A stretch of DNA of 64,000 nt. Source: Blastocatellia bacterium. Its GTDB lineage: Bacteria; Acidobacteriota; Blastocatellia; Chloracidobacteriales; JADJPF01. The translations under genes were made by a program, and so were the position numbers. The notes beneath the pieces were generated by a model. That model had not been told where the DNA came from. It saw only the letters and a program-made list of their open reading frames with translations, and did not search any database. The DNA is taken from assembly GCA_025057015.1 (NCBI GenBank), contig JANWYG010000010.1, forward strand, positions 478,506 through 542,505, in the 5' to 3' direction. Shown here piece after piece: positions 1 through 64,000 of this stretch; within the stretch, counting starts at the first letter, position 1, and the number at the start of each line of letters is the position of its first letter.

Positions 1-2
1 CT

Positions 3-278
3 GTCAGAAAGGCTGTTAAGTTTCTGCAGGCTCCGGAGAGAGTGGTGGCTTTTATGTTGGAGGATGTCGAGGGTAAAGATAGTTGGAAGCGTGCTGTTGT
101 CATATACAATGCTGCTGCTGGACTGGCGAAGGTAAATGTTCCCGATGGCAAGTGGAAACTATATGTAGACAATCTAAGGGCAGGAACTGAGGAGATTACA
201 GCTTCACAGGTCAAGCTTGAAAGTGGAATAGTACGGATACCTGCTTTTTCTGCTATCGTGTTGGCAGAATCACGATGA
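3..278 (+). CDS. C-terminal fragment of a glycoside hydrolase (pullulanase-like tail); 5' end lies outside the window
   Basis: The frame is open from the window edge and stops at 276-278. The tail ...VVIYNA..GKWKLYVD..AGTEEI..VRIPAFSAIVLAE resembles the C-terminal beta-domain of debranching enzymes. This is recollection only. Confidence 0.4.
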   Translation, partial: VRKAVKFLQAPERVVAFMLEDVEGKDSWKRAVVIYNAAAGLAKVNVPDGKWKLYVDNLRAGTEEITASQVKLESGIVRIPAFSAIVLAESR

Positions 279-282
279 CTCT

Positions 283-1269
283 TTACAGTAACTCAAAGGA
301 GCCTATTTTGCGGAACTTTTCATAACGGCGTAGCAGTCTCTCTTGAACGCTTAGAGAATCTAGGAATTTGAGAGCTTTGTCTATATATTCGGCTACAGTT
401 TCTGCTGTTTGCTTGTGATCTAAGTGTGCTCCACCTTTAGGTTCAGGTATTATGTCGTCTACTATGCCTAGCTCTTTGAGCTCGCTAGCGGTAAGTTTCA
501 TGCTTTGTGCTGCTAGTTCGGCTTTGGCTGCGTCTTTCCATAGGATAGCAGCACATCCTTCTGGAGAGATGACCGAGTAGATTGCGTTTTCTAGTATGTA
601 GATTACATCTCCTACGCCTATAGCTAAGGCTCCGCCTGAGCCACCTTCGCCGGTGACTATTACGACTATAGGGACACTGATGCGCGCCATTTCTATCAGA
701 TTGCGCGCTATAGCTTCTGCTTGACCGCGCTCTTCGGCATCAATACCTGGGTAAGCTCCGGGAGTGTCTATGAAGGTTATGATAGCGCGGTTGAATTTCT
801 CAGCTAGCTTCATTACTCGCAGCGCTTTTCGGTATCCTTCAGGCTTAGGCATTCCGAAGTTGCGCATCTTGCGGTCTTCTGTTTTTCTACTGTTTAGATT
901 GGCTTTTTGATGCCCTACTATTATCACAGGTCTTTTTCTAAACTTTGCCATTCCACAGACTATAGCAGGGTCGTTGCCGTAGCGTCTATCTCCGGCTAGT
1001 TCTTGGAAGTCTTCACAGAGTAGTTTTATGTAGTCTAGGGTGTAGGGTCTATCTGGATGGCGAGCGTTCCGCACGCGATCCATGGGGGTTACTTGTGACT
1101 TTATCTGCTCTTGTAGCTGCTCGACGCGTCTACGTAATTCTTGTAGCCGCTTATCTAGCTCCGATATAGGGATGTTGTGTTTGGTGGACAGTTCAAGTAG
1201 CTGCTGTTCTAGCTTTTGTAGCTCCGCTTCTAATTGATTGCGATCCACTTCAGGTTTAATTTCTATCAT
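283..1269 (-). CDS. accA: Acetyl-CoA carboxylase carboxyltransferase alpha subunit
   Basis: 328 aa. Motifs [33 protein letters not shown] and [10 protein letters not shown] are typical of AccA. Confidence 0.95.
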
Positions 1270-2215
1270 TTTGGTTTGTAGGCTCCAGGCTTTGTCCTAT
1301 AGTCAGTCGCACGCCATTTAGGAAGTCTTTTACTGCAAGACGCTTTCGGCCTTCGAGCTGGAGTTCTTGTATCTGTAGCAAGGTATTGGCGGCGCAAGCT
1401 ACAAATATAGCATTCTTGTCGATGTTGACAACAGTGCCGGCGGTAGCTTTACAGGTTTCGGCGACGGCTGAGGCTTTCCAGATGAAGAGTCGGTTGGCTC
1501 CAAGGAAGCAGAAAGTTCCGGGCCAGGGCTGAAAACCTCTTACTCGAGCGCAGACTTGACTTGCAGTCAACTGTTGCCAGACAATTTTGCCGTCCTCACG
1601 TTTCAAGATCGGTGCGAACGTAGCTTTTGAGTGATCTTGTGGGACGGGTTTTAGCAAGTGCAAGTTATGTAGTGCTTTGCTTATTAGCTCTGCGCCAAGC
1701 AAGCTTAATCTGGCGGCTAGCTCTGGGGCGGTTTCTTCTTCTACTATTTCTACGGGCTGTTGTAGCAATATATCTCCTGCGTCTAATTCTTTTACCATTT
1801 TCATCACGCTAACTCCGGTGATTTTTTCGCCGCAAGCTATTGCCCAGTTGATAGGTGCGGCGCCGCGATATGCTGGTAGCAGCGAGAAGTGCGAGTTTAT
1901 AAACCCAAACTGCGGTATTTCTAGTATCCACTCTGGTATGATCCGTCCATAAGCTACTACTATGGCGATTTCCGGAGACAACGTGCTTAAGAGTTCTCTA
2001 AATTCTGGAGTGCGAATCTTTTCAGGCTGGTATAGCGGTAATCCTTGGGATAAAGCATATGTCTTTACTGCAGATGGCTGCAAGTGATACCCTCGACCAG
2101 ATGGTCTATCGGGCTGGGTGAATACTGCTGCTATTTCGTGTCCGTCTTTAAGCAGCCGATCAAGCGTTGGTACGGCTATTTCCGGCGTTCCAAAGAAAAC
2201 TAGCCGCATTACCAT
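1256..2215 (-). CDS. fmt: Methionyl-tRNA formyltransferase
   Basis: 319 aa. [37 protein letters not shown] and the C-terminal Fmt domain are present. It overlaps def and accA, as in an operon. Confidence 0.95.
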
Positions 2216-2718
2216 CTACCAGTCTTGATGAGTTTTTTAATCCTTGCCTTGATGAGCTCTTTTTTAAGGGGGCTCAGGTGGTTGATAAACAACTCACCGT
2301 CGAGGTGATCGGTCTCGTGAGCTATGCAGCGGGCTGCAAGGTCCATAGCGTCGATAGTAAATTGCTTGCCTTCTACGTCAAAAGCTCGGGCAATGACACG
2401 CTTAGGACGCCTTACTTCGATGTAGATACCCGGAAAACTCAAGCACCCTTCGTCACCTATCTGTTCGCCTTCAGTGGAAAGAATCTCTGGATTGATGAAC
2501 GCTATCTTTTGCTTCGGATCTTTGCCGCTTGAGCAATCCATCACAAACAGTCGTTTGGAAATACCAACTTGTGGAGCGGCAAGGCCTACTCCTGGTGCTG
2601 CGTACATGGTTTCGAACATATCTGCGACTAGCTGTTTCAGCTCCTCGTTAAATTCTGTTACGGGTTCAGCTTTTTTGGTAAGTATCGGGTCACCGTACTT
2701 AACTATTCTTAGTTTCAT
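2209..2718 (-). CDS. def: Peptide deformylase
   Basis: 169 aa. All three PDF motifs are present: GVGLAAPQVG, EGCLSFPG and HETDHLDG. Confidence 0.95.
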   Translation of the reverse strand: MKLRIVKYGDPILTKKAEPVTEFNEELKQLVADMFETMYAAPGVGLAAPQVGISKRLFVMDCSSGKDPKQKIAFINPEILSTEGEQIGDEGCLSFPGIYIEVRRPKRVIARAFDVEGKQFTIDAMDLAARCIAHETDHLDGELFINHLSPLKKELIKARIKKLIKTGRW

Positions 2719-2728
2719 TATCTTGCCT

Positions 2729-3901
2729 TTAGAAGTTTTTCAGCATTTCTAGATAGCTGTTATAGTTAGCTTTCATTTCTTCTAGGGAGTCGCCACCAAA
2801 CTTCGTTTTGAAGGCGGCGGCGAGCGTCAAAGCTACGGCAGCTTCGGCTATTACGCCGGCTGCTGGCACGGCTGTTATATCAGAACGCTCGAAGGCAGCT
2901 ATAGACACGTCTTTTGTGTCTATGTCTACGCTCTGCAGCGGCCGACGCAACGTCGAGATTGGCTTAAGATAGCCTCGGATTCTCAATTCTTGTCCGTTTG
3001 TAATACCACCTTCTAAGCCGCCAGCTCGGTTTGTTCTTCGAGTAAAACTTTTGTCTTTAGCATTATATCCTATTTCATCGTGGATCTGCGAGCCGGGTAA
3101 GTAAGCTGCTACTATGCCTCTACCTATTTCCACAGCTTTTACGGCTTGTATGGACATGACAGCCTGAGCCAATAGTCCGTCCAGGCGTAGATCCCATTGC
3201 GTATGCGAGCCTAAGCCTGCGGGTAAGCCTCTTGCTACTACTTCGAAAATCCCTCCCAGGGTGTCTCCTGCTGTACGAGCGGCGTCTATACGTTCGATCA
3301 TCTTTTGAGTAACTTGAGGATCTACGCAGCGCAGTAGCTCATCGTCTTGTATGGCGACAATGCTATCCCAGTCAGCTTCTATGGGGGCTTCTGGCACACC
3401 GCCTAGCATGACTACGTGCGATGCTATCTCGATTTTGAACTCTGCAAGTAGTAGCCGAGCTAAGGCGCCGGCGGCTACGCGAGCGGCTGTTTCGCGAGCT
3501 GATGCTCGCTCTAGTATGTCACGTAGGTCGCGGGTTTGATATTTGAGTCCTCCTGCCAGGTCTGCATGACCAGGGCGAGGCCGTTTGAGCCTTCTGACTT
3601 GTTTGTCGTCACTAAACGAAGTCGGCTTTGCCGACATTACATCTTGCCAGTTCTTATGGTCGAGGTTTTCTATGAGCAAGGTAACAGGAGAACCGAGGCA
3701 TCGCCCATGCCGAATGCCAGATAGAATCTGCACTTGATCAGCCTCTATTTTCTGACGATGCCCTCTGCCATAGCCTTTTTGGCGGCGGTATAGCTGTTTG
3801 TTGATGTAGTTGGTGTCGACTGCTAAGCCGGCAGGCAGGCCTTCTATTATGGCTACTAGAGCAGGCCCATGTGATTCACCTGCAGTGAAGTATCTCAACA
3901 T
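2729..3901 (-). CDS. aroC: Chorismate synthase
   Basis: 390 aa. [27 protein letters not shown] and [12 protein letters not shown] are AroC signatures. Confidence 0.95.
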
Positions 3902-3902
3902 C

Positions 3903-4376
3903 TCAGTAAATTAGCTGCATTACGAGGGCATCTTCTGTAGGTTGTGTGTAGTAATCCCTGCGCCGACCTATTACGCGAAAGCCTAACTTTCTGTACAGGC
4001 ATTGAGCTGGTTCGTTCGAAGCCCTTACTTCTAGGAGGCAGCGCCGGCTACCGTAACTGTAGCTTTGGCGGATGACGGTCTTGAGCAGCTCGGACGCTAT
4101 GCGGATTCTCCTAAAGTCTGGGTGCACTGCTATGTTGTTTATGTGCAACTCATCGAAAGTCACGCGTGAAGCTACGAAGCCAAGCACACGGCTTCTTTCC
4201 GTCAGACCACGCGCTACACGCATGATTGACATAGGGTTATAAAACAGCTCTATCTTGTACGCTTCGTATCCCCAACGACTGAGACCTGTCATTTCTTCCA
4301 GCTCGACTACGGCGGGTAGGTCAGCTTCTAGCATTTGCGTAATTTCATAGCCCACGTCAAACAATGTGGCGGACAT
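3903..4376 (-). CDS. rimI: GNAT acetyltransferase, ribosomal-protein-alanine N-acetyltransferase type
   Basis: 157 aa. It has a GNAT core ([27 protein letters not shown]) and the canonical position next to tsaB. Confidence 0.8.
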
Positions 4377-4378
4377 AA

Positions 4379-5164
4379 CTAAAACTTCCTGCCTATTAAT
4401 CCGAGGGCGAGTTTGACCTCGGCCTCGGAGGGTTTTACGTACAAAGGTACTACCGCTTCGGCTGTAGTAGTGCTACCGCTAAAGTAAGCTTCATAAGCAT
4501 AATCTGCGAGGGCGGTTATCGCAAGGCCTTCCCTTTTAACTATCCATTCTTTACTGGCTGAAGTCAAGTAAGGGTCGTATCTGACGGTGGCTGCGTGTTT
4601 TGCTGCTATAGCTTCTATTTCTGCTGTATAGTCATCACCTATGAAAACTAGCTTATTGCCAAAGTCCCGGCATTTGATAGCTGCGTTCTCGATGGCTTGT
4701 GCTGCTGTGGTAGAGGTGGCAGCGCTTAGGGCGGCTACGCTTTTTACAGTGTCTACGGCAAATAGCTGGGTATAAACTTCGTTGCGTGAAGCTTCTAAGA
4801 GCACGCAGGTACAGCTTGACTGACCGGCAAGGCGGGCCATAGCTTCTAGGGAGCTCATCGTCACCATCGGTTTATCGGTGGCGGCAGCGAGACCTTTTGC
4901 CGTCGCAAGTCCTACGCGCAGACCAGTGAAGCTACCAGGGCCAACTATGACAGCAAAACAGTCGACTTCGGTTACCCTGCGGCCTACTTTACTGAACAGT
5001 AGCTCGATTTCTTGATGTAGGCCTGCTGAGCGTTTCTCTGCTTCGACGGCAAAAATGCCTATGGGGCGCTTGTCGGCAAATATGCCTATTTCTGTGCGAT
5101 GCCTTGAGGTATCTAGGGCAAAGATAAGTACCTTGCCGTTGTCTTTAGTTGCTTGATTTGACAT
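4379..5164 (-). CDS. tsaB: tRNA t6A biosynthesis protein TsaB (inactive Kae1/Gcp paralogue)
   Basis: 261 aa. ALDTS...GPGSFTGLRVGLATAKGLA matches the TsaB/YeaZ pattern, and the gene lies upstream of rimI. Confidence 0.8.
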   Translation of the reverse strand: MSNQATKDNGKVLIFALDTSRHRTEIGIFADKRPIGIFAVEAEKRSAGLHQEIELLFSKVGRRVTEVDCFAVIVGPGSFTGLRVGLATAKGLAAATDKPMVTMSSLEAMARLAGQSSCTCVLLEASRNEVYTQLFAVDTVKSVAALSAATSTTAAQAIENAAIKCRDFGNKLVFIGDDYTAEIEAIAAKHAATVRYDPYLTSASKEWIVKREGLAITALADYAYEAYFSGSTTTAEAVVPLYVKPSEAEVKLALGLIGRKF

Positions 5165-5226
5165 AAGCAGTAATTGGACGATATATTAGCTTGAGTTTTC
5201 TGCTTTTGCCAACTAGAGTACGGAGC

Positions 5227-6267
5227 ATGAGCATACGAACTATAGGCATACTTACTGGTGGAGGGGATTGTCCTGGACTTAATGCTGCAATACGAGCTGT
5301 GGTTCGTAAGGCAGCTGCTTATGGTATCTCTGTGCTGGGGGTACATAACGGCTGGCTTGGCCTCATACAAGATGAAATCGCTTTGTTGAACCGCTACTCT
5401 ATTTCTGGCATATTGCCGCGAGGAGGTACGATAATAGGTACCTCTCGTATCAACCCGTTCGACAGCAAGGAGTATCTTCAGCGAATACGGGACAATTGGC
5501 ATAAGTATGGGATGCAGGCGCTGATAGTTGTCGGAGGTGATGGTACGCTTAGTGCTGCTACTAGGATGTGGCGTGATGAAGGTTATCCGGTTGTGGGCAT
5601 TCCTAAGACTATAGATAATGACTTGCGGGGTACTGACTATACGTTTGGATTCGACACGGCTGTGGATGTTGCCACAAGTGCTATCGACAGACTGCATACT
5701 ACGGCAGAGTCGCACCATCGCGTAATGGTGGTTGAAGTGATGGGAAGGCATACTGGCTGGATAGCGGCTGCCAGCGCGATAGCAGGTGGTGCTGACATAG
5801 CGCTTGTGCCTGAAGTACCGTTCCGCATTAGCAAAGTCTGCGAGATACTTAAGCGGCGCCGTGAGATGGGTAAGACGTTTTCTATAGTCGTTGTTGCTGA
5901 AGACGCTCGTCCGCATCCAAGCGAGGATTTTCTTACTCCTGAACAACGTAATCAGATTTACAAACACGAACGGCTTGGCGGTATAGGGCAACTGGTCGCA
6001 AACAAAATAGAGCTGCTTACACAGATCCAAGCTCGGGTAACTGTTCTGGGCTACGTACAACGCGGTGGCACTCCGACACCTTTTGACCGTATTCTGGCTA
6101 GTAGGTTTGGTATACACGCTGTCGAGCTTGTCGTAGAAGGCAAGTTTGGGCAGATGGTCGCTATACAGGGTAGCAAGATCACACATGTGCCGCTTGAGTA
6201 TGCGGTAAGCGGCCCTAAGTTACTGAGCGAAGAATTTTACCGTAGTGCAGAGTGCTTCTTTGGATAG
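5227..6267 (+). CDS. pfkA: 6-phosphofructokinase
   Basis: IGILTGGGDCPGLNAAIR, VVGGDGTLS, GIPKTIDNDL, MGRHTGW and LGYVQRGG are present. I chose the ATG at 5227 because MSIRTIGILT is a typical N-terminus. The track's TTG at 5191 is an alternative. Confidence 0.9.
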   Translation: MSIRTIGILTGGGDCPGLNAAIRAVVRKAAAYGISVLGVHNGWLGLIQDEIALLNRYSISGILPRGGTIIGTSRINPFDSKEYLQRIRDNWHKYGMQALIVVGGDGTLSAATRMWRDEGYPVVGIPKTIDNDLRGTDYTFGFDTAVDVATSAIDRLHTTAESHHRVMVVEVMGRHTGWIAAASAIAGGADIALVPEVPFRISKVCEILKRRREMGKTFSIVVVAEDARPHPSEDFLTPEQRNQIYKHERLGGIGQLVANKIELLTQIQARVTVLGYVQRGGTPTPFDRILASRFGIHAVELVVEGKFGQMVAIQGSKITHVPLEYAVSGPKLLSEEFYRSAECFFG

Positions 6268-6269
6268 TA

Positions 6270-7334
6270 ATGAAACTCTATGAGATAGCTGAACGTCTGG
6301 GCTGCAAGCTCGAAGGTGACCCAGAGATAGAAATTAGTGCTGTTGCTACGATAGAAGAGGCTAGCAATGGTGAGCTTACCTTTCTGTCTAATCCAAAGTA
6401 TAGTAAGAAGTTCGCCGCTACCAGAGCTTCTGCTGCTATAGTTGATGAAAATTTTAGCTCCCCGATAAAAATTGCTCTGCTAAGACATCGCAATCCGTAT
6501 CTGGCATTTGCACGTGCTATTGAGCTTTTCTATAATCCTGCTCCTATTGAGCCTGGCATACACCCTACAGCAGTAGTCGATCCTACGGCTAGGATAGGAA
6601 CTAACTGTAGCATCGGTGCTCATGTGGTCATCGGTAGAGATGTGCAGATAGGCGACCATAGCGTCATATATCCGAATTGCACCATCTATCCCGGTGCGCG
6701 TATAGGCAGCCACGTTACTATTCATTCAAACTGTACTGTGCGCGAGTATGTCGTCATTGGCGATAGGTGCATACTACAAAACAACGTCGTAATAGGCGGT
6801 GACGGCTTTGGCTATGCCAAGCAAGATGACGGTAGCTGGTACAAGATAGTGCAGTCTGGTACGGTCGTTTTGGAAGAAGACGTGGAAGTAGGTTCAGGTT
6901 CTACCATAGACCGTGCTACGGTAGGAGAGACTCGCATAAAGCGGGGTGCGAAGATAGATAACCTGGTTATGATAGGCCATGCTTGTGTCGTAGGTGAAAA
7001 CTCGCTGCTTTGTGGGCAAGTTGGCCTTGCTGGTAGCAGTAAGATAGGTAAGAATGTAACGCTTGCCGGACAGGTCGGTGTAGCAGGTCATCTTACCGTG
7101 GGCGATAATGTCGTGGCTACAGCGCAGACCGGTATACCCAACTCGATAGAAGCTGGTCGGACTGTGTCAGGCTACCCGGCTATGGATAATCGCTTGTGGC
7201 TTAAGGCTTCGACTATCTTTCAAAAACTTCCTGAGATGTATAAGGAGCTGGGTGAGCTTAGACGCAGATTCGCTGAGCTGGAAAAGTTCTTTAACAATCT
7301 GCAGACGGGCGAGAATGCACGGGAAGTACGGTGA
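6270..7334 (+). CDS. lpxD: UDP-3-O-acylglucosamine N-acyltransferase
   Basis: The N-terminus MKLYEIAERLG is LpxD-like and is followed by long left-handed beta-helix hexapeptide repeats. ATG 6270 lies 3 nt after the pfk stop. Confidence 0.9.
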   Translation: MKLYEIAERLGCKLEGDPEIEISAVATIEEASNGELTFLSNPKYSKKFAATRASAAIVDENFSSPIKIALLRHRNPYLAFARAIELFYNPAPIEPGIHPTAVVDPTARIGTNCSIGAHVVIGRDVQIGDHSVIYPNCTIYPGARIGSHVTIHSNCTVREYVVIGDRCILQNNVVIGGDGFGYAKQDDGSWYKIVQSGTVVLEEDVEVGSGSTIDRATVGETRIKRGAKIDNLVMIGHACVVGENSLLCGQVGLAGSSKIGKNVTLAGQVGVAGHLTVGDNVVATAQTGIPNSIEAGRTVSGYPAMDNRLWLKASTIFQKLPEMYKELGELRRRFAELEKFFNNLQTGENAREVR

Positions 7335-7454
7335 GAAGCCGTCGCTGCCCTCGCAACTGTAAGCAGCTACGAAATCCACTGATAGCCACTGTCTCACGGA
7401 TGGGAAGGCGTGGAAAGTAGGCTAGAAGCTGTGAGCCAGGAGACCGATTCTCGC
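7309..7454 (+). promoter_or_regulatory. Cobalamin (B12) riboswitch aptamer
   Basis: The conserved blocks occur in the correct order. They are GGGAAgtacGGTGaGAAgCCgtcGCTGcCCtCGCAACTGTAAgc (7321-7363), GCCACTG (7385-7391), GGGAAGGC (7402-7409) and the B12 box gAGCCAGGAGACCga (7433-7447). The P1 helix pairs GCGAGAAT 7309-7316 with ATTCTCGC 7447-7454. CCTTT (7456-7460) can pair with AAAGG (7488-7492) just before ATG 7495. Confidence 0.85.
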
Positions 7455-7494
7455 TCCTTTGCGTTACCTATTCTTGCGAAGGGAAAGAAAGGTT

Positions 7495-9852
7495 ATGAGA
7501 CTTCTACTACTACTTCTTCTTTTTTTCTGCCAATACGCTAATTCTCAAGACCTATCCATAACGGTAACTGACAAGTCAGGTAAAACCCTATCAGGTGCAA
7601 CCGTGGTGCTTAGTAGTCGTGATGGCATACAGCGGGCCTTGCAAACTGATGACAAAGGGGTATGTAAATTCGACGGGTTGACTGCTGGTACTTACATTGT
7701 CAAGGCTGAAGCGAAAGGTTTCCGAGCGCTTGTTAAGCCAGTGCGACTGGAGGCTGCGCTGCAGGAAACTCTGGAACTACGCCCCGAAGGTGTCTATGAA
7801 GAAGTCATAGTTACCGCTAATAATACTCCCCAAACGACCGACGAACTGTCAAAGTCAGCTAGTTCGGTTACTCTGCAAGAGATCGATGAGCGTATTGAGT
7901 ACTCTGTAGCTGAAACTTTGCGATTGTTACCTGGCTTTAGAGTGAGGATCTTTGGCGGTCCAGGCGGCTTTACCTCGATTAGACTGCGCGGGCTATTTAC
8001 GGAAAACACTTCGATCCTCATCGATGGCATGCGATTGCGCGATGCCTCGGATTTTCGCGGTTCAGCTAACTCGCTGTCAGACGTCCTGTTTGTCAATAAT
8101 GTCGGCCGTATAGAGGTGCTTCGTGGGTCTGGTAGCTCGCTCTATGGCACGAATGCCGTCGGCGGAGTTGTAAACATAGTTCCATATGTTGGCATTGGTG
8201 ACCTAAACGGTGAGGTTTCTTTTGAAGGCGGTGGGCTAGGTTTCTTTCGTGAGGCTCTGCGGCTATCGGGCGGCATCGAAAGGCTCAGCTACAGCCTGGC
8301 AGCAGCTCGTACTGATACTCTAGACGGTATAGATGGTCAAGACCGTTTCAAAGATACCTCTGTATCTGCTAATATGCGTTATTTCCCGTCAAATTCGGTG
8401 CAGCTTTCTGCTGTTTTTAACTACAATAGGTCGTCCTTCCAGTTAAACGATAGCCCTTTTCCCATAGGTCCTGCTGGCAATGAATTTGGCTATGCCAAAG
8501 GCACAGGTAGTATAGTGGGCTTCGTACCTGATCTAAATGATCCGGATGCTTTCCGCAGAACCCAGCTGTTTCAAGGTAGCCTCATGCTGCGTCATCGGCT
8601 GAGCTCTGCCGTAAGCTACTTCATGGGATTTGGGGCTGTAGATGCTAATCGTAGGTTTATCGACGGGCCAGAAGCAGCACCTCAGCTCGTCGATCTGATT
8701 ACGCGAGCTCAGGGCTTCTATCCGCGGTCTACTAGCGATAGTCGCTTCGAAGGTAGGACGCTGACCTTTACAAGCGGCGCGAACTTTCAGCTCGATGAGC
8801 ATAATTTCTTTACTATAGGCTTTGAGGCTGAAAAGGAACGCCTAACTCAGCTAACGAGCTTTTTTGGTCGGGAATCTTTCTCGCAAAATACCTACGGACT
8901 GTACTTACAAAACCAATCTTCTTACTTGGCAGATAGGTTGAGACTAGCTTTTTCAGGACGTATACAGGGTTTTGACCTGAATCTACCGCAATCACTTCCG
9001 GGGATTCCATCGGCAGATCTAGAAAAGCTGCGTAACATAAAAGTGCCAAGGGCCTATATAGGAGATGTAGCGCTTTCTTACTCTTTTGGTACCACTCGGC
9101 TACGAATGCACGTAGGAAACTCTTTCCGAGCACCGTCACTCTCGGAGCGTTTCAGCGCCTTCGACTCCAAGTTTAATCCTGTCAGGATAGGTAATCCTTT
9201 TCTGCGACCTGAGCGTGTACTGTCTGCTGAGGCAGGTATTGACCAAAGTGCCTTGCAGAATAGGCTGAGACTTGGTCTGACCTATTTCTACAATCGTCGG
9301 CAAGAGATCATTACTGGAGGCTTTGTGCTGTTTTCCCCGAGCGCAGGAGCTGCTTTTTTCCAGACAAACACTCCGGGTGGTCTTGCAAGAGGGATTGAGG
9401 CTACGATGCTTGCCAATGTTACTCGTTCGCTCGATGTATCAGCTTCTTACTTGTATTCCAACTCCGAACAGGTTTTTCGCGGAATCAAAGCTGATGGTAC
9501 GAGGGTAAGTGGCAGCACTAGGGCGTTCAGCAATCCCAGACATATATTTAATCTCGTCGTAAATCAGCGATGGCGCAGGTTGAACGTAAACTTTGACCTT
9601 AATGCCATAAGCGATTACGACAATCCGGTTTTTACTCCGGGAGAGCTTTTCATAGGTTTTGCCTCGCCTATATTTACCTTTGATGGGTATGTCAAAGCCG
9701 ACCTTGCAGCCTCTTATAATTTGCCTTTAAGCGAACGTCAGAGCCTAGAGCTTTTTGTCAAAGTTACAAATCTCTTTGACGATGATTATGTTGAAGATGG
9801 TTTTCGTGCTCCAGGAGCTTTCGCAACTGCGGGTCTGAAATTCAGGTTCTGA
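7495..9852 (+). CDS. TonB-dependent outer-membrane receptor with N-terminal carboxypeptidase-regulatory-like domain; probable corrinoid importer
   Basis: It has a signal peptide (MRLLLLLLLFFCQYANSQ) and a CarboxypepD_reg-like segment (ITVTDKSGKTLSGATVVL...GTYIVKAEAKGF). A plug follows (IEVLRGSGSSLYGTNAVGGVVNIV), then a barrel ending in ...AGLKFRF. The upstream cobalamin riboswitch is the basis for the substrate inference. Confidence 0.85.
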   Translation: MRLLLLLLLFFCQYANSQDLSITVTDKSGKTLSGATVVLSSRDGIQRALQTDDKGVCKFDGLTAGTYIVKAEAKGFRALVKPVRLEAALQETLELRPEGVYEEVIVTANNTPQTTDELSKSASSVTLQEIDERIEYSVAETLRLLPGFRVRIFGGPGGFTSIRLRGLFTENTSILIDGMRLRDASDFRGSANSLSDVLFVNNVGRIEVLRGSGSSLYGTNAVGGVVNIVPYVGIGDLNGEVSFEGGGLGFFREALRLSGGIERLSYSLAAARTDTLDGIDGQDRFKDTSVSANMRYFPSNSVQLSAVFNYNRSSFQLNDSPFPIGPAGNEFGYAKGTGSIVGFVPDLNDPDAFRRTQLFQGSLMLRHRLSSAVSYFMGFGAVDANRRFIDGPEAAPQLVDLITRAQGFYPRSTSDSRFEGRTLTFTSGANFQLDEHNFFTIGFEAEKERLTQLTSFFGRESFSQNTYGLYLQNQSSYLADRLRLAFSGRIQGFDLNLPQSLPGIPSADLEKLRNIKVPRAYIGDVALSYSFGTTRLRMHVGNSFRAPSLSERFSAFDSKFNPVRIGNPFLRPERVLSAEAGIDQSALQNRLRLGLTYFYNRRQEIITGGFVLFSPSAGAAFFQTNTPGGLARGIEATMLANVTRSLDVSASYLYSNSEQVFRGIKADGTRVSGSTRAFSNPRHIFNLVVNQRWRRLNVNFDLNAISDYDNPVFTPGELFIGFASPIFTFDGYVKADLAASYNLPLSERQSLELFVKVTNLFDDDYVEDGFRAPGAFATAGLKFRF

Positions 9853-9862
9853 TCTGTTCCAT

Positions 9863-9892
9863 CCAGCAGTCACGTGATACACCGACTGCTGG
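9863..9892 (+). terminator. Stem-loop downstream of the receptor gene (no clear U-tract)
   Basis: CCAGCAGTC (9863-9871) and GACTGCTGG (9884-9892) form a 9-bp stem with a 12-nt loop, 11 nt after the stop codon. Confidence 0.3.
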
Positions 9893-9983
9893 AAAGGCCT
9901 TTCAGAGCTTAGTAGCCTACTTTTGGTCTTGTGAAGAGATTTCCTGGAAAAACAAAATGCGGCTTAGGGATTATTTTGTAAGC

Positions 9984-10012
9984 TTGACCTGATACTTTCC
10001 AAGTGGTAGTAT
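9984..10012 (+). promoter_or_regulatory. Candidate sigma70-type promoter for carD
   Basis: TTGACC (9984-9989), a 17-nt spacer, then TAGTAT (10007-10012), about 120 nt upstream of the GTG start. This is pattern match only. Confidence 0.3.
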
Positions 10013-10129
10013 ATGATGAGTCCCCCTGCTTTCGGAGCGGCGATTTTTTCTGCAAGTGTCAGTAGCGTGAGTCTAGAATTGCTAATCCCTTTAAAACTAT
10101 CCGGGCTTGCCTTAACAGGGAGGTGTTAG

Positions 10130-10675
10130 GTGTCCTTTAGCGTAGGAGAGAAAGTAGTGTATCCAAACCATGGCGTTGGCATAATCGTCGAAATTAGCAC
10201 GCAAGAGATAGATGGTTGTAGTAGCCGGTTCTACCACCTGAGGCTTTCTTCCACCAATTCGGTAGTGATGATTCCGATAAGTAATGCTTTGCAGGTTGGT
10301 CTTCGTCCGCCTATAGACAGAGAAGATTGTGAGAGGTTACTGCAACGTTTGTCGGAGAATTTTTCGAGCCCACCGTCCGACTGGAAGGATCGCTTCAAAG
10401 ATTTCTCGGACAAGATGAGGACAGGCGATGTCTTTTGTGTAGCCGACATATTAAAGACGCTGACTTACCTTAGCCAGCTTAAGCCGCTTTCTTTTCGAGA
10501 AAAACGCATGCTAGAGCGCGCTCGTTTTCTCGTCGTAAGTGAGCTTGTGACTTCGTCTTCTTACTCTGAAGAAGAAATAAACCAGCGGGTCGATCAAGCT
10601 CTTCAGGAAGCTTGTCATAAGCATCGCCAACAGTTGGCTGCTAAGAAGATAGCACGGGCAGCTTCTGCTAGCTGA
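10130..10675 (+). CDS. carD: CarD/CdnL-family RNA-polymerase-binding transcription regulator
   Basis: 181 aa. FSVGEKVVYPNHGVGIIVEI matches the CarD_CdnL_TRCF N-terminal domain. A GGGAGG RBS precedes GTG 10130. Confidence 0.85.
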   Translation: MSFSVGEKVVYPNHGVGIIVEISTQEIDGCSSRFYHLRLSSTNSVVMIPISNALQVGLRPPIDREDCERLLQRLSENFSSPPSDWKDRFKDFSDKMRTGDVFCVADILKTLTYLSQLKPLSFREKRMLERARFLVVSELVTSSSYSEEEINQRVDQALQEACHKHRQQLAAKKIARAASAS

Positions 10676-10946
10676 TTACGATGAGCACTTGCTCTGTTGT
10701 GAGAGATTACGGCTTATTTGGATGAAAGTTTTGTATACAGCATATGGCAGTGCCATATGGTAACTGCTGATACTGCTGCAGCGTTGGTCATACCTTCCAC
10801 AAGTAAGGAGTGTGTAGTAAGTAGGAGCATTTGCGGGCCTAGTTGAGCCAATCTCTTACGAAATCCTGCCAGGGAGCTTAATTTCTAGGCCTTTGCTGCT
10901 TGTAGCCTGAGCCAGTCGTAGAATCTAAACTGCCTTTTCAGAAGTT

Positions 10947-10999
10947 GCTCGAGTCAAATTTCGAGCTTTCTTTGCTTCGCGCAAGTGATCTTGCTTTTT
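10947..10999 (+). terminator. Two tandem terminator-like hairpins on the + strand
   Basis: The first is GCTCGA-gtcaaatt-TCGAGC followed by TTTCTTT (10947-10973). The second is GCAAG-tgat-CTTGC followed by TTTTT (10981-10999). Both stems are short, and they lie about 270 nt past the carD stop. Confidence 0.35.
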
Positions 11000-11133
11000 G
11001 CGGAACGATTACCGTTTTCACCTAAGACGGTCTCTTTATCAGCACGCAGTTGGCTTTGCCGCAAGCGTTGACCGAAGCTAGGCAAGGTGTATCCAAATCG
11101 CCACTTTGGAAGTTTTCCTGTGCTCAGTTGAAA

Positions 11134-11158
11134 GTGCTGGCGATGTAAACGCCAGCAC
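11134..11158 (-). terminator. Hairpin just downstream of malQ (minus strand)
   Basis: GTGCTGGCG / CGCCAGCAC form a 9-bp stem with a 7-nt loop, 20 nt after the malQ stop. The T-tract on the minus strand (TTTCAAC) is weak. Confidence 0.3.
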
Positions 11159-11177
11159 TCCTCTATTCGGCATGATT

Positions 11178-12773
11178 TCACGACTTAGTCGGTTCGGCTG
11201 AGTTTTCTTCATCCATGTCCAAAGGGTAGTTTGGTGGATACTGAGGCTTAGCAGGCGCTTCCTTGCGGGGAAGCCTGCCATAAATTGCTGTAAGTTGCCT
11301 CAGCTTAACTGCTAGTTCAGCGGTAAGTGCTCCATCTTGCATTCGCCAGTTCCAGTTGCCCTGATCGCTAGCCGGCAGGTTCATTCTCGCTTCTGAGCCG
11401 AGTCCAAGTAGGTCTTGTACGGGAACTATTGCGGTATCAGCTACTGAGGCGAACGCTGCTCGGATAAAATCCCAGTGTATATTGCTGCCGTCTGAGTTGA
11501 GATATCTCAAGCAGTAGTCGATCTCGGCAGTGGCAGCTTTAGTAGCCAGCCTGCTGCGATACCAGCCTACTATGGTGTCGTTGTCGTGAGTACCGGTATA
11601 GACGACACAATTTTTTATGTGGTTGTGTGGCAAATCGGCACAGTCTGGATCGCCTCCGAAGGCAAACTGCAATACGCGCATACCTGGGAAGCCAAACTCA
11701 TCACGTAGGGCTTCTACGTCGGGAGTGATAACTCCTAGATCTTCGGCTATTATCGGGACATCGCCGAGGGCTGTACGAATTGCTGAGAAAAGTTCCTTAC
11801 CGGGTACTTTGACCCAGCGACCACGCACGGCCGTTTGCTCACCTGCTGGGACTTCCCAACAGGCAGCAAAACCGCGAAAATGATCAAAACGTACTACATC
11901 AACTAGCTGCAGCATAAGTTTGACCCGAGCTATCCACCATCTGAACCCGTCTTGTTTCATCTTGTCCCAATCGTAGATGGGATTGCCCCATAGCTGACCA
12001 GTTTTGCTAAAGTAGTCTGGCGGCACTCCTGCTACTACTGTTGGCCGGCTTTGTTCATCTACCTTGAAATAGTCTAAGTTTTGCCAAACATCTGCTGAGT
12101 CATATGACACAAAAATAGGTATGTCACCTATGATCTTGATACCAAGTTTGTTGGCATATGTTTTCAGCTCTATCCATTGTCTAAAGAAGAGGAATTGGAA
12201 GAATTTGTGCATCGATATATCGTCTGACAGGTTTTCCTTTGCTTCGGCTAATGCTGCAGGGTCTCTTTTAGCAAGCGGTAGAGGCCAGTCGTACCAAGCC
12301 TTGCCTGCGTACCGATCTTTTATGCTGCGGTACAGCGCGTAGTCGTCTAGCCAAGAGGAAGCATTTGAGCAGAAGAATGAGAATTCATCTCTAAACGGCG
12401 AGCTGCTAGTAGCTTTATAGTTTGAATAGGCTCGCCTAAGGAGTGAGGTCTTAAGCTCTATTACTTTGCCGTAGTCTATACGTTCGAGTGGGAAGTCAGG
12501 TTTTTCAGGCAGGTCGGTTTTAGAGAGTAGGCCAGCTTGCACGAGTTTTTCAGGACTTATAAGCAGAGGGTTTCCGGCCATGGCAGAGAAGGATTGATAA
12601 GGAGAGTCTCCATAGCCAGTAGGGCCTAGGGGTAGGACTTGCCAATAGGTTTGGCCTGCTTCAGCCAGGAAACTTGCAAATTCGTACGCAGGCTTGCCCA
12701 GATCTCCTATGCCAAACTGAGAAGGTAGTGACACAGGATGTAGCAGTATTCCGCTAGCACGTGGAAATTTCAT
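11178..12773 (-). CDS. malQ: 4-alpha-glucanotransferase (amylomaltase, GH77)
   Basis: 531 aa. RASGILLHPVSLPS..GIGDLG, SPYQSFSA..GNPLLIS, DIPIFVSYDSADVW, RFDHFRGF, IIAEDLG and YTGTHDNDT are GH77 motifs. Confidence 0.95.
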   Translation of the reverse strand: MKFPRASGILLHPVSLPSQFGIGDLGKPAYEFASFLAEAGQTYWQVLPLGPTGYGDSPYQSFSAMAGNPLLISPEKLVQAGLLSKTDLPEKPDFPLERIDYGKVIELKTSLLRRAYSNYKATSSSPFRDEFSFFCSNASSWLDDYALYRSIKDRYAGKAWYDWPLPLAKRDPAALAEAKENLSDDISMHKFFQFLFFRQWIELKTYANKLGIKIIGDIPIFVSYDSADVWQNLDYFKVDEQSRPTVVAGVPPDYFSKTGQLWGNPIYDWDKMKQDGFRWWIARVKLMLQLVDVVRFDHFRGFAACWEVPAGEQTAVRGRWVKVPGKELFSAIRTALGDVPIIAEDLGVITPDVEALRDEFGFPGMRVLQFAFGGDPDCADLPHNHIKNCVVYTGTHDNDTIVGWYRSRLATKAATAEIDYCLRYLNSDGSNIHWDFIRAAFASVADTAIVPVQDLLGLGSEARMNLPASDQGNWNWRMQDGALTAELAVKLRQLTAIYGRLPRKEAPAKPQYPPNYPLDMDEENSAEPTKS

Positions 12774-12794
12774 CGTCCTCCTTAAAACATAAGA

Positions 12795-13988
12795 TCAGAT
12801 TTTTTCGAAGACTTCCTTAGCTTCTTTGACGGTTTTTCTAGTTTGTTCTAAGTTAGTTTGGGTGTTTTTTAGCCGTATAATTATTTCTGTAAGGCGTTTA
12901 TCTATGGCGCCGCCTTGTTGCAACCAGTTTGCAGCAAGTTTGAGTTCTCTTATCTGTGATTCGAGCAAAAGGGTGGCCTCGTCTAAGTGATAGCTTAGCT
13001 GTTCGAAGTCGGAGTGTAGTTGTTTGATTTGCTCATAATCGCTAAGCGTTCTGTTTGGATCAGCTAGTCCCACGGTGTTTGCAAAGATCAGGTTGGATTG
13101 TTGTGGGGCTGATACGAGTCGTTCTGTTTGCTTACGTTGTTTTGGCCTATCAGGGTCGAAGCTAGATAGTACCTTAAACGTCTTTGTGAGCCTTTCTTCA
13201 CCTTTTAGTCCTTCGCCAGTTAGGCGGGCAAGCAGTACGGTGATGTTGTCTTCGCCGCCTCGTTCGTTTGCTAGTTGTACCATTTTCTTGGCTGCATCTG
13301 TTAGGGAGTATTGAGTGGCGAGTCTAAGCATGTCTGCTTCGCTCAGCTTGTTTGAAAGACCGTCAGAGCAAAGAAGTAGACAATCGCCTGTCCGCAGTGC
13401 AAATGACGTCACGGCGACTTCTATCTCATCCTTAGTTCCTATTGCCTGTAGCAGCAGGCTACGATAGGAAGATTTGGCTGCTTCTTCTTCAGTGATTAGT
13501 CCTCGCGAAACGAATACTTGCAGCATAGACTGATCGGTTGTAAGGAGCTTTATTCTGTTTTGGCGCAGTAGGTAGGCGCGGCTATCGCCGACTTCGGCTA
13601 CGTAACATTTGTCGCCAGTCACGAAGGCTGCCGTAAGAGTAGCGCCCATGCCGGCATACTCGAGCGTGCCGTTACTTTGTGCAAACACCTTGTGATTTGT
13701 GTTTTCGACGGCTGTGACGAGTCGCTCATAGGCTGGCGTTTTGCTGCTGATTCTTAGCATTGTGTCTAAGAGGCATTGTAGGGTCATTTGACTTGCGATG
13801 TCGCCACGGCGTTGACCTCCCATACCATCGGACACAGCGAGCAGCAGCTCTTCAATTCTACCGTTATACCCATCGGCTAGGCTCTGGCCTGTTTTTAAGT
13901 CTGCGGCTAGGAAAGCATCCTCGTTGCTCTTTCTGAGAACACCTTTGTCAGTACAGGCTGCTATTGCTACTTCAAGCTTCTTGTACAT
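12795..13988 (-). CDS. PP2C/PPM-family Ser/Thr protein phosphatase with C-terminal coiled-coil extension
   Basis: TDKGVLRKSNEDAF, AVSDGMGG, LLLCSDGL and GGEDNITVLLARL are PPM motifs. The last roughly 130 aa are heptad-like. Confidence 0.85.
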   Translation of the reverse strand: MYKKLEVAIAACTDKGVLRKSNEDAFLAADLKTGQSLADGYNGRIEELLLAVSDGMGGQRRGDIASQMTLQCLLDTMLRISSKTPAYERLVTAVENTNHKVFAQSNGTLEYAGMGATLTAAFVTGDKCYVAEVGDSRAYLLRQNRIKLLTTDQSMLQVFVSRGLITEEEAAKSSYRSLLLQAIGTKDEIEVAVTSFALRTGDCLLLCSDGLSNKLSEADMLRLATQYSLTDAAKKMVQLANERGGEDNITVLLARLTGEGLKGEERLTKTFKVLSSFDPDRPKQRKQTERLVSAPQQSNLIFANTVGLADPNRTLSDYEQIKQLHSDFEQLSYHLDEATLLLESQIRELKLAANWLQQGGAIDKRLTEIIIRLKNTQTNLEQTRKTVKEAKEVFEKI

Positions 13989-14116
13989 AAACTGATTCTA
14001 CTAGTAAATTCGGTACTTAGGCAACGCTTGCTCGTGTTCTTTGGTCGATCTCTGCTCGTTGACTATGGGTAGTAATCTGCAATAAAATGGCGATATTTAT
14101 TCTCTGGGAGAGTATT

Positions 14117-15223
14117 ATGCGGTTTGCAGCTTTGCCTGAGGTGACGGAATATTTTGGCAGACGGCATAAAAAGACTGCCGAGGGTCACTTCCGCAAGGCC
14201 CAAGGGCTTACTTTCTCGTCTATTGGGCTGGGTAGTTATTTGGGTCGAGAGGATGCTGCGACCGACAAAGAGTATGAAGCGGCTGTTCTGCGTGCCCTGG
14301 AACTTGGCTGTAATCACTACGACACGGCTATCAATTACCGAGGGCAGCGTAGCGAGCGTGCGATAGGGGCAGCGCTGCATAAAGCATTTGCCGAGGGTAA
14401 GGCTAGCCGGCAAGAAGTAATAGTGGCCACTAAAGTTGGTTACCTTAGTGTTGACGCCGAATCTAAGCACTCACCGCGAGAGTATATTCGTAGGACATTT
14501 CTTGATACCGGAGTCTGTAAGCCGCAAGATATAGTAGCAGGCTGTCATTGTATGACGCCTAATTATATTCGCCATCAGCTTGACCGAAGCTTGAAGAATC
14601 TAGGTCTATATACTATAGATATCTACTATTTGCATAATCCTGAGACTCAGCTCAGTGAGGTATCGCGTAAAGAGTTTCTTGAGAGGATTCGTCGTGCTTT
14701 TGAAACGCTTGAGGAAGCTGTTGTAGCCGAAAAGATTTGCTATTACGGTACAGCTACGTGGAATGGTTATCGTGTGAGTCCTAAAGACATGGATTACCTG
14801 AGCTTACAAGAGCTGGTCGATATAGCTAGAGAGGTTGCTGGTGATGAACATCACTTTAGGTTCATACAGTTACCTTATAACTTGTTGATGTCAGAAGCCT
14901 TTGTGTTTGAGAATCAAACTACAGGAGGCGGCACGTTTTCGATTCTGGCAGCTGCACAACAGCTAGGTATTTCGGTGATAGCCTCAGCATCGATTATGCA
15001 GGCGAGACTTGCTAGGTCATTCCCTGCAGGAATGAGAAGTCAGATACAGGGGCTTAAGACGGATGCTCAGCGGGCAATACAATTTGTCCGTTCGACTCCT
15101 GGCATAACTGCAGCGCTTGTCGGTATGAGTAAGGTAGCGCATGTAGAGGAAAACCTACAGACAGCTACCGTACCGCCTATGTCAGCTGAGCAGGTAATTA
15201 ATCTATTACAGAAACAGCGGTAA
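14117..15223 (+). CDS. Aldo/keto reductase family oxidoreductase
   Basis: IGLGSYLG, NHYDTAINYRG..SERAIG, IDIYYLHNP and the C-terminal GMSKVAHVEENL are AKR hallmarks. A GGGAGAG RBS supports ATG 14117. ATG 14087 is an alternative. Confidence 0.85.
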   Translation: MRFAALPEVTEYFGRRHKKTAEGHFRKAQGLTFSSIGLGSYLGREDAATDKEYEAAVLRALELGCNHYDTAINYRGQRSERAIGAALHKAFAEGKASRQEVIVATKVGYLSVDAESKHSPREYIRRTFLDTGVCKPQDIVAGCHCMTPNYIRHQLDRSLKNLGLYTIDIYYLHNPETQLSEVSRKEFLERIRRAFETLEEAVVAEKICYYGTATWNGYRVSPKDMDYLSLQELVDIAREVAGDEHHFRFIQLPYNLLMSEAFVFENQTTGGGTFSILAAAQQLGISVIASASIMQARLARSFPAGMRSQIQGLKTDAQRAIQFVRSTPGITAALVGMSKVAHVEENLQTATVPPMSAEQVINLLQKQR

Positions 15224-15233
15224 GAGAGGAGCT

Positions 15234-16391
15234 ATGCTTAACAAGAAAATATTGATAGTTACATCTGACACTGGCGGTGGGCATACTTCTGCAGCGAAAG
15301 CTATAGAGGCAGGACTTGCTGCCTTTGCTGGCAAGCTTCAATACTTAGTGCATATCACGAGGATAATAGAAGAGGCACATTTTCTCGGTCGGCAAGCGGT
15401 GCACCTTTACAATTTTCTGCTACGACATTATCAGTCATATGTCAAATATTATCATTGGGCGATTAATAAACTGGGACCAGATCGATCGCTTTATCGTTTC
15501 TACCGCAAGTCAGTCGAGCAGCTAATCAGTCGCTTCTGTCCGAACATGATAGTCTCCGTACATCCGATGGTGCAGTATGGTTTAGCTTGTATTCTGCAGG
15601 AGCTTAAACTGCTCGACCGGGTTCCTCTAGTGACTGTAGTAACTGATCCTTGTGGTAACTCTTGGCGGGGTTGGGCTAGCGAGAAAGTTAAACTCTACAT
15701 AGTGGCTCATGAGGAGGCTAAGGCTGAGCTAGTAAGCTTTGGCATAAGTGAGGATCGTATACGTGTTTGTGGTATGCCAGTGCATCCTAAGTTCGAGGAA
15801 GCCGTTGAGAAGCTAGATAAAGCTGAACTTAGACGTGAGCTTGGTCTGGATGAGAAGAAGTTTACTGTTTTCATAAATGCCGGTTGGGTAGGTGGAGGCA
15901 ATATCCCTAAGGTGTTCGAAGCGATAGCTGATGCTAACCTCGATATACAGGCCATATTCTTAGCAGGACGTAATCTTAATCTCCTCAAGCGTGCTCAGCG
16001 AGTAGCTCGGCGTGCTAAGTTTCCGGTTCGTGTGCTAGGCTACAGTGAGAACATGGAGCGGTTGATGTGTTCCTCAGACGTGATGGTATCAAAACTTGGA
16101 GGATTGACTACGTTTGAGGCGCTTACTTGTCGATTACCTATTATAATTGACCATATCACACCTCCTATGCCGCAAGAGGCTGGTACTAGTGCATTGTTAG
16201 AGCGTCACTGTGCAGGCGTGAGGCTAGAGCGTGCTGCTGATATCGTTCCGATAGTCAGACGTTTGCTACATGAGCCAGCTGAATACTTGAAGATGCGTGC
16301 TGGTACAAGCAGAATAGTATCTCCTGGTGCTACCCGTAAAGTTATAGCCACGCTGTCAGATATGATAGCTCCAGAGGGTAGACTTGCTTAA
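15234..16391 (+). CDS. GT28-type glycosyltransferase (MGDG synthase / diacylglycerol glycosyltransferase-like)
   Basis: 385 aa. The N-terminus ILIVTSDTGGGHTSAAKAI and the overall layout resemble MGDG-synthase/UgtP-type lipid glycosyltransferases. Confidence 0.75.
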   Translation: MLNKKILIVTSDTGGGHTSAAKAIEAGLAAFAGKLQYLVHITRIIEEAHFLGRQAVHLYNFLLRHYQSYVKYYHWAINKLGPDRSLYRFYRKSVEQLISRFCPNMIVSVHPMVQYGLACILQELKLLDRVPLVTVVTDPCGNSWRGWASEKVKLYIVAHEEAKAELVSFGISEDRIRVCGMPVHPKFEEAVEKLDKAELRRELGLDEKKFTVFINAGWVGGGNIPKVFEAIADANLDIQAIFLAGRNLNLLKRAQRVARRAKFPVRVLGYSENMERLMCSSDVMVSKLGGLTTFEALTCRLPIIIDHITPPMPQEAGTSALLERHCAGVRLERAADIVPIVRRLLHEPAEYLKMRAGTSRIVSPGATRKVIATLSDMIAPEGRLA

Positions 16392-16468
16392 CTTGTTTCT
16401 AAGCTATATGAAACTGAATTGGAGAAGTTAGGGACTGCTTGTTAAATCTCACCTTGTAACCAGCTCTT

Positions 16469-19400
16469 ATGAAAACTCACAAAGTGACATCTTTTGCTAG
16501 GCTCTTGCAGGAACGGATTTTAGTATTGGACGGTGCTATGGGCACGACTCTTCAGGCCATGGGGCTTACTGCTGCTGATTATGGTGGTTCAGCTACTGAA
16601 GGGTGTCCTGAAATTTTGGTGCTGACGCGCCCTGATGTTATCGAGCGCGTACATAGAGGTTATCTTGAAGTTGGGGCAGATATCATCGAGACTAACACTT
16701 TTGGAGCGACTTCTGTTGTGCTTGCCGAGTATGGCTTGCAGCGTCAGGTTGTTGAGATCAACAAACGCGCTGTGGAGCTAGCGAAACGTCTCTGTGAAGA
16801 GTATTCGACGCCGGAGAAGCCTCGCTTTGTAGCTGGTTCTATGGGACCTACTACTAAGTCGCTGTCGCTTACCGGGGGGATTACGTTTGATGAGCTATGC
16901 AAAAGTTACTATCAGCAAGCAAAGGCACTTGTAGAAGCTGGCGTAGATATCTTACTACTTGAGACGGCGCTTGACACTCTCAATCTCAAAGCTGGAGCTA
17001 TAGCTATCAAGAGACTCTTTGAGGAACGTGGTGAGGAGTTACCGCTACACATCTCTGCCACTATAGAGCGTACGGGAAGGGCAATGCTGGCTGGCCAGGG
17101 TGTCGAAGCGCTTTACACTTCGATCAGGCACTTTCGGCCTGTTTGTGTAGGCCTCAACTGTGCAACAGGGCCACGTGATATGACGGATCACATCAGGTCG
17201 CTGGCTGTTCTTGCTGACACGGCGGTAAGTTGTGTTCCCAATGCTGGTGTGCCACAAGAGGGGATCTTTCCAGAAACTCCGCAGATGATGGCTGAAGTGC
17301 TTGCCGAGTTCATAGACAACGGCTGGATCAACATGATAGGTGGCTGTTGTGGAACGACTGTAGCACATATTGAGCTGATGAGCCAGCTAGCAAAAGAACG
17401 TCGACCTCGTCGCATACCAAGGTGGGAAGGTACGCACGTAAGTGGTATAGAGCACTTGAAGATAGAAGAAGACGCCAGACCCTATCAAGTAGGTGAGCGC
17501 ATGAACGTGCTCGGTAGTCGTGAGTTTAAGCGGCTGATAGCGGAGGGTAAGTACGAGGAGGCAGCCGAAATAGGACGTGCGCAGGTGCGTGCCGGGGCGG
17601 CGATACTGGATGTCTGCTTGCAAGATCCCGACAGAGACGAGCTTGCTGATGCCCTGGCTACGTTGCAGCACTTGGTAAGAAAGGTCAAAGTGCCGATTAT
17701 GATCGATTCAACAGATCATAGAGTCTTCGAGCAGGCGCTTAAGCTTATTCAGGGTAAGGCGATACTGAATTCTATTAACCTCGAAAATGGTGAGGAGCGT
17801 TTTCAAAGTGTTTGTCCTTTGGCGCGCCGCTACGGTGCAGCTCTCGTCGTAGGTACTATAGATGAAGATCCTGAGCAAGGGATGGGAGTTACTGTTGAGC
17901 GTAAGCTGGAAATAGCCGAGCGTTCCTATGCCTTGCTCACTGGTAAATATGGTATCGAGCCGGAAGACATTATCTTCGATCCTTTGGTCTTTCCTGTAGG
18001 TACGGGCGATGCTAAGTATATAGGTTCTGCAGAGCAGACACTCAAAGCAATTACTGCTATCAAGCAGCGTTTTCCAAAAACGAAGACTATACTTGGTATA
18101 AGTAATATCTCGTTTGGCTTACCTACGGCTGGACGAGAGGTTCTCAATTCGGTGTTTCTCTATCATGCTGTTAAGGCTGGTCTTGATCTGGCCATAGTCA
18201 ACACGCAGAGACTGGAGCGTTACCCATCGATACCGGCTGAGCAGAGGAAGTTGTGTGAGGATCTGATCTTTTGGCGAGGTTCAGATCCAGTAGCTGCTTT
18301 CAGCGCTTATTTTAAGGAACGACACAAAACGGTCGTCAAGAAAGAGCATAAGACCTGCGAGCAACGCCTAGTAGATAACATCGTTCAGGGCAGCAAGGAG
18401 GGGCTATTTGATAATCTCAAGGAAGCGCTTGGGAGATACTCTCCGCTAGAGATAATCAACGGTCCACTGATGGATGGGATGAATGAGGTTGGTAGGCTGT
18501 TTAACAACAACGAGCTGATAGTAGCTGAGGTTCTGCAGAGTGCTGAGGTGATGAAGGCTGCTGTTGCGTTTCTCGAACCTTTAATGCCCAAAGGTGGAGC
18601 TACGGGTAAGGGGCGTGTCATACTTGCTACCGTCAAAGGTGACGTGCATGACATAGGTAAGAATCTGGTTGAGATAATTCTTGCTAACAATGGGTACGAG
18701 GTAATCAACCTGGGTATAAAGGTGACGTCTGATAGGATCATAGAAGCCGTTCGTGAGTACAACCCTCAGATAATAGGTCTTTCAGGTCTGTTGGTTAAAT
18801 CCACGCATGAGATGGTAAACACTGCTCGCGACCTCAAGGCCGTAGGAATAAGCGTGCCTATAATGGTGGGTGGGGCGGCTTTGACTAAGAAGTTTACTTT
18901 GACGCGCATAATGCCTGAGTACGATGGACTGGTTGTCTATGCCAAAGACGCTATGCAGGGGCTAGAGCTAGCAAACCGCATCGTTGCTGAGCCTGAGCAG
19001 CTTATCAGAGAGTGGAAGCAGCAACAGGTCGTGTCGGTCACTCCTCGAAGGGAAATTCCTAAGGAGAAGCAAGTAATAGACTGGAATGTGAATATAAATC
19101 CGGCACCTGATTATCTAGAACATATAGAGGCTGGGGCGTCTTTACAGGAGATATGGGAGCTCATAAATCCCAAGATGCTGTATAACAAGCACTTAGGATA
19201 TAGGGGAAATTTCGAGGAACATCTTAAAGCTGGTGTAGAACGCGCCGTCAAACTCTACGAGCAAGTAGAAGCAGTGAAAGAAGAGGTAGTAAGGAGTGGG
19301 TTGTTTCGTCCTCAAGCGATATACCGTTTCTTCAAAGCGTTGTCTAAAGGGGATTCGATAGTAGTTATCGATGGACTGACAGGGGTGCCGTTAGAGGAAT

Positions 19401-19927
19401 TTCACTTTCCGCGACAATCTTCTGGAGCACGACTTTGCTTAAGCGATTTTGTACGAGGTGGGGATGTACCGAAGGACGATGTGGCATTTTTTGTCACGAC
19501 TTGTGGTGCAGGAATAAGAGAACAGGCCGAGGAGTTAAAGACTGCTGGTGAGTATCTAAAGTCTCATATACTTCAGGCGCTGGCAATAGAGAGTGCCGAA
19601 GCTTATGCTGAGCTGTTGCATAAAAAGCTTCGGCGTTTGTGGGGAATACCAGACGATCCAGCAATGACGAGAGAAGAGCTTTTTGCAGCTGAATATCAAG
19701 GTATACGAGTTAGCTTTGGCTATCCGGCCTGTCCTAGGTTAGAAGATCAAGCCATACTTTGGCGATTGTTGCGACCTGAGCGCATAGGAGTAGAGCTAAC
19801 CGATGGTTATATGATGGATCCAGAAGCCAGTGTTTCGGCTATGGTGTTTCAACATCCGCAAGCCAGATACTTTGCCATCAGTGCGGAAGATCTGGCTGCA
19901 TTTGAAAAGAAACTGAGTGGAAGCTAG
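16469..19927 (+). CDS. metH: Cobalamin-dependent methionine synthase
   Basis: 1152 aa. It has the Hcy-binding domain (LDGAMGT, GLNCA, GGCCGT) and a pterin-binding domain. It also has the B12 domain with GDVHDIGKN (DxHxxG) and a C-terminal AdoMet activation domain. Confidence 0.95.
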   Translation: MKTHKVTSFARLLQERILVLDGAMGTTLQAMGLTAADYGGSATEGCPEILVLTRPDVIERVHRGYLEVGADIIETNTFGATSVVLAEYGLQRQVVEINKRAVELAKRLCEEYSTPEKPRFVAGSMGPTTKSLSLTGGITFDELCKSYYQQAKALVEAGVDILLLETALDTLNLKAGAIAIKRLFEERGEELPLHISATIERTGRAMLAGQGVEALYTSIRHFRPVCVGLNCATGPRDMTDHIRSLAVLADTAVSCVPNAGVPQEGIFPETPQMMAEVLAEFIDNGWINMIGGCCGTTVAHIELMSQLAKERRPRRIPRWEGTHVSGIEHLKIEEDARPYQVGERMNVLGSREFKRLIAEGKYEEAAEIGRAQVRAGAAILDVCLQDPDRDELADALATLQHLVRKVKVPIMIDSTDHRVFEQALKLIQGKAILNSINLENGEERFQSVCPLARRYGAALVVGTIDEDPEQGMGVTVERKLEIAERSYALLTGKYGIEPEDIIFDPLVFPVGTGDAKYIGSAEQTLKAITAIKQRFPKTKTILGISNISFGLPTAGREVLNSVFLYHAVKAGLDLAIVNTQRLERYPSIPAEQRKLCEDLIFWRGSDPVAAFSAYFKERHKTVVKKEHKTCEQRLVDNIVQGSKEGLFDNLKEALGRYSPLEIINGPLMDGMNEVGRLFNNNELIVAEVLQSAEVMKAAVAFLEPLMPKGGATGKGRVILATVKGDVHDIGKNLVEIILANNGYEVINLGIKVTSDRIIEAVREYNPQIIGLSGLLVKSTHEMVNTARDLKAVGISVPIMVGGAALTKKFTLTRIMPEYDGLVVYAKDAMQGLELANRIVAEPEQLIREWKQQQVVSVTPRREIPKEKQVIDWNVNINPAPDYLEHIEAGASLQEIWELINPKMLYNKHLGYRGNFEEHLKAGVERAVKLYEQVEAVKEEVVRSGLFRPQAIYRFFKALSKGDSIVVIDGLTGVPLEEFHFPRQSSGARLCLSDFVRGGDVPKDDVAFFVTTCGAGIREQAEELKTAGEYLKSHILQALAIESAEAYAELLHKKLRRLWGIPDDPAMTREELFAAEYQGIRVSFGYPACPRLEDQAILWRLLRPERIGVELTDGYMMDPEASVSAMVFQHPQARYFAISAEDLAAFEKKLSGS

Positions 19928-19951
19928 GTTGTTTCAGGGGGAGGTAAGAGT

Positions 19952-20560
19952 ATGAGTGGAGAAGAGAAGAGGAAAAATGTAGAGAAAGTTGAGGAAATAG
20001 CTTCACAGGCTGCGGTAGCCGATCTTGTGGGCAGCGCAAGCCTCGACAAGATAAGGGACATACTGTTTGGTAATCAGGCACGTGAGTATGAAAAGCGTTT
20101 TGCCCGGCTTGAGGAGCGGTTGATTAAAGAGTCTTCTGAACTCAAAAGTGAAGTAAAGAAGCGTCTCGATATGCTAGAGAGTTATGTAAAGAGGGAAATA
20201 GAGGCTCTGAACGAGCGCTTGAATGCTGAGCATCGCGAACGCGATGAGTCTGTTAAAGCAATAGCCCAGGAACTCAAAGATTCATCTAAATCGCTTGACA
20301 AGCGGGTTGGACAGCTGGACGAGCAGCTTAATAAGTCTCAAAGAGAACTTCGCCAACAGATACTCGATCAGTCGAAAGAACTGACCGATGAGATTATTAA
20401 GAAGCATGAGCAACTTTCTGAGATGATAGAGCGACTTGTTAGGGAGCTTCGTAACGACAAGGCAGATCGGTTTGCTCTGGCAAATCTTTTTACAGAAGTG
20501 GCTATGAAACTGAACAATCAGTTGAAGATGCCGGGAAGCGACCAGTTTCGCAATGGATGA
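19952..20560 (+). CDS. Coiled-coil protein of unknown function (first gene of the GTPase module)
   Basis: 202 aa with a strong RBS (GGGGGAGG). The sequence is E/K/R/L-rich and heptad-like throughout. Its stop overlaps the next gene's start (ATGGATGA). Confidence 0.6.
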   Translation: MSGEEKRKNVEKVEEIASQAAVADLVGSASLDKIRDILFGNQAREYEKRFARLEERLIKESSELKSEVKKRLDMLESYVKREIEALNERLNAEHRERDESVKAIAQELKDSSKSLDKRVGQLDEQLNKSQRELRQQILDQSKELTDEIIKKHEQLSEMIERLVRELRNDKADRFALANLFTEVAMKLNNQLKMPGSDQFRNG

Positions 20561-22286
20561 TGCTTCTAGTAAGGAAGCTCTGCAGGCACTACGTCTTCTC
20601 CTGCTTACTGTAGAGAGTACTTCAGCAGAGAGCGAACAGTTGAGAGAGCTATTGTTGGGTCAGTACGAGTTGGATGAGTTAAGTGCTCTACGTAAGCTGC
20701 TTTTTGGAGAGCAGTTGAGGCAAATAGCTGAACTGCAGAGGCGCCTTGACGATGCTAAGATCCGCAGCCGTGAGGTAAGCCGCATATTGCCAGAGGCTAT
20801 CATACTGCGCGCAGCTAGAGACAAACACCTTGTGAAGGCTCTGTCTCCGGTATTTGAAGAAGCCTTCTTGTCTTTGCTTAGACGTGAACCTCGCAAGTTT
20901 GCTGAATCGATAGCTCCTGTCATAGGACCTGCTGTTCGTAGGTCGATTCAGCTGGCTTTGGCTCAGTTGCTGCAATCTCTCAATCAGACTTTGGATTATG
21001 CTTTATCTATAAAGGGTTGGAGCTGGCGTTGGGAGGCATTTCGCACTGGTAAGCCTTTCGCCGAAGTGGTTATCAGTCATACTCTGCTGTATCGAGTTGA
21101 GCAAGTGTTCCTAATTCATCGTAAGACAGGTCTGCTTTTACAGCACGTAGTAGCTGGAAGCATACAGTTTCAAGACCCTGATCTGGTTTCAGGCATGCTG
21201 ACTGCTATAAAGGACTTCGTGCAAGATTCTTTCGGTGAGACCGAGCGTGGGTTAGAAACCTTGCAGTTAGGCGATTTGGCCGTTTGGATTGAACAAGGAC
21301 CGCATGCAATACTGGCTGTCGTGATCAGAGGGATTGCGCCGCAAAGCTATCGAGCGGTGTTGCAGGACTCTCTGGAAGGCATACACGTAGAGTATGGTTA
21401 TCTTTTAGACGAGTTTGATGGGGATGCTGCTGCTTTTGAGTCTTGCCGTCCGCAGTTAGAAAGATGCTTGCAAATGCAACTAAAAACTAGTCCTGCGTCG
21501 ACAAACAAGGCTGTTCCAGCATTGCTGGCCGTGCTAGGTTTCATTCTTGTTAGTATAGTGGTTTTTGTAGTGTGGTCGATCTATGGACGCTACAGGTTTG
21601 AAGATTTAGTAAGAAGGGTTGATGCAGTTCCCGGAATAGTTGTTTTGTCTGCTGAGAGGCGTGAAGGTAAGTATTTCATTTCTGGATTGCGCGATAGGCT
21701 AGCTGACGAACCGCAAGTAGCTGATGCGTCGGTAGTTGTTAGTTGGGAGGCTTTCCAGTCTTATGAACCGGAAATAGTTAGAAGGCGACTTCTGAGTATG
21801 CTACAACTACCTAGGACAGTTATTATGGAGTTTCGTGATGGGATGCCTAGGTTTACTGGATGGGCTCGCCGGCAATGGTTGGTACGAGCGCAGGAAGTGG
21901 TGACGGCTATTGGAGTAGATAAGGCAGACTTTTCGGGTGTGGTCGACTTGGATTCTGTAAGAGAGCGACTGGAAGCACGAGAGCTGTACTTTTCGAGCGG
22001 AACGCAGCTTGTAGATGGGCAAAGGATAGATGCTATAGTCTCCGATCTGAAGCTGCTTGACGAAGCTAAAAAAGCTTTTGGCATACGTGTTGAGATATTA
22101 GGTTATGCGGATAGGAGGACGGGTACAAAGAGGGTTAATTTGTGGTTAAGCACTGCTCGTGCGCAGAGGATACGGGATATGCTAGTTGCTGAAGGTATTG
22201 ATCCTGCTTTGCTTGAGGCTAGAGCTGACAAAGATTTTCTAGAACAGCGTAAAGTGAAGCTTAGAGTATTTCTGCTTCAGGAGTGA
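20553..22286 (+). CDS. Bitopic membrane protein: cytoplasmic helical plus possible Roadblock-like region, one TM helix, periplasmic OmpA/MotB-like peptidoglycan-binding C-terminus
   Basis: 577 aa. The TM segment is VPALLAVLGFILVSIVVFVVWSI (residues about 320-343). The C-terminal sequence ILGYADRRTGTKRVNLWLSTARAQRIRDMLVAEGI is OmpA_C-like. It is coupled to both neighbouring genes. Confidence 0.75.
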   Translation: MDDASSKEALQALRLLLLTVESTSAESEQLRELLLGQYELDELSALRKLLFGEQLRQIAELQRRLDDAKIRSREVSRILPEAIILRAARDKHLVKALSPVFEEAFLSLLRREPRKFAESIAPVIGPAVRRSIQLALAQLLQSLNQTLDYALSIKGWSWRWEAFRTGKPFAEVVISHTLLYRVEQVFLIHRKTGLLLQHVVAGSIQFQDPDLVSGMLTAIKDFVQDSFGETERGLETLQLGDLAVWIEQGPHAILAVVIRGIAPQSYRAVLQDSLEGIHVEYGYLLDEFDGDAAAFESCRPQLERCLQMQLKTSPASTNKAVPALLAVLGFILVSIVVFVVWSIYGRYRFEDLVRRVDAVPGIVVLSAERREGKYFISGLRDRLADEPQVADASVVVSWEAFQSYEPEIVRRRLLSMLQLPRTVIMEFRDGMPRFTGWARRQWLVRAQEVVTAIGVDKADFSGVVDLDSVRERLEARELYFSSGTQLVDGQRIDAIVSDLKLLDEAKKAFGIRVEILGYADRRTGTKRVNLWLSTARAQRIRDMLVAEGIDPALLEARADKDFLEQRKVKLRVFLLQE

Positions 22287-22771
22287 AGGTGCAAAAGAAA
22301 GTGTGCATGGTCGGTGGTTTTGCCGTAGGGAAAACGAGTCTTGTAGCTCGCTTTGTGAAGAGCATTTTCTCTGAAAAGTATCTAACTACGGTAGGGGTCA
22401 AGATAGACAAGAAAGTAGTGCGTGTGAACGATAAGGAAATTACCTTGATATTGTGGGATTTGGCAGGCGAAGACGAATTTCTACAAGTACGGATGTCCTA
22501 TCTGCGAGGTTGTGCTGGATATTTGCTTGTTGCAGATGGCACGCGGCTTCCTACGTTGGAAAAGGCAGCCGATTTGCGCAGTCGAATAGAACGGGAACTG
22601 GGCCGGTTACCTTTTGTGCTGGCCGTAAATAAGCTTGATCTTGACAAACAGTGGGAGGTAGACGACGCTGCTATAAGAGATTTTGGAGCTGCAACTTGGG
22701 TAAAGACTAGCGCGAAAACTGGTGAAGGGGTCGAGGAAGCTTTTGCTATGCTAGTCAGACAAACGTGTTAG
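22283..22771 (+). CDS. Ras/Rab-like small GTPase
   Basis: G1 is GGFAVGKTS, switch I is YLTTVGV, G3 is WDLAGED, G4 is NKLD and G5 is TSAK. GTG 22283 overlaps the upstream stop (GTGA). GTG 22289 is an alternative start, 5 nt after AGGAG. Confidence 0.85.
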   Translation: MKVQKKVCMVGGFAVGKTSLVARFVKSIFSEKYLTTVGVKIDKKVVRVNDKEITLILWDLAGEDEFLQVRMSYLRGCAGYLLVADGTRLPTLEKAADLRSRIERELGRLPFVLAVNKLDLDKQWEVDDAAIRDFGAATWVKTSAKTGEGVEEAFAMLVRQTC

Positions 22772-22802
22772 TGTCTGGCAGACAAAAGCAAATATAGGTC
22801 AT

Positions 22803-24668
22803 ATGACACAAGATGTATTATTGGCTGATCTTTTTAATACTTTAGACATAGTGGTGTTTGAGAGAGTAGAGGAGGAGCTTTTCAAGCTGCTTACGCCGTT
22901 GCCTAGTTGGTTTATTAGGCTGTGTCCTGAGGGAGTTGTAGGCAGAGAGATACGTCTTGTAGGTAAGTTTGAGTTTTTGGACAATTTTCTGGTAGATGCC
23001 GAGTTACATTGGCAGAAGGGTAGTGGCAGGCTGAGATCTGGGCCTTGGCATGAGCTGGATGAGCAGAAAGTCGAGTATGTGCTAGAGGCCTCGGCTGTTT
23101 CGATCGGATCAAAGCGGTTGCTGTTGATAGAGTTTCTGAAGGTTAGCTATAAAGAACTAGAAACGATAGTTCAAAAAGCTCGGTTGAACAGCTTGCTGAT
23201 ATCTAGTTTGCTTAGGCAGCAGCGTAGCCTTGATGAAGATCGTAGAGCTGCGCTTGAAGCAAGCCGCTTCAAGAGTGAGTTTTTGGCAAACGTTAGCCAC
23301 GAAATACGCACTCCGCTGAATGCTGTGATAGGTTTAAGTGGCTTATTGATGGAGACTCCTCTTAGTGAAGTACAAAAAGAGCTTGTACAAACTGTGCGGA
23401 AAAGTGGTGAAGCGTTGCTTGATCTGGTAAACGACATATTAGATCTATCTAAGATAGAAGCTGGCAAGATAGATCTTGAAGTTCAAGAATTTGATCTTCG
23501 TAAGTGTATTGAAGAAGCCTTAGCCCTTGTAGGAGTTAGGGCAGCGGAAAAGAGCATCGATTTGGCTTACAGTATAGATGTTGGTGTGGGAGATTGTTTT
23601 ATTGGTGATGTAACGAGGCTGCGTCAGATTTTGGTAAATCTGCTTGGGAATGCCGTCAAGTTTACTGAGCAAGGGGAAGTGGTCTTGACGGTCAGCTGCG
23701 TTGACGGAGATTTGTTTTTTCGGATAAGGGACACTGGGATAGGGATAGAAAGGGAGAAGCTAGACAAGATTTTTCGGCCTTTTACTCAAGCTAGTAGTGC
23801 TGTGGCACTTAAGTATGGTGGTACGGGGTTAGGTTTGGCGATAAGTAAGAAGCTAGTTGAGCTCATGGGTGGGACAATCGGAGTTGAAAGTGAGCTGGGC
23901 AAGGGCTCATGTTTCTATTTCACTCTGCCGGTTAAACCTACAGCAACAGGGCTCTATCGGCATCTTGAAGAAGTTCAGCCGTGGCTTTTAGGCAAAAAAG
24001 TGCTGATCTCGGTTTCTGCTAAAACGACGCAGCGCTTGTTGATTGAACAGTGTGAGCGTTGGGGAATGCAAGTGCTTGCTGCTGATGCGGCAACTACTTG
24101 TGATGTTGCTATCGTGGATGCTGAGGGTGTTGGCGTGCGGGCAATGGCCGGCCGAATCCTTTTGTCTTATGTAGGGGCAAATCTAGGGGGAAGGGATTTT
24201 CTGGTATTGCCTAGGCCGTTTAGTCCCGACAGGTTGTATTACTTGCTTGCTAGGATCTTCGACCAGCTTGTCGAGAAGGATGCTGTCAGCGCAGGGCCGA
24301 TAGGTAAAAGGCTAAAGATACTGCTTGCTGAAGATCATCCGATTAATCAAAAAGTTACGTTGCTAATGCTTAAAAGCTTAGGTCAAGAAGCTGACGTTGT
24401 GGCAAACGGTCTAGAAGCCATAGAAGCGCTGCGGCGGAGGCATTACGATCTCGTCCTTATGGACGTTAACATGCCTGAAATGGACGGTCTTGAGGCTACG
24501 CGCGAGATCTGCCGATTATGGCCAGAAGGTAGGCCAAAGATAGTGGCTATGACGGCGAGTGCTATGCAAAGCGACCGCGAAGAATGTTTGCTTGCAGGAA
24601 TGGATAACTATATTACCAAACCTATACGCATTGAAGAGCTTCGCAAGTTACTCCAAGAATTGACCTAA
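22803..24668 (+). CDS. Soluble hybrid sensor histidine kinase (unknown N-terminal domain, HisKA, HATPase_c, degenerate REC-like spacer, REC)
   Basis: The H-box is [14 protein letters not shown] and the N-box is LGNAVKFT. G-boxes are DTGIGI and [11 protein letters not shown]. The C-terminal receiver has [11 protein letters not shown]...[13 protein letters not shown]...TKP. No TM segment was seen. Confidence 0.9.
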
Positions 24669-24727
24669 AGTTAGAGTCGTGGTATAGTCCTAATTGCCAA
24701 CTTTCTCTTTCTAGACTGAGGGAGGTT

Positions 24728-24961
24728 ATGAAGAAGTACGAAGAAGGTGTAGTCAGCAAATATCAGCTGATAAATGTAGCAGCTAGACGGTGCAGGCAAC
24801 TGCGCAGTGGTGCTACACCGAGGATACAATACAGCAGGAGCAAAAACTTCGCTCGGATCGCGTTAGAGGAAGTCAAGGCTGGAAAAGTGGGTTTTGAGCA
24901 ATTAGCAGTGCCTGCTCGACAAACAGTAGATGATAGCGAAGGGCTGCCAGTTGGGCTGTAG
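24728..24961 (+). CDS. rpoZ: DNA-directed RNA polymerase omega subunit
   Basis: 77 aa. YQLINVAARRCRQLRSGA matches the omega core helix. The RBS is GGGAGG. Confidence 0.8.
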   Translation: MKKYEEGVVSKYQLINVAARRCRQLRSGATPRIQYSRSKNFARIALEEVKAGKVGFEQLAVPARQTVDDSEGLPVGL

Positions 24962-25102
24962 CCTTAGCTTTATCTCTTCCTTTCCCTTGGCTGTTAATTA
25001 CCAATTAGCAGAGTAGCTGGTCTTGTAGGCTGAGCTTGCAAGCGGTGGAGGGCTAAGCGTCCTCTTCGCTGCAGTTTTTGTAACCCAGGCGAGGCGATAG
25101 TT

Positions 25103-25762
25103 TTAGTGTCTATGCCCAAAGATAGCCGAGCCTATTCTGACTATGGTAGCTCCTTCTTCGATGGCTACGCTGAAATCGTGGCTCATTCCCATCGATAGTT
25201 CGGTAAGTGGTTTAGGAAGTGTTGAGTTAAGCTCAGCTAATAGTTGGCGTAGCTTGGCGAAGTAGGGTCTAGTTCTTTCTGGATCTTCAAAAAAAGGTGG
25301 TAGTGTCATCAAGCCTCTGAAATCGAGCGAGCGGCTTGCGGCTAGTGTTGCAGCCAGTTCTGGTAATTCCTCGACGGAGGCACCACTTTTAGTAGGTTCT
25401 TTTGCCAAGTCGACTTGTGCAAGTACTACTAGTGTCTTGCCTATATCGCTTGCCAAGCGGTCTAATTTTCTTGCCAGAGCGACGCTGTCAACCGAATGTA
25501 TCCAATCGAAGAGTTCTACGGCTTTTCGTGCTTTATTTGATTGCAGGTGACCTATTAGGTGTTTTGTGATGCTGGTTGGAAGATGAGGAAACTTTGTTGC
25601 TGCTTCCTGTACGCGATTTTCGCCTATATCAGTTATGCCGGCTGCTATCGCCTCTAAGATAGTTTCTACGGGGAAGGTTTTCGTTACGGCGACAAGTCGA
25701 ACATTGCGGCCTTTGAGGTTTATTTGCTGACGGATGGCCTCTAAGTTGTTTTTGATCGACAT
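25103..25762 (-). CDS. yggS: YggS-family pyridoxal-phosphate homeostasis protein
   Basis: 219 aa. VAVTKT, GENRVQEA, HLIGHLQSNK and SMGMSHDF are YggS/PROSC motifs. Confidence 0.9.
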   Translation of the reverse strand: MSIKNNLEAIRQQINLKGRNVRLVAVTKTFPVETILEAIAAGITDIGENRVQEAATKFPHLPTSITKHLIGHLQSNKARKAVELFDWIHSVDSVALARKLDRLASDIGKTLVVLAQVDLAKEPTKSGASVEELPELAATLAASRSLDFRGLMTLPPFFEDPERTRPYFAKLRQLLAELNSTLPKPLTELSMGMSHDFSVAIEEGATIVRIGSAIFGHRH

Positions 25763-25859
25763 AAAGACTTTATACCTTCCTGGTGTGGCGATTTTTTCTT
25801 CTTTTGAATGTCAATGCTGTAGATAATACCCTAAACTGTTTTTGGGAGAGAAAGAGAGT

Positions 25860-26804
25860 ATGCTTAAGGTCGGGCTTCTTGTTGGCCGTGAGCGGTCTTT
25901 TCCTGATGCTTTGATCGCAGAGATAAACGGTCGTAACTGTGGTGTCGAAGCCGAGTATGTCAAAGTAGGAGAGTTTGCTGCTGGTAGCTCGACGGAGTAC
26001 CAAGTGATAGTTGATAGGATCTCGCATGAGGTGGTCTTCTATCAGCCGTTTCTGAAGGCTTGTGCTCTTGCCGGCAGCTACATCATAAACAATCCTTTTT
26101 GGCGACTGGCTGACGATAAGTTTTTTGGGGTGAATTTAGCTGAAAAGCTTGGTATAGCAGTACCTAAGACTATGATACTGCCGTCGCGTAGCTATCCTGA
26201 GAGCATAATCTCGGAGAGTTTGCGTAATCTCAAGCTGATCGACTGGGAAGAGGTGGTGGCATACACAGGACTACCAGCTTTCTTGAAACCACATTGGGGC
26301 GGTGGGTGGAAAGATGTAAGCAAAGTAAACAGCATACATCAGTTGATAGAGCGGTATAACCGCTCTGGTCAGTTGTGTATGATGGTACAAGAGGAGATCA
26401 AATGGCAGCAGTATGTACGCTGCATAGTCATAGGTCGTAAAGAGGTGTTGATCACGAACTGGGATCCAACGAAGCCACACTTTGAAAGGTACAAGGACTC
26501 TCATCAGAAACTTTCGCCAAAACTTGAACAGACCGTTCGTGAGCAAGCAATCAAGCTGAACGAAGCTCTTGGCTATGACATGAACACTGTAGAGTTCGCC
26601 ATACGTGATGGCGTACCTTATGCTATAGACTTTATGAATTCCGCACCGGACTTCGATATTACTTCGTTGACAGAGAGGTATTTTCCATGGGTAGTCAAGG
26701 TTATGGCCGATTTATGTATAGAGAAGGCCCAACAAGTGGCTCAGAGTAAACCTGTCTATAGGTGGGACTATTTGATAAACATCGCTGCTGGAGGCAAGAA
26801 GTGA
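25860..26804 (+). CDS. ATP-grasp family ligase (RimK / glutathione-synthetase-like)
   Basis: The N-terminus MLKVGLLVG is followed by an ATP-grasp-like core (AVPKT, PAFLKPHWGGGWKDV, MVQEEI, MNTVEFAI.DG.PYAIDFMN). A GGGAGAG RBS supports ATG 25860. Confidence 0.7.
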   Translation: MLKVGLLVGRERSFPDALIAEINGRNCGVEAEYVKVGEFAAGSSTEYQVIVDRISHEVVFYQPFLKACALAGSYIINNPFWRLADDKFFGVNLAEKLGIAVPKTMILPSRSYPESIISESLRNLKLIDWEEVVAYTGLPAFLKPHWGGGWKDVSKVNSIHQLIERYNRSGQLCMMVQEEIKWQQYVRCIVIGRKEVLITNWDPTKPHFERYKDSHQKLSPKLEQTVREQAIKLNEALGYDMNTVEFAIRDGVPYAIDFMNSAPDFDITSLTERYFPWVVKVMADLCIEKAQQVAQSKPVYRWDYLINIAAGGKK

Positions 26805-28147
26805 AAGTTTCAGAAGCAAGAGATTATTATCATGGACTGCTTGAACGCCATCTCGATTCTACTGTGGAGCTACTACATAGAGGTTCGCTGGAAAATGGCT
26901 TGTACTTTGGTAGTCGCTCAGTATGTACGGTTCTGAGGCCGTACTTTATAGACCGTGAGACGTATGCTTTCGTCAAGCGGGCTTCTGAGTTGGTTATGCG
27001 GGCTGTAGCGCGGCTGGGAGAATTGTTACTGACTGAGGCTGAGCTTCGGCGAGAGCTTGATCTGGAGCCGCAGGAAGAGGCTGTAGCTCTGATACCTTCG
27101 GGTTTCGGTAATCCTGACGTTAGTGCTAGGCTCGACGGTTTTCTCGCTCCCGAGGGAGAGTTTTACTTTGTCGAATATAATGCCGAAAGTCCAGGTGGGC
27201 TGGCTTATGGTGATGTACTGGCAGAGATTTTTATGCAGATGCCTGTTATGAAAGAATTTTGCGATAGGTATAAATGTAGCATCTTCCCGGTACGTGAGCG
27301 AGTCTATGAAAACCTCATTGCTGCATATCACCGTTGGGGCGGACATGATCTGCCGAACATAGCTATAGTTGACTGGTCAGGAGTTAGTACATACAGCGAA
27401 TTTGTCCTGATGAAGAAGCGTTTTGAAGAGCGTGGCTGTAAGGTTGTCATCTGCGATCCGGATGAGTTGGAGTATCGAAATGGTAGGCTTTACAGAGAGG
27501 ATTTCTGCATCGATCTGGTCTATAAGCGTGTCATAATAGGCGAATTGCTTACCCGCAAGGGTATAGACCATCCGATTTTCCAAGCTGCTAGAGATCGGGC
27601 AGTCTGTGTCTCAAACGGGATGGGCGTACAGATGCTTTACAAGAAGGCTATGTTTGCTTTGCTAAGTGATCCCGTTTTTTCTGCTCAACTTGGCTTAGAC
27701 GACGAGCTAGCTGCTGCGTGTAACAAGTATATACCTTGGACACGCAAACTACGTAGCTGTAAGACTAAATATGGTGATAAGGAGGTAGACCTTGTCGAGT
27801 TCACGTTCGAGAACAAAGAGCGTTTAGTGCTCAAGCCGAACGGAGAATATGGTGGTAAGGGAGTTGTGCTGGGTTGGGAAGCCTCGGATGAGCTTTGGAA
27901 AGATACTGTAAAGGAAGCACTTGACGGTGCGTCTTATCTGGTACAAGAGCGTGTTCCTCTTGGACGTGATATCTATCCAAGTTATATCGATGGTAAACTT
28001 GTCTTTGATGAGCGTTATGTGGATATAGACCCTTATGTATGGAATGGCACGCAGATAGAAGGTGCAGGTATAAGGCTCTCGAAGTTGGCTCTGCTGAACG
28101 TAAGTGCTGGAGGTGGATCGGCTACGCCTTTGGTGGTACTCGAATAA
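26801..28147 (+). CDS. ATP-grasp superfamily protein, glutathionylspermidine-synthase-like / circularly permuted type
   Basis: The GTG start at 26801 overlaps the upstream stop (GTGA) and sits 7 nt after GGAGG. RLDGF..GEFYFVEYNAESPGG, LVLKPNGEYGGKGVVLG and LVQERV are present. The subfamily assignment is from memory. Confidence 0.6.
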   Translation: MKVSEARDYYHGLLERHLDSTVELLHRGSLENGLYFGSRSVCTVLRPYFIDRETYAFVKRASELVMRAVARLGELLLTEAELRRELDLEPQEEAVALIPSGFGNPDVSARLDGFLAPEGEFYFVEYNAESPGGLAYGDVLAEIFMQMPVMKEFCDRYKCSIFPVRERVYENLIAAYHRWGGHDLPNIAIVDWSGVSTYSEFVLMKKRFEERGCKVVICDPDELEYRNGRLYREDFCIDLVYKRVIIGELLTRKGIDHPIFQAARDRAVCVSNGMGVQMLYKKAMFALLSDPVFSAQLGLDDELAAACNKYIPWTRKLRSCKTKYGDKEVDLVEFTFENKERLVLKPNGEYGGKGVVLGWEASDELWKDTVKEALDGASYLVQERVPLGRDIYPSYIDGKLVFDERYVDIDPYVWNGTQIEGAGIRLSKLALLNVSAGGGSATPLVVLE

Positions 28148-28640
28148 GCATCTCTGCTATCTTGCTTGCGGCTTCTTCTATGCTCAGCGAAGAAACGTCT
28201 AGTTGTAGATCTGCTAGCTGGTAGATTGGTAGCCGTTCTCTATATAACTTCTCGAAATTAGAGCGGTCTGAAAAAAGCGGGCGTAGAGTATCGTTTTGTA
28301 GCCTCTTATAAATGGTTTCCAGCGAACAGTGTAGAAACACTGAGATGCCGTTTTGTATGATCAAGCGGCGGTTTTGAGGATTGATGAATGTCCCGCCGCC
28401 TAGCGAGACTACTGCTGGTTGATGAGCTACGATCTGCGTGAGAAGCTCTCTTTCTAATTGCCGGAAATGTGCTTCGCTGTGTTCGGTAAAGATTTCTTTT
28501 ATCGACTTTCCGCTACTTTTTACTATTTGTTCGTCTAGATCTATAAACTGGACTGAGACTAATCTGGCAAGTTCTCGACCTACGGAGGTTTTTCCGCAGC
28601 CCATAAATCCTGTTAAAAAGGTCATAGATTTTAAGATCAT
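28122..28640 (-). CDS. aroK: Shikimate kinase
   Basis: 172 aa. The P-loop is GFMGCGKTSVGRELA, with D..I, LGGG and an LID-like region. Its 3' end overlaps the convergent ATP-grasp gene by 26 nt. Confidence 0.9.
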   Translation of the reverse strand: MILKSMTFLTGFMGCGKTSVGRELARLVSVQFIDLDEQIVKSSGKSIKEIFTEHSEAHFRQLERELLTQIVAHQPAVVSLGGGTFINPQNRRLIIQNGISVFLHCSLETIYKRLQNDTLRPLFSDRSNFEKLYRERLPIYQLADLQLDVSSLSIEEAASKIAEMLIRVPPKA

Positions 28641-28727
28641 AGCTACAAAGTATATTCTTTAATCTGCTTTTCTTGTAGAATCGGCAACGCTGAAGAAAGC
28701 TTCCTAACCGGAGGGAGGTGAGAAAAT

Positions 28728-31700
28728 ATGGTGAGATTGGTGCTATTGATTGCTATGTGTGTTGGGACGGTGGTAGCGCAAACTTTCCGTGGGGCGATAG
28801 AGGGAGTAGTAACTGATCAAGCAGGTGGAGTGATAGCTGGAGCTACGGTTACTTCCAAGAATATGGCGACGGGAGTACAGCGCAATACAGTAACAGATGC
28901 CGATGGCAGCTTCGTTATTTCGGAGCTGCCCATAGGGGTTTACGAAATTACTGTAGAAAAAGAAGGTTTTCAGACGGCTACAGTTAAAGATCTGCGGGTA
29001 GAAGTTGCGGTGGAGCGTTTTGTTGAGGTGCAACTACAGCCAGGCGAAGTTAGCGAAGCGATTCTTGTTACGGGACGTGTGCCTTTGACTGATGTAACTA
29101 GTAATCAACTTGGTCAAGTGATACAAAACGAGACGATAGCGGCGTTGCCGGTAAATGGTCGTGATTATACAAAGATGCTTGTTATAGCGCCTGGAACAAC
29201 TGGGGATCCTAGTGGACTGGCAGACTCGCCGGGTTCTTTCGGATTGTTTAGTGCTAACGGCAACCGTGGCCGCTCGAACAACTACTTGCTCGACGGTACG
29301 GATATGAACGATGCGTATCGCAACCTACCGGCTATCAATCAGGGTGGTGTTTTTGGTACACCTTCAACGATCTTGCCGCTAGAAGCTGTGGCTGAGCTAG
29401 CGCTGATACTGAACTTCCCGCCGGAATTTGGGCGCAATTCTGGCGCTGTTGTGAACATAGTAACAAAGTCAGGCACGAACGAGTTACATGGTAGTGTCTT
29501 CGAGTATTTCCGGAATGATGCTCTAGATGCCCGTAACTATTTCAATACTAAGCCACAGCCTCAGACAGCTTTTCGCAATAACCAATTTGGATTTGCGCTT
29601 GGCGGGCCTATAGTCAAGAACAGAACGTTTTTTTTCTTCAACTATGAAGGGCAACGTGAACGCGTTGGCTTAAACAGCATAGCTCGTGTACCCAGTCCGC
29701 AGGAGATAGCGGCACTTGGTGGACCGCGCAATCCCATCATAGCTCGGATACTTGAGCGCAATCCTTGGCCTGCGCCTAACATACCAGTGCCTTTATTTGA
29801 TCCGAGCCCTAACCTGAGCGTGACTACTCCTGCTCTTAACGATATAGATACGTTTACAGTTAAGATCGATCATACTGTTACACCGAACGATCAGTTGACC
29901 GGTAGGTACTACTTTGCGAATAGCGATCAGAGTTTTCCGTTGGCACTGCTTGGAGGTAACGTGCTACCGGGCTTTAATACAGTGACGCCGACGCGGGTAC
30001 AGATAGCGTCTATTTCTTATCTCAAGATACTGTCTACAAACAAAGTCAACGAGTTACGCTTTGGTTATAATCGGTTTCGGCAAGCATTTTTTGCCGAGGA
30101 CTCCGATTTTGATCCTCGCAGTATAGGCTTGAATACTGGTGTATCTAATCCTAGGGACTTTGGGTTGCCATTTATTAGGATAAAAAATGATCCCGTCTTT
30201 GGTTCATCGTTGGCTTCACTGGGTGCGAACTTATCTGTACCTCGCGGGCGAATATCGACCAACTGGCAGCTGATAGACAACTTTTCGGTGAAGCTGCGTG
30301 CCCATGACATTAAGTTTGGGTACGAATTTCGCCGCACGTTTATCAACAGTTTCTTCAATGCTGGCTATCGGGGTAGGCTCGATTTTGATTCACTTGCCGA
30401 CTTCCTAGCCGGTCGCCTAGCTGGTGGACGTAGTGCTACGGGAGATTCTCAGCGAGGGACTTTCCAGAATTCTCACGGGTTCTTCTTTCAGGACAGTTGG
30501 AAGCTTCGTTCGAACCTGACGTTGAACTATGGTGTACGGTATGACTACTTTGGTGTCCTTGGCGAGGAGCAAGACAGGCTGAGCAATTTTGATCCGAAAG
30601 TCGGGCTAGTGGTAGTAGGTAGCCCAGGGCTTGAGAGGCTTTATGAACGGGACAAGAACAACTTTGCTCCTCGAGTAGGGCTCAGTTGGGATGTTTTTGG
30701 TAGTGGGAAGACCGTAGTGCGGGCTGCTTGGGGACTATTTTATGACACGTTCTCCCAGGATTTCTTTGTTGGGCAGCTACCGTTCAACACCTTTAATCCG
30801 GGCCCTGCATATAACCCTATAGGTAAGTCTCCAATTCTTTTCTCTTTCTCGACGGTAAGTAGATTGCAGCCTGGAGTGCCGGTCTTTACCGATTATCTAG
30901 ATTCGGACGTCTTTGCCGTACAGCGCGACTTACGTACTCCTTATGTTCAGAACTATAGCCTAGATATCCAGCAGCAGTTATTTAGGAACGTAGTGATGAC
31001 GGTGGGGTATGTAGGTACTCAAGGGCGAAAGCTCTATAGGTATCGTGACATCAATCAACCGTTTAATCCGGCTGTGTCTACAGCTCGGCCTTTTGACAAC
31101 GGCCCTTTTGCACCTTCTGGAGGGACTTTCTTCTACATCAATCATTTTGAGTCTTCTGCTGCGAGCAATTACAACTCTTTGCAGGCATTGCTGCGTGCGC
31201 GTGATGTGAAGGGGCTTACGCTGAATGTTGCCTACACTTACTCACATGCTATAGACAACGCAAGCGACGGTCAGGACTATGTTCCGAACGGGGCTCAGCC
31301 GGACAATTCCTACCGTCCCGATTTGGAGAAGGGTAATTCCGGTTTTGACAGTAGGCATCGTCTTGTGGTCAATTTTGACTACGCTGTTCCAACTTTGCTT
31401 AAGGATTGGCCGAAATTGACCGGAGGTTTCCATTTGACGGGGCTACTGGTCTTAAGAAGTGGCAATCCTTTTCATGTGGTCTTCTTTGACGACTATAATG
31501 GTGCTGGACAGTTTTTTGCTAGGCCTGAGTTGGTAGGAAATCCTTATGAGGGTACCCGACTACCGGACAGATTCTTAAATCTCTCGGCGTTTAAGGTACC
31601 GTGTACGCTTAATCCCAGAGGTAGCGGTAGTGCTGCTGATTGTATTCCAGGGACACAGACTTTTGGTAGTCTAGGTCGAAATTCTCTGCGCGGGCCTGGA

Positions 31701-31985
31701 TATAAGAACCTGGACTTTTCCATCTACAAGGTGACTCCGCTTACGGAGCGCTTAAGCCTAGAGTTACGCGCCGAGTTTTATAACATCTTCAACCATCCGA
31801 ACTTTGCTAACCCGTTGCTACCTGGTTTTTCTGCGGACGCTGGCTTCAATGGGGTAGATCCCGTGACTGGTCGTGGAATAGGATTTTTGCCCATTACGGT
31901 GACGCCGGATGTAGGTTTCGGAAATCCGTTCCTTGGAGGCGGAGGTTCTAGAAACATTCAGCTTGTTGCTCGTATAAGCTTTTGA
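28728..31985 (+). CDS. TonB-dependent receptor with N-terminal carboxypeptidase-regulatory-like domain
   Basis: 1085 aa with a signal peptide. CarboxypepD_reg is supported by GVVTDQAGGVIAGATVT...GVYEITVEKEGF. A plug (NGNRGRSNNYLLDG) and a long barrel ending in ...QLVARISF follow. Confidence 0.9.
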   Translation: MVRLVLLIAMCVGTVVAQTFRGAIEGVVTDQAGGVIAGATVTSKNMATGVQRNTVTDADGSFVISELPIGVYEITVEKEGFQTATVKDLRVEVAVERFVEVQLQPGEVSEAILVTGRVPLTDVTSNQLGQVIQNETIAALPVNGRDYTKMLVIAPGTTGDPSGLADSPGSFGLFSANGNRGRSNNYLLDGTDMNDAYRNLPAINQGGVFGTPSTILPLEAVAELALILNFPPEFGRNSGAVVNIVTKSGTNELHGSVFEYFRNDALDARNYFNTKPQPQTAFRNNQFGFALGGPIVKNRTFFFFNYEGQRERVGLNSIARVPSPQEIAALGGPRNPIIARILERNPWPAPNIPVPLFDPSPNLSVTTPALNDIDTFTVKIDHTVTPNDQLTGRYYFANSDQSFPLALLGGNVLPGFNTVTPTRVQIASISYLKILSTNKVNELRFGYNRFRQAFFAEDSDFDPRSIGLNTGVSNPRDFGLPFIRIKNDPVFGSSLASLGANLSVPRGRISTNWQLIDNFSVKLRAHDIKFGYEFRRTFINSFFNAGYRGRLDFDSLADFLAGRLAGGRSATGDSQRGTFQNSHGFFFQDSWKLRSNLTLNYGVRYDYFGVLGEEQDRLSNFDPKVGLVVVGSPGLERLYERDKNNFAPRVGLSWDVFGSGKTVVRAAWGLFYDTFSQDFFVGQLPFNTFNPGPAYNPIGKSPILFSFSTVSRLQPGVPVFTDYLDSDVFAVQRDLRTPYVQNYSLDIQQQLFRNVVMTVGYVGTQGRKLYRYRDINQPFNPAVSTARPFDNGPFAPSGGTFFYINHFESSAASNYNSLQALLRARDVKGLTLNVAYTYSHAIDNASDGQDYVPNGAQPDNSYRPDLEKGNSGFDSRHRLVVNFDYAVPTLLKDWPKLTGGFHLTGLLVLRSGNPFHVVFFDDYNGAGQFFARPELVGNPYEGTRLPDRFLNLSAFKVPCTLNPRGSGSAADCIPGTQTFGSLGRNSLRGPGYKNLDFSIYKVTPLTERLSLELRAEFYNIFNHPNFANPLLPGFSADAGFNGVDPVTGRGIGFLPITVTPDVGFGNPFLGGGGSRNIQLVARISF

Positions 31986-31992
31986 AGCTAGT

Positions 31993-32026
31993 AGGGGATA
32001 GGTTTTTTAGCTTATCCCCTTTTCTG
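31993..32026 (+). terminator. Rho-independent terminator
   Basis: AGGGGATA (31993-32000) pairs with TATCCCCT (32013-32020) and is followed by TTTTCT. It lies 8 nt after the receptor stop. Confidence 0.6.
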
Positions 32027-32041
32027 TAGATGGTAGCAGCA

Positions 32042-32449
32042 CTATTTGCTTACTTGTGCCAAGCGGGTACTTATCAGCTTGCTTACATGTTTACAGTTCT
32101 TGCTATTAGCTAGTATTTGTTTATACCGCTTTTCTAAGAAAGGCTGCTTGGAGCGCAGCTCGCCGGTTGGCATCATCGATACACAGTCAGCTTCTATTTC
32201 AGCTTCTGCGAGTAGTTGAACGGTGATTTGCTCTTTTAGCTTGCTTTTTGCTAGCAGCTTGTCGAGTGCTTCGATGTTTACAGTGGTTGGCTGTAGGAGC
32301 ACTCTAAGCATAGCGTCAAAGCATTCTTTGGAATATTGCTTGCGCAAGTAGGTGATATAGTATGCCAAGCTACTTGCGGCTATGAAGATTACCGATCCGA
32401 GTATGAGCTGCCAGGTATTAGTCATCGTTGTTTCCGCTATCAGAGTCAC
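32042..32449 (-). CDS. Hypothetical single-pass membrane protein
   Basis: 135 aa. It has one N-terminal hydrophobic helix (WQLILGSVIFIAASSLAYYITYL). I recognise no family. Confidence 0.4.
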   Translation of the reverse strand: MTLIAETTMTNTWQLILGSVIFIAASSLAYYITYLRKQYSKECFDAMLRVLLQPTTVNIEALDKLLAKSKLKEQITVQLLAEAEIEADCVSMMPTGELRSKQPFLEKRYKQILANSKNCKHVSKLISTRLAQVSK

Positions 32450-32518
32450 CCTTTATTTATTTAACAAGCAAGTAGACAACGGATAAAGTTATCAGCAAGT
32501 CTGTACTTTTTTCGGTTA

Positions 32519-33961
32519 TTGAAGAACTTATATTATACTACTTGCATGAAGCAATGTCCTAAATGTGGCCACCAATTTGATGTAGTGACCGCATTTTGCC
32601 CTCATGATGGAGAGAAACTTATCGTAATGGAAGGTGGAGATCCTATCATTGGCGAGCTTATAGATGGTAAGTACCTAGTAGAAGCCAGGGTTGCCCGCGG
32701 TGGTACGGCGACGGTTTACAGAGCAAAGCACGTACAGCTCGAGATACCGGTAGCGCTCAAGGTTATGCATCCACATCTGACCGTTGACAAGATAGCCGTA
32801 GAGCGTTTTAGACGTGAGGCTATGGCGGGCATGCAGATACGTCACCCGAATGCTATAGGTGTGCTTGACTTTGCTGTTACAGCTTCGGGAGTAGTTTACG
32901 TAGTTACGGAGTTTTTGTCTGGTGTCACGTTGAGAGATAGGATTTCTGAGGGTTATGAGTTTACTGTTGTTGAGGCGAACGAGATAATGCAGCAGGTATG
33001 CGCTGCTGTAGCTGTTGCGCACAAGCGGGGGATAATACATCGGGATCTCAAGCCGGATAATATATTTCTACATGAAGACAATTTTCAGCAGGTAGTCAAG
33101 GTACTTGACTTTGGCATAGCGAAGATACACGAGCAGCAAAGGACTGCAAAACTGACCAGGCAGGGTTTTGTGCTTGGTACGCCGCATTATATGTCGCCTG
33201 AGCAGTGTCATGGCAGGGAGGTAGATGCCAGATCTGATATCTACTCGTTGGGTGTTGTGCTGTATGAGCTGTTGACAGGCAGCGTTCCTTTTCAGGGAAA
33301 CTCGTATTCTGCGATAGTGGTCAAGAAGATGCGTGAGCAGCCCCGGCCAGTTTACGAACTACGTCCTGACATTCCGCCGTTGGTGAACGCTGTAGTGATG
33401 CATGCCTTGAGCAAGGATCCTAATGAACGTCCCGAAAGCGTTCAAATGTTTGCTAGGGAGCTTGAGATAGCTATCAGAGCAGTTACTGAAGAAGAGTTTT
33501 CTAGGGTGTTTCGTAGTGCAAGTGAGAGGGAACTGGAAGCGGCTATATTGCTTGCTGGAGAGCCTGGGCGCTTCAGTAGTGGCAGTACTGCTAAGGTTAC
33601 TGGTACTTTTCAATCTTTAAGTGAGGCTAACAGAGCAGTTGTCTCTGGGCTTCCGACGTCTTCTAGTACTGGAACCTTCGCTCTTGAGCGTAAGACAGAA
33701 ACGGTTGTTGCGCTGCGGGAGCAATTGCATAAGGACGCAGAGCGATATTTGGAATTGCTTCAGCTTACAGAAGATGCTCTACAACTGCTTCGGCAGGAGA
33801 TGTGCAGTTTGTCGAAAGAGATCAGAATGCTGCTTGATGTAGTAATAGGGGATCTAGAGGCTGGAAAGGCAATAGATGAAACGTTCTTTAGCGAGCTAAA
33901 GACACATATAGATTCGCTGCGAGCCGTGATGTACCACATGAATAGATTTAAGAGAGGCTAA
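32519..33961 (+). CDS. Ser/Thr protein kinase with N-terminal zinc-ribbon and C-terminal coiled coil
   Basis: The CPKCGHQF..CPHDG zinc ribbon is at the N-terminus. Hanks kinase motifs are GGTATVYRA, ALKV, HRDLKPDN, DFGIA and TPHYMSPE. The start is uncertain: TTG 32519 or ATG 32546. Confidence 0.9.
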   Translation: MKNLYYTTCMKQCPKCGHQFDVVTAFCPHDGEKLIVMEGGDPIIGELIDGKYLVEARVARGGTATVYRAKHVQLEIPVALKVMHPHLTVDKIAVERFRREAMAGMQIRHPNAIGVLDFAVTASGVVYVVTEFLSGVTLRDRISEGYEFTVVEANEIMQQVCAAVAVAHKRGIIHRDLKPDNIFLHEDNFQQVVKVLDFGIAKIHEQQRTAKLTRQGFVLGTPHYMSPEQCHGREVDARSDIYSLGVVLYELLTGSVPFQGNSYSAIVVKKMREQPRPVYELRPDIPPLVNAVVMHALSKDPNERPESVQMFARELEIAIRAVTEEEFSRVFRSASERELEAAILLAGEPGRFSSGSTAKVTGTFQSLSEANRAVVSGLPTSSSTGTFALERKTETVVALREQLHKDAERYLELLQLTEDALQLLRQEMCSLSKEIRMLLDVVIGDLEAGKAIDETFFSELKTHIDSLRAVMYHMNRFKRG

Positions 33962-34455
33962 AATTTTTCCGACTAATTCTTAATTGCGAGCTTCTCTCTG
34001 TCAGTCTGCTGATGGTTAGCTTGATGGGTTGTGCGGAGCAAAGGTGCTAGATTTTGCCTGTAGATAGGTGAAAGCTAGATTTTGTACTGGCTATGTCGCT
34101 GTAAACATTAGACTTGATAACAGTGTTGACGTTGCGGTAAAATCGACTAATCATAAGGCCGGGCAACAAGTGATGCTATGTATCTGCGGCCACTACGTCT
34201 TGTTATGCCTATAGATTCCGCAAATTCTGCCTTAACGCTTCTGGTGAATTAGTTAGGTAAGCTGTAGCACTGCAGGAGTAATTAGCTTGTTAAAGCTAGT
34301 GTGACTTTCTTTATGATATCTGTCGGCTAATGTTGTAGAATCTTCTTAGATAGAAGTTATATTTCTTGAAAGGAAGAGTTACAATTAAACTTATTTTCCT
34401 AAACTGAGTATATTATGTAAATGATAAGTAGGGGCGGCGGAGAAGAGGATAGGAG

Positions 34456-34845
34456 ATGTCGAAGAGAATACTTGTAGTAGATGATGAAGAAGGAGTCAGA
34501 AAGCTGTTTAGGCAGCTGTTTGTCGGACGTGGGTATGAAGTGGTGGAGGCAGAAAACGGCAAGGTTGCCGTGGAGATAGCAGCACTACAGTTACCTGACT
34601 TGGTAGTGATTGATTTAGTTATGCCTGTGATGAATGGCGTAGAAGCCACCAAACAGATACGCAAGATGCCGGGTGGAGAGAATGTACCGATAATAGCGGT
34701 GACGGCTTATAGTCTTTCTGAGCTAGTCATTCATCCTGAAGAGACAAGCCTTTGGGACGCTATCGTACTAAAGCCTGTAGAGCTTGATAAGCTCTGTAAA
34801 GTCTCGGAGGAGCTTTTCTCGGATCGTTTGATAAGATCTACCTAA
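34456..34845 (+). CDS. Single-domain (CheY-like) response regulator
   Basis: 129 aa. ILVVDDEE, LVVIDLVMPVMNG, AVTA and LKP provide the complete set of receiver residues. The RBS is strong (GGAGAAGAGGATAGGAG). Confidence 0.85.
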   Translation: MSKRILVVDDEEGVRKLFRQLFVGRGYEVVEAENGKVAVEIAALQLPDLVVIDLVMPVMNGVEATKQIRKMPGGENVPIIAVTAYSLSELVIHPEETSLWDAIVLKPVELDKLCKVSEELFSDRLIRST

Positions 34846-34877
34846 GACATCCTGGAGAGCTTAAGGCTACAGGGGAT

Positions 34878-35285
34878 TTAACGAGGAATTCTTGGGCGGA
34901 CGTGCTCTTGCAAGAAGCGGATGGTTTCTTCTGTAGACGTACCTGGCGTGAAGACTTCGGCTACACCTGCTGCTTTCAACTTGGGGATATCTTCATCTGG
35001 TATAATGCCTCCGCAGAAGATGAGCACGTCGTCTAATCCTTTTTCTCGGGCGAGGTTGACTATTTTGGGCAGCAGCGTCATATGTGCGCCGGAAAGTATT
35101 GACACTCCTATGGCATCTACGTCTTCTTGCAGAGCTGCATTGACTATTTGCTCTGGTGTTTGTCGCAGTCCTGTGTAAATAACTTCCATTCCTGCGTCTC
35201 GCAGGGCTCTTGCTATGACCTTTGCTCCTCGGTCATGGCCATCGAGGCCGGGCTTTGCTATCAGTATTCTTAGTTTTCTTTCCAT
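34878..35285 (-). CDS. Methylmalonyl-CoA mutase-type small subunit (cobalamin-binding domain)
   Basis: 135 aa. [33 protein letters not shown] contains the DxHxxG B12-binding motif. Confidence 0.9.
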
Positions 35286-35286
35286 A

Positions 35287-35967
35287 CTACCTTTTTATCA
35301 TCCTGCTGATATCCATAGCCATGGTAATCTGATCGGCTACCTCGTATGCTTCAAAGGAGAAGAACAGCAGCGCTGAGGACATAATTTCCCTTACAGCTTG
35401 CTCTCCGAGTTTGTTGCCGAACTTGGCGTGTACTGCATGGCCGCCTTCGAAGAAGATAACTCCTTTTTCATTAGGGCGGGACATGGTAGATAGCTTGCCG
35501 CTCAGCGAGTGGCGGACGATCATCTCTATTAGCTGAGGTAGTGTAAGCTGTATCAATGGGTTAGAAGGAGTCGGCACGAGGCCTATCGTACCTTTCTTGT
35601 GTCTGCGCAAAACGCTGTTTACCCTTAGCAGCAGCTCTTGTACTGAGAAAGGTTTGCCCACGTAGTCATCGGCACCGACATCCATACCTGCAAGCCGTTC
35701 TTCGTCCTCTCGCTTACCACTCAGGAAGATGAAAGGGATGTTTTTGAAGGCTGGGTCTAGGCGTACCAGTTGGCAAACTTCTAGTCCTCCAATGCCAGGC
35801 ATCATAACGTCACTGATGATTAGGTCAAAGGCCCCGTGGTCCTTGAGCATTTTCATAGCCATAATGCCGCCGTTTGCTTCCATTACCTCGTGGCCGCCTA
35901 ATTCAAGTGCCAGTCGCCCGGCCATTCTTACTTCGTCTTCGTCATCGATGATCAAAATCCTTGCCAT
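35287..35967 (-). CDS. Response regulator: REC domain plus C-terminal DUF4388/PATAN-like domain
   Basis: The REC domain shows [27 protein letters not shown] and GKPF. The C-terminus [18 protein letters not shown]...[29 protein letters not shown]...FSFE fits the DUF4388 pattern. ATG 35967 follows a GGGAG RBS and avoids overlapping the mutase gene. Confidence 0.8.
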
Positions 35968-35980
35968 TATTTTAACTCCC

Positions 35981-37648
35981 TTAGAACATAGGTTCTTCGT
36001 ATGTTCCAAAGACTTCTTTTAAGGTATCACAGATTTCGCCTAGTGTGGCGTATGCTTTCACACAGTCGAGGATAAGCGGCATGGTGTTTGCTGTACCTGC
36101 TGCACCTTGCTTGAGGGCATCAAGTGTTTGGTGAACTTTTTCGTTATTACGCTTTCTGCGCAACGCTGCTAGTCGCTCACGCTGTAACCGCTCTACGGAT
36201 TCATCTATCTGTAACAGGGGCACTTTTTGTTCTTCTTCGATGACGTATTCATTTACTCCTACCATTATTTTTTCCTTGCGTTCTAGCGCTTTTTGGAATT
36301 CGTAGGCAGCTTCTTGTATCTCTCGCTGTGGAAAGCCGGCTTCGATAGCGGCTATCATGCCGCCCATTGCGTCAATACGGTCGAAGTACTCAAAGGCTCC
36401 CTTCTCCATATCGTTGGTGAGCTTTTCTACAAAGTAGCTGCCTGCTAGCGGGTCTACGGTGTTAATGACGCCAGACTCGGCGGCTATTATCTGCTGTGTG
36501 CGTAGTGCTATAAGCACGGCATGCTCTGATGGTAGAGCGAGTGTTTCGTCTAGAGAGTTGGTGTGTAACGAGTTTGTTCCGCCGAGTATGGCAGCCAGTG
36601 CCTGTATAGCTACGCGCACGACGTTGTTGTAAGGTTGCTGGGCTGTAAGTGTACAGCCTGCTGTTTGGGCATGACAACGCAACATCCACGAGCGCTCGTT
36701 TTTAGCTCCGAAGCGTTCACGCATAACTTTTGCCCAGATTCTGCGGGCCGCTCTGAATTTGGCTATTTCCTCGAAAAAGTCATTATGCGAATTGAAAAAG
36801 AAGCTAAGTCGAGGAGCAAAGTCGTCTACCTCAAGGCCTGCATCCATTGCCGATTGCACATACTCTATGCCGTTGCGCAAGGTGAAGGCTAATTCTTGTA
36901 GCGCAGTAGAACCTGCTTCGCGTATGTGGTAGCCAGAGATGGAAATCGTGTTCCATCTTGGCACGTGCTTGCTACAGAAGGCAAAGATGTCGGTAATCAG
37001 TCTCATGCTAGGCCGCGGCGGGTATATCCATTCCTTCTGAGCGATGTATTCTTTGAGAATGTCGTTTTGGAGCGTGCCAGAGATCTTCTTCCAATCAGCA
37101 CCTTGTTTTTCTGCCACGGCCAAGTACATGGCAAAGATTACAGATGCCGGAGCGTTGATTGTCATCGAGGTAGTTACTTTTTCAAGCGGTATCCCCTCAA
37201 ATAGCTGCTCCATATCTTCTAAGCTAGAGATAGCAACACCGCACTTACCAACTTCACCTTCGCTAGTCGGATGATCTGAATCGAGACCCATGAGAGTTGG
37301 CAAATCAAACGCTACTGACAGGCCGTCCTGACCTTGGCTTAGCAAGTACTTAAAGCGCTTGTTAGTATCTTCTGCTGACCCAAAACCTGCAAACTGCCGC
37401 ATTGTCCACAGTTTGCCTCTATAGCCAGTAGCGTGTATACCTCGTGTGTAAGGATATTGACCGGGAAAGCCAAGATCCCGCTCATAATCGAAGTCGGGTA
37501 TGTCATTAGGTGTATAGAGCCGTTTAATAGGTGTCAGTGAAACAGTTGTAAACCTCTCATATCGCTCTGGCATGCGTTTGAGTGTAGGTTTGAGGACGTT
37601 TTCTTCCCACCGCTTTTCTGCTTCTTCAAGTTTATCTGTTACTTTCAT
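35981..37648 (-). CDS. Methylmalonyl-CoA mutase-type large subunit (catalytic TIM-barrel domain)
   Basis: 555 aa. [52 protein letters not shown] and HAQTAG..LTAQQP are acyl-CoA mutase motifs. Confidence 0.95.
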
Positions 37649-38172
37649 TTGCTCTCACCTAACTTACAGATAATTTTAGCTTACTAGCTTTCCCTTCAAA
37701 AGACCCATAATAGTTTACAAGCTGTTTTGTGTCAACATTCTACTACTATGTGTGAGGGAAGCAGAGGAAAATTGATCGGTTGATGTTTTAGTTGTTATGA
37801 TTCTCAGCTTGACTTGTGCAAAGCTCTGGATAGACAGTCGTTGTAGTTTTGCAGACATGTTTTATACTAACGCCTAATCGAGAATTCAGTCTAACGGTTT
37901 TTTAGACCTCTGTACTTGGTTGGATAAAGTAGATGGAGTAACAGGGTAGCGTTCCAAAGAAAAAAGCTAGTGGGTAGTATGAAGACCTCGAGGCCTTTTC
38001 GTTTCCGCCTAGCGCATTATCTTGGAAGATACTTAGAGTTTGGGAGACAGTTTTAGTACCTGTGTATGCATTTGCAGACTAAGAAGCAGGGGCTGAAGGA
38101 GTTTGGGTTAGCTGGTGGCGAGATTTTCGCGCAGCCACTTATGGTAGGGGATTTTCTCTATTTGGAGGAGCT

Positions 38173-39111
38173 ATGGCTGAGAGTATAGCTTTTTTTGAAG
38201 GTAGGTTTGTTCCGTTGTCTGAGGCTAAGGTAAGCGTGCAGATACATGCACTCAACTATGGAACGGCGATTTTTGAGGGGATAAGAGGTTATTATAATGA
38301 GCTAAACGGACAGATGTATCTGTTTCGCTTGCGGGATCACTACAGTCGTATGCTCGCTAATTGTAAGTTGATTAAGGTGGATCTTCCTTACGATGTTGAC
38401 GCGCTATGCGCTCTTACCGTTGAGCTTATTCGTCGCTGTGGTTTTAAGGAAAACATCTACGTCCGTCCGCTTGCTTATAAGAATGCTTGCCAGATAGGTA
38501 CGAAGTTAGTACCTGGGGCAGATATAACCATCTTTGCTGTTCCTATGGGGGATTATATTCCTACGGATCGAGCTCTGAAAGTGTGCATTTCCAGCTGGCG
38601 GCGAATAGAGGACAATTCTATTCCTGCACGTGGGAAAATCTGTGGTTCTTATGTCAATTCGGCTTTAGCAGCGACTGAAGCTAGAGATAATGGGTTTGAT
38701 GAAGCTATAGTGCTCAACAACGATGGGCATGTGGCTGAAGGAGCAGCCATGAATCTGTTTATGGTTAGAGCAGGGGAGTTGGTTACCACACCGATCACGG
38801 CTAACATTCTTGAAGGTATTACTCGGGATACTGTGATCAAGATAGCTCGACAGGAGTTTGGACTAAGTTGCCAGGCTCGTCAGATCGACCGGACAGAACT
38901 TTATCTTGCGGATGAGCTGTTTTTCTGTGGTACGGGGGCGCAGATAGCTGCTATAGGTTCGGTAGATCATAGAGTAATCGGTGATGGGCGGCCTGGGCCA
39001 ATTACGCTAAAACTTACCGAAGCTTATAGTAAAATTGTTAGAGGAATGGATAAGAAATACATTGAGTGGTGTACTCCTGTTTATGAAGTTGCTAGTGTTG
39101 AACAGGTCTAA
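38173..39111 (+). CDS. ilvE: Branched-chain amino acid aminotransferase (fold type IV)
   Basis: 312 aa. HALNYGTAIFEGIR.Y, YVRPL, GSYVNS and EGITRD are present. The RBS is GGAGGAG. Confidence 0.9.
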   Translation: MAESIAFFEGRFVPLSEAKVSVQIHALNYGTAIFEGIRGYYNELNGQMYLFRLRDHYSRMLANCKLIKVDLPYDVDALCALTVELIRRCGFKENIYVRPLAYKNACQIGTKLVPGADITIFAVPMGDYIPTDRALKVCISSWRRIEDNSIPARGKICGSYVNSALAATEARDNGFDEAIVLNNDGHVAEGAAMNLFMVRAGELVTTPITANILEGITRDTVIKIARQEFGLSCQARQIDRTELYLADELFFCGTGAQIAAIGSVDHRVIGDGRPGPITLKLTEAYSKIVRGMDKKYIEWCTPVYEVASVEQV

Positions 39112-39161
39112 GTTTTAGTTATCTTCGAAGAAGAGAGCAGGGTTTCTCCTGATTTTTTGCG

Positions 39162-39656
39162 ATGCCTTCGGGTAAGACTCACGATTTGGTAACATATTTG
39201 CTTATATGTCCGGCATATCTAGTTGCTATGGTGTTGGGCGCACAACCTCTGGAAGCTGGATTAGTGGCGTTAGGGGTTCTGATTGGTGGGTTGATGTTTG
39301 GTCCCGACTTGGATATCGATAGTCGACAGTACTATAGGTGGGGGATTTTTAGGTGGATATGGTGGCCGTACAAGGCTTTTTTGCCCCATAGATCACGTTT
39401 AAGTCACGGGATTGTCTTAGGAACTTTGGTAAGGATAGTCTACTTTTTAGCGGTCTTGTCGATAGTCAGTGGTTTGTTATATGGTGCTGCTGCAACGGTA
39501 GGTGTGCCAAAGCAGGTAGTTGATCGGTTTCTTACGCTGATGGCTAGTCTAGATTGGCGCGTTTGGTGCTTTATTGTTGTGGGGTTATGGATAGGCGCCG
39601 CGAGCCACTCGTTAGTCGATTTTTTACATTCTGCACTTAAAAAGTTTAAGATATAA
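39162..39656 (+). CDS. Integral membrane protein, DUF2227-like putative metal-binding protein
   Basis: 164 aa. The N-terminus MPSGKTHD is followed by about 4 hydrophobic helices and HRS.LSHG. The family assignment is from memory. Confidence 0.5.
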   Translation: MPSGKTHDLVTYLLICPAYLVAMVLGAQPLEAGLVALGVLIGGLMFGPDLDIDSRQYYRWGIFRWIWWPYKAFLPHRSRLSHGIVLGTLVRIVYFLAVLSIVSGLLYGAAATVGVPKQVVDRFLTLMASLDWRVWCFIVVGLWIGAASHSLVDFLHSALKKFKI

Positions 39657-39675
39657 CTTTTTGGAGAGCGGTTGA

Positions 39676-41187
39676 TTGCGGCAGGTAGCGGCGGAAAAGA
39701 TACAGCGTGTCTATAAACGAATTCTCAGTAAGTTTCAGCTGGTTTGGGCTGTAAAGCGGCATTATGAGGCTATAGCGTTGGGTATTGGCGAGGAAGGCCT
39801 AGATGTGCCGGTGGACTTAGGTCGCGTCTATGGGACGCTCAAAGTGCTTTATCACGTGTTACCGAAGGCAGATTCGGTGGCTATTTTGGGTCGGTTGGAA
39901 GCTGTAGCTCGCGACATAGATTCTATATATGCGTGGTTTGCAAAATTAGATGAAAAAATGTCGCCTTACGAGCTGCGCTACTATCTGGAACATGCAGGAG
40001 AGGTAGACCAGCCTCAGCTACGTGCTCTGGCAAAGTATTTTCTCTCTAAGAAGAATCCAACGAAGCAGGATATAGCCAAGGTAGACTATCTGCTCACGCA
40101 TTTGTTTTCCTGGCTAGGCCCTGATGGCAAGACGTATGTCAATCAGGAGAGTGAAGAGGAATTAGAGTCTGAAGTACGCCGTCTTTTACCGAGGAGACTG
40201 AGGCGTCCGAAGACGGAGCGCAGTCTTGAGAGTGAGGCTAAGGCCTGCGAGTTTATAGAGAGGTTGCAGAGGATCTCATCATATGATGAGCTAATAGGAA
40301 GTGGGATAATCGAGCAGGCACGTGAGTTTAAAAATAGTTTGGGATTATTGTTTTTTGATGCTGGTGTACTTGCAAAGTGTATACAGCTAAATATTAGGAT
40401 GCGGAATCATTTTGAGCTTTTCCTGAGAGAGGAGAATCAAAAACTGCGGCAACTGGCTATAGAGCTGATAGGGGCTGGTAGGGAGGTTATTCGAGCTGGC
40501 GAAGGCACTTCCTTTAGTGCGAGAGATGTATTGAACTTTGCTGAATTAGCTGGGCAGTTTCTGTCTGCGGACTATAGTCAGACGAGACCATACCTTGAGC
40601 AGATCTCGCATCTGCGCAACTTAATGGCTCGGCATAAGAATATTTCGAGTCTAGCTCCACAGAGTGCTTATCAGGTAGATAAGGCGTATGTTGGGAGCTT
40701 AGCTGCAGCGATAGACTCTGAAACTGACGAGTTAGCTGTGGCGCTACAGAAGAGGATAAAAAGCTTGCAGGAGAGAATAGCTGCACTACAGACTGCCCGT
40801 CCTTCGGCTGTCAAGGTCTTGCATCTAGATTCATCCACCCTGGTACTTTCTTCTTGGGAGTTAGAGGCTTTCAAGCTGTCTGGAGGCAAAGGTTATTTGT
40901 CGCACACTAGCCAGGACTTGCTCAAGAAGGCCGTAGCGCTTATTGCTGAGCTACAGGAGAATGCTGCCCTGTACAAAAAGCACGTAAATTCGCCGCAGCT
41001 TGCAAATACTTACTTGATGGGAGTAAACTTTTACTTGTTGCAGGCTCATAAACTTGCTGATGAGTTGGAACATTTTGCGGCTGTAGCTAGAGAACGTAAC
41101 GAGATTGATATAGCATGCAACCTATCAGCGACGCGCCAAAAGCTACTTGACAGTTGCGAGCGTCTTAAGGGGCTTTTTAATTCCTGA
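39676..41187 (+). CDS. Hypothetical alpha-helical protein
   Basis: 503 aa. A TTG start follows GGAGAG. I recognise no motif. The ORF is uninterrupted, and its 3' end may overlap the hflX start. Confidence 0.5.
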   Translation: MRQVAAEKIQRVYKRILSKFQLVWAVKRHYEAIALGIGEEGLDVPVDLGRVYGTLKVLYHVLPKADSVAILGRLEAVARDIDSIYAWFAKLDEKMSPYELRYYLEHAGEVDQPQLRALAKYFLSKKNPTKQDIAKVDYLLTHLFSWLGPDGKTYVNQESEEELESEVRRLLPRRLRRPKTERSLESEAKACEFIERLQRISSYDELIGSGIIEQAREFKNSLGLLFFDAGVLAKCIQLNIRMRNHFELFLREENQKLRQLAIELIGAGREVIRAGEGTSFSARDVLNFAELAGQFLSADYSQTRPYLEQISHLRNLMARHKNISSLAPQSAYQVDKAYVGSLAAAIDSETDELAVALQKRIKSLQERIAALQTARPSAVKVLHLDSSTLVLSSWELEAFKLSGGKGYLSHTSQDLLKKAVALIAELQENAALYKKHVNSPQLANTYLMGVNFYLLQAHKLADELEHFAAVARERNEIDIACNLSATRQKLLDSCERLKGLFNS

Positions 41188-42865
41188 CCTCAAAGGAGGT
41201 GCTCTTACGGTCTACGGTAATATCCGAGGGCTGAAGCCGAGCCAGCTGAAAAGATTAGAGAAACTGTACCAGAGGCGTATACCAACACGAGATATCGTCA
41301 CTCAAGACTTTGCTCGCATCCTTACCGAGATATCCTACGATATAGCGCGCCAAGTGGGTGTTTTAGTCAACCGCAAGGGCCAGGTTGAATACGTGATGGT
41401 TGGCGACGCACACAAGATCTTGCTGCCTGACATCAAGCGTGTTCGTGCAGGGCAAGGGCGGCTGAGAGGGTTAAGGTGTATACATACCCACTTGCAAGGG
41501 GAAGAGCTTACGCAGGACGATCTTACCGATCTGACTTTGCTCAGACTAGATCTGATGGTAGCGGTAGAGGTGGGAGTAGACGGTTTGCCAGGGTGTTTAA
41601 GGGCAGCTTATTTGGTGCCACAGGCGGATGGTACGGTGTCTTTAGAGCATTTAGCTCGGCTGTCACCTTCGCAGTTAGACGTGGACTTTCTGCAGCTTAT
41701 AAGCTTTCTGGAAGATGGATTTGCCCGTACTATAGGGACTGCTGCTAGAACTTGCAAGAGAGAACGAGCAGTTCTAGTAGCGATAAATGCTAGCGATGAG
41801 GCAGTAGAGGAGCTGTGTGAGCTTGCCTGTTCTAGCGGAGTTGAGGTAGTTGACGTAATCGTGCAACGTCGCAGAGAACTGGATCCTAATTATTTGATAG
41901 GCAAAGGCAAGCTTGAGGAACTGCTACTTCGCAGCATGCAGCGTTCTGCCGATGTGGTCATCTTTGATAGAGACCTGACACCGGCGCAGGTGCGTTCTAT
42001 AAGCAAGGCAACTGAGCTGAAGGTGATAGATCGCACGCAGCTAATAATGGACATATTTGCCCAGTGTGCTTCTACTAGTGAGGGTAAGATTCAAGTCGAG
42101 CTTGCACAGCTTAGGTATATGTTACCTCGGCTCAGCGGTCATGGGGACGAAATGTCTCGTCTGATGGGTGGCATAGGTGGTAGAGGGCCTGGAGAAACCA
42201 AGTTAGAGTCCGACCGTAGATGTGTGCGTGAGAGGATAAGTGCGCTGGAAAAGCAGCTGGAGAAGATACGTACTGCTAGGCAGATCCGTAGAAGTAGGCG
42301 GCTACGTAACTCTATACCGGTTGTCTCGATAGTTGGTTATACTAATGCGGGTAAGTCTACGTTGCTGAATAGCTTGACTTTCAGTGATGAAGTAGTTGCT
42401 GAGAAGATGTTTTCTACCTTAGATCCGCGCAGTAGGCAACTGCGTTTGCCTTGTTCGCAGAAAGTGATCGTCAACGATACAGTAGGTTTCATCAAAGACC
42501 TGCCTCAAACTCTGAGAGCAGCTTTCAAGGCTACCTTGGAAGAAATAGAAGAGTCCGATTTGCTAGTTCATTTGGTCGATGTTTCCAATCCTCTTTATGC
42601 AAACCATATAAGAGCAGTTGAGCAGATACTAGTTGAGCTAGGCTTGCAAAAACTACCGCGGCTGCTTGTTTTCAACAAATGTGATCTTGTGGACAAAGCT
42701 GTAGCCGAGAATGTATGCAGTAGATACGGTGCTGTAGGTATTTCGGCGAATGACCGCAAAAGCCTGCTACCCTTGGTAGCAGAAATCGAAAGATGTCTTC
42801 TAAGTACTGTATCGTACGTTCAGAATGAGCGGCCTTGGCGTATGGACGGTGTTACAAATGGCTAA
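41147..42865 (+). CDS. hflX: GTPase HflX with long N-terminal extension
   Basis: The HflX N-domain shows IDRTQLIMDIFAQ.A...EGKIQVELAQL.Y. The G-domain shows VSIVGYTNAGKSTLLN, DTVGFI and NKCD. The start is uncertain because no canonical start codon follows the AAAGGAGG at 41194. Confidence 0.9.
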   Translation: MTVASVLRGFLIPDLKGGALTVYGNIRGLKPSQLKRLEKLYQRRIPTRDIVTQDFARILTEISYDIARQVGVLVNRKGQVEYVMVGDAHKILLPDIKRVRAGQGRLRGLRCIHTHLQGEELTQDDLTDLTLLRLDLMVAVEVGVDGLPGCLRAAYLVPQADGTVSLEHLARLSPSQLDVDFLQLISFLEDGFARTIGTAARTCKRERAVLVAINASDEAVEELCELACSSGVEVVDVIVQRRRELDPNYLIGKGKLEELLLRSMQRSADVVIFDRDLTPAQVRSISKATELKVIDRTQLIMDIFAQCASTSEGKIQVELAQLRYMLPRLSGHGDEMSRLMGGIGGRGPGETKLESDRRCVRERISALEKQLEKIRTARQIRRSRRLRNSIPVVSIVGYTNAGKSTLLNSLTFSDEVVAEKMFSTLDPRSRQLRLPCSQKVIVNDTVGFIKDLPQTLRAAFKATLEEIEESDLLVHLVDVSNPLYANHIRAVEQILVELGLQKLPRLLVFNKCDLVDKAVAENVCSRYGAVGISANDRKSLLPLVAEIERCLLSTVSYVQNERPWRMDGVTNG

Positions 42866-45269
42866 CGCTAAGGAAGTCGTTAGAAAGTTAAAGGGTAAGG
42901 TAAGTAGGTTTCTAAGACGACAAGCTGCAAAATTACCGGCTCTGCTGTCATCTTGGTATGGATTGGCAGTAGCAGCCTTACTGCTTGCGTTGATTTCCGG
43001 ATATAGCTTTAGCAGTATTGACGTGGCAGTACGTAACGGCGTGCTGCAATCAGACCTAATAGCACCGGCAGATTTTTCTTACATAGATCATAGGGCTACG
43101 CAACTTGCTCGTGAGAGTGAGGCAAGTAAGGTACTTCCTATATATGAATACAACCCTGCTATAGGACGCGATGCGGTTGCTTATTTCAACACCGAGTGGG
43201 AAAAACTGCGAACTCAGTTCCAGCAGGAAGTTGCAGCTCATCCTGGGATATTGCCGACACATGAAGAATCAGCGGCAATGAGACAGTTTGTCAAACAGTT
43301 TGCGTCAGAGGCCGTTCGCAGCCAGTTGTTTCGTGGTGAAGTGGTACTTGCGATACTAGCCTCGAAGGGATTTTCACCGGAGCTGCAACGACGTATTGCC
43401 GAAGCGATTGGAGAGGTAACTTCGAGGTATATCTATGAAGATGATGCTGTTGAGGTCTTACCGCGGCGTATTACGATTAGGAATATAGAAACCGCTGAAC
43501 AAGGTGAGGTGCGCAGTATTGAACTTGTTAGCTTGTTTGAAGCTCAACGCAGATTACATCGCCAGTTGCAAAGTATTCTCAGTACCTCAGAGGCAGACAA
43601 AGTCTATGATACGCTCAAGAGCCTTGTTGGTGTGAATCTTGTTTATAGCGAACAACTGACGAGAGCTGCCAAGGATCTTGCTGAGGCGCGCGTTCGACCT
43701 GTTGTTGTTAACTATAAGAAGAATCAACTTATAGCTAAGTATGGAGAGCGTGTAGACCAACAGTTGTTGGATTCTATAAGGATGCTTTCTGATAGGGGTT
43801 CTTGGAAGAAGAGGACTGTAAAGGTAATAGGATACTTTGTTCTTCTGCTTGGCATCTTGATTGGGCTCAAGAGATTTTGCCAATTGTCAAGGATCGAGCA
43901 ACTTGAGCCGAGTAAGAGCTTTGCACTCCTTTGTATCATTTTGTTGATACAGATTGGGGTTATACGCCTAGCTGTGGCCTATAGTGGCCATTTACTTACT
44001 TTGTTTGGCGCAGAGAATACCTTTTATAATCAACCACAATTTTTACTTCCTTTCGCTCTTGCTGCTCTACTTGCGGCCTTCTTACTGGATTCTACAGCGG
44101 CACAGACTTGTGCTTTGCTCACTGGCATCTTTACTGGCTTTATTACTGAAGGTGAGATGGTACTAGTAGCATATGCCGTTATGAGTGGTATAGCTGCTGC
44201 TTATGCCGTCAAAGAATACCAGCATCGGAATTCTATTACGAAGGCTGGTCTGATCATAAGTGGGGTGAATATACTCACTATACTGATCGAGTTATTGATA
44301 AATGGGCAGACAAGTTGGCAAGCGTATCTGCTTAACGTTGCTTATGGTTTTATTGGAGGTTTGCTAACAGCCAGTATAGCTAGTTTGATGATTCCTATTG
44401 TAGAGTCAATATTTGATATTTTGACGGACGTGAAGCTGTTGGAGCTTTCTAATATGGACTTGCCTTTGCTACGAGATTTAGCGGCTACCGCTGCCGGAAC
44501 ATATCAACATTCGCTGGCTGTCAGTAGTCTAGCTGAAGCGGCGGCTGAAGCAATAGGTGCCAACTCGCTGCTTGTGCGCGTGGGCTGTTACTATCACGAT
44601 GTAGGTAAAATGATGGCACCAGAAATGTTTATAGAAAATCAGGCGGGAAGGGAAAATCCGCATGATCGTATGGATCCGAAACGCAGTGCGAGCGTAATTA
44701 CTGGGCATGTGCGTAAGGGGATACTGTTAGCTGAAGAACACGGCTTGCCGCAGCAGATCATAGATCTTATTCCTCAGCATCACGGTACTCGTAAGCTGCA
44801 CTACTTTTACAACAAAGCTCTAGAGAAGTACTCTAAGACAGGAGATCCGGTAAAGGAGGAGCACTACCGCTATCCTGGGCCAAAGCCGCAGACTCGCGAG
44901 GCAGCTATAGTGATGATGGCTGACAGTGCCGAAGCCAGCGTTCGTTCGCTTGATGAACCAACCCCTGAGAATATACGCAACATAGTAAAGCTCGTCACTG
45001 AGGATATCCTTGCTGACGGTCAGCTGGATGAATGTACGCTCACTATCAAAGAGTTTAATCTCGTCAGAGAAGCGCTTGTCGAGGCTTTGTGCAGCGTCTA
45101 TCATCAGCGTGTCAAATATCCGGGATTTAATCGGCCGGAGCTTGAAGAAACCGAAGGGGGGTTGCCGGAAACTAGGCCTGCTGCTCAAAAAGTCGATGCC
45201 GGAGCGGCTAAGCCGGCTATAGGGGATAAGAAGAAGAAAAAAGTGTCCGCTCCGGGCGGTAAGTTATAG
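42858..45269 (+). CDS. 7TM-receptor-HD (PgpH/YqfF-like) membrane phosphohydrolase
   Basis: It has a large extracytoplasmic N-domain and about 7 TM helices. The HD domain shows YQHSLAVSSLAE..YYHDVGK..QHHG. ATG 42858 overlaps the hflX stop by 8 nt. Confidence 0.85.
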   Translation: MANAKEVVRKLKGKVSRFLRRQAAKLPALLSSWYGLAVAALLLALISGYSFSSIDVAVRNGVLQSDLIAPADFSYIDHRATQLARESEASKVLPIYEYNPAIGRDAVAYFNTEWEKLRTQFQQEVAAHPGILPTHEESAAMRQFVKQFASEAVRSQLFRGEVVLAILASKGFSPELQRRIAEAIGEVTSRYIYEDDAVEVLPRRITIRNIETAEQGEVRSIELVSLFEAQRRLHRQLQSILSTSEADKVYDTLKSLVGVNLVYSEQLTRAAKDLAEARVRPVVVNYKKNQLIAKYGERVDQQLLDSIRMLSDRGSWKKRTVKVIGYFVLLLGILIGLKRFCQLSRIEQLEPSKSFALLCIILLIQIGVIRLAVAYSGHLLTLFGAENTFYNQPQFLLPFALAALLAAFLLDSTAAQTCALLTGIFTGFITEGEMVLVAYAVMSGIAAAYAVKEYQHRNSITKAGLIISGVNILTILIELLINGQTSWQAYLLNVAYGFIGGLLTASIASLMIPIVESIFDILTDVKLLELSNMDLPLLRDLAATAAGTYQHSLAVSSLAEAAAEAIGANSLLVRVGCYYHDVGKMMAPEMFIENQAGRENPHDRMDPKRSASVITGHVRKGILLAEEHGLPQQIIDLIPQHHGTRKLHYFYNKALEKYSKTGDPVKEEHYRYPGPKPQTREAAIVMMADSAEASVRSLDEPTPENIRNIVKLVTEDILADGQLDECTLTIKEFNLVREALVEALCSVYHQRVKYPGFNRPELEETEGGLPETRPAAQKVDAGAAKPAIGDKKKKKVSAPGGKL

Positions 45270-46670
45270 ACCTAGCTCGAACTCGTCATGTATGGCAGCT
45301 ACAGTGCGAGGCACGTCCTGCTTGTTTATTACGAAGGAGATATTTATTTCTGAGGAGCCTTGAGCTATGGCTATTACATTGCTGCCGCTGCGGCCTACTG
45401 CTCCAAAGATGCGAGCTGCTATACCAGGCGTACCTTTCATGCGTTCTCCGACAACTGCAATGATTGCTATGTCGTTTTGTACGGAGATCTCTTCGACGTG
45501 TTTGTGGTGAAACTCGACTTCCAGTGCCCTGCGTAATGCGTTGCAGGTACGTTCTACCTCACTGCTGGAGATTACAAAGCAGATATTGTTTTCCGAAGAT
45601 GACTGTGAGATCATCAGCACGTTGACGTTCTGACTAGCTACTGCACTGAAGGTTTTTGCTGCAATTCCCGGTACGCCCATCATGCCTCGGCCGCTGATGG
45701 TCACAAGGCTGACATTTTTTATAGCCGTTATGGCTTTTATGTCTTTACCAGTATAGTTTGGGCATGCAGTGATGAGCGTACCAGGCAGATCAGGTCGGAA
45801 ACTGTTTTTGATAGTAAGTGGGATGGAGTCAGTAAGCAGCGGTAGTATAGTTTTCGGGTGCAGCACTTTTGCCCCGTAATAGGAAAGCTCTGCTGCTTCA
45901 CTGTAGCTTATCTCTGGCAAGGTCTTGGCGTTAGGAACAAGGGCCGGATCGGCAGTCATTACGCCATCTACGTCTGTCCAAATCCATACGGCGTCAGCTT
46001 TTAGGCAGCAACCTATAATGCCTCCAGAGTAATCCGAGCCACCTCGGCCAAGCGTGGTTGTGATGCCTTCACTAGTTGCACCTATAAATCCAGTTATGAC
46101 AGGGATTTTGCCTTGCTCTAGCATAGGAAGCAGCCTACTACGGGTTTTTTCTATCGTCTGTGACATTTGCACTGTGGCGTCAGTAAAGTTGTCGTCAGTG
46201 ACTATTAGTTCTGTAGCGTCTACAGCTTCGGCGTCTAGACCTACTTCTTGCATTGCTGCAGCGACGATGCGAGCTGAAAGTCTCTCGCCTACAGAGGCAA
46301 TAGCGTCAAGTGCGCGTGGGGAAGCCTCGCCGAGGATGTGTATACCATAGCAAAGTCTTACACAGCCCTTGTCTATGATATCTTCTACTGCTTTGAGCAG
46401 TTCTTCACAGCGTATGGCGTCTTTGATAAGCTCTAGAACGGTTATTCGATGTCGACGTAGCAGTTCTTTACAGCTTGCCTCTGCCTCGGTATAGCGGCCT
46501 GCAGCAGCTAATTGTGCACAATCAAGCAAGGTGTTTGTTACTCCGCTCATCGCTGAGACAACGATGGCTATTTTGCTATCTTGCTCTAACTCGCGTTTTA
46601 CTATTCTGACTACTTCAGCGATTCTGCCGGCATCGGCTACGGAAGTACCGCCGAACTTCATTACTAGCAT
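45264..46670 (-). CDS. lysC: Aspartate kinase
   Basis: 468 aa. MKFGGTSV, VVSAMSGVTN and GRGGSDYS are present, with two C-terminal ACT domains. The start overlaps the selB stop (ATGCTAG). Confidence 0.93.
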   Translation of the reverse strand: MLVMKFGGTSVADAGRIAEVVRIVKRELEQDSKIAIVVSAMSGVTNTLLDCAQLAAAGRYTEAEASCKELLRRHRITVLELIKDAIRCEELLKAVEDIIDKGCVRLCYGIHILGEASPRALDAIASVGERLSARIVAAAMQEVGLDAEAVDATELIVTDDNFTDATVQMSQTIEKTRSRLLPMLEQGKIPVITGFIGATSEGITTTLGRGGSDYSGGIIGCCLKADAVWIWTDVDGVMTADPALVPNAKTLPEISYSEAAELSYYGAKVLHPKTILPLLTDSIPLTIKNSFRPDLPGTLITACPNYTGKDIKAITAIKNVSLVTISGRGMMGVPGIAAKTFSAVASQNVNVLMISQSSSENNICFVISSSEVERTCNALRRALEVEFHHKHVEEISVQNDIAIIAVVGERMKGTPGIAARIFGAVGRSGSNVIAIAQGSSEINISFVINKQDVPRTVAAIHDEFELGL

Positions 46671-48523
46671 TCTTCTGCTCCTTTGAGAATTTCTCGTTCG
46701 TTACCCATGCGACGGGTTACTCGTATCGAGTCTAGGTATTCTAGTAGTGGTATTGCGTGTTTGCGAGTGATACCTGCGAGATTCTTGAATGTAGTGATGT
46801 CGAGTTTGGTGATCTCGAGCTGCCTTAGAGTAGCGATTAGTTTTTCTATGTGCTTGCGGTGAAAAACAAACTCTTCTATGCGGATAAGAACACCTTGTCT
46901 GACAAGTAGCTGAAATAGCTTTCTCAGCAACTGAGAGTCGGCAGATATATTTGCTTCTGCATCTTTATATGTTGCTGCCTGATAACCAAAATTGAAGAAA
47001 AAGTCTTCAAGAGCCTTTGTGAGAGCTTGTTCTTCTGCTGCCAGTTGTACTCTGTGTGTGGGAAGTCGTAGCAGTTCCTTTTCTGCTATAAGTAGTCTGT
47101 CTTGAAGAACTTTCTCAAGTACTAGCTCTGCCGTTTGCCTGTTGCGGGAGATTAGCTGGTAGACTAACTCTCGGTTTATACCTGCTGCTAGTGGGTCTTG
47201 CTGATGATAGTCGGCTACGTATGTTACTAGCTTCTGCACGAGCTTAGAGTAAGCTACTTTTGAAAATAGCAGGTCCTCAAGTCGTAGGATACGATGTGAC
47301 AGCCCTGATAGCAGTTCGTATAGATCAGACATCGTCAGATCGGTCACTTTTGCGAGTTCTTGGACGGTGATTCCTCGTTCAGCTCGAGCTTCTACGATTA
47401 GAGCTAGCCGCTCGCTAGAGTCGGCTTGGTACAGCTTTTGTAGCAGATGCTTGTTGTGATTTGTTGTATCTATTACTGTCCCTCCGCCTATTGTTATCGG
47501 TGGCGAAAGACTGCGGATGATGAATCTATCGCCTGGTAAGGCAAAAATCGGCAAGTTTAGTTTTAATTGGGCGTACTGTTTTGCACCGGGGTCGAGCGAA
47601 GCCTTTTCTAAGATTACCCTTGCGTTTGTTTCTGAGGTAGATAGATGCAGTCTTACTGTCGAGTAGTTTTTAAGTGGCTTAGGTACAGTGGCAAGTAGCT
47701 CTAACGAGCAGTTAATTATGCGTGTGGGCTGGTATCTTCCAGGCGGCAATAAAACTTGACCTCGGTATAGTTTGTCTAGGGCGAGGTTTTGCAAGTTTAC
47801 TGCGGTGCGCTGTCCGGCGTATGCTACTTCTACGCTCTGTCCGTGGACTTGTATAGATCGGATGTGTGAGCTTATCCCTTCGGGAAGTATTTCTATCTCG
47901 TCACCCAGATGTAAAGTACCCGAAACTAGTGTTCCAGTAACGACCGTGCCGAAGCCCTTTATGGTGAAGGCACGGTCTATGGGCAGGCGAGCAACGCTAC
48001 GCGTGTTGCGTTGCTGCACACTTTGAGCAAGTTTTACTAAAGCAGATTTTAACTTGTCTAGGCCTTCTCCTGTCTTAGTACTTATTGGTATTGGCGTTGG
48101 ATTTAGAAACGAGCCAGAAACAAATTCCGATACCTCTGTCTTTACTAGCTCTAGTAACTCGTCATCCACTAGATCTTTTTTGGTCAGTGCTACAAGGCCT
48201 GACTTTACTTGTAATAGCCGACATATGTCGAAATGTTCTTGCGTTTGCGGCATTACGGACTCATCTGCAGCGACGACCAATAGAACCAGGTCTATTCCGT
48301 GCGCTCCAGCAAGCATGTTCTTAATAAACCGTTCGTGTCCTGGCAGATCGATGAAGCTAAACAGGTAGTCATCGATCTTTAGACTTGCAAATCCTATATC
48401 GATACTGATGCCGCGCTGTTTTTCTTCCTTTAGCCGGTCAGTGTCAATACCGGTCAAGGCTTTGACTAGAGAAGTCTTGCCGTGATCGATATGGCCTGCC
48501 GTACCGACTATTATGTTCTTCAT
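46664..48523 (-). CDS. selB: Selenocysteine-specific translation elongation factor
   Basis: 619 aa. The N-terminus [40 protein letters not shown] matches SelB. DLPGHERF and TKKD are present, followed by a long winged-helix C-terminus. Confidence 0.9.
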
Positions 48524-49071
48524 TATTTCTGGCTGTACATTTCTTCAGGCAAATCGTCCAAGTGTACATAGAGCACGTTGTTCGTGCGCTTTTTTATGTC
48601 TATCTTCTCAGGTTCTGTAGATGGGCAAATGCTTACACAGCTAGCTTGGTTGCCGATACAAAGCGGCAATTCGTGCCAGGTTCCTTTGTGTAGGATAACG
48701 GCTTGTCCAGCACAAAAGACAAAGCAGACGACTTCGCTAAGGTCAGGTAACTCATTCTGGTTGGGCTTGCCAAGCAGTAGAGCAAAAGGCTGTTGACCTA
48801 TGCCGATAAAAGCTACAGATGCCTCACTGTAGCGTTCAAGGGATGTGATATCACCTGGCCTTTTGCGGATGTATAGTATGCGAGCACTTGCACCAGTGTT
48901 CCAGTAAGTATCTACGCTGAGCATTCTGACCGAGCCTGTCGGAGAAACTTTTGTACACTCGGTTGGCATTTCATCGCTTATTAGCAGACCATATTCTGCG
49001 AGATTCTCTTTTGTAGCCTTGATTACGGGTACATTCATTATCTGAACTGTTTCGCTGAGTGTGTTTACCAT
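48523..49071 (-). CDS. Cupin-fold protein, ureidoglycolate-lyase-like
   Basis: 182 aa. LHKGTWHELP and the overall pattern recall the AllA/ureidoglycolate lyase family, but this is weak and from memory. Its stop overlaps the selB start (TAATG). Confidence 0.45.
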   Translation of the reverse strand: MVNTLSETVQIMNVPVIKATKENLAEYGLLISDEMPTECTKVSPTGSVRMLSVDTYWNTGASARILYIRKRPGDITSLERYSEASVAFIGIGQQPFALLLGKPNQNELPDLSEVVCFVFCAGQAVILHKGTWHELPLCIGNQASCVSICPSTEPEKIDIKKRTNNVLYVHLDDLPEEMYSQK

Positions 49072-49125
49072 GAGTTCCTCAAATGATTTATTTGTTTACA
49101 GTATCGCTTTTTTCGTCGAAAAACT

Positions 49126-51999
49126 CTATCCTAAAATCTGTTCATATGTCTTTCTAATGTTTTGTAACGTGTTTGTCAGAGTTTGCTGGAGGTTTGCTGC
49201 AGTACCGAGACCAAGACCTTGAGCTAATTCGTGCAGTAGTTTTGAGCTGGAAGGTAGTTTACTTACTGGACGAGGCATCTGTAGCCTGATTTCATGATCT
49301 AGTAGTGACAAAAAGTTGTATCCGCTCAACAGAGTGCAATACTGATCTTGATTGAGTCGCCCTTCAGTGTAAAGCTTTTTTAGCAAGAAGGTGGTGTTAC
49401 GTTGAGGTGGATCAGCTATGCTATAGGCTAACTGTAAGTATCTAGTTACGAAGTAGATGTCCATCAAGCCACCCTTTGCGAAGCGATAATCTGGACCTGC
49501 ACCTTTTTCTTTTTCCAGCCGGTTGCGCATTTCTATAACGTTTGCAGCGAGATTAGCTACCTTTCTGTTAAAGATGCTCTCTCGCATGAGCTGCTCGACT
49601 TTGATACAGAAGTCTGGGTTGCCTGATATAGCTCGGGCCTTAGTGTATGCTAGCAGTTCCCAAGTGGCAGCGTCATATGACAAATATTTGGCTAGGCGAT
49701 CTGAGCTAACCACTAACTCCCCATCTTTGCCTTCAGGTCTAAGTCGTAGATCGGTTCTGTAGAGTGCTCCTTCTCTGGTTTGAGACGAGAGGATATGTAC
49801 CAGGGTTTCACATAGGTGTGCGTAGACTTCTTTCTGGCTGATGTTTGATTCAAGAGGTTGAGTTTCATCGTAGACTAGTACTAGATCCAGATCGGAGTCA
49901 TAGTCTAGATCTTCATGACCTAGTCGGCCAAGTCCTATTACGGCATACTTCAGCAGTGCGGGTCTAATGCCTAACGTGGCACATACCTTGGCTGCAGCTA
50001 GTTCGCAAGCTTTTGAGACGGTTTTTTCGGCAAGCCTTGTCTGCAACCTGTAAATTTCTAGTAGGTGTTGTTGTTTGTCAAGAGGCGTAGAGAGTAGATC
50101 ATGGCAGCCTATCCGTAGAATAGCGCGATGCCAGAGTATCCTAAGCTGCTTTGAACTATCTTCCGAACTGATTTCCAGTGCGTTATCCAAAGAATCTATC
50201 ATCTTAGTTGGATCTGTATGCTCCTGTATGGTTTCAAGTAGGTATGGATGAGAGATGACTAGTTCTGCGAAGTAATGGCTACGGCCGGCGATGGTAGTAA
50301 ATTGTGTTATTAGCTTAAGGTTAGGCACTGGCTGTGTAGGGTCTGCTTGTAACGAAAATAGAAAGTCGCGGTTTTTCTTGAGTGCTCTGGGAGGGCTGTA
50401 GGATTGTTTTAAACCTTTTGTTAAAGCTTCCGTGAGAAGTTTTTTGTCTAGACTGTAAGAGTACAAGTATGCTGCTATCACTTCACCCAACAGTTTTGTT
50501 GAACTTTCATCAAGCTGTAGGTCGGTACCTAGAGCCGTGCGGTATTCTGTAGTGCCTTGAGGACAAGCTATTCGGGGGAAGAGTTCGCTGGACTCAAAGA
50601 TGCGGCTGTAGACTGCATGGACTTGCTCTTGGTAAGTTTGTAATTGGTTTTCAAACTGCTGTTTCGAGTCAAATCCGCAGCGGCGGGCAAGTAGCTCTAT
50701 CCGTTCATTTGTAGGTGGTATAGTATGTGTCTGTAGACCGTGTTCCATTTGCAATCTATGCTCACATAGCCTCAGGAAGTCATATGCTGCTGCTAATCGA
50801 CTTCTTTCCGACTCACTTATGAAACCTTTTTCTGCGAGCCGTTGTAGTCCAATAGCTATTTGTGGGCTTCTTATCCATTTTTCTTGTCCGCCGTAGCAAA
50901 TCTGAAGGGCCTGAACTATGAACTCTATCTCACGGATACCGCCTCGTCCGAGTTTGACGTTGTAATTAGCAATGGGGGAAGGGTTTGTTGACGTAGGTGT
51001 TTGTGTTCGGAGCTTGGCGTCTATCTTCTGTTTAGCAGCGTTGATATCTCTTAAAGCATCTGAGAGTGGGCGTGACAAGAAGAGTTGCTCTTCTAGGGAT
51101 GACATGAGCTTGTTTAAGATCTGCAAGTTGCCTGCTGCCGCTCTTGCTCTTAGTAGAGCTTGTCTTTCCCAGGTTTGGGCATGTTTAGTGTAGTAGCGTG
51201 TCGCTTCGTTGAGGGAGCACACGAGGTCGCCGTCGCGTCCTCGTGGGCGCAATCTAAGGTCTACGCGAAAGATAGGGCTTATGTTTATAGGTGAGCTGAT
51301 GGTTTTGATTATTGTTTCTGCTAGCTTGGTGAAGAAGATCTTGTTCGTAGTTGACTCTCTGGCACCTGTGCCTATACCTGTGGTCTCACCATCGCCGTAG
51401 TAAATAAACATTAAGTCAATGTCAGAAGAATAGTTAAGTTCACAGCTACCTAACTTGCCGAGAGCGACTATGACGATGTCTGCTGAGGCTAGCTTGCCTT
51501 GCTCATCTACAGTCATAGGCTGACCGTAGCGCGCAAGCAGTGGTTGATAGGCTTTTCTTAACGTACGTTCGAGGATGGCATCGGCAAGTATTGAAAGTTC
51601 AGCAGTTGTTTCGGATATCGTGGCGAGTTTTTTGCAGTCACGCAAGTATATTCTCAGCAGTTCTCTGCGTTTGAAGCGTTCTAGCACTTCTGGATCTGAC
51701 AGCGTAGAATTGACTGCTGAGAACCTGGCAAGCTCTTCTACTAGTTCTTCTTTAGACTTCATCCTGCTTAGGTCGCGGTCTCGCTCCAGCCAGTTGATGT
51801 ATTCAGGGCGTTGTAACATTGTTTCTGCGAGTAACGGGCTGTGGGAGGCTAAGATGAGCAGGTTAGCACATAGCTCTTCGTTCTTACTGCAGAGCCTGGC
51901 TTGTTGTGGAGCTTCCTCTTGTAGCCTGGTTAGGAAGAGTTTAGCTCCTTCTGGGTCGGGCAAGGTTTGTATGAAACGCTCTAGCCGTTCACTCAACAT
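49126..51999 (-). CDS. glnE: Bifunctional glutamine synthetase adenylyltransferase / adenylyl-removing enzyme
   Basis: 957 aa. There are two nucleotidyltransferase modules (GKLGSCELNYSSDIDLMFIY and GLGRLGHEDLDYDSDLDLVLVY), each followed by a GlnE-type helical domain. Confidence 0.9.
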   Translation of the reverse strand: MLSERLERFIQTLPDPEGAKLFLTRLQEEAPQQARLCSKNEELCANLLILASHSPLLAETMLQRPEYINWLERDRDLSRMKSKEELVEELARFSAVNSTLSDPEVLERFKRRELLRIYLRDCKKLATISETTAELSILADAILERTLRKAYQPLLARYGQPMTVDEQGKLASADIVIVALGKLGSCELNYSSDIDLMFIYYGDGETTGIGTGARESTTNKIFFTKLAETIIKTISSPINISPIFRVDLRLRPRGRDGDLVCSLNEATRYYTKHAQTWERQALLRARAAAGNLQILNKLMSSLEEQLFLSRPLSDALRDINAAKQKIDAKLRTQTPTSTNPSPIANYNVKLGRGGIREIEFIVQALQICYGGQEKWIRSPQIAIGLQRLAEKGFISESERSRLAAAYDFLRLCEHRLQMEHGLQTHTIPPTNERIELLARRCGFDSKQQFENQLQTYQEQVHAVYSRIFESSELFPRIACPQGTTEYRTALGTDLQLDESSTKLLGEVIAAYLYSYSLDKKLLTEALTKGLKQSYSPPRALKKNRDFLFSLQADPTQPVPNLKLITQFTTIAGRSHYFAELVISHPYLLETIQEHTDPTKMIDSLDNALEISSEDSSKQLRILWHRAILRIGCHDLLSTPLDKQQHLLEIYRLQTRLAEKTVSKACELAAAKVCATLGIRPALLKYAVIGLGRLGHEDLDYDSDLDLVLVYDETQPLESNISQKEVYAHLCETLVHILSSQTREGALYRTDLRLRPEGKDGELVVSSDRLAKYLSYDAATWELLAYTKARAISGNPDFCIKVEQLMRESIFNRKVANLAANVIEMRNRLEKEKGAGPDYRFAKGGLMDIYFVTRYLQLAYSIADPPQRNTTFLLKKLYTEGRLNQDQYCTLLSGYNFLSLLDHEIRLQMPRPVSKLPSSSKLLHELAQGLGLGTAANLQQTLTNTLQNIRKTYEQILG

Positions 52000-52000
52000 C

Positions 52001-52756
52001 TTAGGATAAAGCGGCTGATAGTACGGTAATTATGATCCAGACTACCCAAAGAGTGGCTACAACACCGATAGATTTTGCGCGGGACATGTTTTGTCCCACT
52101 CGTTCGAGGCCTAGGACCATCAATATTAAGTACCATATGCTGAAGAGGTCGAATCTTGTAAGGAGTGCAATAAGTGGTGGAGAGGCATCCTTTGGCAGAA
52201 AAGCTGCTGGACTAGTAACTACTATGCCGCGCATTATATCTACCTCTTCGGGATTTTTTATATATAAGACTATGGTCGACAGTATCGCTGGTAGCACTAT
52301 ACAGACCATTCCGAAAGAATAGCAGGTTATGGAAAAGACCTTTGGATAAGTGGTTTTGCCGTCGAGTACGAGGGCACCTACGTGGAAGAACATTGCCAGG
52401 AAAGCAAGTGAGGCTGGGATAAAGACAACTGCCATGTAAGGTCCGTAACGTTGGACAGTTGCTGCAGCTTTGACTTGTTCATCAAACTGTTCCTTTTCTT
52501 GTTCGGACATCTTTTCATATGTTTTACCTTGCTTTTCCATTTGTTCTTGGATTGCTTGGCGAATGGTTTTTTCTGGATCTATCTTTAGCTTGTGTATGGC
52601 GATTAAATTGCCGATTACGGCAAGTGCGGTAGCTACTACTACAGGGACTAACCAGTCTGGCTTAGCGTTGATGTCTGAGAAGGTGTCCGTAGGGCTGATG
52701 AGAACGTTTATGAGTCTTGCTGTAGCGGACATCTTGTGTGTAGTGTTTTCCATCAA
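52001..52756 (-). CDS. Yip1-domain multi-pass membrane protein
   Basis: 251 aa with 5 predicted TM helices. The N-terminus SPTDTFSDINAKPDW is typical of bacterial Yip1/DUF1282-like proteins (recollection). It lies 1 nt upstream of glnE. Confidence 0.5.
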   Translation of the reverse strand: MMENTTHKMSATARLINVLISPTDTFSDINAKPDWLVPVVVATALAVIGNLIAIHKLKIDPEKTIRQAIQEQMEKQGKTYEKMSEQEKEQFDEQVKAAATVQRYGPYMAVVFIPASLAFLAMFFHVGALVLDGKTTYPKVFSITCYSFGMVCIVLPAILSTIVLYIKNPEEVDIMRGIVVTSPAAFLPKDASPPLIALLTRFDLFSIWYLILMVLGLERVGQNMSRAKSIGVVATLWVVWIIITVLSAALS

Positions 52757-52858
52757 ACCTCCTATGCGGCGAGTATTTTATCACCACGCAGAGTAGCTAA
52801 GTAAGTGCTAGACTAGGGTTTCTTCCCAGAAGATTTGAAGTTAAGCTTGGAGGAGAGT

Positions 52859-54433
52859 ATGTTGCTGATATTTTTGCTAATTATTTTGGGACTTGTAGAC
52901 GAACATAGGATAGACCAGCGCGACGAGCTTGTAGCGCGGGTAAGCGTCCTTGAAGGCGAAGCGAAGGTCAAGTACAAGGGTGAGGAGGATTGGAACAGTG
53001 CTACGGGGAACTATCCTCTGTCGGCTGGCGATTTCTTGTACGTGGAGGAGAGTTCTAGGCTGGAACTAGAGCTTTATCTGGCCTATGTGCGTCTTAACGA
53101 AAAAGCTGTGTTGGAGATACTTTCTCTTGCGCCTTATAAATATAAGTTCAGCTTATCTGAAGGCACAGCTTCGTTTACTCTGCTCGAGGATATGCGGGAG
53201 TTCGAAGTTTATACTCCGGTTGCTAAAGTGAAGCTAAAGGGCAAGGGTAGCTATCGGATCAACGTACTGCCAGGTGGAGATACAGAGGTTATCTCACGTC
53301 GAGGTAGCGGTGAAGTTTTTGTTGCTGGAGATACTTTCAAGCTGAAAGATGGCAGGCGGGCTGTTGTTCGGGCTGATGATCCAGAAGATGTGGAGATTTC
53401 AAGCAATCTGATGAGTGATTACTGGGACGGATGGAATGATGAGCGTGACGGTCTTCTAAGCAGTGTAGCTTCAGTGAGTATATCTAACACGTATGCTCAG
53501 GGTTTAGCCGATCTGTACAGGTATGGTACTTGGATAGACTCTACACCTTGGGGCAGAGTTTGGGCACCTTCAGGAGTACCTGCCGGTTGGGTACCTTACC
53601 GCAACGGTTTCTGGATATATAGAAGATGGGGATGGACGTGGGTATCGCTGGAGCCCTGGGGTTGGTTGCCATATCACCAAGGTCGTTGGGTATTCTTTGC
53701 GGATATAGGTCGTTGGGTGTGGGTACCTTATGTAGACTATTTTTGGTATCCTTCGCTCGTGTACTGGTACTTTATTAGGAATAACGGCAGGGACTATGTT
53801 TGTTGGCGGCCTCGTCCTTTGCAGGATTCTGGACGGCCTCGTGTGGAGAGACATCTTGGCGACGAAGGGACTACTTATCCGGGTGGATCTCCTAGGCCTC
53901 GAATAGATGACTTAGGTAATGACATTACCGTGTTGGACTTGGACGATTTCGTAGGCGGTAGACCTCCCGGGCAGTCGGAACGGCCTAAGGAGGTAATTCT
54001 CAAAGCAGTAGAGAGTGTGCCTACTATAAGTCTGCCGCAGGTACCTATGGCTAGGCCTCGCAGCGTATTGCCTCCTGACGCCGTTCTGCGACCTACGAAG
54101 CAGGAGGCTGAGGTTACGACGAAGCCTCGTCAGTCTGAAGGTGGCCGCAATAGGATAGATGATAAGCTTGCTCCGGTCTATGTACCAACGGACAGGCCTG
54201 CACAACCCTCGAATGGTACTACTGTAGAACGTCCATCAATGCCGAAGGTAAAGCCTGTAGATCGTCCCGTAGAACGTCCCGTAGAGCGTCCTACTAATAA
54301 GCGCCCTGAGGGTTCTGTAGAACGTCCCGTAGATCGTCCTAGGTATCGTCCTGAACGGCTTGAGCGGCTGAACAAGGTAGAGCTTGGTAGTCCAGCAGAA
54401 GATACGCAGCCTACGCCTAGGCGCCGTAAGTGA
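52859..54433 (+). CDS. Secreted or anchored protein with FecR-like domain, Trp-rich region and Pro/Arg-rich VERP-repeat tail
   Basis: The GGAGGAG RBS supports ATG 52859, and the N-terminus is hydrophobic. A FecR-like segment (EGEAKVKYKGEEDWNSA..PLSAGDFL) is followed by a W-rich block (WGRVWAP..GWVPYRNGFWIYRRWGWTWVSLEPWGWLPYHQGRWVF). A 12-nt tandem DNA repeat GTAGANCGTCCC lies at 54224-54352. Confidence 0.6.
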   Translation: MLLIFLLIILGLVDEHRIDQRDELVARVSVLEGEAKVKYKGEEDWNSATGNYPLSAGDFLYVEESSRLELELYLAYVRLNEKAVLEILSLAPYKYKFSLSEGTASFTLLEDMREFEVYTPVAKVKLKGKGSYRINVLPGGDTEVISRRGSGEVFVAGDTFKLKDGRRAVVRADDPEDVEISSNLMSDYWDGWNDERDGLLSSVASVSISNTYAQGLADLYRYGTWIDSTPWGRVWAPSGVPAGWVPYRNGFWIYRRWGWTWVSLEPWGWLPYHQGRWVFFADIGRWVWVPYVDYFWYPSLVYWYFIRNNGRDYVCWRPRPLQDSGRPRVERHLGDEGTTYPGGSPRPRIDDLGNDITVLDLDDFVGGRPPGQSERPKEVILKAVESVPTISLPQVPMARPRSVLPPDAVLRPTKQEAEVTTKPRQSEGGRNRIDDKLAPVYVPTDRPAQPSNGTTVERPSMPKVKPVDRPVERPVERPTNKRPEGSVERPVDRPRYRPERLERLNKVELGSPAEDTQPTPRRRK

Positions 54434-54554
54434 AGTAGAAGTAAGCTGCAATGGCCCTTAGTTTAGAAACTGAAAGTTTCGACGGCTTGGAAGAGTTAGG
54501 GAAATTGGGATGCCACTATAACTCTTCTACTTAGCTGAGGGATGTATTGAGCGT

Positions 54555-54590
54555 GCTTATTTCTTTTGTGTAGGAAATAAGCTTCTGTTC
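54555..54590 (+). terminator. Rho-independent terminator-like hairpin
   Basis: GCTTATTTC (54555-54563) pairs with GAAATAAGC (54574-54582) around a 10-nt loop and is followed by TTCTGTTCT. It lies 120 nt after the upstream stop. Confidence 0.5.
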
Positions 54591-54850
54591 TATGTAGGGA
54601 CATATTTAAGGAACAGCGGATGTCTCTTGTTGGTCAAGAATAACTCTGTTCTCACATGCGTAGGGACAGCGGCTGTTCCTACGTGCATAGGGACAGCGGT
54701 GTGTTGGGCGATCCGCAACCAGCCTCGGGAAGCTGTTCCTACGTGTATAGGGACAGCGGGTTTCCGGAGCGCCGAGCCAAACAGCTCCGTATCTGTTCCC
54801 ACGTGTAGGGACAGCGGAGACGATGTTACCCCCCATGATGAGGACAGCAA
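54585..54850. repeat. Array of imperfect 25-27-nt palindromic (hairpin-forming) repeats, consensus CTGTTCCTACGTGYATAGGGACAGCGG
   Basis: Copies lie at 54585-54619 (degenerate, with an insertion), 54646-54672, 54673-54699, 54733-54759, 54793-54817 and 54823-54850 (degenerate). The three best copies are exactly 60 nt apart with 33-nt spacers. In each copy CTGTTCCTA pairs with TAGGGACAG. Confidence 0.75.
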
Positions 54851-54948
54851 GAAGCGTGCAAAGGCTGCTAAGGTTGCGTCGTGGTTTACTCCCCGTGCGC
54901 GAGATAGCAAGATCCCACTTGATGAAAACATAGCCTTATTTCCTTGTT

Positions 54949-55154
54949 TGTGCGGAGGGGTGGGTTGTTGCCTTCATCAACGGCATGGCATCCGGGCTTA
55001 CTCCTTATCCCTGTGTGTGGAGGATGGCGCAGGACCAGCCTATTCTCGGCGCCGAACACGCTTATCCCTGTTATCTGTGTGGAGGATGAATTGGGAGATG
55101 GAAGGAGCTGTATCGGCTAGAGAGAATTCTTTTAGCATAGCGTGTGGGAGAGCG
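54949..55154. repeat. Second repeat family: GTGTGGAGGATG-type purine-rich boxes
   Basis: CTTATCCCTGT..GTGTGGAGGATG occurs twice (55003-55026 and 55060-55088). Related TGTG-GGAG boxes occur at 54949-54960, 55093-55107 and 55142-55154. Spacing is roughly 62-66 nt. Confidence 0.55.
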
Positions 55155-55251
55155 GCTTTCGCTTATATGATTCTAACAGTTTGGTTTTTCAGTGTACCTT
55201 GTTGCTTAGCTCGCAAAGTTTTGATTGGCAGTGCCTGCAAGTGAGCTAAGC

Positions 55252-57699
55252 TCATCTTTTGTCTGTAAATTTATCTATACTTAGGTTAAGTTTTAGTGCG
55301 AGGTCTAGCGCAGCTAGTTTGGTTGCGGGGTTGACGAATTCGTCTGTTTGCTTGCGCTTTTTCTTCAGAAGGATCTTTTCTAAGTAGGCAAGATATACTT
55401 CTTGGGCTCTGCTGATGTCTAATTTTAGCTGCAGTTTGTTTGCTAAGGCTATAAGAGTACTTGCGTCATGTAGGATGTTGTCGTCCAGTGTGTTGAGCTG
55501 TTTGACTTTTTCTAGAAGTGCTTCACTTAGTCGTTTCGCTGCACGGTTGCAGTTGAGCTTATAGCCATTTTCTCGGGCCTCTTTGGCTATGTCCAGTATT
55601 TCACTGAAGGATTCTGGATTGTATAGGTCTGTTAGCTGGTGGATCTTTTGGTTGAGTCTACGGCCTAAGACGTATTCGGCTGCGACGCGATATTCCATAG
55701 GAACAGGCATACCGTCTGCTTTCAGAGCTTTGATAATGCGCGCATTTTCTTCATACAGCTTTTCGTATACGCTGTAGAGCCTGTTGAGCAGTTCATCTGA
55801 GACGCGGCGAATGATATCTCGGCGTTTTTCTATGAACAGATCTCTAAAACTGAAGAACCGAGGCCCGAATTCGTTGTGAATTTCCTGTAGCAGTTCAATT
55901 AAGGTTTTATCTTGGGAATTTAGAAATTTATTTTTTGCTTTTCTATATGAGGCTATGCCAGGGAAGTGGCGGACAGCGCAGTAGAAATCTCTTTCTCCTG
56001 CGTGTAGCAGGCCAAAGACAAAGTCACCTGACGAGTAGGTTATTGTCGATTTAATCTTGATACGTCCGATGGCTACTGATAAGTTGGCTATGTTAAATCT
56101 CTGATAGTCGAGTCGTTCAGCTTCGAAGCAGAATAGGCGGTGCTGGCGGGGATAGTCTTCAAATAGCGAGCTTATGGCGTAAAAATTTACTATGTGTTCG
56201 AGGTCTATGATGGATGGCTTGACTAATTTCCGATATACGCCAGCGCCGGTACGGAATTCTGGAAGATTGCTAGGTGCTAGCTCTAGATGTTTTAGAAAAA
56301 TTTCTTCTAGCTTTTCACCGGTCAATTGCTCGGCTAACTGAATGCTTCTTGCCGCGTATCTTAGCACCTGTACAGTTTCTATGCCTGAGATTTCCGAAAA
56401 AAACCAGGCACAGGAAGTGTACATCAGCAAGCAGTTACGTTGCATTTCCATTAGTAGCAGAGCGCGGGATACCTCTTCTTCGTTTAGTTTTCGTTTGCAG
56501 TTCCGAGCCAGGAAGGCTTTCACAGCTTCATGGTTGCGATTGAGTATGACATTGATGTAGTCATTGCGTGCTTGCCAAGGATCGTCAAAGAATTGGCTTG
56601 CAAGCGACTCAAAGCGTAAGGCTAGTTCGTCTCTCAACCAGTCTAATGCCTTACGAAGGGGTTTACGCCATTTTTGGTGCCATCCGGGTTGGCCGCCGGT
56701 ACTACAGCCACAATCGTCTTCCCAGCGAGCGACTCCGTGGGCACAGCTCCATGAGGATACGGGTTTTAGCTCTACTTCCCATTGTGGCGGATTGAGGGCA
56801 AGGAACTCACCGTAGTTTGTCAATATAAAGCCTCGTTTTTTGGCTTCACGTGTTAGTGCATATGCTAAAGCCATGTCGGCAAACGGTTTGTGATGCCCAT
56901 AGGTTTCGCCGTCAGTAGCTACGTTTATCAGCTGACGGTGAGTACGGGAAGGAACGATGGCAGCAGCTAGGCGATCTACAAGCCGCTCCGCGTTTGTCAA
57001 TAGATCGTCGAAACTTATTGCTTGTGATATGTATCCGTCATAGAAGAAGATGTCTATGAAGCGCCGGTCGCGAAGAAAACATCTATAAGGGCGAGTAGGA
57101 TCGATCTGTCCGTTTGATACGTCTATCCAGTTATTTTGTCCGAGGGGACGGACACGGGCAGCTTGGTATGGAGAAAGTATGATATAGCGTATGTTGTGAT
57201 CGACTAATACTTCCAAAGTGGCATAATCGACGGCGGTTTCTGCCAGCCATATAGATTCTGCGCTACGTTTGAATCTGTATTCGAAATCAGCTAGACCCCA
57301 TCGCACTTGGGTAACCTTGTCGCGACGATTTGCAAGCGGCATTATTATGTGGTTATAGACTTGGGCTATAGCATTTCCGTGACCATTGTGTTCGACTAGG
57401 CTTTTTTTATCAGCTTCGAGAATGCGTTCATAAGTCGTAGGAACGGCCTCTTGCAACCAGCTCATAAGAGTAGGACCTACGTTGAAGCTGATATAGCGGT
57501 AGTTATTGACTATGTCCTCGATTCGACCTTTGGGATCTAGGATGCGAGCCCAGCCGTTAGGCGTGTAACATTCGCTGTTTATACGTTCATTCCAGTCATG
57601 GTAGGGCTCCGCTGAGTCCTGCTTTTCTATAGTTTCAAGCCAGGGATTTTCTCTGGGTGGTTGGTAAAAATGGCAATGTACCGTTAGATATGTGCTCAT
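55252..57699 (-). CDS. GH57-family glucan enzyme with C-terminal DUF3536-like extension
   Basis: 815 aa. The N-terminus YLTVHCHFYQPPRENPW...HDWNERI..ECY.PN is the GH57 signature. ETYGHH is also present. Confidence 0.9.
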   Translation of the reverse strand: MSTYLTVHCHFYQPPRENPWLETIEKQDSAEPYHDWNERINSECYTPNGWARILDPKGRIEDIVNNYRYISFNVGPTLMSWLQEAVPTTYERILEADKKSLVEHNGHGNAIAQVYNHIIMPLANRRDKVTQVRWGLADFEYRFKRSAESIWLAETAVDYATLEVLVDHNIRYIILSPYQAARVRPLGQNNWIDVSNGQIDPTRPYRCFLRDRRFIDIFFYDGYISQAISFDDLLTNAERLVDRLAAAIVPSRTHRQLINVATDGETYGHHKPFADMALAYALTREAKKRGFILTNYGEFLALNPPQWEVELKPVSSWSCAHGVARWEDDCGCSTGGQPGWHQKWRKPLRKALDWLRDELALRFESLASQFFDDPWQARNDYINVILNRNHEAVKAFLARNCKRKLNEEEVSRALLLMEMQRNCLLMYTSCAWFFSEISGIETVQVLRYAARSIQLAEQLTGEKLEEIFLKHLELAPSNLPEFRTGAGVYRKLVKPSIIDLEHIVNFYAISSLFEDYPRQHRLFCFEAERLDYQRFNIANLSVAIGRIKIKSTITYSSGDFVFGLLHAGERDFYCAVRHFPGIASYRKAKNKFLNSQDKTLIELLQEIHNEFGPRFFSFRDLFIEKRRDIIRRVSDELLNRLYSVYEKLYEENARIIKALKADGMPVPMEYRVAAEYVLGRRLNQKIHQLTDLYNPESFSEILDIAKEARENGYKLNCNRAAKRLSEALLEKVKQLNTLDDNILHDASTLIALANKLQLKLDISRAQEVYLAYLEKILLKKKRKQTDEFVNPATKLAALDLALKLNLSIDKFTDKR

Positions 57700-57750
57700 T
57701 TTAACTGTAGTGAAAAGAGTAATAAGGCCGTAGTTGGAGGTCTACGGCCA

Positions 57751-60024
57751 TTAGATTATGGCAAAGTCATAGCGTTCTTGGTGGACACTGGGATCGCCTT
57801 TAAGGGTGACTGTGGTACCAAAATAGGCTTCTATTTCGTTTAGAACCTTTCTTTCGCTGTTTCGTAGAATGTCGGCAACAGCAGAATTGACGCGCAAAAT
57901 GACTTCCATGCCAGGATGAAGCTCTACTTCAGCCGATATGCGCCGAGCTTCGGCGAGGATTTCGTAGCAGACCGTTTGAGGAGATTTGACTAAGCCTGAG
58001 CCTTCGCAGTATGGACAGGGGCTACATAAGGTGCGCTCCAAGCTTTGGCGGACGCGTTTGCGAGTAATAGCTACTAGTCCGAAGTCGTTAAACTGTAGTA
58101 CCTTGGATGGTGATCGGTCGGACTTGAGCTCTGCTTCGAGGGCTTGCATGACTTTTTGTCTGTTCTTGCGTTCTTCCATATCTATGAGATCTAGTACGAT
58201 GATGCCGCCTAGATCACGTAGACGTATCTGCCGGACTATTTCCTTTACTGCTTCTAGATTAGTTTTAGTGATGGTATCTTCCAGTCGGTTTGACTTACCG
58301 ACAAATTTACCGGTATTGACGTCTATAGCGACCAAAGCCTCGGTCTGATTTATTACTATGTATCCGCCTGAACGTAGCCAGACACGAGGCTTGATAGCCT
58401 TGTCGATTTCTTCCTGTACGCCATACTCTTCGAATATGGGCTTGCGTTTAGTGTATAGTTTAACGCGGTTGACCAGTTTGGGCTGGAAACGGTTGACGAA
58501 ATCAACTATCCGGGCGTATTCGGTCTCGCTGTCTACCCTTATTGCGGTAAACTCATCTGACAATAGGTCTCTGAGACTTCGCTGCACGAGGTCAAGTTCT
58601 CTACAAATGAGCGCTGGTGCTTTAGTCCGTTCGGCTTTCTTGCGTATGTCTTGCCACGTTCGCACCAAATACATCATATCGTCATGAAGTTCTTGCTCCG
58701 TATGACCTTCACAGGCAGTGCGGACTATAAATCCTCCCTGTACTTGCTCTTTCTCTCTAAGAGATAAAATCAGTTTTCTTAGTCGAGAGCGTTCGGCATC
58801 AGAGGCGATCTTCCTAGACACCCCTATGTGGGTAATGGTAGGCATATAGACGAGGTAGCGGCCAGGCAGTGCTATGTAGGAGGTAATACGGGCACCTTTG
58901 AGTGCTATGGGCTCTTTTGCGATCTGGACGAGTATTTCCTGGCCCTCATGTAGCAACTCTGAGATAGTAGGTTGAGATTTTCCGTTGATAGTTTTTTCTG
59001 GCGCCGCAGAGGGTGAATCTTCAGGAGGATTAGATGAAAAGCGGCCGCTGCGGCGACCACGTCGTCGGCTACTGCGGCGTGTGGAAAAGTCCATGTGCAG
59101 CTTCATTCGGAAGGAAGCATAGCCTTCCTTTAGTTCTTTCTTTTGCTGAGTTGGTTCTTCGTCTACCACTCTTTCGAGACTAGTATTTTGCTGGCTAATA
59201 GGAGTGTTAGTTGCTGGTTCGGGTTGTGGGAGGGAAACTTCGGCTTCATGACTTTGGTCAGATATTTGTTGCTGTACGGAGGTATCTTTGAGGGTCTCAC
59301 CAGCATCTTCAAGCTCATCAACTATGCGCTCGAGATTTGGCTGCTCTTCTTCAGTTCGTTTGGAGCGTCGCCTTGAAGACGAAGCTTTGTTTGAACGGGC
59401 ACGCTTTTTCTTATTCTGGGTTTCTTCGGTAGGGGGTGGTGGGTCTTCGCTTTGCAACTCTTTGGGCGGTTCTGGTTCTGAAGGGTTGTCGATGGAAGAA
59501 GTACCAGGACTAGCGTCTGTCGCTTCTTGTAGATCGTCATCTTTCACTCTGATCATTTCGACTGGGGGATCTACAGGTTCTTGCAGCTTAGCAGTGTCTA
59601 TTTTTGATAATGTGCTTCCTGTGATAGGCCGATCCGGAGTCCAGGAGTAGTCATGCAAGTCTTCACTATCTTCAGTATCTTCTGTCAGGTCTTCTTGTTG
59701 GGGTTCGGCTAAAGACTCTTCCAGAAGTACGTCGGGTTCTGGGGTAGGTTCCTTGGTTTTAACCTCTAAGGTCTCGAATTCATCTGCTCCGTCTTCTTCA
59801 AAGAAGTCTGAGACATACAAGAAGGCGTCTCTTTCTAGACCTATGTCAACAAATGCTGATTGCATGCCGGGCAAAACCTTCATCACTCGCCCTTTGTAGA
59901 TGTTTCCTACTATACCTTGTGACTCATCACTTCGTTCGACATAATATTCAGCGACTATTCCGTCTTCAATAATAGCTATTTTTTTTTCGTGTGCGCTAGA
60001 GCTTATAATCATTTCCTTTGCCAT
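57751..60024 (-). CDS. rng: Ribonuclease E/G family endoribonuclease with large internal low-complexity insertion
   Basis: The S1 domain starts at GNIYKGRVMKVLPGMQSAFVDIGLERDAFLYVSD and resumes at LHEGQEILVQIAKEPIALKGARITSYIALPGRYLVYMP. The catalytic core shows GGFIVRT and ALVAIDVNTGKF. The Zn-link is CPYCEGSG. Confidence 0.9.
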   Translation of the reverse strand: MAKEMIISSSAHEKKIAIIEDGIVAEYYVERSDESQGIVGNIYKGRVMKVLPGMQSAFVDIGLERDAFLYVSDFFEEDGADEFETLEVKTKEPTPEPDVLLEESLAEPQQEDLTEDTEDSEDLHDYSWTPDRPITGSTLSKIDTAKLQEPVDPPVEMIRVKDDDLQEATDASPGTSSIDNPSEPEPPKELQSEDPPPPTEETQNKKKRARSNKASSSRRRSKRTEEEQPNLERIVDELEDAGETLKDTSVQQQISDQSHEAEVSLPQPEPATNTPISQQNTSLERVVDEEPTQQKKELKEGYASFRMKLHMDFSTRRSSRRRGRRSGRFSSNPPEDSPSAAPEKTINGKSQPTISELLHEGQEILVQIAKEPIALKGARITSYIALPGRYLVYMPTITHIGVSRKIASDAERSRLRKLILSLREKEQVQGGFIVRTACEGHTEQELHDDMMYLVRTWQDIRKKAERTKAPALICRELDLVQRSLRDLLSDEFTAIRVDSETEYARIVDFVNRFQPKLVNRVKLYTKRKPIFEEYGVQEEIDKAIKPRVWLRSGGYIVINQTEALVAIDVNTGKFVGKSNRLEDTITKTNLEAVKEIVRQIRLRDLGGIIVLDLIDMEERKNRQKVMQALEAELKSDRSPSKVLQFNDFGLVAITRKRVRQSLERTLCSPCPYCEGSGLVKSPQTVCYEILAEARRISAEVELHPGMEVILRVNSAVADILRNSERKVLNEIEAYFGTTVTLKGDPSVHQERYDFAII

Positions 60025-60059
60025 GTTTTTTCCTCTTCCGTGGACGCTTCAAGGATGGC

Positions 60060-62855
60060 TTATGTTGAGTAGATAGGAAGTCTGCATAGTTCTAAGGGTG
60101 AGTATATGTGTCCGTCTTTTTCATAGTATAGTCTGCTGCGGCGTATTCTACTTTGTAGCAAGGCATGCAGTTTAGCGTCGTCGATCCCGTAAACGGCTGC
60201 TATGACTTCAGTAGGTTTGATGCTGCCGTTGTTGCTAATCTCTATTTGCATGACTAGTTGTTTGCCGCTAGCAGTCTTTTCAAAACTCAGCTTCTTGACG
60301 AACTTTCTCAAGTCTATCTTCTGTGAGCGGTTTTTTCGAGCACGCTCGAAAAAGACTTGTTCCTGAGCCATGAACTCCTCTAGTTTTGCTATTAGGTCTG
60401 CTGTAGTTTGGCCTAATAGTGGCTGCATAGCTGATAAGTCAACCTTATACTCGGCGCGGTTAATCATGGTCAAGCTGCCGGAGTGGTCATCTAGGTTGAC
60501 TAATGCAGTAAACATCAGTCCTTGGGGTAGGACATTATTGATTCTCTCTAGAAAGTCTTCTTGTGTCAATTTATCGGGAGAGACAAAGTCGAGGTATTCT
60601 TTCTCTCCCACTATACCGACACTTAGCGCCGGACCGTATGAGATGATCGGCATAGGGTGAAACCCTTGGCTATAGCAAAGGTGTATGCCTGCTCGTTTAA
60701 ATCCTCGCGGCAGGGCTTTGGTAAGATCTAGGTGACTTAAGTACTTTACTTGTTCAAGCTTGGCATATTCTGCGCGGTATCTGTACTGTGATTCGCGTTT
60801 GTTTTTTTTGAGCTGGAATAATTGTGTCGGGATGTCGCTACGAACGACTTCGAGCAGCGATTGATCGAAGCCGTTTGAGGAACTCTTATATGCTTTATTC
60901 AGTTGCTTTGCCTTGAGCAGATCTTGGCGGATAGCATTTAGATCGCAAGCTAAGCCACAGTTAAAGCACAGCAGAGGTTTATTTTCAACTGCTTCGAAGT
61001 CTTCTATGGATGGTGGTATTGCTGTAGGTCTGCCGTCTATGATTTTAATAGGGAAGCCACAGGGTGGGGCAATTTTAGCTTTGACGCCTTTATCGTACTC
61101 CACGGCCAGGAATCGCTTTTCTACGAGTGAGTCTATATGATCCCATGGTAGTTGCACGTAGCTGCCGTCGGGAGCTTTGATGGGCAGTTCTTCTAGAGTA
61201 GCTTGTGGATCGAAGCCTTCTAGTTTCATAGCTTCGATCCAAAGGTCGTAATTGAACTGGTCGTCCCAGCCGTCAAATCTTGCACCCATCAACCAAGCAC
61301 GTTCTATGACTCGTCCGAGCCTGCGGTCACCTCGTGCCATTATGCATTCCATTTGAGATAGCTTAGCATTGTGGCATTTGAAGGAGAGCTTGTAGCGCCG
61401 GCATAGCTCACGCAGCAATTCCTGTTTTGAGTAGAGTTCTTGCAACGAATTCATGCGGCACCACTGGAAGGGAGTTTGAGGTTTAGGGACAAAAGAAGAA
61501 ACTGAGACAGTGACTTTTGCATTAACTCCCAGGGATTGGGCTAAACAACGTACTTTGTGGCCGAGCTCTGCGATACCGCTTACATCTTCTTCGGTTTCTG
61601 TTGGTAAGCCTATCATGAAATACAGTTTGATCTGTGTCCAGCCGTATGAAAAAGCGATGCGGCAACTACGCAGGACATCTTCTTCAGTTACATTTTTGTT
61701 GATTACGTCGCGCATTCGCTGAGTACCAGCTTCTGGGGCTATGGTGAATCCCGTAGTACGTACCTTAGCTATTTCTTTCGACAAGTCTTCTGTTATTCCT
61801 GAAGCTCGCAGAGAAGAAACCGACAGGGATACGCGATCTGGGTCTAGGGTCTTATTTAACTGTTTCAATACTGGTGTCAGGCAAGTATAGTCGGCTGTAG
61901 AGAGTGAGGTGAGGCTTGCTTCGTCGTAGCCGCCGTTGCTAATACCGCCTAGGATGCTATCTACGATTGATTCAGGAGTACGTTCTCTTACTGGGCGGTA
62001 AATTGTACCAGCTTGGCAGAATCTACAGCCGTCTACACAGCCGCGGGCTATTTCTACGGCGACTCGATCGTGTACTATTTCGGTAAAAGGTACCGGTGAG
62101 TCGGTAGGAAAGGGGTATTTATTGATGTTGCTAACATACCGCCGAACTATGGGATAGGGTAGCTGCTGAGCTTCTTGGGGGGCTATGATTTCGAGTTTGT
62201 GGTATGGTGAAGGTATAGAGTCATATAGTGAAGGGGCATAGACTCCCTCTATTTTGGTGAGCTCAGTAAGCAATTGCCTGCGAGAGAGGTTTCGTTGTTT
62301 GAGTTCTATGTAGAGGTCTATTAGCTCGACGAGTAGTTCTTCGCCCTCGCCTATGAGTAATAGGTCGAAGAAGTCTGCTATTGGTTCGGGACTAAAGACA
62401 CAAGGTCCGCCGCCGATGACTAGTGGATCGGATTTGCTGCGGTCTGCTGTATGTAAAGGTATATCACCTAGATCTAGCATGGTTAGGATATTGGTGTAAG
62501 TCATCTCGTACTGTAGCGAGAAGCCCACGATATCGAATTGGGAGAGAGGAGTAAATGTTTCAAGCGAGGCGAGGGGGAGTTTTTGGCTGCGCAGTGCTTG
62601 TTCCATGTCGATCCAAGGCGCGTAGGCACGCTCAGCATATATATAATCCTTTTCATTTAGCACCTTGTAAAGGATCTTAAGGCCGAGATGTGACATGCCT
62701 ATTTCATACACGTCGGGGAAGCACAGTGCTATGCGAGCTTTTACGGCCTTAGGGTCTTTGAGGACCGAGTTCCATTCGCCACCTATGTATCTTACTGGTT
62801 TTTCCACATTTGGTAAGATAGTATCAAGAGCAGCACGGTAAGCGTTCGTATTCAT
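60060..62855 (-). CDS. B12-binding-domain radical SAM protein (TIGR03960-like) fused to a DUF2344/TIGR03936-like domain
   Basis: 931 aa. The radical SAM cluster motif is EIARGCVDGCRFCQAG, preceded by an N-terminal B12-binding-like domain. The C-terminal roughly 230 aa (YRAEYAKLEQVKYLSHLDL..., GFHPMPIISYGPALSVG) matches the DUF2344 pattern from memory. Confidence 0.85.
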   Translation of the reverse strand: MNTNAYRAALDTILPNVEKPVRYIGGEWNSVLKDPKAVKARIALCFPDVYEIGMSHLGLKILYKVLNEKDYIYAERAYAPWIDMEQALRSQKLPLASLETFTPLSQFDIVGFSLQYEMTYTNILTMLDLGDIPLHTADRSKSDPLVIGGGPCVFSPEPIADFFDLLLIGEGEELLVELIDLYIELKQRNLSRRQLLTELTKIEGVYAPSLYDSIPSPYHKLEIIAPQEAQQLPYPIVRRYVSNINKYPFPTDSPVPFTEIVHDRVAVEIARGCVDGCRFCQAGTIYRPVRERTPESIVDSILGGISNGGYDEASLTSLSTADYTCLTPVLKQLNKTLDPDRVSLSVSSLRASGITEDLSKEIAKVRTTGFTIAPEAGTQRMRDVINKNVTEEDVLRSCRIAFSYGWTQIKLYFMIGLPTETEEDVSGIAELGHKVRCLAQSLGVNAKVTVSVSSFVPKPQTPFQWCRMNSLQELYSKQELLRELCRRYKLSFKCHNAKLSQMECIMARGDRRLGRVIERAWLMGARFDGWDDQFNYDLWIEAMKLEGFDPQATLEELPIKAPDGSYVQLPWDHIDSLVEKRFLAVEYDKGVKAKIAPPCGFPIKIIDGRPTAIPPSIEDFEAVENKPLLCFNCGLACDLNAIRQDLLKAKQLNKAYKSSSNGFDQSLLEVVRSDIPTQLFQLKKNKRESQYRYRAEYAKLEQVKYLSHLDLTKALPRGFKRAGIHLCYSQGFHPMPIISYGPALSVGIVGEKEYLDFVSPDKLTQEDFLERINNVLPQGLMFTALVNLDDHSGSLTMINRAEYKVDLSAMQPLLGQTTADLIAKLEEFMAQEQVFFERARKNRSQKIDLRKFVKKLSFEKTASGKQLVMQIEISNNGSIKPTEVIAAVYGIDDAKLHALLQSRIRRSRLYYEKDGHIYSPLELCRLPIYST

Positions 62856-62883
62856 AACCTTCCAGAAGGATTAGTTGAGATAA

Positions 62884-63981
62884 CTAGTTTGCAAACCTAT
62901 GTAGGTTAATGTTTATAATCAAGCCTACAGCTATCATAGTACTTAGGATGGAAGAGCCACCGTAGCTCATCAACGGCAAGGTAATACCCATGATGGGGAC
63001 AAGTCCGACTACCATGCCGAGGTTTACTATGATCTGGTAGGCGAAGACAGCTATGAAGCCGAAGATGACCAGCATACCGAAGCGATCGCGAGCCTTTTCG
63101 GCTATGCTCATAGCTCTAATAATTATAAACAAATATAGTAGAAGAACAAAAATACTTCCGACGAAACCGGTTTCTTCGGCCAGTACTGAGCCTATAAAGT
63201 CCGTATGATGTTCAGGTAGGAAGCCGAGACGGCTTTGAGTTCCCTTCATTATTCCTGTGCCAGTGATACCGCCTGAGCCCACGGCTATCATTGATTGTAA
63301 AGTTTGATAGCCGAACTGTCGGCGAAATTCGGGTTGCTCAAAGAGTTCTGGGTTAACTATCGCTTCGATTCGCATTATTTGGTAGGGTTTAAGGACATAA
63401 GGTTTGAGGATGTACACATAGCTGAGGGGCATTAGGGCTACTATTGCTACTGCGGAGATTATTACTAACCTTAGGTCTAGGTTGCTTAGGAAGAGCATAG
63501 TAGCAAGTATAGGGAGGAAAGTAGTAGCGGTGCCTGCGTCGGGCTGTAGCATTATCAGAGCTACTGGTAGTGCAGTTATGGCGGTAGCTTTGAGGATGTC
63601 TGTCCAAGGGAGGTTACCTTTACGCAGTGGGGAGAGAAATTTTGCTAGGGCGAGTATTACGGCGAGCTTGACAAATTCAGATGGTTGTAGGTTGAGCACT
63701 CCTAGGTTTATCCAATTTTTTTGTCCTTTTACTTCTTGACCGAAGATTAGGACCATAATCAACAGGAAGATTCCTGCGATGTAGATGTGGGTGATGTGAT
63801 TATATATCCTTCTATAGTCATATCTGACCACTATAAGTAGGGCTATTAGGCCGAGGGCAAGGGCGAAGATCTGCTTGATCCAGAAGTTTTGTGTAGGGGT
63901 TGAGCTATAGATTTCTACTATGCCTATAGAAGTAATGGTTAGGCAAGCAAGTAGCAGGGACCAATCGAAGTCTCGCCACAT
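62884..63981 (-). CDS. rodA: SEDS-family peptidoglycan glycosyltransferase RodA
   Basis: 365 aa, multi-pass. LQPSEFVKL, LQPDAGTA, PEHHTDFIGSVLAEE.GF and GITLPLMSYGGSS are FtsW/RodA/SpoVE motifs. Confidence 0.9.
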   Translation of the reverse strand: MWRDFDWSLLLACLTITSIGIVEIYSSTPTQNFWIKQIFALALGLIALLIVVRYDYRRIYNHITHIYIAGIFLLIMVLIFGQEVKGQKNWINLGVLNLQPSEFVKLAVILALAKFLSPLRKGNLPWTDILKATAITALPVALIMLQPDAGTATTFLPILATMLFLSNLDLRLVIISAVAIVALMPLSYVYILKPYVLKPYQIMRIEAIVNPELFEQPEFRRQFGYQTLQSMIAVGSGGITGTGIMKGTQSRLGFLPEHHTDFIGSVLAEETGFVGSIFVLLLYLFIIIRAMSIAEKARDRFGMLVIFGFIAVFAYQIIVNLGMVVGLVPIMGITLPLMSYGGSSILSTMIAVGLIININLHRFAN

Positions 63982-64000
63982 TCTTCGGTCACGTAGGATT

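What the first reader, a model, noticed from the sequence alone, without database searches (positions are those of the whole stretch)
19952..24668. Conservon-like small-GTPase signalling module anchored to the cell envelope
Four same-strand genes form a tight unit. The first three are translationally coupled, through an ATGGATGA overlap at 20553-20560 and a GTGA overlap at 22283-22286. The fourth starts 31 nt later. The first gene encodes a 202-aa coiled-coil protein. The second encodes a 577-aa bitopic protein. Its cytoplasmic half has a helical region plus a roughly 110-aa segment (residues about 176-290, nt about 21078-21422: VEQVFLIHRKTGLLLQHV..DPDLVSGMLTAIKDFVQDSF..LAVWIEQGPHAILAVVIRG). 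The hydrophobic periodicity of that segment reminds me of Roadblock/LC7/MglB. One TM helix follows, then a periplasmic region and an OmpA/MotB-like peptidoglycan-binding end. The third gene encodes a Ras/Rab-like GTPase, and the fourth a TM-less hybrid histidine kinase with an unassigned N-terminal domain. Two precedents are established: Streptomyces conservons (CvnA kinase-like sensor, CvnB Roadblock/LC7, CvnC, CvnD GTPase) and the MglA/MglB pairs. I do not recognise a described system that joins a Ras-like GTPase, a MotB-like peptidoglycan anchor, a coiled-coil partner and a phosphorelay kinase. The inference is a G-protein switch that couples envelope status to two-component signalling, or the reverse.
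Basis: partly seen in the sequence, partly recalled or inferred. Interest (0 to 1): 0.75.

Follow-up and report, generated by a model that had tools for sequence, protein, structure and literature searches.

The report
Known Rup small-GTPase signalling module
This four-gene cluster is a real, widely conserved bacterial signalling module built around a Rab/Ras-like GTPase, but it was already described by comparative genomics in 2014 as the "Group 1 Rup" system; what is new here is a new phylum and fold assignments for its two unknown domains.

Summary
The claim that no such system has been described is wrong. Wuichet & Søgaard-Andersen (2014, PMC4316618) defined the "Group 1 Rup" neighbourhood DUFY>DUFX:OmpA>Rup>output. 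It comprises a coiled-coil protein, an unknown-domain/TM/OmpA protein, a Ras-like GTPase lacking the catalytic Gln, and a kinase or GGDEF/EAL protein whose N-terminal domain has an invariant Gln. The window meets every feature I could test. In 47 related loci from five phyla, the GTPase is adjacent in 42 of 44 evaluable loci and a signalling output gene follows it in 39 of 39. No sequence-level signal supports it. The kinase's unassigned N-domain is a divergent PAS fold, and its Jα helix carries the conserved Q-x-A-R. Most likely the envelope-anchored longin-like protein regulates the GTPase, which then controls the kinase through the PAS domain. This is inferred, and the system has not been tested experimentally. 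Verdict: new member (Acidobacteriota) of a known, uncharacterised kind.

The parts
19952..20560 (+). ORF1 ('DUFY'): 202-aa soluble helical/coiled-coil protein with a conserved N-terminal motif, LDKIRDILFG (res 31-40, nt 20042-20071)
   Evidence: ORF. No Pfam family reaches its cut-off. No Pro and one Gly in res 45-190. A small ORF with the LxRI[KR][DE]ILFG motif sits directly upstream of the ORF2 homolog in 46 of 46 loci.
20553..21080 (+). ORF2 ('DUFX') residues 1-176: cytoplasmic long-helix region, including the conserved LSALRKLLFG (res 43-52) and PVIGPAVR (res 122-129) motifs
   Evidence: AF2 model helices 4-176, pLDDT 62-91. Invariant P122, P126, A127, R129, N144, W158, R159 and E171 in 75 sequences. 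No Pfam or PDB sequence match.
21081..21467 (+). ORF2 residues 177-305: longin/Roadblock-like alpha/beta domain (beta-beta-alpha-beta-beta-beta-alpha-alpha), with the most conserved helix at 208-227 (DPDLVSGMLTAIKDFVQDSF)
   Evidence: AF2 block-mean pLDDT 72-97 across residues 181-300, and 89-97 from residue 241. The Foldseek PDB top 50 are all longin/Roadblock proteins: AP sigma, Mon1-Ccz1, MglB, Rag CTD, LAMTOR, Sec22b, MglC and LC7 (E down to 1.4e-4, TM by target up to 0.74). There is no sequence-level signal.
21510..21587 (+). ORF2 single transmembrane helix (about res 320-345); it contains no Asp
   Evidence: Kyte-Doolittle 19-residue maximum of 2.97 at res 323, the only segment above 1.6.
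21588..21962 (+). ORF2 residues 346-470: conserved juxtamembrane periplasmic module (GIVV..G.Y.ISGLRD.. / ..W..), possibly BON-like
   Evidence: Conserved columns in A1. The module is tandemly duplicated in the ~720-aa class of homologs. The profile alignment to Rv0899 (2l26) extends upstream of its OmpA-like domain. One homolog carries a Pfam BON domain. The fold was not modelled.
21963..22286 (+). ORF2 residues 471-577: OmpA/MotB-like peptidoglycan-binding domain, with the motif GYAD520...N529LWLSTAR536A retained
   Evidence: Pfam OmpA 30.2 bits. Family profile against PDB OmpA-like domains E=2.4e-12. OmpA found in 74 of 74 homologs. Motif positions.
22283..22771 (+). ORF3: Rup (Ras/Rab-like) GTPase, 162 aa. 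G1 GGFAVGKT (res 11-18), G2 YLTTVGV (33-39), G3 DLAGE (59-63, Glu in place of Gln61), G4 NKLD (116-119), G5 SAK (143-145)
   Evidence: Pfam Ras 7.6e-33. Motif census of 43 family members: Phe at Ras position 12 in 43 of 43 and Gln61 absent in 41 of 43. The closest solved structures are Rab23, Rab4, Rab32 and a Thorarchaeota Rab.
22803..23249 (+). ORF4 residues 1-149: divergent PAS-like domain (1-114) plus a Jα-type helix (115-149) carrying Q124-K-A126-R127 (nt 23172-23183); also P34-x-W36 and S79-G-x-W82
   Evidence: AF2 pLDDT 93.9. The Foldseek PDB top 50 are all PAS/LOV, including LOV-histidine-kinase chimeras. Q-x-A-R is invariant in 26 of 26 locus-derived sequences and at least 90% conserved in the 71- and 94-member sets. 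No Pfam hit.
23271..24668 (+). ORF4 residues 157-621: HisKA (H-box SHEIRTPLN, res 165-173), HATPase_c (268-378) and a C-terminal receiver domain (506-617, DLVLMD)
   Evidence: Pfam; motif positions.

Best explanation
What it is: an Acidobacteriota (Blastocatellia) copy of the Group 1 Rup small-GTPase signalling system. I put the probability of that identity at about 0.9.

Shown:
- Four co-conserved genes encode (i) a soluble coiled-coil protein, (ii) a bitopic inner-membrane protein, (iii) a Rab/Ras-like GTPase and (iv) a soluble hybrid histidine kinase.
- The cytoplasmic half of (ii) is a helical region followed by a domain predicted to have a longin/Roadblock fold. Its periplasmic half ends in an OmpA-like peptidoglycan-binding domain.
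- The GTPase (iii) has intact nucleotide-binding motifs but lacks the catalytic Gln and has Phe at Ras position 12.
- The only input domain of the kinase (iv) is a family-specific PAS fold.

Inferred mechanism:
1. The membrane protein is fixed to, or senses, the peptidoglycan layer. It passes that state through its single TM helix to the cytoplasmic helical and longin-like module, probably together with the coiled-coil partner.
2. Like other longin/Roadblock platforms, that module binds the Rup GTPase and controls its nucleotide state or membrane recruitment, as a GEF or a GAP. Probability about 0.5.
3. The active GTPase binds the PAS-like domain of the kinase and changes kinase activity through the Jα helix. 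The signal therefore runs envelope protein, then GTPase, then kinase and phosphorelay. Probability of this direction about 0.65.
4. Because the GTPase lacks its own catalytic Gln, hydrolysis probably needs a residue supplied in trans. The conserved Q124 (proposed in 2014) and R127 on the Jα helix are candidates. Probability about 0.25.
For: Identity: Wuichet & Søgaard-Andersen 2014 describe the same four components and the gene order DUFY>DUFX:OmpA>Rup. The window meets their features: Ras-like G1-G5 with G3 lacking Gln, an adjacent coiled-coil gene, an unknown domain plus TM plus OmpA, and an output N-domain with the conserved Gln.

Functional linkage: the coiled-coil gene is present in 46 of 46 loci, the GTPase is adjacent in 42 of 44 evaluable loci, and an output gene directly follows the GTPase in 39 of 39 evaluable loci across five phyla. 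The 4-nt stop/start overlap is conserved.

Regulator role of ORF2: the longin/Roadblock fold is confidently modelled, and the structural matches are only GTPase-platform proteins such as MglB, Mon1-Ccz1, Rag/LAMTOR and AP sigma. Its central helix is the most conserved stretch of the family.

Direction of flow: the PAS-like N-domain family has 713 representatives. It is fused to HK, REC, Hpt, HD-GYP, GGDEF, EAL, Ser/Thr-kinase and PP2C modules, or stands alone. This is the pattern of a shared input domain placed ahead of interchangeable outputs. ORF4 has no TM segment or other sensor domain. The PAS model resembles LOV-Jα-kinase proteins, in which the Jα helix transmits the signal.

Need for a trans-acting catalytic residue: Gln61 is absent in 41 of 43 GTPases and Phe12 is invariant.
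Against:
- The fold does not say whether the domain acts as a GEF, a GAP or only a docking site.
- Q124 and R127 sit on a helix that in PAS kinases usually forms a dimeric coiled coil, so their conservation could reflect signal transmission rather than catalysis.
- Phe at position 12 would hinder a Ras-GAP-style arginine finger (from established knowledge of Ras G12 mutants).
- Two Desulfobacteraceae loci keep the coiled-coil and membrane genes without an adjacent GTPase, so the membrane pair can exist apart from it.
- Nothing shows what the periplasmic part senses.
Confidence: 0.6

Rival explanations
1. Conservon-type logic. The histidine kinase is the sensor or input, the Roadblock-like protein is the GAP, and the GTPase is the output of the system, as proposed for the actinobacterial Cvn systems.
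For: The parts list is similar: kinase, Roadblock-fold protein and small GTPase. Wuichet & Søgaard-Andersen themselves draw the analogy. MglB, a Roadblock GAP, is among the structural matches.
Against: - ORF4 is soluble, and its only input is the family-specific PAS domain.
- That PAS domain is fused to many alternative output modules or stands alone, so the kinase looks like an interchangeable output.
- There is no DUF742/CvnC and no PF03259 match.
- The GTPase is Ras/Rab-type with DxxG in G3, not the MglA-type GTPGQ.
Confidence: 0.12
2. Spatial landmark rather than sensor. The OmpA-anchored protein and the coiled-coil partner form an immobile, peptidoglycan-fixed site, for example at a pole or septum. 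This site recruits the GTPase and through it localises the kinase, as MglA/MglB polarity modules do. No envelope signal is read.
For: An OmpA-like anchor with an intact peptidoglycan-binding motif. A coiled-coil partner. A Roadblock/longin fold of the kind used by MglB and MglC in polarity control.
Against: The neighbourhoods contain no motility or division genes, and the flanks differ between loci. The GTPase lacks the MglA hallmarks. A conserved periplasmic module that is sometimes duplicated suggests more than a passive anchor. This rival is not excluded, and it is compatible with parts of the best explanation.
Confidence: 0.13
3. Non-cycling GTPase. With Gln61 replaced and Phe at position 12, the GTPase is permanently GTP-bound, like Rnd or RhoH proteins. 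It would act as a constitutive adaptor whose availability is controlled by sequestration on the membrane protein, not by a GEF/GAP cycle.
For: Gln61 is absent in 41 of 43 sequences and Phe12 is present in 43 of 43. In Ras, both positions are those where substitutions abolish hydrolysis (established knowledge).
Against: All nucleotide-binding motifs and switch regions are strictly conserved. Other GTPases without the Gln, such as Rap and the HAS-GTPases, do cycle using residues supplied in trans (and established knowledge). A conserved Gln/Arg pair exists on the partner.
Confidence: 0.12
4. Stator-like or Zorya-like envelope machine or anti-phage system. It would pair a MotB/ZorB-like peptidoglycan anchor with a ZorA-tail-like coiled coil.
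For: Weak hits of ORF1 to ZorA tails (NCBIfam E=0.0037; PADLOC 21 bits or less). ORF2 has an OmpA-like end similar to MotB and ZorB.
Against: The hits are low-scoring coiled-coil matches, and equally weak hits go to LmuB, JetC and LeoA. There is no MotA/ExbB/TolQ-like partner nearby and no Asp in the TM helix. ORF2 and the GTPase have no PADLOC hit. There is no effector nuclease, and the flanks are housekeeping genes.
Confidence: 0.02

Closest known systems
Group 1 Rup GTPase system (Wuichet & Søgaard-Andersen 2014, Genome Biol Evol 7:57; examples Ava_0879, Npun_F1891, NIDE0273, sce5816, mlr3243)
   Same: The gene order DUFY>DUFX:OmpA>Rup>output. A Ras-like GTPase of 158-181 aa without the G3 Gln. 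A coiled-coil partner. An unknown domain followed by a TM helix and OmpA. An output kinase whose N-terminal domain has the conserved Gln.
   Different: The phylum: Acidobacteriota does not appear among the 27 published Group 1 members. The output here is a hybrid HK-REC.

This analysis adds points I did not find in the parts of the paper I read:
- a longin/Roadblock-like fold for DUFX;
- a PAS-Jα fold for the output N-domain;
- a conserved Arg three residues after the Gln;
- invariant Phe at Ras position 12;
- further outputs (sigma54 activator, HD-GYP, Ser/Thr kinase, PP2C, stand-alone forms).
Actinobacterial conservons / AGPS (CvnA-D; Mfp system)
   Same: A small GTPase, a Roadblock-fold protein and a histidine kinase encoded together. 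The GTPase switch is wired to two-component-type signalling.
   Different: - The conservon GTPase is MglA Group 2 (GTPGQ), not Ras/Rab-like.
- CvnB is a stand-alone PF03259 protein. Here the fold is embedded in a membrane protein and has no sequence similarity.
- CvnC/DUF742 is absent.
- CvnA is a membrane HAMP kinase regarded as the input. Here the kinase is soluble and looks like the output.
- Conservons have no OmpA anchor and no coiled-coil partner.
MglA/MglB (Myxococcus, Thermus)
   Same: A Roadblock-fold regulator paired with a small GTPase. MglB structures (3t12, 3t1r, 1j3w) are among the matches to ORF2 177-305.
   Different: MglA has a TVPGQ G3 and an intrinsic Arg finger, whereas ORF3 has DLAGE and no such Arg. 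MglB is soluble. That system controls polarity and motility and has no fused envelope anchor.
Eukaryotic longin/Roadblock GTPase platforms (Mon1-Ccz1, TRAPP, Ragulator-Rag, GATOR1, FLCN-FNIP, AP sigma) with Rab/Arf/Rag GTPases
   Same: The predicted fold of ORF2 177-305. The partner GTPase is most similar in sequence to Rabs (Rab23, 88 bits).
   Different: There is no detectable sequence homology. The context is a bacterial membrane protein with a peptidoglycan anchor. No GEF or GAP activity has been shown.
LOV/PAS-Jα histidine kinases (YF1, short LOV proteins)
   Same: The predicted architecture of ORF4 1-149: N-cap, PAS core and a long Jα helix leading into HisKA.
   Different: No Pfam PAS match and no flavin-binding Cys motif was examined. 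The presumed input is a protein (the GTPase), not a cofactor.

Membership tests
Group 1 Rup system | Small GTPase with Ras-superfamily G1-G5 motifs, including Asp in G3 (DxxG) | tested here: met
   GGFAVGKT, YLTTVGV, DLAGE, NKLD and SAK; Pfam Ras 7.6e-33.
Group 1 Rup system | Catalytic Gln of G3 absent | tested here: met
   Glu63 occupies the Ras Gln61 position. Gln is absent in 41 of 43 family members from related loci.
Group 1 Rup system | Adjacent gene for a cytoplasmic coiled-coil protein (DUFY) | tested here: met
   ORF1 overlaps the ORF2 start by 8 nt. A homolog or positional equivalent carrying the ILFG motif is present in 46 of 46 loci.
Group 1 Rup system | Adjacent gene for a conserved unknown domain (DUFX) followed by a TM helix and a C-terminal OmpA domain | tested here: met
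   ORF2: no Pfam match for residues 1-330, one TM segment at 320-345, and OmpA at 500-565.
Group 1 Rup system | Gene order DUFY>DUFX:OmpA>Rup | tested here: met
   The same order as Ava_0879, Npun_F1891 and others in the published Table S2.
Group 1 Rup system | Fourth gene is a signalling output (HK or GGDEF/EAL) whose N-terminal region has an invariant Gln | tested here: met
   ORF4 is a hybrid HK. Q124 is conserved in 26 of 26 locus-derived sequences and in at least 90% of the wider sets.
Group 1 Rup system | Phylogenetic placement of the GTPase inside the published Group 1 clade | not tested
Indirect support: 55-58% identity to GTPases in cyanobacterial and acidobacterial loci with the same neighbourhood.
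Conservon (CvnA-D / AGPS) | MglA Group 2 GTPase with a GTPGQ G3 motif | tested here: not met
   The G3 motif is DLAGE, and the best Pfam and PDB matches are Ras/Rab. Definition.
Conservon (CvnA-D / AGPS) | Stand-alone MglB-type Roadblock/LC7 protein (CvnB, PF03259) | tested here: not met
   No PF03259 hit at E<=10. A similar fold exists only as an internal domain of ORF2.
Conservon (CvnA-D / AGPS) | CvnC protein (DUF742) | tested here: not met
   No such Pfam hit in any of the four proteins.
Conservon (CvnA-D / AGPS) | Membrane sensor kinase with HAMP and a C-terminal LPxR motif | tested here: not met
   ORF4 has no TM segment, no HAMP hit, and ends in a receiver domain.
MglA/MglB module | MglA-type G3 (TVPGQ) and an intrinsic Arg finger next to the G2 Thr | tested here: not met
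   G2 is YLTTVGV and G3 is DLAGE. Definition.
Roadblock/longin fold superfamily | Alpha/beta sandwich with beta-beta-alpha-beta-beta-beta order and flanking helices | tested here: met
   Predicted only. AF2 elements are E180-189, E195-200, H209-227, E236-239, E242-248, E252-260, H264-286 and H293-305. All 50 top Foldseek hits belong to this superfamily.
Roadblock/longin fold superfamily | Sequence-profile similarity to a Roadblock/LC7 or longin family | tested here: not met
   A profile of residues 165-310 against PDB gave only three unrelated hits with E>0.5. Pfam at E<=10 gave nothing relevant.
Roadblock/longin fold superfamily | Dimeric platform that binds a small GTPase | not testable with these tools
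   No multimer prediction or experiment was available.
PAS domain | Five-stranded antiparallel sheet with intervening helices, N-cap and C-terminal helix | tested here: met
   Predicted only. AF2 pLDDT is 93.9, and all 50 top Foldseek hits are PAS/LOV. No Pfam PAS match.
OmpA-like peptidoglycan-binding domain (PF00691) | Pfam match above the gathering score, with the conserved Asp/Arg of the D..G....N..LS..RA motif | tested here: met
   30.2 bits against 27.2. Family profile E=2.4e-12. GYAD520 and STAR536A are present. The role of these residues comes from established knowledge of OmpA-like domains.
MotB/ZorB-type stator subunit | Conserved Asp in the TM helix and an adjacent MotA/ExbB/TolQ/ZorA channel gene | tested here: not met
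   The TM segment VPALLAVLGFILVSIVVFVVWSIY has no Asp. The neighbours are metH, the module itself, rpoZ and yggS. PADLOC gives only weak coiled-coil hits.

The most novel reading that the evidence does not exclude
The cytoplasmic longin/Roadblock-like domain of the membrane protein is the cognate nucleotide-state regulator (GEF or GAP) of a bacterial Rab/Ras-like GTPase, and the PAS-Jα Q-x-A-R of the effector supplies catalytic residues in trans. If so, the eukaryotic pairing of Rab-type GTPases with longin/Roadblock platforms, and a dual-finger style of GAP catalysis, would have a bacterial counterpart. In that counterpart the cycle is tied to the cell wall and reads out through two-component, c-di-GMP or sigma54 signalling.
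Probability: 0.25. Interest if true: 0.8.

Novelty: new member of a known kind. Interest (0 to 1): 0.45.

Why it matters
Group 1 Rup GTPases are the bacterial proteins most similar to eukaryotic Rab/Ras/Rho/Ran, and they have been proposed as the source of that branch by horizontal transfer. No member has been studied experimentally in the literature I could search.

The partner membrane protein is predicted to carry a longin/Roadblock fold, and the effector is predicted to use a PAS-Jα input. Together these turn a list of "domains of unknown function" into specific, cheap experiments on who is the GEF, the GAP and the effector.

The module is also widespread. The ORF2 search returned more than 1,900 homologs among the 8,000 candidates scored, and the PAS-like domain has 713 representatives at 50% identity. 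It feeds into several major bacterial signalling outputs. For this particular window, however, the result is that the locus is an ordinary member of a system already described.

Tried and rejected
- HrmK lead: the NCBIfam hit of ORF4 to HrmK is only HK-core similarity, and a literature search gave nothing relevant.
- Homology searches with the ORF4 N-domain: the single sequence found nothing and a 19-sequence profile found one hit, because of the word prefilter. The exhaustive HMMER search solved this.
It worked with ids from the representative search.
- Shared N-terminal motif of ORF1 and ORF2: hhalign aligns them in register (ORF1 26-47 with ORF2 38-59), but over only 22 columns at P=0.04. 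This is suggestive, not established.
- Rosetta-stone fusions: the ~720-aa ORF2 homologs are a periplasmic-module duplication, not fusions to ORF1 or the GTPase.
- Defence-system hypothesis: PADLOC gives only coiled-coil noise.
- Sequence-level Roadblock/longin homology: none.
- The promoter and terminator scan is at chance level and says nothing about transcription units.
- There are no paralogous copies of the module in the window.
- Synteny with metH and rpoZ is not conserved in other loci, so those genes are not part of the system.

Full report
**1. The observation**

The ATGGATGA and GTGA overlaps and the 31-nt spacer are in the sequence. A second GTG at 22289, with GGAG five bases upstream, is a possible alternative GTPase start. 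However, 25 of 32 collinear homologous loci show the same 4-nt stop/start overlap, which favours 22283.

Pfam confirms the domain calls: OmpA at ORF2 residues 500-565, Ras for ORF3 (7.6e-33), and HisKA, HATPase_c and a receiver domain in ORF4. A profile of the ORF2 family matches solved OmpA-like domains at 2.4e-12. ORF2 has one hydrophobic segment (about 320-345) and the other three proteins have none. ORF1 residues 45-190 have no proline and are 44% charged.

The flanking genes are housekeeping genes: metH upstream, and rpoZ and a YggS-family gene downstream. They are not conserved next to the module elsewhere. The organism is a Blastocatellia (Acidobacteriota) MAG.

**2. It is a described system**

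Wuichet & Søgaard-Andersen (2014, PMC4316618) surveyed prokaryotic Ras-superfamily GTPases and defined the "Rup" family. Its Group 1 members sit in a conserved neighbourhood with three further genes:
- a predicted cytoplasmic coiled-coil protein;
- a signalling output, either a histidine kinase or a GGDEF/EAL protein, whose N-terminal region holds an invariant glutamine.

Group 1 Rup GTPases lack the catalytic Gln of G3, and the authors proposed that the Gln is supplied in trans. Their Table S2 writes the neighbourhood as DUFY>DUFX:OmpA>Rup> with GTPases of 158-181 aa. This is the window's arrangement. None of their 27 Group 1 members is from Acidobacteria. I found no later paper on this system in the searchable library, and the 2014 paper states that no Rup protein had been characterised experimentally.

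**3. Testing the defining features here**

I collected 47 loci encoding an ORF2 relative from reference genomes of Desulfobacterota, Acidobacteriota, Cyanobacteria, Bacteroidota and Chlorobiota.
- Coiled-coil gene: a small ORF with an LxRI[KR][DE]ILFG motif lies directly upstream in 46 of 46 loci with an intact 5' side.
- GTPase: it is adjacent in 42 of 44 evaluable loci. In 33 it is immediately downstream and collinear. In 9 Desulfobacterales loci it is divergently transcribed upstream.
- Output gene: one directly follows the GTPase in 39 of 39 evaluable loci. These are 28 histidine kinases, one GGDEF-EAL protein, two stand-alone N-domain proteins and eight sigma54-type activators.
- GTPase motifs in 43 sequences: G1 is Gx-F-A-VGKT with Phe invariant at Ras position 12. 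G2, G4 and G5 are canonical. The Gln61 position is E, L, N or H in 41 of 43; the window has Glu.
- Output N-domain: P-x-W, S-G-x-W and Q-x-A-R are invariant in 26 locus-derived sequences. In wider sets of 71 and 94 proteins, Q124 and R127 are at least 90% conserved.

Every Group 1 Rup feature I could test is met. The one feature left untested is phylogenetic placement among the published sequences.

**4. What the unknown domains are**

An AlphaFold2 model of residues 1-331, built with 74 homologs, has mean pLDDT 80.7 and reaches 89-97 over most of residues 241-300. It shows long helices up to residue 176, then strands at 180-189 and 195-200, a helix at 209-227, strands at 236-239, 242-248 and 252-260, and helices at 264-286 and 293-305.

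In a Foldseek search of the PDB, all 50 best matches belong to the longin/Roadblock superfamily:
- AP-complex sigma subunits;
- the Rab7 GEF Mon1-Ccz1;
- MglB, including its complex with MglA;
- the Rag C-terminal domains and LAMTOR;
- TRAPP subunits;
- the Sec22b longin domain (TM 0.74 by target, rmsd 2.9 Å);
- MglC and dynein LC7.

The "unassigned" N-terminal domain of the kinase gives a very confident model (pLDDT 93.9, built with 70 homologs). Its 50 best structural matches are all PAS/LOV domains. The best are short LOV proteins and engineered LOV-histidine-kinase chimeras, which share its N-cap helix and long C-terminal Jα helix. Q124, A126 and R127 lie on that Jα helix (residues 115-149), about 30 residues before the HisKA domain.

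An exhaustive HMMER search finds 713 representatives of this domain at the 50% clustering level. Among 94 members of 250 aa or more, the attached domains are HATPase_c (68), receiver (26), additional PAS (21), Hpt (13), HD/HD-GYP (6), GGDEF (4), EAL (2), a Ser/Thr kinase and a PP2C phosphatase. Of the best 150 hits, 42 are short stand-alone proteins.

**5. How it most likely works**

Shown: the four genes are a co-inherited unit, and the domain architectures are as described above.

Inferred:
- Direction of flow. The kinase has no sensor other than the family-specific PAS domain, and that domain precedes many interchangeable output modules. The kinase is therefore the output, and the conserved trio lies upstream.
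- Role of ORF2. Longin and Roadblock domains are the recurrent platforms that bind small GTPases and act as GEFs (Mon1-Ccz1, TRAPP, Ragulator) or GAPs (MglB, GATOR1, FLCN-FNIP). This is established knowledge of those families. The cytoplasmic module of ORF2 is thus the best candidate regulator or membrane receptor of the Rup GTPase. Its central helix (208-227) is the most conserved stretch of the family.
- Periplasmic side. It carries a conserved juxtamembrane module, duplicated in a ~720-aa subclass, and an OmpA-like domain with the peptidoglycan-binding Asp/Arg motif retained. ORF2 is therefore fixed to the cell wall or reports on it.
- Hydrolysis. With no Gln61 and Phe at position 12, the GTPase should have very low intrinsic hydrolysis. 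Either a partner supplies catalytic residues, with Q124 and R127 as candidates, or the protein does not cycle.

The fold cannot tell whether ORF2 is a GEF, a GAP or a docking site. The role of Q124 and R127 is equally compatible with ordinary Jα signalling. My probabilities are: identity as a Group 1 Rup system about 0.9; flow from GTPase to kinase about 0.65; ORF2 as direct GTPase regulator about 0.5; Q/R as trans-acting catalytic residues about 0.25.

**6. Rivals**

- Conservon-type logic fails four of its defining features: an MglA-type GTPase, a stand-alone PF03259 protein, DUF742, and a membrane HAMP kinase.
- A purely spatial-landmark role like MglA/MglB polarity is not excluded. It lacks support from gene context, and the GTPase lacks the MglA hallmarks.
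- A permanently GTP-bound adaptor is possible given positions 12 and 61.
- A stator-like or Zorya-like machine is effectively excluded. There is no channel partner and no Asp in the TM helix, and ORF1 gives only weak coiled-coil hits.
- Chance juxtaposition is excluded by the conservation statistics.

**7. Comparison and novelty**

The locus is a member of the Group 1 Rup system and works by analogy like conservons and MglA/MglB, without belonging to either. The GTPase is closest in sequence to eukaryotic Rabs (Rab23 at 88 bits) and to an Asgard Rab, and no bacterial member has a solved structure.

Relative to the 2014 description, this analysis adds:
- a new phylum;
- fold assignments for DUFX (helical region plus longin/Roadblock-like domain) and for the output N-domain (PAS-Jα);
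- a conserved Arg beside the Gln;
- invariant Phe at Ras position 12;
- more output types, including a Desulfobacterales variant in which the GTPase is followed by a sigma54 activator.

These are increments on a known kind, so I rate the finding as a new member of a known kind. Its interest is moderate.

Noticed in passing
L001-L004, L006, L013, L039, L045 (e.g. L004 3020-4953, minus strand): In Desulfobacterales the GTPase is transcribed divergently from the coiled-coil/ORF2 pair. It is followed by a sigma54-type activator (its own ~145-aa N-domain, then AAA+, then HTH_8). This output class is not named in the 2014 description.
   Followed up: partly
L009 (Desulfosarcina alkanivorans NZ_AP021874; activator at 5009-3645, coiled-coil gene at 5322-5933) and L010: Two loci keep the coiled-coil and ORF2 genes but have no GTPase within 6 kb. 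In L009 the sigma54 activator sits directly divergent, where the GTPase would be. The membrane pair can therefore exist without an adjacent GTPase.
   Followed up: partly
P0012 and about 20 other ~720-aa ORF2 homologs: The extra ~140 aa is a tandem duplication of the juxtamembrane periplasmic module (GIVV..G.Y..GL.DPLA..P ... W.PYQ ...), not a fusion to another component.
   Followed up: partly
L011 8096-9187 (cyanobacterial MAG): An extra 363-aa gene with no Pfam match lies between the GTPase and the N-domain-GGDEF-EAL protein. By eye, its N-terminus resembles the ~140-aa N-terminal extension of the Bacteroidota kinases (e.g. L015 8212-8630). This was not tested.
   Followed up: no
window 20042-20071 (ORF1 res 31-40) and 20679-20708 (ORF2 res 43-52): ORF1 and ORF2 both begin with a similar L..[IL]R..LFG motif followed by a helix. 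hhalign puts them in register, but over only 22 columns at P=0.04. This may hint at a shared or paired helical segment.
   Followed up: partly
window 22313-22336 (ORF3 res 11-18): Phe at the Ras Gly12 position and Ala at position 13 are invariant in all 43 GTPases of this family that I examined. A bulky residue here would block a Ras-GAP-style arginine finger.
   Followed up: partly
window 25842-26804 and 26762-28147 (+): Two consecutive, slightly overlapping ORFs of 320 and 461 aa have no Pfam match at E<=1e-5.
   Followed up: no
window 34456-34845 (+) and 35287-36009 (-): A stand-alone receiver protein and a 240-aa receiver-domain protein lie about 10 kb downstream. ORF4 has no Hpt domain, so its phosphorelay partners are unidentified. 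Nothing links these two genes to it.
   Followed up: no
window 1-64000: GC skew is positive in all but one of the 2-kb bins and the cumulative skew rises almost monotonically, so the whole window probably lies on one replichore.
   Followed up: no
window 24728-24961 (+): A 77-aa ORF 59 nt after the kinase stop is the RNA polymerase omega subunit (Pfam RNA_pol_Rpb6, 5.6e-11). It was too short to appear in the default ORF list.
   Followed up: yes

What the first reader, a model, noticed from the sequence alone, without database searches (positions are those of the whole stretch)
54585..54850. 60-nt-periodic array of palindromic hairpin repeats in a long spacer between convergent genes
Six copies, three good and three degenerate, match CTGTTCCTACGTGYATAGGGACAGCGG. 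The three best copies start at 54673, 54733 and 54793, exactly 60 nt apart, and are separated by 33-nt spacers of different sequence. Copies 54646 and 54673 abut with no spacer. Each unit folds as a 9-bp stem (CTGTTCCTA / TAGGGACAG) with a 6-nt loop. The single non-Watson-Crick position is a G-U wobble only if the + strand is the transcript; on the minus strand it would be a C-A mismatch. All good copies keep this asymmetry, although that could simply reflect recent duplication. The array begins right at the putative terminator of the upstream gene. The geometry superficially resembles a CRISPR array (27-nt repeat, 33-nt spacer). However, the repeats are not identical, two copies lack a spacer, and no cas genes are nearby. 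Alternative explanations are REP/BIME-like elements, a structured sRNA or protein-sponge RNA, or an array of binding sites for a dimeric DNA-binding protein (half-sites TGTYCCTA-N6-TAGGGACA).
Basis: seen in the sequence. Interest (0 to 1): 0.6.

Follow-up and report, generated by a model that had tools for sequence, protein, structure and literature searches.

The report
Cas-less CRISPR-like hairpin repeat array
Between two converging housekeeping genes of an uncultured soil-type bacterium (Blastocatellia) lies an 818-base non-coding insert, absent from its nearest relatives, that carries a real array of hairpin repeats spaced like a CRISPR array but with no cas genes nearby and no copy found anywhere else, so it is an odd but still unclassified local element.

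Summary
Four same-orientation copies of CTGTTCCTACGTGYATAGGGACAGCGG (54646, 54673, 54733, 54793) are highly significant. The two further "degenerate" copies are only marginal. The two full spacers are exactly 33 nt. They are unrelated to each other, GC-rich and not self-structured.

I found a second repeat family (54932, 54994, 55057) with a 62-64-nt period in the same spacer. The whole 818-bp spacer is lineage-specific: in the syntenic relatives (71% protein identity) the same two genes are about 15 nt apart. The region is non-coding and is the GC-richest stretch of the window.

No further copy was found in about 78 kb of this genome, in 1.7 Mb of fetched loci, or in the GTDB, JGI, IMG/VR, phage and plasmid collections. 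No cas, transposase or RAYT gene lies within -54/+13 kb.

An abundant REP family is therefore unlikely, neutral tandem duplication is excluded, and CRISPR membership is unproven. The closest array-like match in 1.8 billion proteins is a spurious ORF over a type I-E array, and DNA identity to I-E/I-F repeats is only about 60-65%.

My ranking is: a cas-less CRISPR-derived relic (about 0.3), a modular hairpin RNA (about 0.25), and a low-copy REP-like cluster (about 0.15). Interest is moderate to low until the whole MAG and transcript data are examined.

The parts
54434..55251 (.). 818-bp non-coding insert between the stop codons of the convergent DUF6600 gene (52835-54433, +) and GH57/DUF3536 gene (55252-57699, -). 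It is absent from the syntenic relatives.
   Evidence: ORF list and Pfam. Relatives L082, L083 and L085 have about 15 nt between the same two genes. Both flanking proteins are full length. ORFs inside score about 0 on codon usage, against 0.26-0.45 for real genes. NCBI accessions of the two flanking proteins are consecutive, so no CDS was called between them.
54488..54529 (+). Long hairpin in the AT-rich left flank (GGAAGAGTTA...TAACTCTTC).
   Evidence: Centroid structure of the spacer. The left flank has GC 0.40.
54555..54582 (+). Terminator-like hairpin GCTTATTTCTTTTGTGTAGGAAATAAGC followed by TTCTGTTCT.
   Evidence: Terminator scan. Fold -12.4 kcal/mol, z=-5.96.
54585..54620 (+). Degenerate family A unit (CTGTTCTATGTAGGGACA + TATTTAAGGAACAGCGG). 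Marginal.
   Evidence: Local alignment to copy A4 gives p=0.014. Profile E=4 and E=36 for its two halves.
54646..54672 (+). Family A copy A2, CTGTTCTCACATGCGTAGGGACAGCGG. It has 5 substitutions and abuts A3.
   Evidence: (E 1.9e-7).
54673..54699 (+). Family A copy A3, CTGTTCCTACGTGCATAGGGACAGCGG. 9-bp stem, 6-nt loop.
   Evidence: E 2.5e-8.
54700..54732 (.). Spacer 1. 33 nt, GC 0.64, unique.
   Evidence: No match in phages, plasmids or IMG/VR.
54733..54759 (+). Family A copy A4, CTGTTCCTACGTGTATAGGGACAGCGG.
   Evidence: E 3.9e-8.
54760..54792 (.). Spacer 2. 33 nt, GC 0.61, unique.
   Evidence: No match in phages, plasmids or IMG/VR.
54793..54817 (+). Family A copy A5, CTGTTCCCACGTGTAGGGACAGCGG. 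25 nt, with a 2-nt loop deletion.
   Evidence: (E 1.7e-6).
54825..54912 (.). Two weakly similar units 60 nt apart (GTTACCCCCCATGATGAGGACAGCAAG and GTTTACTCCCCGTGCGCGAGATAGCAAG). Possibly decayed repeats. Marginal.
   Evidence: Local alignment p=0.024. They fold better on the minus strand.
54932..54967 (+). Family B copy B1 (CCTTATTTCCTTGTTTGTGCGGAGGGGTGGG).
   Evidence: Three-copy profile E 6.4e-5. With the two-copy profile it ranks only 6th in the window (E=15), but it lies in phase, 64 nt upstream of B2.
54994..55034 (+). Family B copy B2 (GCTTACTCCTTATCCCTGTGTGTGGAGGATGG).
   Evidence: An exact 13-mer TGTGTGGAGGATG is shared with B3. Profile E 9e-9.
55057..55096 (+). Family B copy B3 (GCTTATCCCTGTTATCTGTGTGGAGGATGA).
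   Evidence: E 9e-10.
55204..55251 (.). Hairpin GCTTAGCTC...GAGCTAAGC abutting the GH57 stop codon.
   Evidence: Centroid structures on both strands. Sequence.

Best explanation
The spacer is a lineage-specific non-coding insert. Its core is a small, cas-less, CRISPR-like array.

Shown:
- Same-orientation palindromic repeats of 27 nt (28 nt for the best pair) are separated by unrelated, GC-rich, unstructured 33-nt (32-nt) inserts at an exact 60-nt period.
- An AT-rich flank precedes the array.
- A more decayed second set of repeats follows, with a 62-64-nt period and 32-nt unrelated spacers.

Inferred:
- This geometry is the signature of a ruler-type integrase of the Cas1-Cas2 kind. Such an enzyme duplicates a repeat each time it inserts a fixed-length foreign fragment.
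- I therefore read the block as a relic. It was either an orphan array imported from a GC-richer donor, or an array seeded at a repeat-like palindrome.
- It has lost, or never had, adjacent cas genes and is now decaying: one spacerless repeat pair, a 2-nt deletion, and five substitutions in one copy.
- Today its hairpins are at most transcribed as part of the long 3' regions of the two convergent genes, where they would act as passive stem-loops that block exonucleases or terminate transcription. Immunity function is not expected.
For: - Four significant repeats sit at spacings of 27, 60 and 60 nt, with two spacers of exactly 33 nt that share no similarity. Neutral tandem duplication cannot give 26/27 identical repeats next to unrelated spacers.
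- For the best pair the repeat can be read as 28 nt with a 32-nt spacer (family D4). From memory, that is the type I-F geometry.
- The second family has the same architecture.
- The spacers behave like random foreign sequence. They are not self-structured (z +0.6 to +1.3 in four of five), and their GC is 0.58-0.66 in a 0.47 genome.
- The upstream flank is AT-rich and leader-like (GC 0.40).
- The block is absent from the syntenic relatives, so it was gained.
- Among 1.84 billion representative proteins, the only array-like relative of the ORF spanning the repeats is a spurious ORF over a genuine type I-E CRISPR array next to cas3-cse1-cse2-cas7e-cas5e.
- Alignments to I-E and I-F repeats give z of 2-3.3.
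- Arrays far from cas genes, and arrays born by off-target spacer integration, are documented (PMC7145637; Nivala et al. 2018 as cited in 10.1101/148544 and PMC7054753).
Against: - No cas gene lies in -54/+13 kb.
- Only two clean spacers exist. Two repeats abut with no spacer, which CRISPR integration or repeat-repeat recombination does not produce.
- The repeats are not identical, and the best ones sit in the middle of the array rather than at one end.
- After the hairpin only 3 nt (CGG) of repeat remain, so there is no 8-nt handle as in type I-E/I-F (from memory).
- Similarity to I-E/I-F repeats is only about 60-65%, is equal in both orientations, and is not detected by a DNA profile. The P0125 E-value is inflated by repeats on both sides.
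- No spacer matches phages, plasmids or IMG/VR.
- The repeat was found nowhere else.
- GC-rich spacers argue against in-situ acquisition from mobile elements with host-like composition.
- Most small imperfect cas-less arrays reported by CRISPR finders are not real CRISPRs (general knowledge).
Confidence: 0.3

Rival explanations
1. It is a modular structured RNA, either a long 3' UTR or an independent non-coding RNA. It would present repeated identical hairpins on unstructured linkers of fixed length, acting as a multivalent scaffold or sponge for a hairpin-binding (or GGA-binding) protein. Selection or gene conversion would keep the hairpins identical while the linkers drift.
For: - The block 54646-55100 is the GC-richest 455-nt stretch of the window (0.56, top 0.03%). 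This equals the GC of the only validated structured RNA in the window, the cobalamin riboswitch (0.556). Other intergenic regions are 0.40-0.48.
- Family A and B hairpins are all more stable on the + strand. One independent C-to-U change keeps a G-U pair in copy A2.
- GGA motifs number 21 in 586 nt on the + strand, the densest in the window (top 0.04%). The family B cores contain GGAGGAUG.
- The region is non-coding.
Against: - There is no covariation.
- The whole-spacer fold on the + strand is not better than shuffles (z=-1.3), whereas the minus strand gives z=-4.5.
- No sigma-70-like promoter was found on either strand, and the array starts right after a terminator-like hairpin.
- There is no Rfam match.
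- There is no homologue in any genome, so no conservation can be shown.
- In family A the GGA lies in the stem, and the GGA excess largely disappears when each repeat family is counted once.
- Linkers that diverged to randomness without a single indel, while the 27-mers stay 96% identical, would be hard to explain.
Confidence: 0.25
2. It is a local cluster of a low-copy REP/BIME-like palindromic element. A small extragenic hairpin would have been copied into the 3' intergenic region of convergent genes by a transposase acting in trans. It would serve, if anything, as an mRNA-stabilising or terminating stem-loop.
For: - The unit is an imperfect palindrome of 27 nt, extragenic, and located between convergently transcribed ORFs. 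This is the preferred REP location (PMC3733652).
- It is more GC-rich than its surroundings.
- The insert is lineage-specific.
Against: - There is no other copy in about 78 kb of the same genome (window + L086 + L001) even at 8 mismatches, and none in 1.7 Mb of fetched loci.
- There is no GTAG or CGTC tag at an end of the palindrome (definition in PMC3733652).
- All units have the same orientation, whereas REP clusters mostly alternate (PMC3733652).
- The linkers are unique rather than conserved motifs.
- No RAYT or transposase gene lies within -54/+13 kb.
Confidence: 0.15
3. It is the non-functional product of local duplication or template switching at hairpins. Gene conversion between palindromes would keep a few copies alike. 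Under this reading nothing is selected.
For: - The element is found at this one locus only.
- No conservation can be demonstrated.
- Several units are visibly decaying.
- There is no promoter consensus.
Against: - Equal 33-nt spacers with no residual similarity next to 26/27 identical repeats are not what duplication plus drift produces.
- The block has an anomalous GC content for an intergenic region.
- Two repeat families share the same period.
Confidence: 0.13
4. It is an array of DNA binding sites for a dimeric protein (half-sites TGTTCC / GGGACA), acting as an operator, centromere-like or recombination site cluster.
For: - The unit has dyad symmetry with a 6-bp centre, repeated four times.
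- Copy A5 contains the perfect CACGTG core.
Against: - The array lies between two 3' ends, with no promoter to regulate.
- A 60-bp period is 5.7 helical turns, so the sites are out of phase.
- No regulator, ParB or recombinase gene is nearby.
- There is no GC-skew switch, so it is not a dif/terminus site.
- The conserved G-T mismatch in the dyad weakens a symmetric DNA site.
Confidence: 0.06
5. The 205-codon ORF 54627-55244 (+) is a real gene for a Cys-rich repeat protein or a multi-core peptide precursor (AVPTCIGTA repeats).
For: - An open frame of 205 codons is unusual in non-coding DNA. It was called as a gene in the Logan assembly.
Against: - The codon-usage score is -0.03, against 0.26-0.45 for real genes.
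- NCBI's annotation has no CDS there.
- There is no Pfam match, and no real homologue in 1.84 or 5.8 billion proteins.
- The 2-nt deletion in copy A5 changes the peptide, so conservation is at nucleotide level.
- The repeat is a DNA/RNA palindrome.
Confidence: 0.02

Closest known systems
CRISPR arrays of the type I-E / I-F kind, including orphan arrays far from cas genes
   Same: - Short palindromic direct repeats in one orientation.
- Unique spacers of fixed length (33 nt with a 27-nt repeat, or 32 with 28) and a 60-nt period. A real I-E array fetched here (L209) has a 61-nt period, and from memory I-F has 60.
- An AT-rich upstream flank.
- Repeats that start TGTTCC and end GGGAC..CGG, loosely like I-E repeats.
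- Cas-distant arrays are common (PMC7145637).
   Different: - Only two clean spacers exist, the repeats are not identical, and one repeat pair has no spacer.
- The hairpin consumes 24 of 27 nt, so there is no 8-nt 3' handle.
- No cas gene lies within -54/+13 kb.
- No other array with this repeat was found in any collection.
- There are no protospacer matches.
- Identity to I-E/I-F repeats is only about 60-65% and does not depend on orientation.
Neo-CRISPR loci made by off-target spacer integration (Nivala, Shipman & Church 2018, as cited in 10.1101/148544, PMC7054753, PMC11788318)
   Same: - A genomic sequence that merely resembles a repeat is duplicated around a spacer-sized insert.
- This gives a short array of non-canonical repeats away from cas genes.
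   Different: - No Cas1-Cas2 is known for this organism.
- The spacers are much more GC-rich than the host.
- The model does not explain the remaining about 600 bp of the insert or family B.
- The ancestral site in relatives is a different palindrome, GGAGGG-N-CCCTCC.
REP / BIME elements (PMC3733652)
   Same: - A GC-rich imperfect palindrome of 20-40 nt.
- Extragenic, clustered, and located downstream of convergent genes.
- Plausibly transcribed as RNA hairpins.
   Different: - Not dispersed in the 78 kb sampled.
- No GTAG or CGTC tag.
- All units in the same orientation, with unique equal-length linkers.
- No RAYT gene nearby.
CsrB/RsmZ-type protein-sponge RNAs
   Same: - A non-coding region with many repeated small hairpins.
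- The highest GGA density of the window.
- The family B core contains AGGAUG.
   Different: - In family A the GGA is base-paired in the stem.
- No promoter or terminator pair defines a discrete RNA.
- There is no Rfam match.
- The presence of CsrA in this genome is unknown.
Plasmid centromere arrays such as F sopC (tandem 43-bp units each holding a short inverted repeat; from memory)
   Same: Tandem units each carrying a protein-sized palindrome.
   Different: - In sopC the whole unit, linker included, is repeated.
- Here the linkers are unrelated.
- The locus is chromosomal and housekeeping, with no partition genes.

Membership tests
CRISPR array | At least three direct repeats of 23-47 nt, regularly interspaced by unique spacers of similar length | tested here: met
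   Copies at 54673, 54733 and 54793 have two 33-nt spacers that are unrelated to each other.
CRISPR array | Repeats essentially identical, with every repeat separated from the next by a spacer | tested here: not met
   A3 and A4 are 26/27 identical. A5 has 1 substitution plus a 2-nt deletion, and A2 has 5 substitutions. A2 and A3 abut with no spacer.
CRISPR array | cas genes next to the array or elsewhere in the genome | tested here: not met
   No cas gene lies from 54 kb upstream to 13 kb downstream; all genes there are housekeeping. The rest of the MAG could not be read with these tools.
CRISPR array | The same repeat occurs in other arrays, or belongs to a known repeat family | tested here: inconclusive
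   No exact-pattern match was found in GTDB genomes, JGI metagenomes or IMG/VR. No other ORF carries the repeat in 5.8 billion proteins. The nearest match is a type I-E array ORF at E 7.8e-4, corresponding to about 65% DNA identity. Rfam does not recognise even the genuine I-E array, so its silence means nothing.
CRISPR array | Spacers match mobile genetic elements | tested here: inconclusive
   There was no BLAST hit in 50,697 phage or 72,556 plasmid records. No exact 20-23-mers were found in IMG/VR. From general knowledge, most genuine spacers also lack matches.
CRISPR array | AT-rich leader on one side and degenerate repeat at the far end | tested here: inconclusive
   The left flank has GC 0.40. 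However, the most degenerate family A units (54585, 54646) lie on that same side, and A5 and the weak units lie on the other.
REP / BIME | Extragenic imperfect palindrome of 20-40 nt, preferentially downstream of unidirectional or convergent ORFs | tested here: met
   Definition from PMC3733652.
REP / BIME | High copy number, dispersed over the genome | tested here: not met
   There are zero further copies in about 78 kb of the same genome at up to 8 mismatches.
REP / BIME | Unpaired GTAG or CGTC tag at one end of the palindrome | tested here: not met
   The ends are (a/t/g)CTGT... and ...ACAGCGG. GTAG occurs only inside two copies, at the loop/stem junction.
REP / BIME | Neighbouring units mostly in opposite orientation, with conserved linkers | tested here: not met
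   All units share the orientation given by the CGG tail, and the linkers are unrelated.
REP / BIME | RAYT transposase in the genome | not testable with these tools
   None lies within -54/+13 kb.
CsrB/Rsm-type sponge RNA | Many GGA motifs exposed in hairpin loops or single-stranded stretches | tested here: inconclusive
   There are 21 GGA in 586 nt, the densest in the window. In family A the GGA is in the 3' arm of the stem. The excess is not significant once each repeat family is counted once.
CsrB/Rsm-type sponge RNA | Discrete transcript with its own promoter and terminator | tested here: inconclusive
   There is no sigma-70-like promoter on either strand in 54300-55400, and only a terminator-like hairpin upstream of the array. 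No RNA data are available.
Type III toxin-antitoxin (ToxI-like repeat RNA) | Tandem RNA repeats immediately followed by the toxin gene | tested here: not met
   The repeats are interspersed with unique spacers. The neighbours are a DUF6600 protein and a GH57 glycosidase.

The most novel reading that the evidence does not exclude
The locus is a naturally caught proto-CRISPR. A repeat-like palindrome in a terminator region of a core-genome junction would have been used at least twice, and earlier perhaps several more times, by a ruler-type spacer integrase. That would create a new cas-distant array from scratch in an Acidobacterium. It would be a rare natural example of how CRISPR arrays are born and then decay.
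Probability: 0.12. Interest if true: 0.65.

Novelty: new variant of a known kind. Interest (0 to 1): 0.33.

Why it matters
If the CRISPR-derived reading is right, the locus documents array birth, or horizontal import, and subsequent decay in a phylum where CRISPR biology is barely studied. It would also give a concrete case for testing off-target spacer integration in nature.

If the RNA reading is right, it would be a new modular hairpin RNA restricted to one Blastocatellia lineage.

Either way it is a useful caution for CRISPR finders. A locus can satisfy the repeat/spacer geometry and still fail every other membership criterion.

As it stands, the element is known from one species-level lineage, with no conservation and no expression data, so its importance is limited.

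Tried and rejected
1. Rfam, at gathering threshold and at E<=10, found nothing in the spacer. The control on a genuine type I-E array (L209) also found nothing. Rfam therefore cannot speak to CRISPR membership.

2. The exact-pattern scan CTGTTCNNACNTGNNTAGGGACAGCGG found nothing in GTDB genomes, JGI metagenomes or IMG/VR.

3. The relaxed two-copy pattern AGGGACAGCGG-N20-50-AGGGACAGCGG gave more than 120 loci in JGI. All are unrelated tandem repeats without the hairpin. It gave none in IMG/VR.

4. BLAST of the 818 bp against phages and plasmids gave no match. Sensitive blastn against the rest of the window, its flanks and the syntenic relatives gave nothing below E about 1.

5. My idea of one continuous 60-nt-periodic array of 9-10 units from 54585 to 55096 has only marginal links between the families (p 0.02-0.04, and A versus B p=0.70). 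I report two families plus weak units.

6. The terminator-like hairpin 54555-54582 as a fourth family B copy was not significant (E=17).

7. Descent of family A from the ancestral GGAGGG-N-CCCTCC terminator of the relatives was rejected. The shared AGGGACA 7-mer sits in the opposite arm, so simple descent is impossible.

8. Hits P0123 and P0124 (E 1.9e-12 and 2.6e-7) are highly repetitive ORFs whose scores add up over 4-15 repeats. A single unit is insignificant.

9. The coding or RiPP-precursor reading of the 205-aa ORF was rejected.

10. Resemblance to parS, dif or tyrosine-recombinase sites (recalled from memory) was rejected. The sequence does not fit, and there is no GC-skew switch.

11. 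Other intergenic regions of the window contain no comparable repeats.

12. Attempts to see the other two contigs of the same species, to compare array content, failed. They are collapsed as "similar places".

13. A literature search for the sample or MAG identifiers found nothing.
Full report
**Where the finding lies**

The finding lies in the 818-bp gap (54434-55251) between two convergent genes. One is a DUF6600 protein (52835-54433, +). The other is a GH57/DUF3536 glycosidase (55252-57699, -). Both proteins are recorded in NCBI as coming from an Acidobacteriota / Blastocatellia MAG. Their accession numbers are consecutive, so NCBI's annotation places no gene between them. The same DNA is present in a 360-kb Logan contig (L001).

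**Checking the observation**

- The 27-mer CTGTTCCTACGTGYATAGGGACAGCGG matches exactly at 54673 and 54733. None of 100 shuffles gave two matches.
- Its 3' half, TAGGGACAGCGG, occurs exactly four times and nowhere else in the window.
- A profile of the copies finds four significant members at 54646, 54673, 54733 and 54793 (E 2e-8 to 2e-6).
- The spacing is 27, 60, 60. The spacers 54700-54732 and 54760-54792 are both 33 nt.
- For the best pair the repeat can also be read as 28 nt with a 32-nt spacer.
- Copies A3 and A4 fold into a 9-bp stem with a 6-nt loop (-11 kcal/mol, z about -3). A2 and A5 form weaker versions.
- The T-G wobble is in all four copies. On the four-copy alignment seven of nine pairs never vary and no pair changes on both sides, so there is no covariation evidence.

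**What else is in the spacer**

- A second repeat family (B; CTTATCCCTGT..GTGTGGAGGATG) has copies at about 54932, 54994 and 55057. Its period is 62-64 nt, and the copies are again separated by unrelated stretches of about 32 nt.
- Between the two families lie two weakly similar units 60 nt apart (p=0.024).
- The block 54646-55100 has GC 0.56. It is the GC-richest 455-nt stretch of the 64-kb window (top 0.03%). Its flanks have GC 0.40 and 0.45.
- The "spacers" are the GC-richest parts (0.58-0.66).
- The spacers are nevertheless not self-structured. Four of five fold worse than their shuffles.
- The only validated structured RNA of the window, a cobalamin riboswitch, has the same GC of 0.556.
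- GGA motifs are denser here than anywhere else in the window (21 in 586 nt). This is mostly because the repeats contain GGA.
- The ORFs in the spacer, including a 205-codon one that a gene caller accepted, have non-coding codon usage (about 0, against 0.26-0.45 for real genes). They have no Pfam match and no real homologue.

**Comparative evidence**

- The closest relatives of the GH57 protein (71% identity; L082, L083, L085) keep the same convergent gene pair.
- In those relatives only about 15 nt separate the stop codons. That gap holds a small conserved palindrome, GGAGGG-N3-5-CCCTCC, which looks like a bidirectional terminator.
- Both flanking proteins are full length in the window. The 818 bp are therefore an insertion, or less likely a loss in the sister lineage.
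- More distant relatives are not syntenic.
- No protein between 71% and 100% identity exists in the 5.8-billion-protein collection. No closer genome is available.

**Is the repeat found anywhere else?**

- It is not in the rest of the window plus 14 kb of extra flank, about 78 kb of the same genome, even at 8 mismatches.
- It is not in 1.7 Mb of fetched loci.
- It is not in GTDB representative genomes, JGI metagenomes or IMG/VR by exact degenerate pattern.
- It is not in phage or plasmid collections by BLAST.
- A relaxed two-copy pattern returned only unrelated tandem repeats.
- A query made of the four open translations of the array found only the window's own ORF among 5.8 billion proteins.
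- An exhaustive HMMER search of the 205-aa ORF against 1.84 billion representatives returned one array-like hit, P0125 (E 7.8e-4). P0125 is a spurious ORF across a bona fide type I-E CRISPR array with a 61-nt period, next to cas3, cse1, cse2, cas7e and cas5e.
- At DNA level, family A is only about 60-65% identical to I-E or I-F repeats, equally in both orientations (z 2-3.3). The A profile does not detect the real I-E array.
- I treat this resemblance as a lead, not as proof.

**Gene neighbourhood**

Everything from 54 kb upstream to 13 kb downstream is housekeeping. Examples are methionine synthase, GlnE, SelB, RNase E/G and the mre/PBP2/RodA cluster. There is no cas gene, transposase, RAYT, reverse transcriptase or regulator next to the array. 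No sigma-70-like promoter is found in the spacer on either strand. A terminator-like hairpin (54555-54582) immediately precedes the array.

**Interpretation**

Two conclusions are firm.
- The array is not a neutral tandem duplication. Repeats that are 26/27 identical sit next to equal-length spacers with no residual similarity.
- It is not an abundant REP family. There are no dispersed copies, no GTAG/CGTC tag, all units have one orientation, and the linkers are unique.

Beyond that the evidence does not single out one mechanism.
- The geometry is a fixed-length unrelated insert between duplicated palindromic repeats, with an AT-rich flank, seen in two repeat families. The only well-known process that produces this is spacer integration by a Cas1-Cas2-type ruler integrase. 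I therefore rank a cas-less CRISPR-derived relic first, either imported or seeded off-target, but only at about 0.3.
- Several points count against it: the spacerless repeat pair, the non-identical repeats, the missing 3' handle, the GC-rich spacers, the absence of cas genes and of any sister array, and the low prior for small imperfect arrays.
- The main rival (about 0.25) is a modular hairpin RNA. Its support is the GC island that matches the riboswitch, the + strand bias of hairpin stability, and the GGA density. It lacks covariation, a promoter and any conservation.
- A low-copy REP-like cluster (about 0.15), a non-functional by-product (about 0.13) and a DNA-binding array (about 0.06) remain possible.
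- A coding reading is rejected.

**Verdict**

This is a real, statistically solid, lineage-specific repeat element with CRISPR-like geometry that fails the membership tests of CRISPR, REP and Csr-type RNAs as far as they could be run. It is best filed as a new variant of a known kind, a cas-less CRISPR-like array, with an open mechanism. It is moderately interesting. The decisive data are the full MAGs, population reads and strand-specific RNA. These are easy to obtain but lie outside these tools.

Noticed in passing
window 7296-7466 (+): A cobalamin riboswitch (Rfam RF00174, 90.6 bits) lies directly upstream of a TonB-dependent receptor gene (7459-9852). This is a classic B12-uptake arrangement. 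I used it as the internal GC control for structured RNA.
   Followed up: partly
window 54222-54364 (+), inside the DUF6600 gene: The 3' part of the DUF6600 gene holds 12-nt tandem repeats (GTAGAACGTCCC). They encode V/P-E/D-R-P repeats in a Pro/Arg-rich C-terminal tail. The tail is also Pro/Arg-rich but not repeat-identical in the 55%-identical relative.
   Followed up: partly
L082 8464-8479; L083 8464-8477; L085 8467-8483: In the relatives, the roughly 15 nt between the convergent GH57 and DUF6600 stop codons are a conserved small palindrome, GGAGGG-N3-5-CCCTCC. It is presumably a bidirectional terminator. It is missing at both gene ends in the window.
   Followed up: partly
window 57751-64000 versus L082/L083/L085 1-6000: There is a synteny break upstream of the GH57 gene. 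In the window it follows the mreBCD-PBP2-RodA, radical-SAM/DUF2344 and RNase E/G genes. In the 71%-identity relatives it follows S15, LarC-like, FolE, MetG, TatD and YajQ. The GH57-DUF6600-Yip1-GlnE side is conserved.
   Followed up: no
window 54585-55170 (+): This stretch has the highest GGA density of the whole window on either strand (21 in 586 nt; window mean 6.9, sd 3.5). The family B cores read GGAGGAUG, which looks like a Shine-Dalgarno sequence fused to AUG.
   Followed up: partly
L209 1-1200: A genuine type I-E CRISPR array (29-nt repeat, 61-nt period, next to cas3-cse1-cse2-cas7e-cas5e) gets no Rfam hit even at E<=1. Rfam silence therefore cannot be used to exclude CRISPR repeats.
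   Followed up: yes
window 54627-55244 (+): A 205-codon open frame spans nearly the whole insert and was called as a gene in the Logan assembly. It looks like a by-product of GC-rich, stop-poor repeats. Such ORFs make repeat arrays searchable through protein databases, which is how the I-E array was found.
   Followed up: yes
window 5113-6186 (-) versus 5191-6267 (+): Two ORFs longer than 350 codons overlap almost completely on opposite strands. The codon score (0.30) and the Logan gene call (phosphofructokinase) favour the + strand ORF.
   Followed up: partly
window 19952-24668 (+): A small Ras/Roc-like GTPase (22283-22771) sits in a same-strand run with an apolipoprotein-like coiled protein, an OmpA-domain protein and a hybrid histidine kinase. 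This may be a MglA-type polarity or signalling module.
   Followed up: no
window 25842-28147 (+) and 39676-41187 (+): Three sizeable ORFs (320, 461 and 503 aa) have no Pfam match at E<=1e-5.
   Followed up: no
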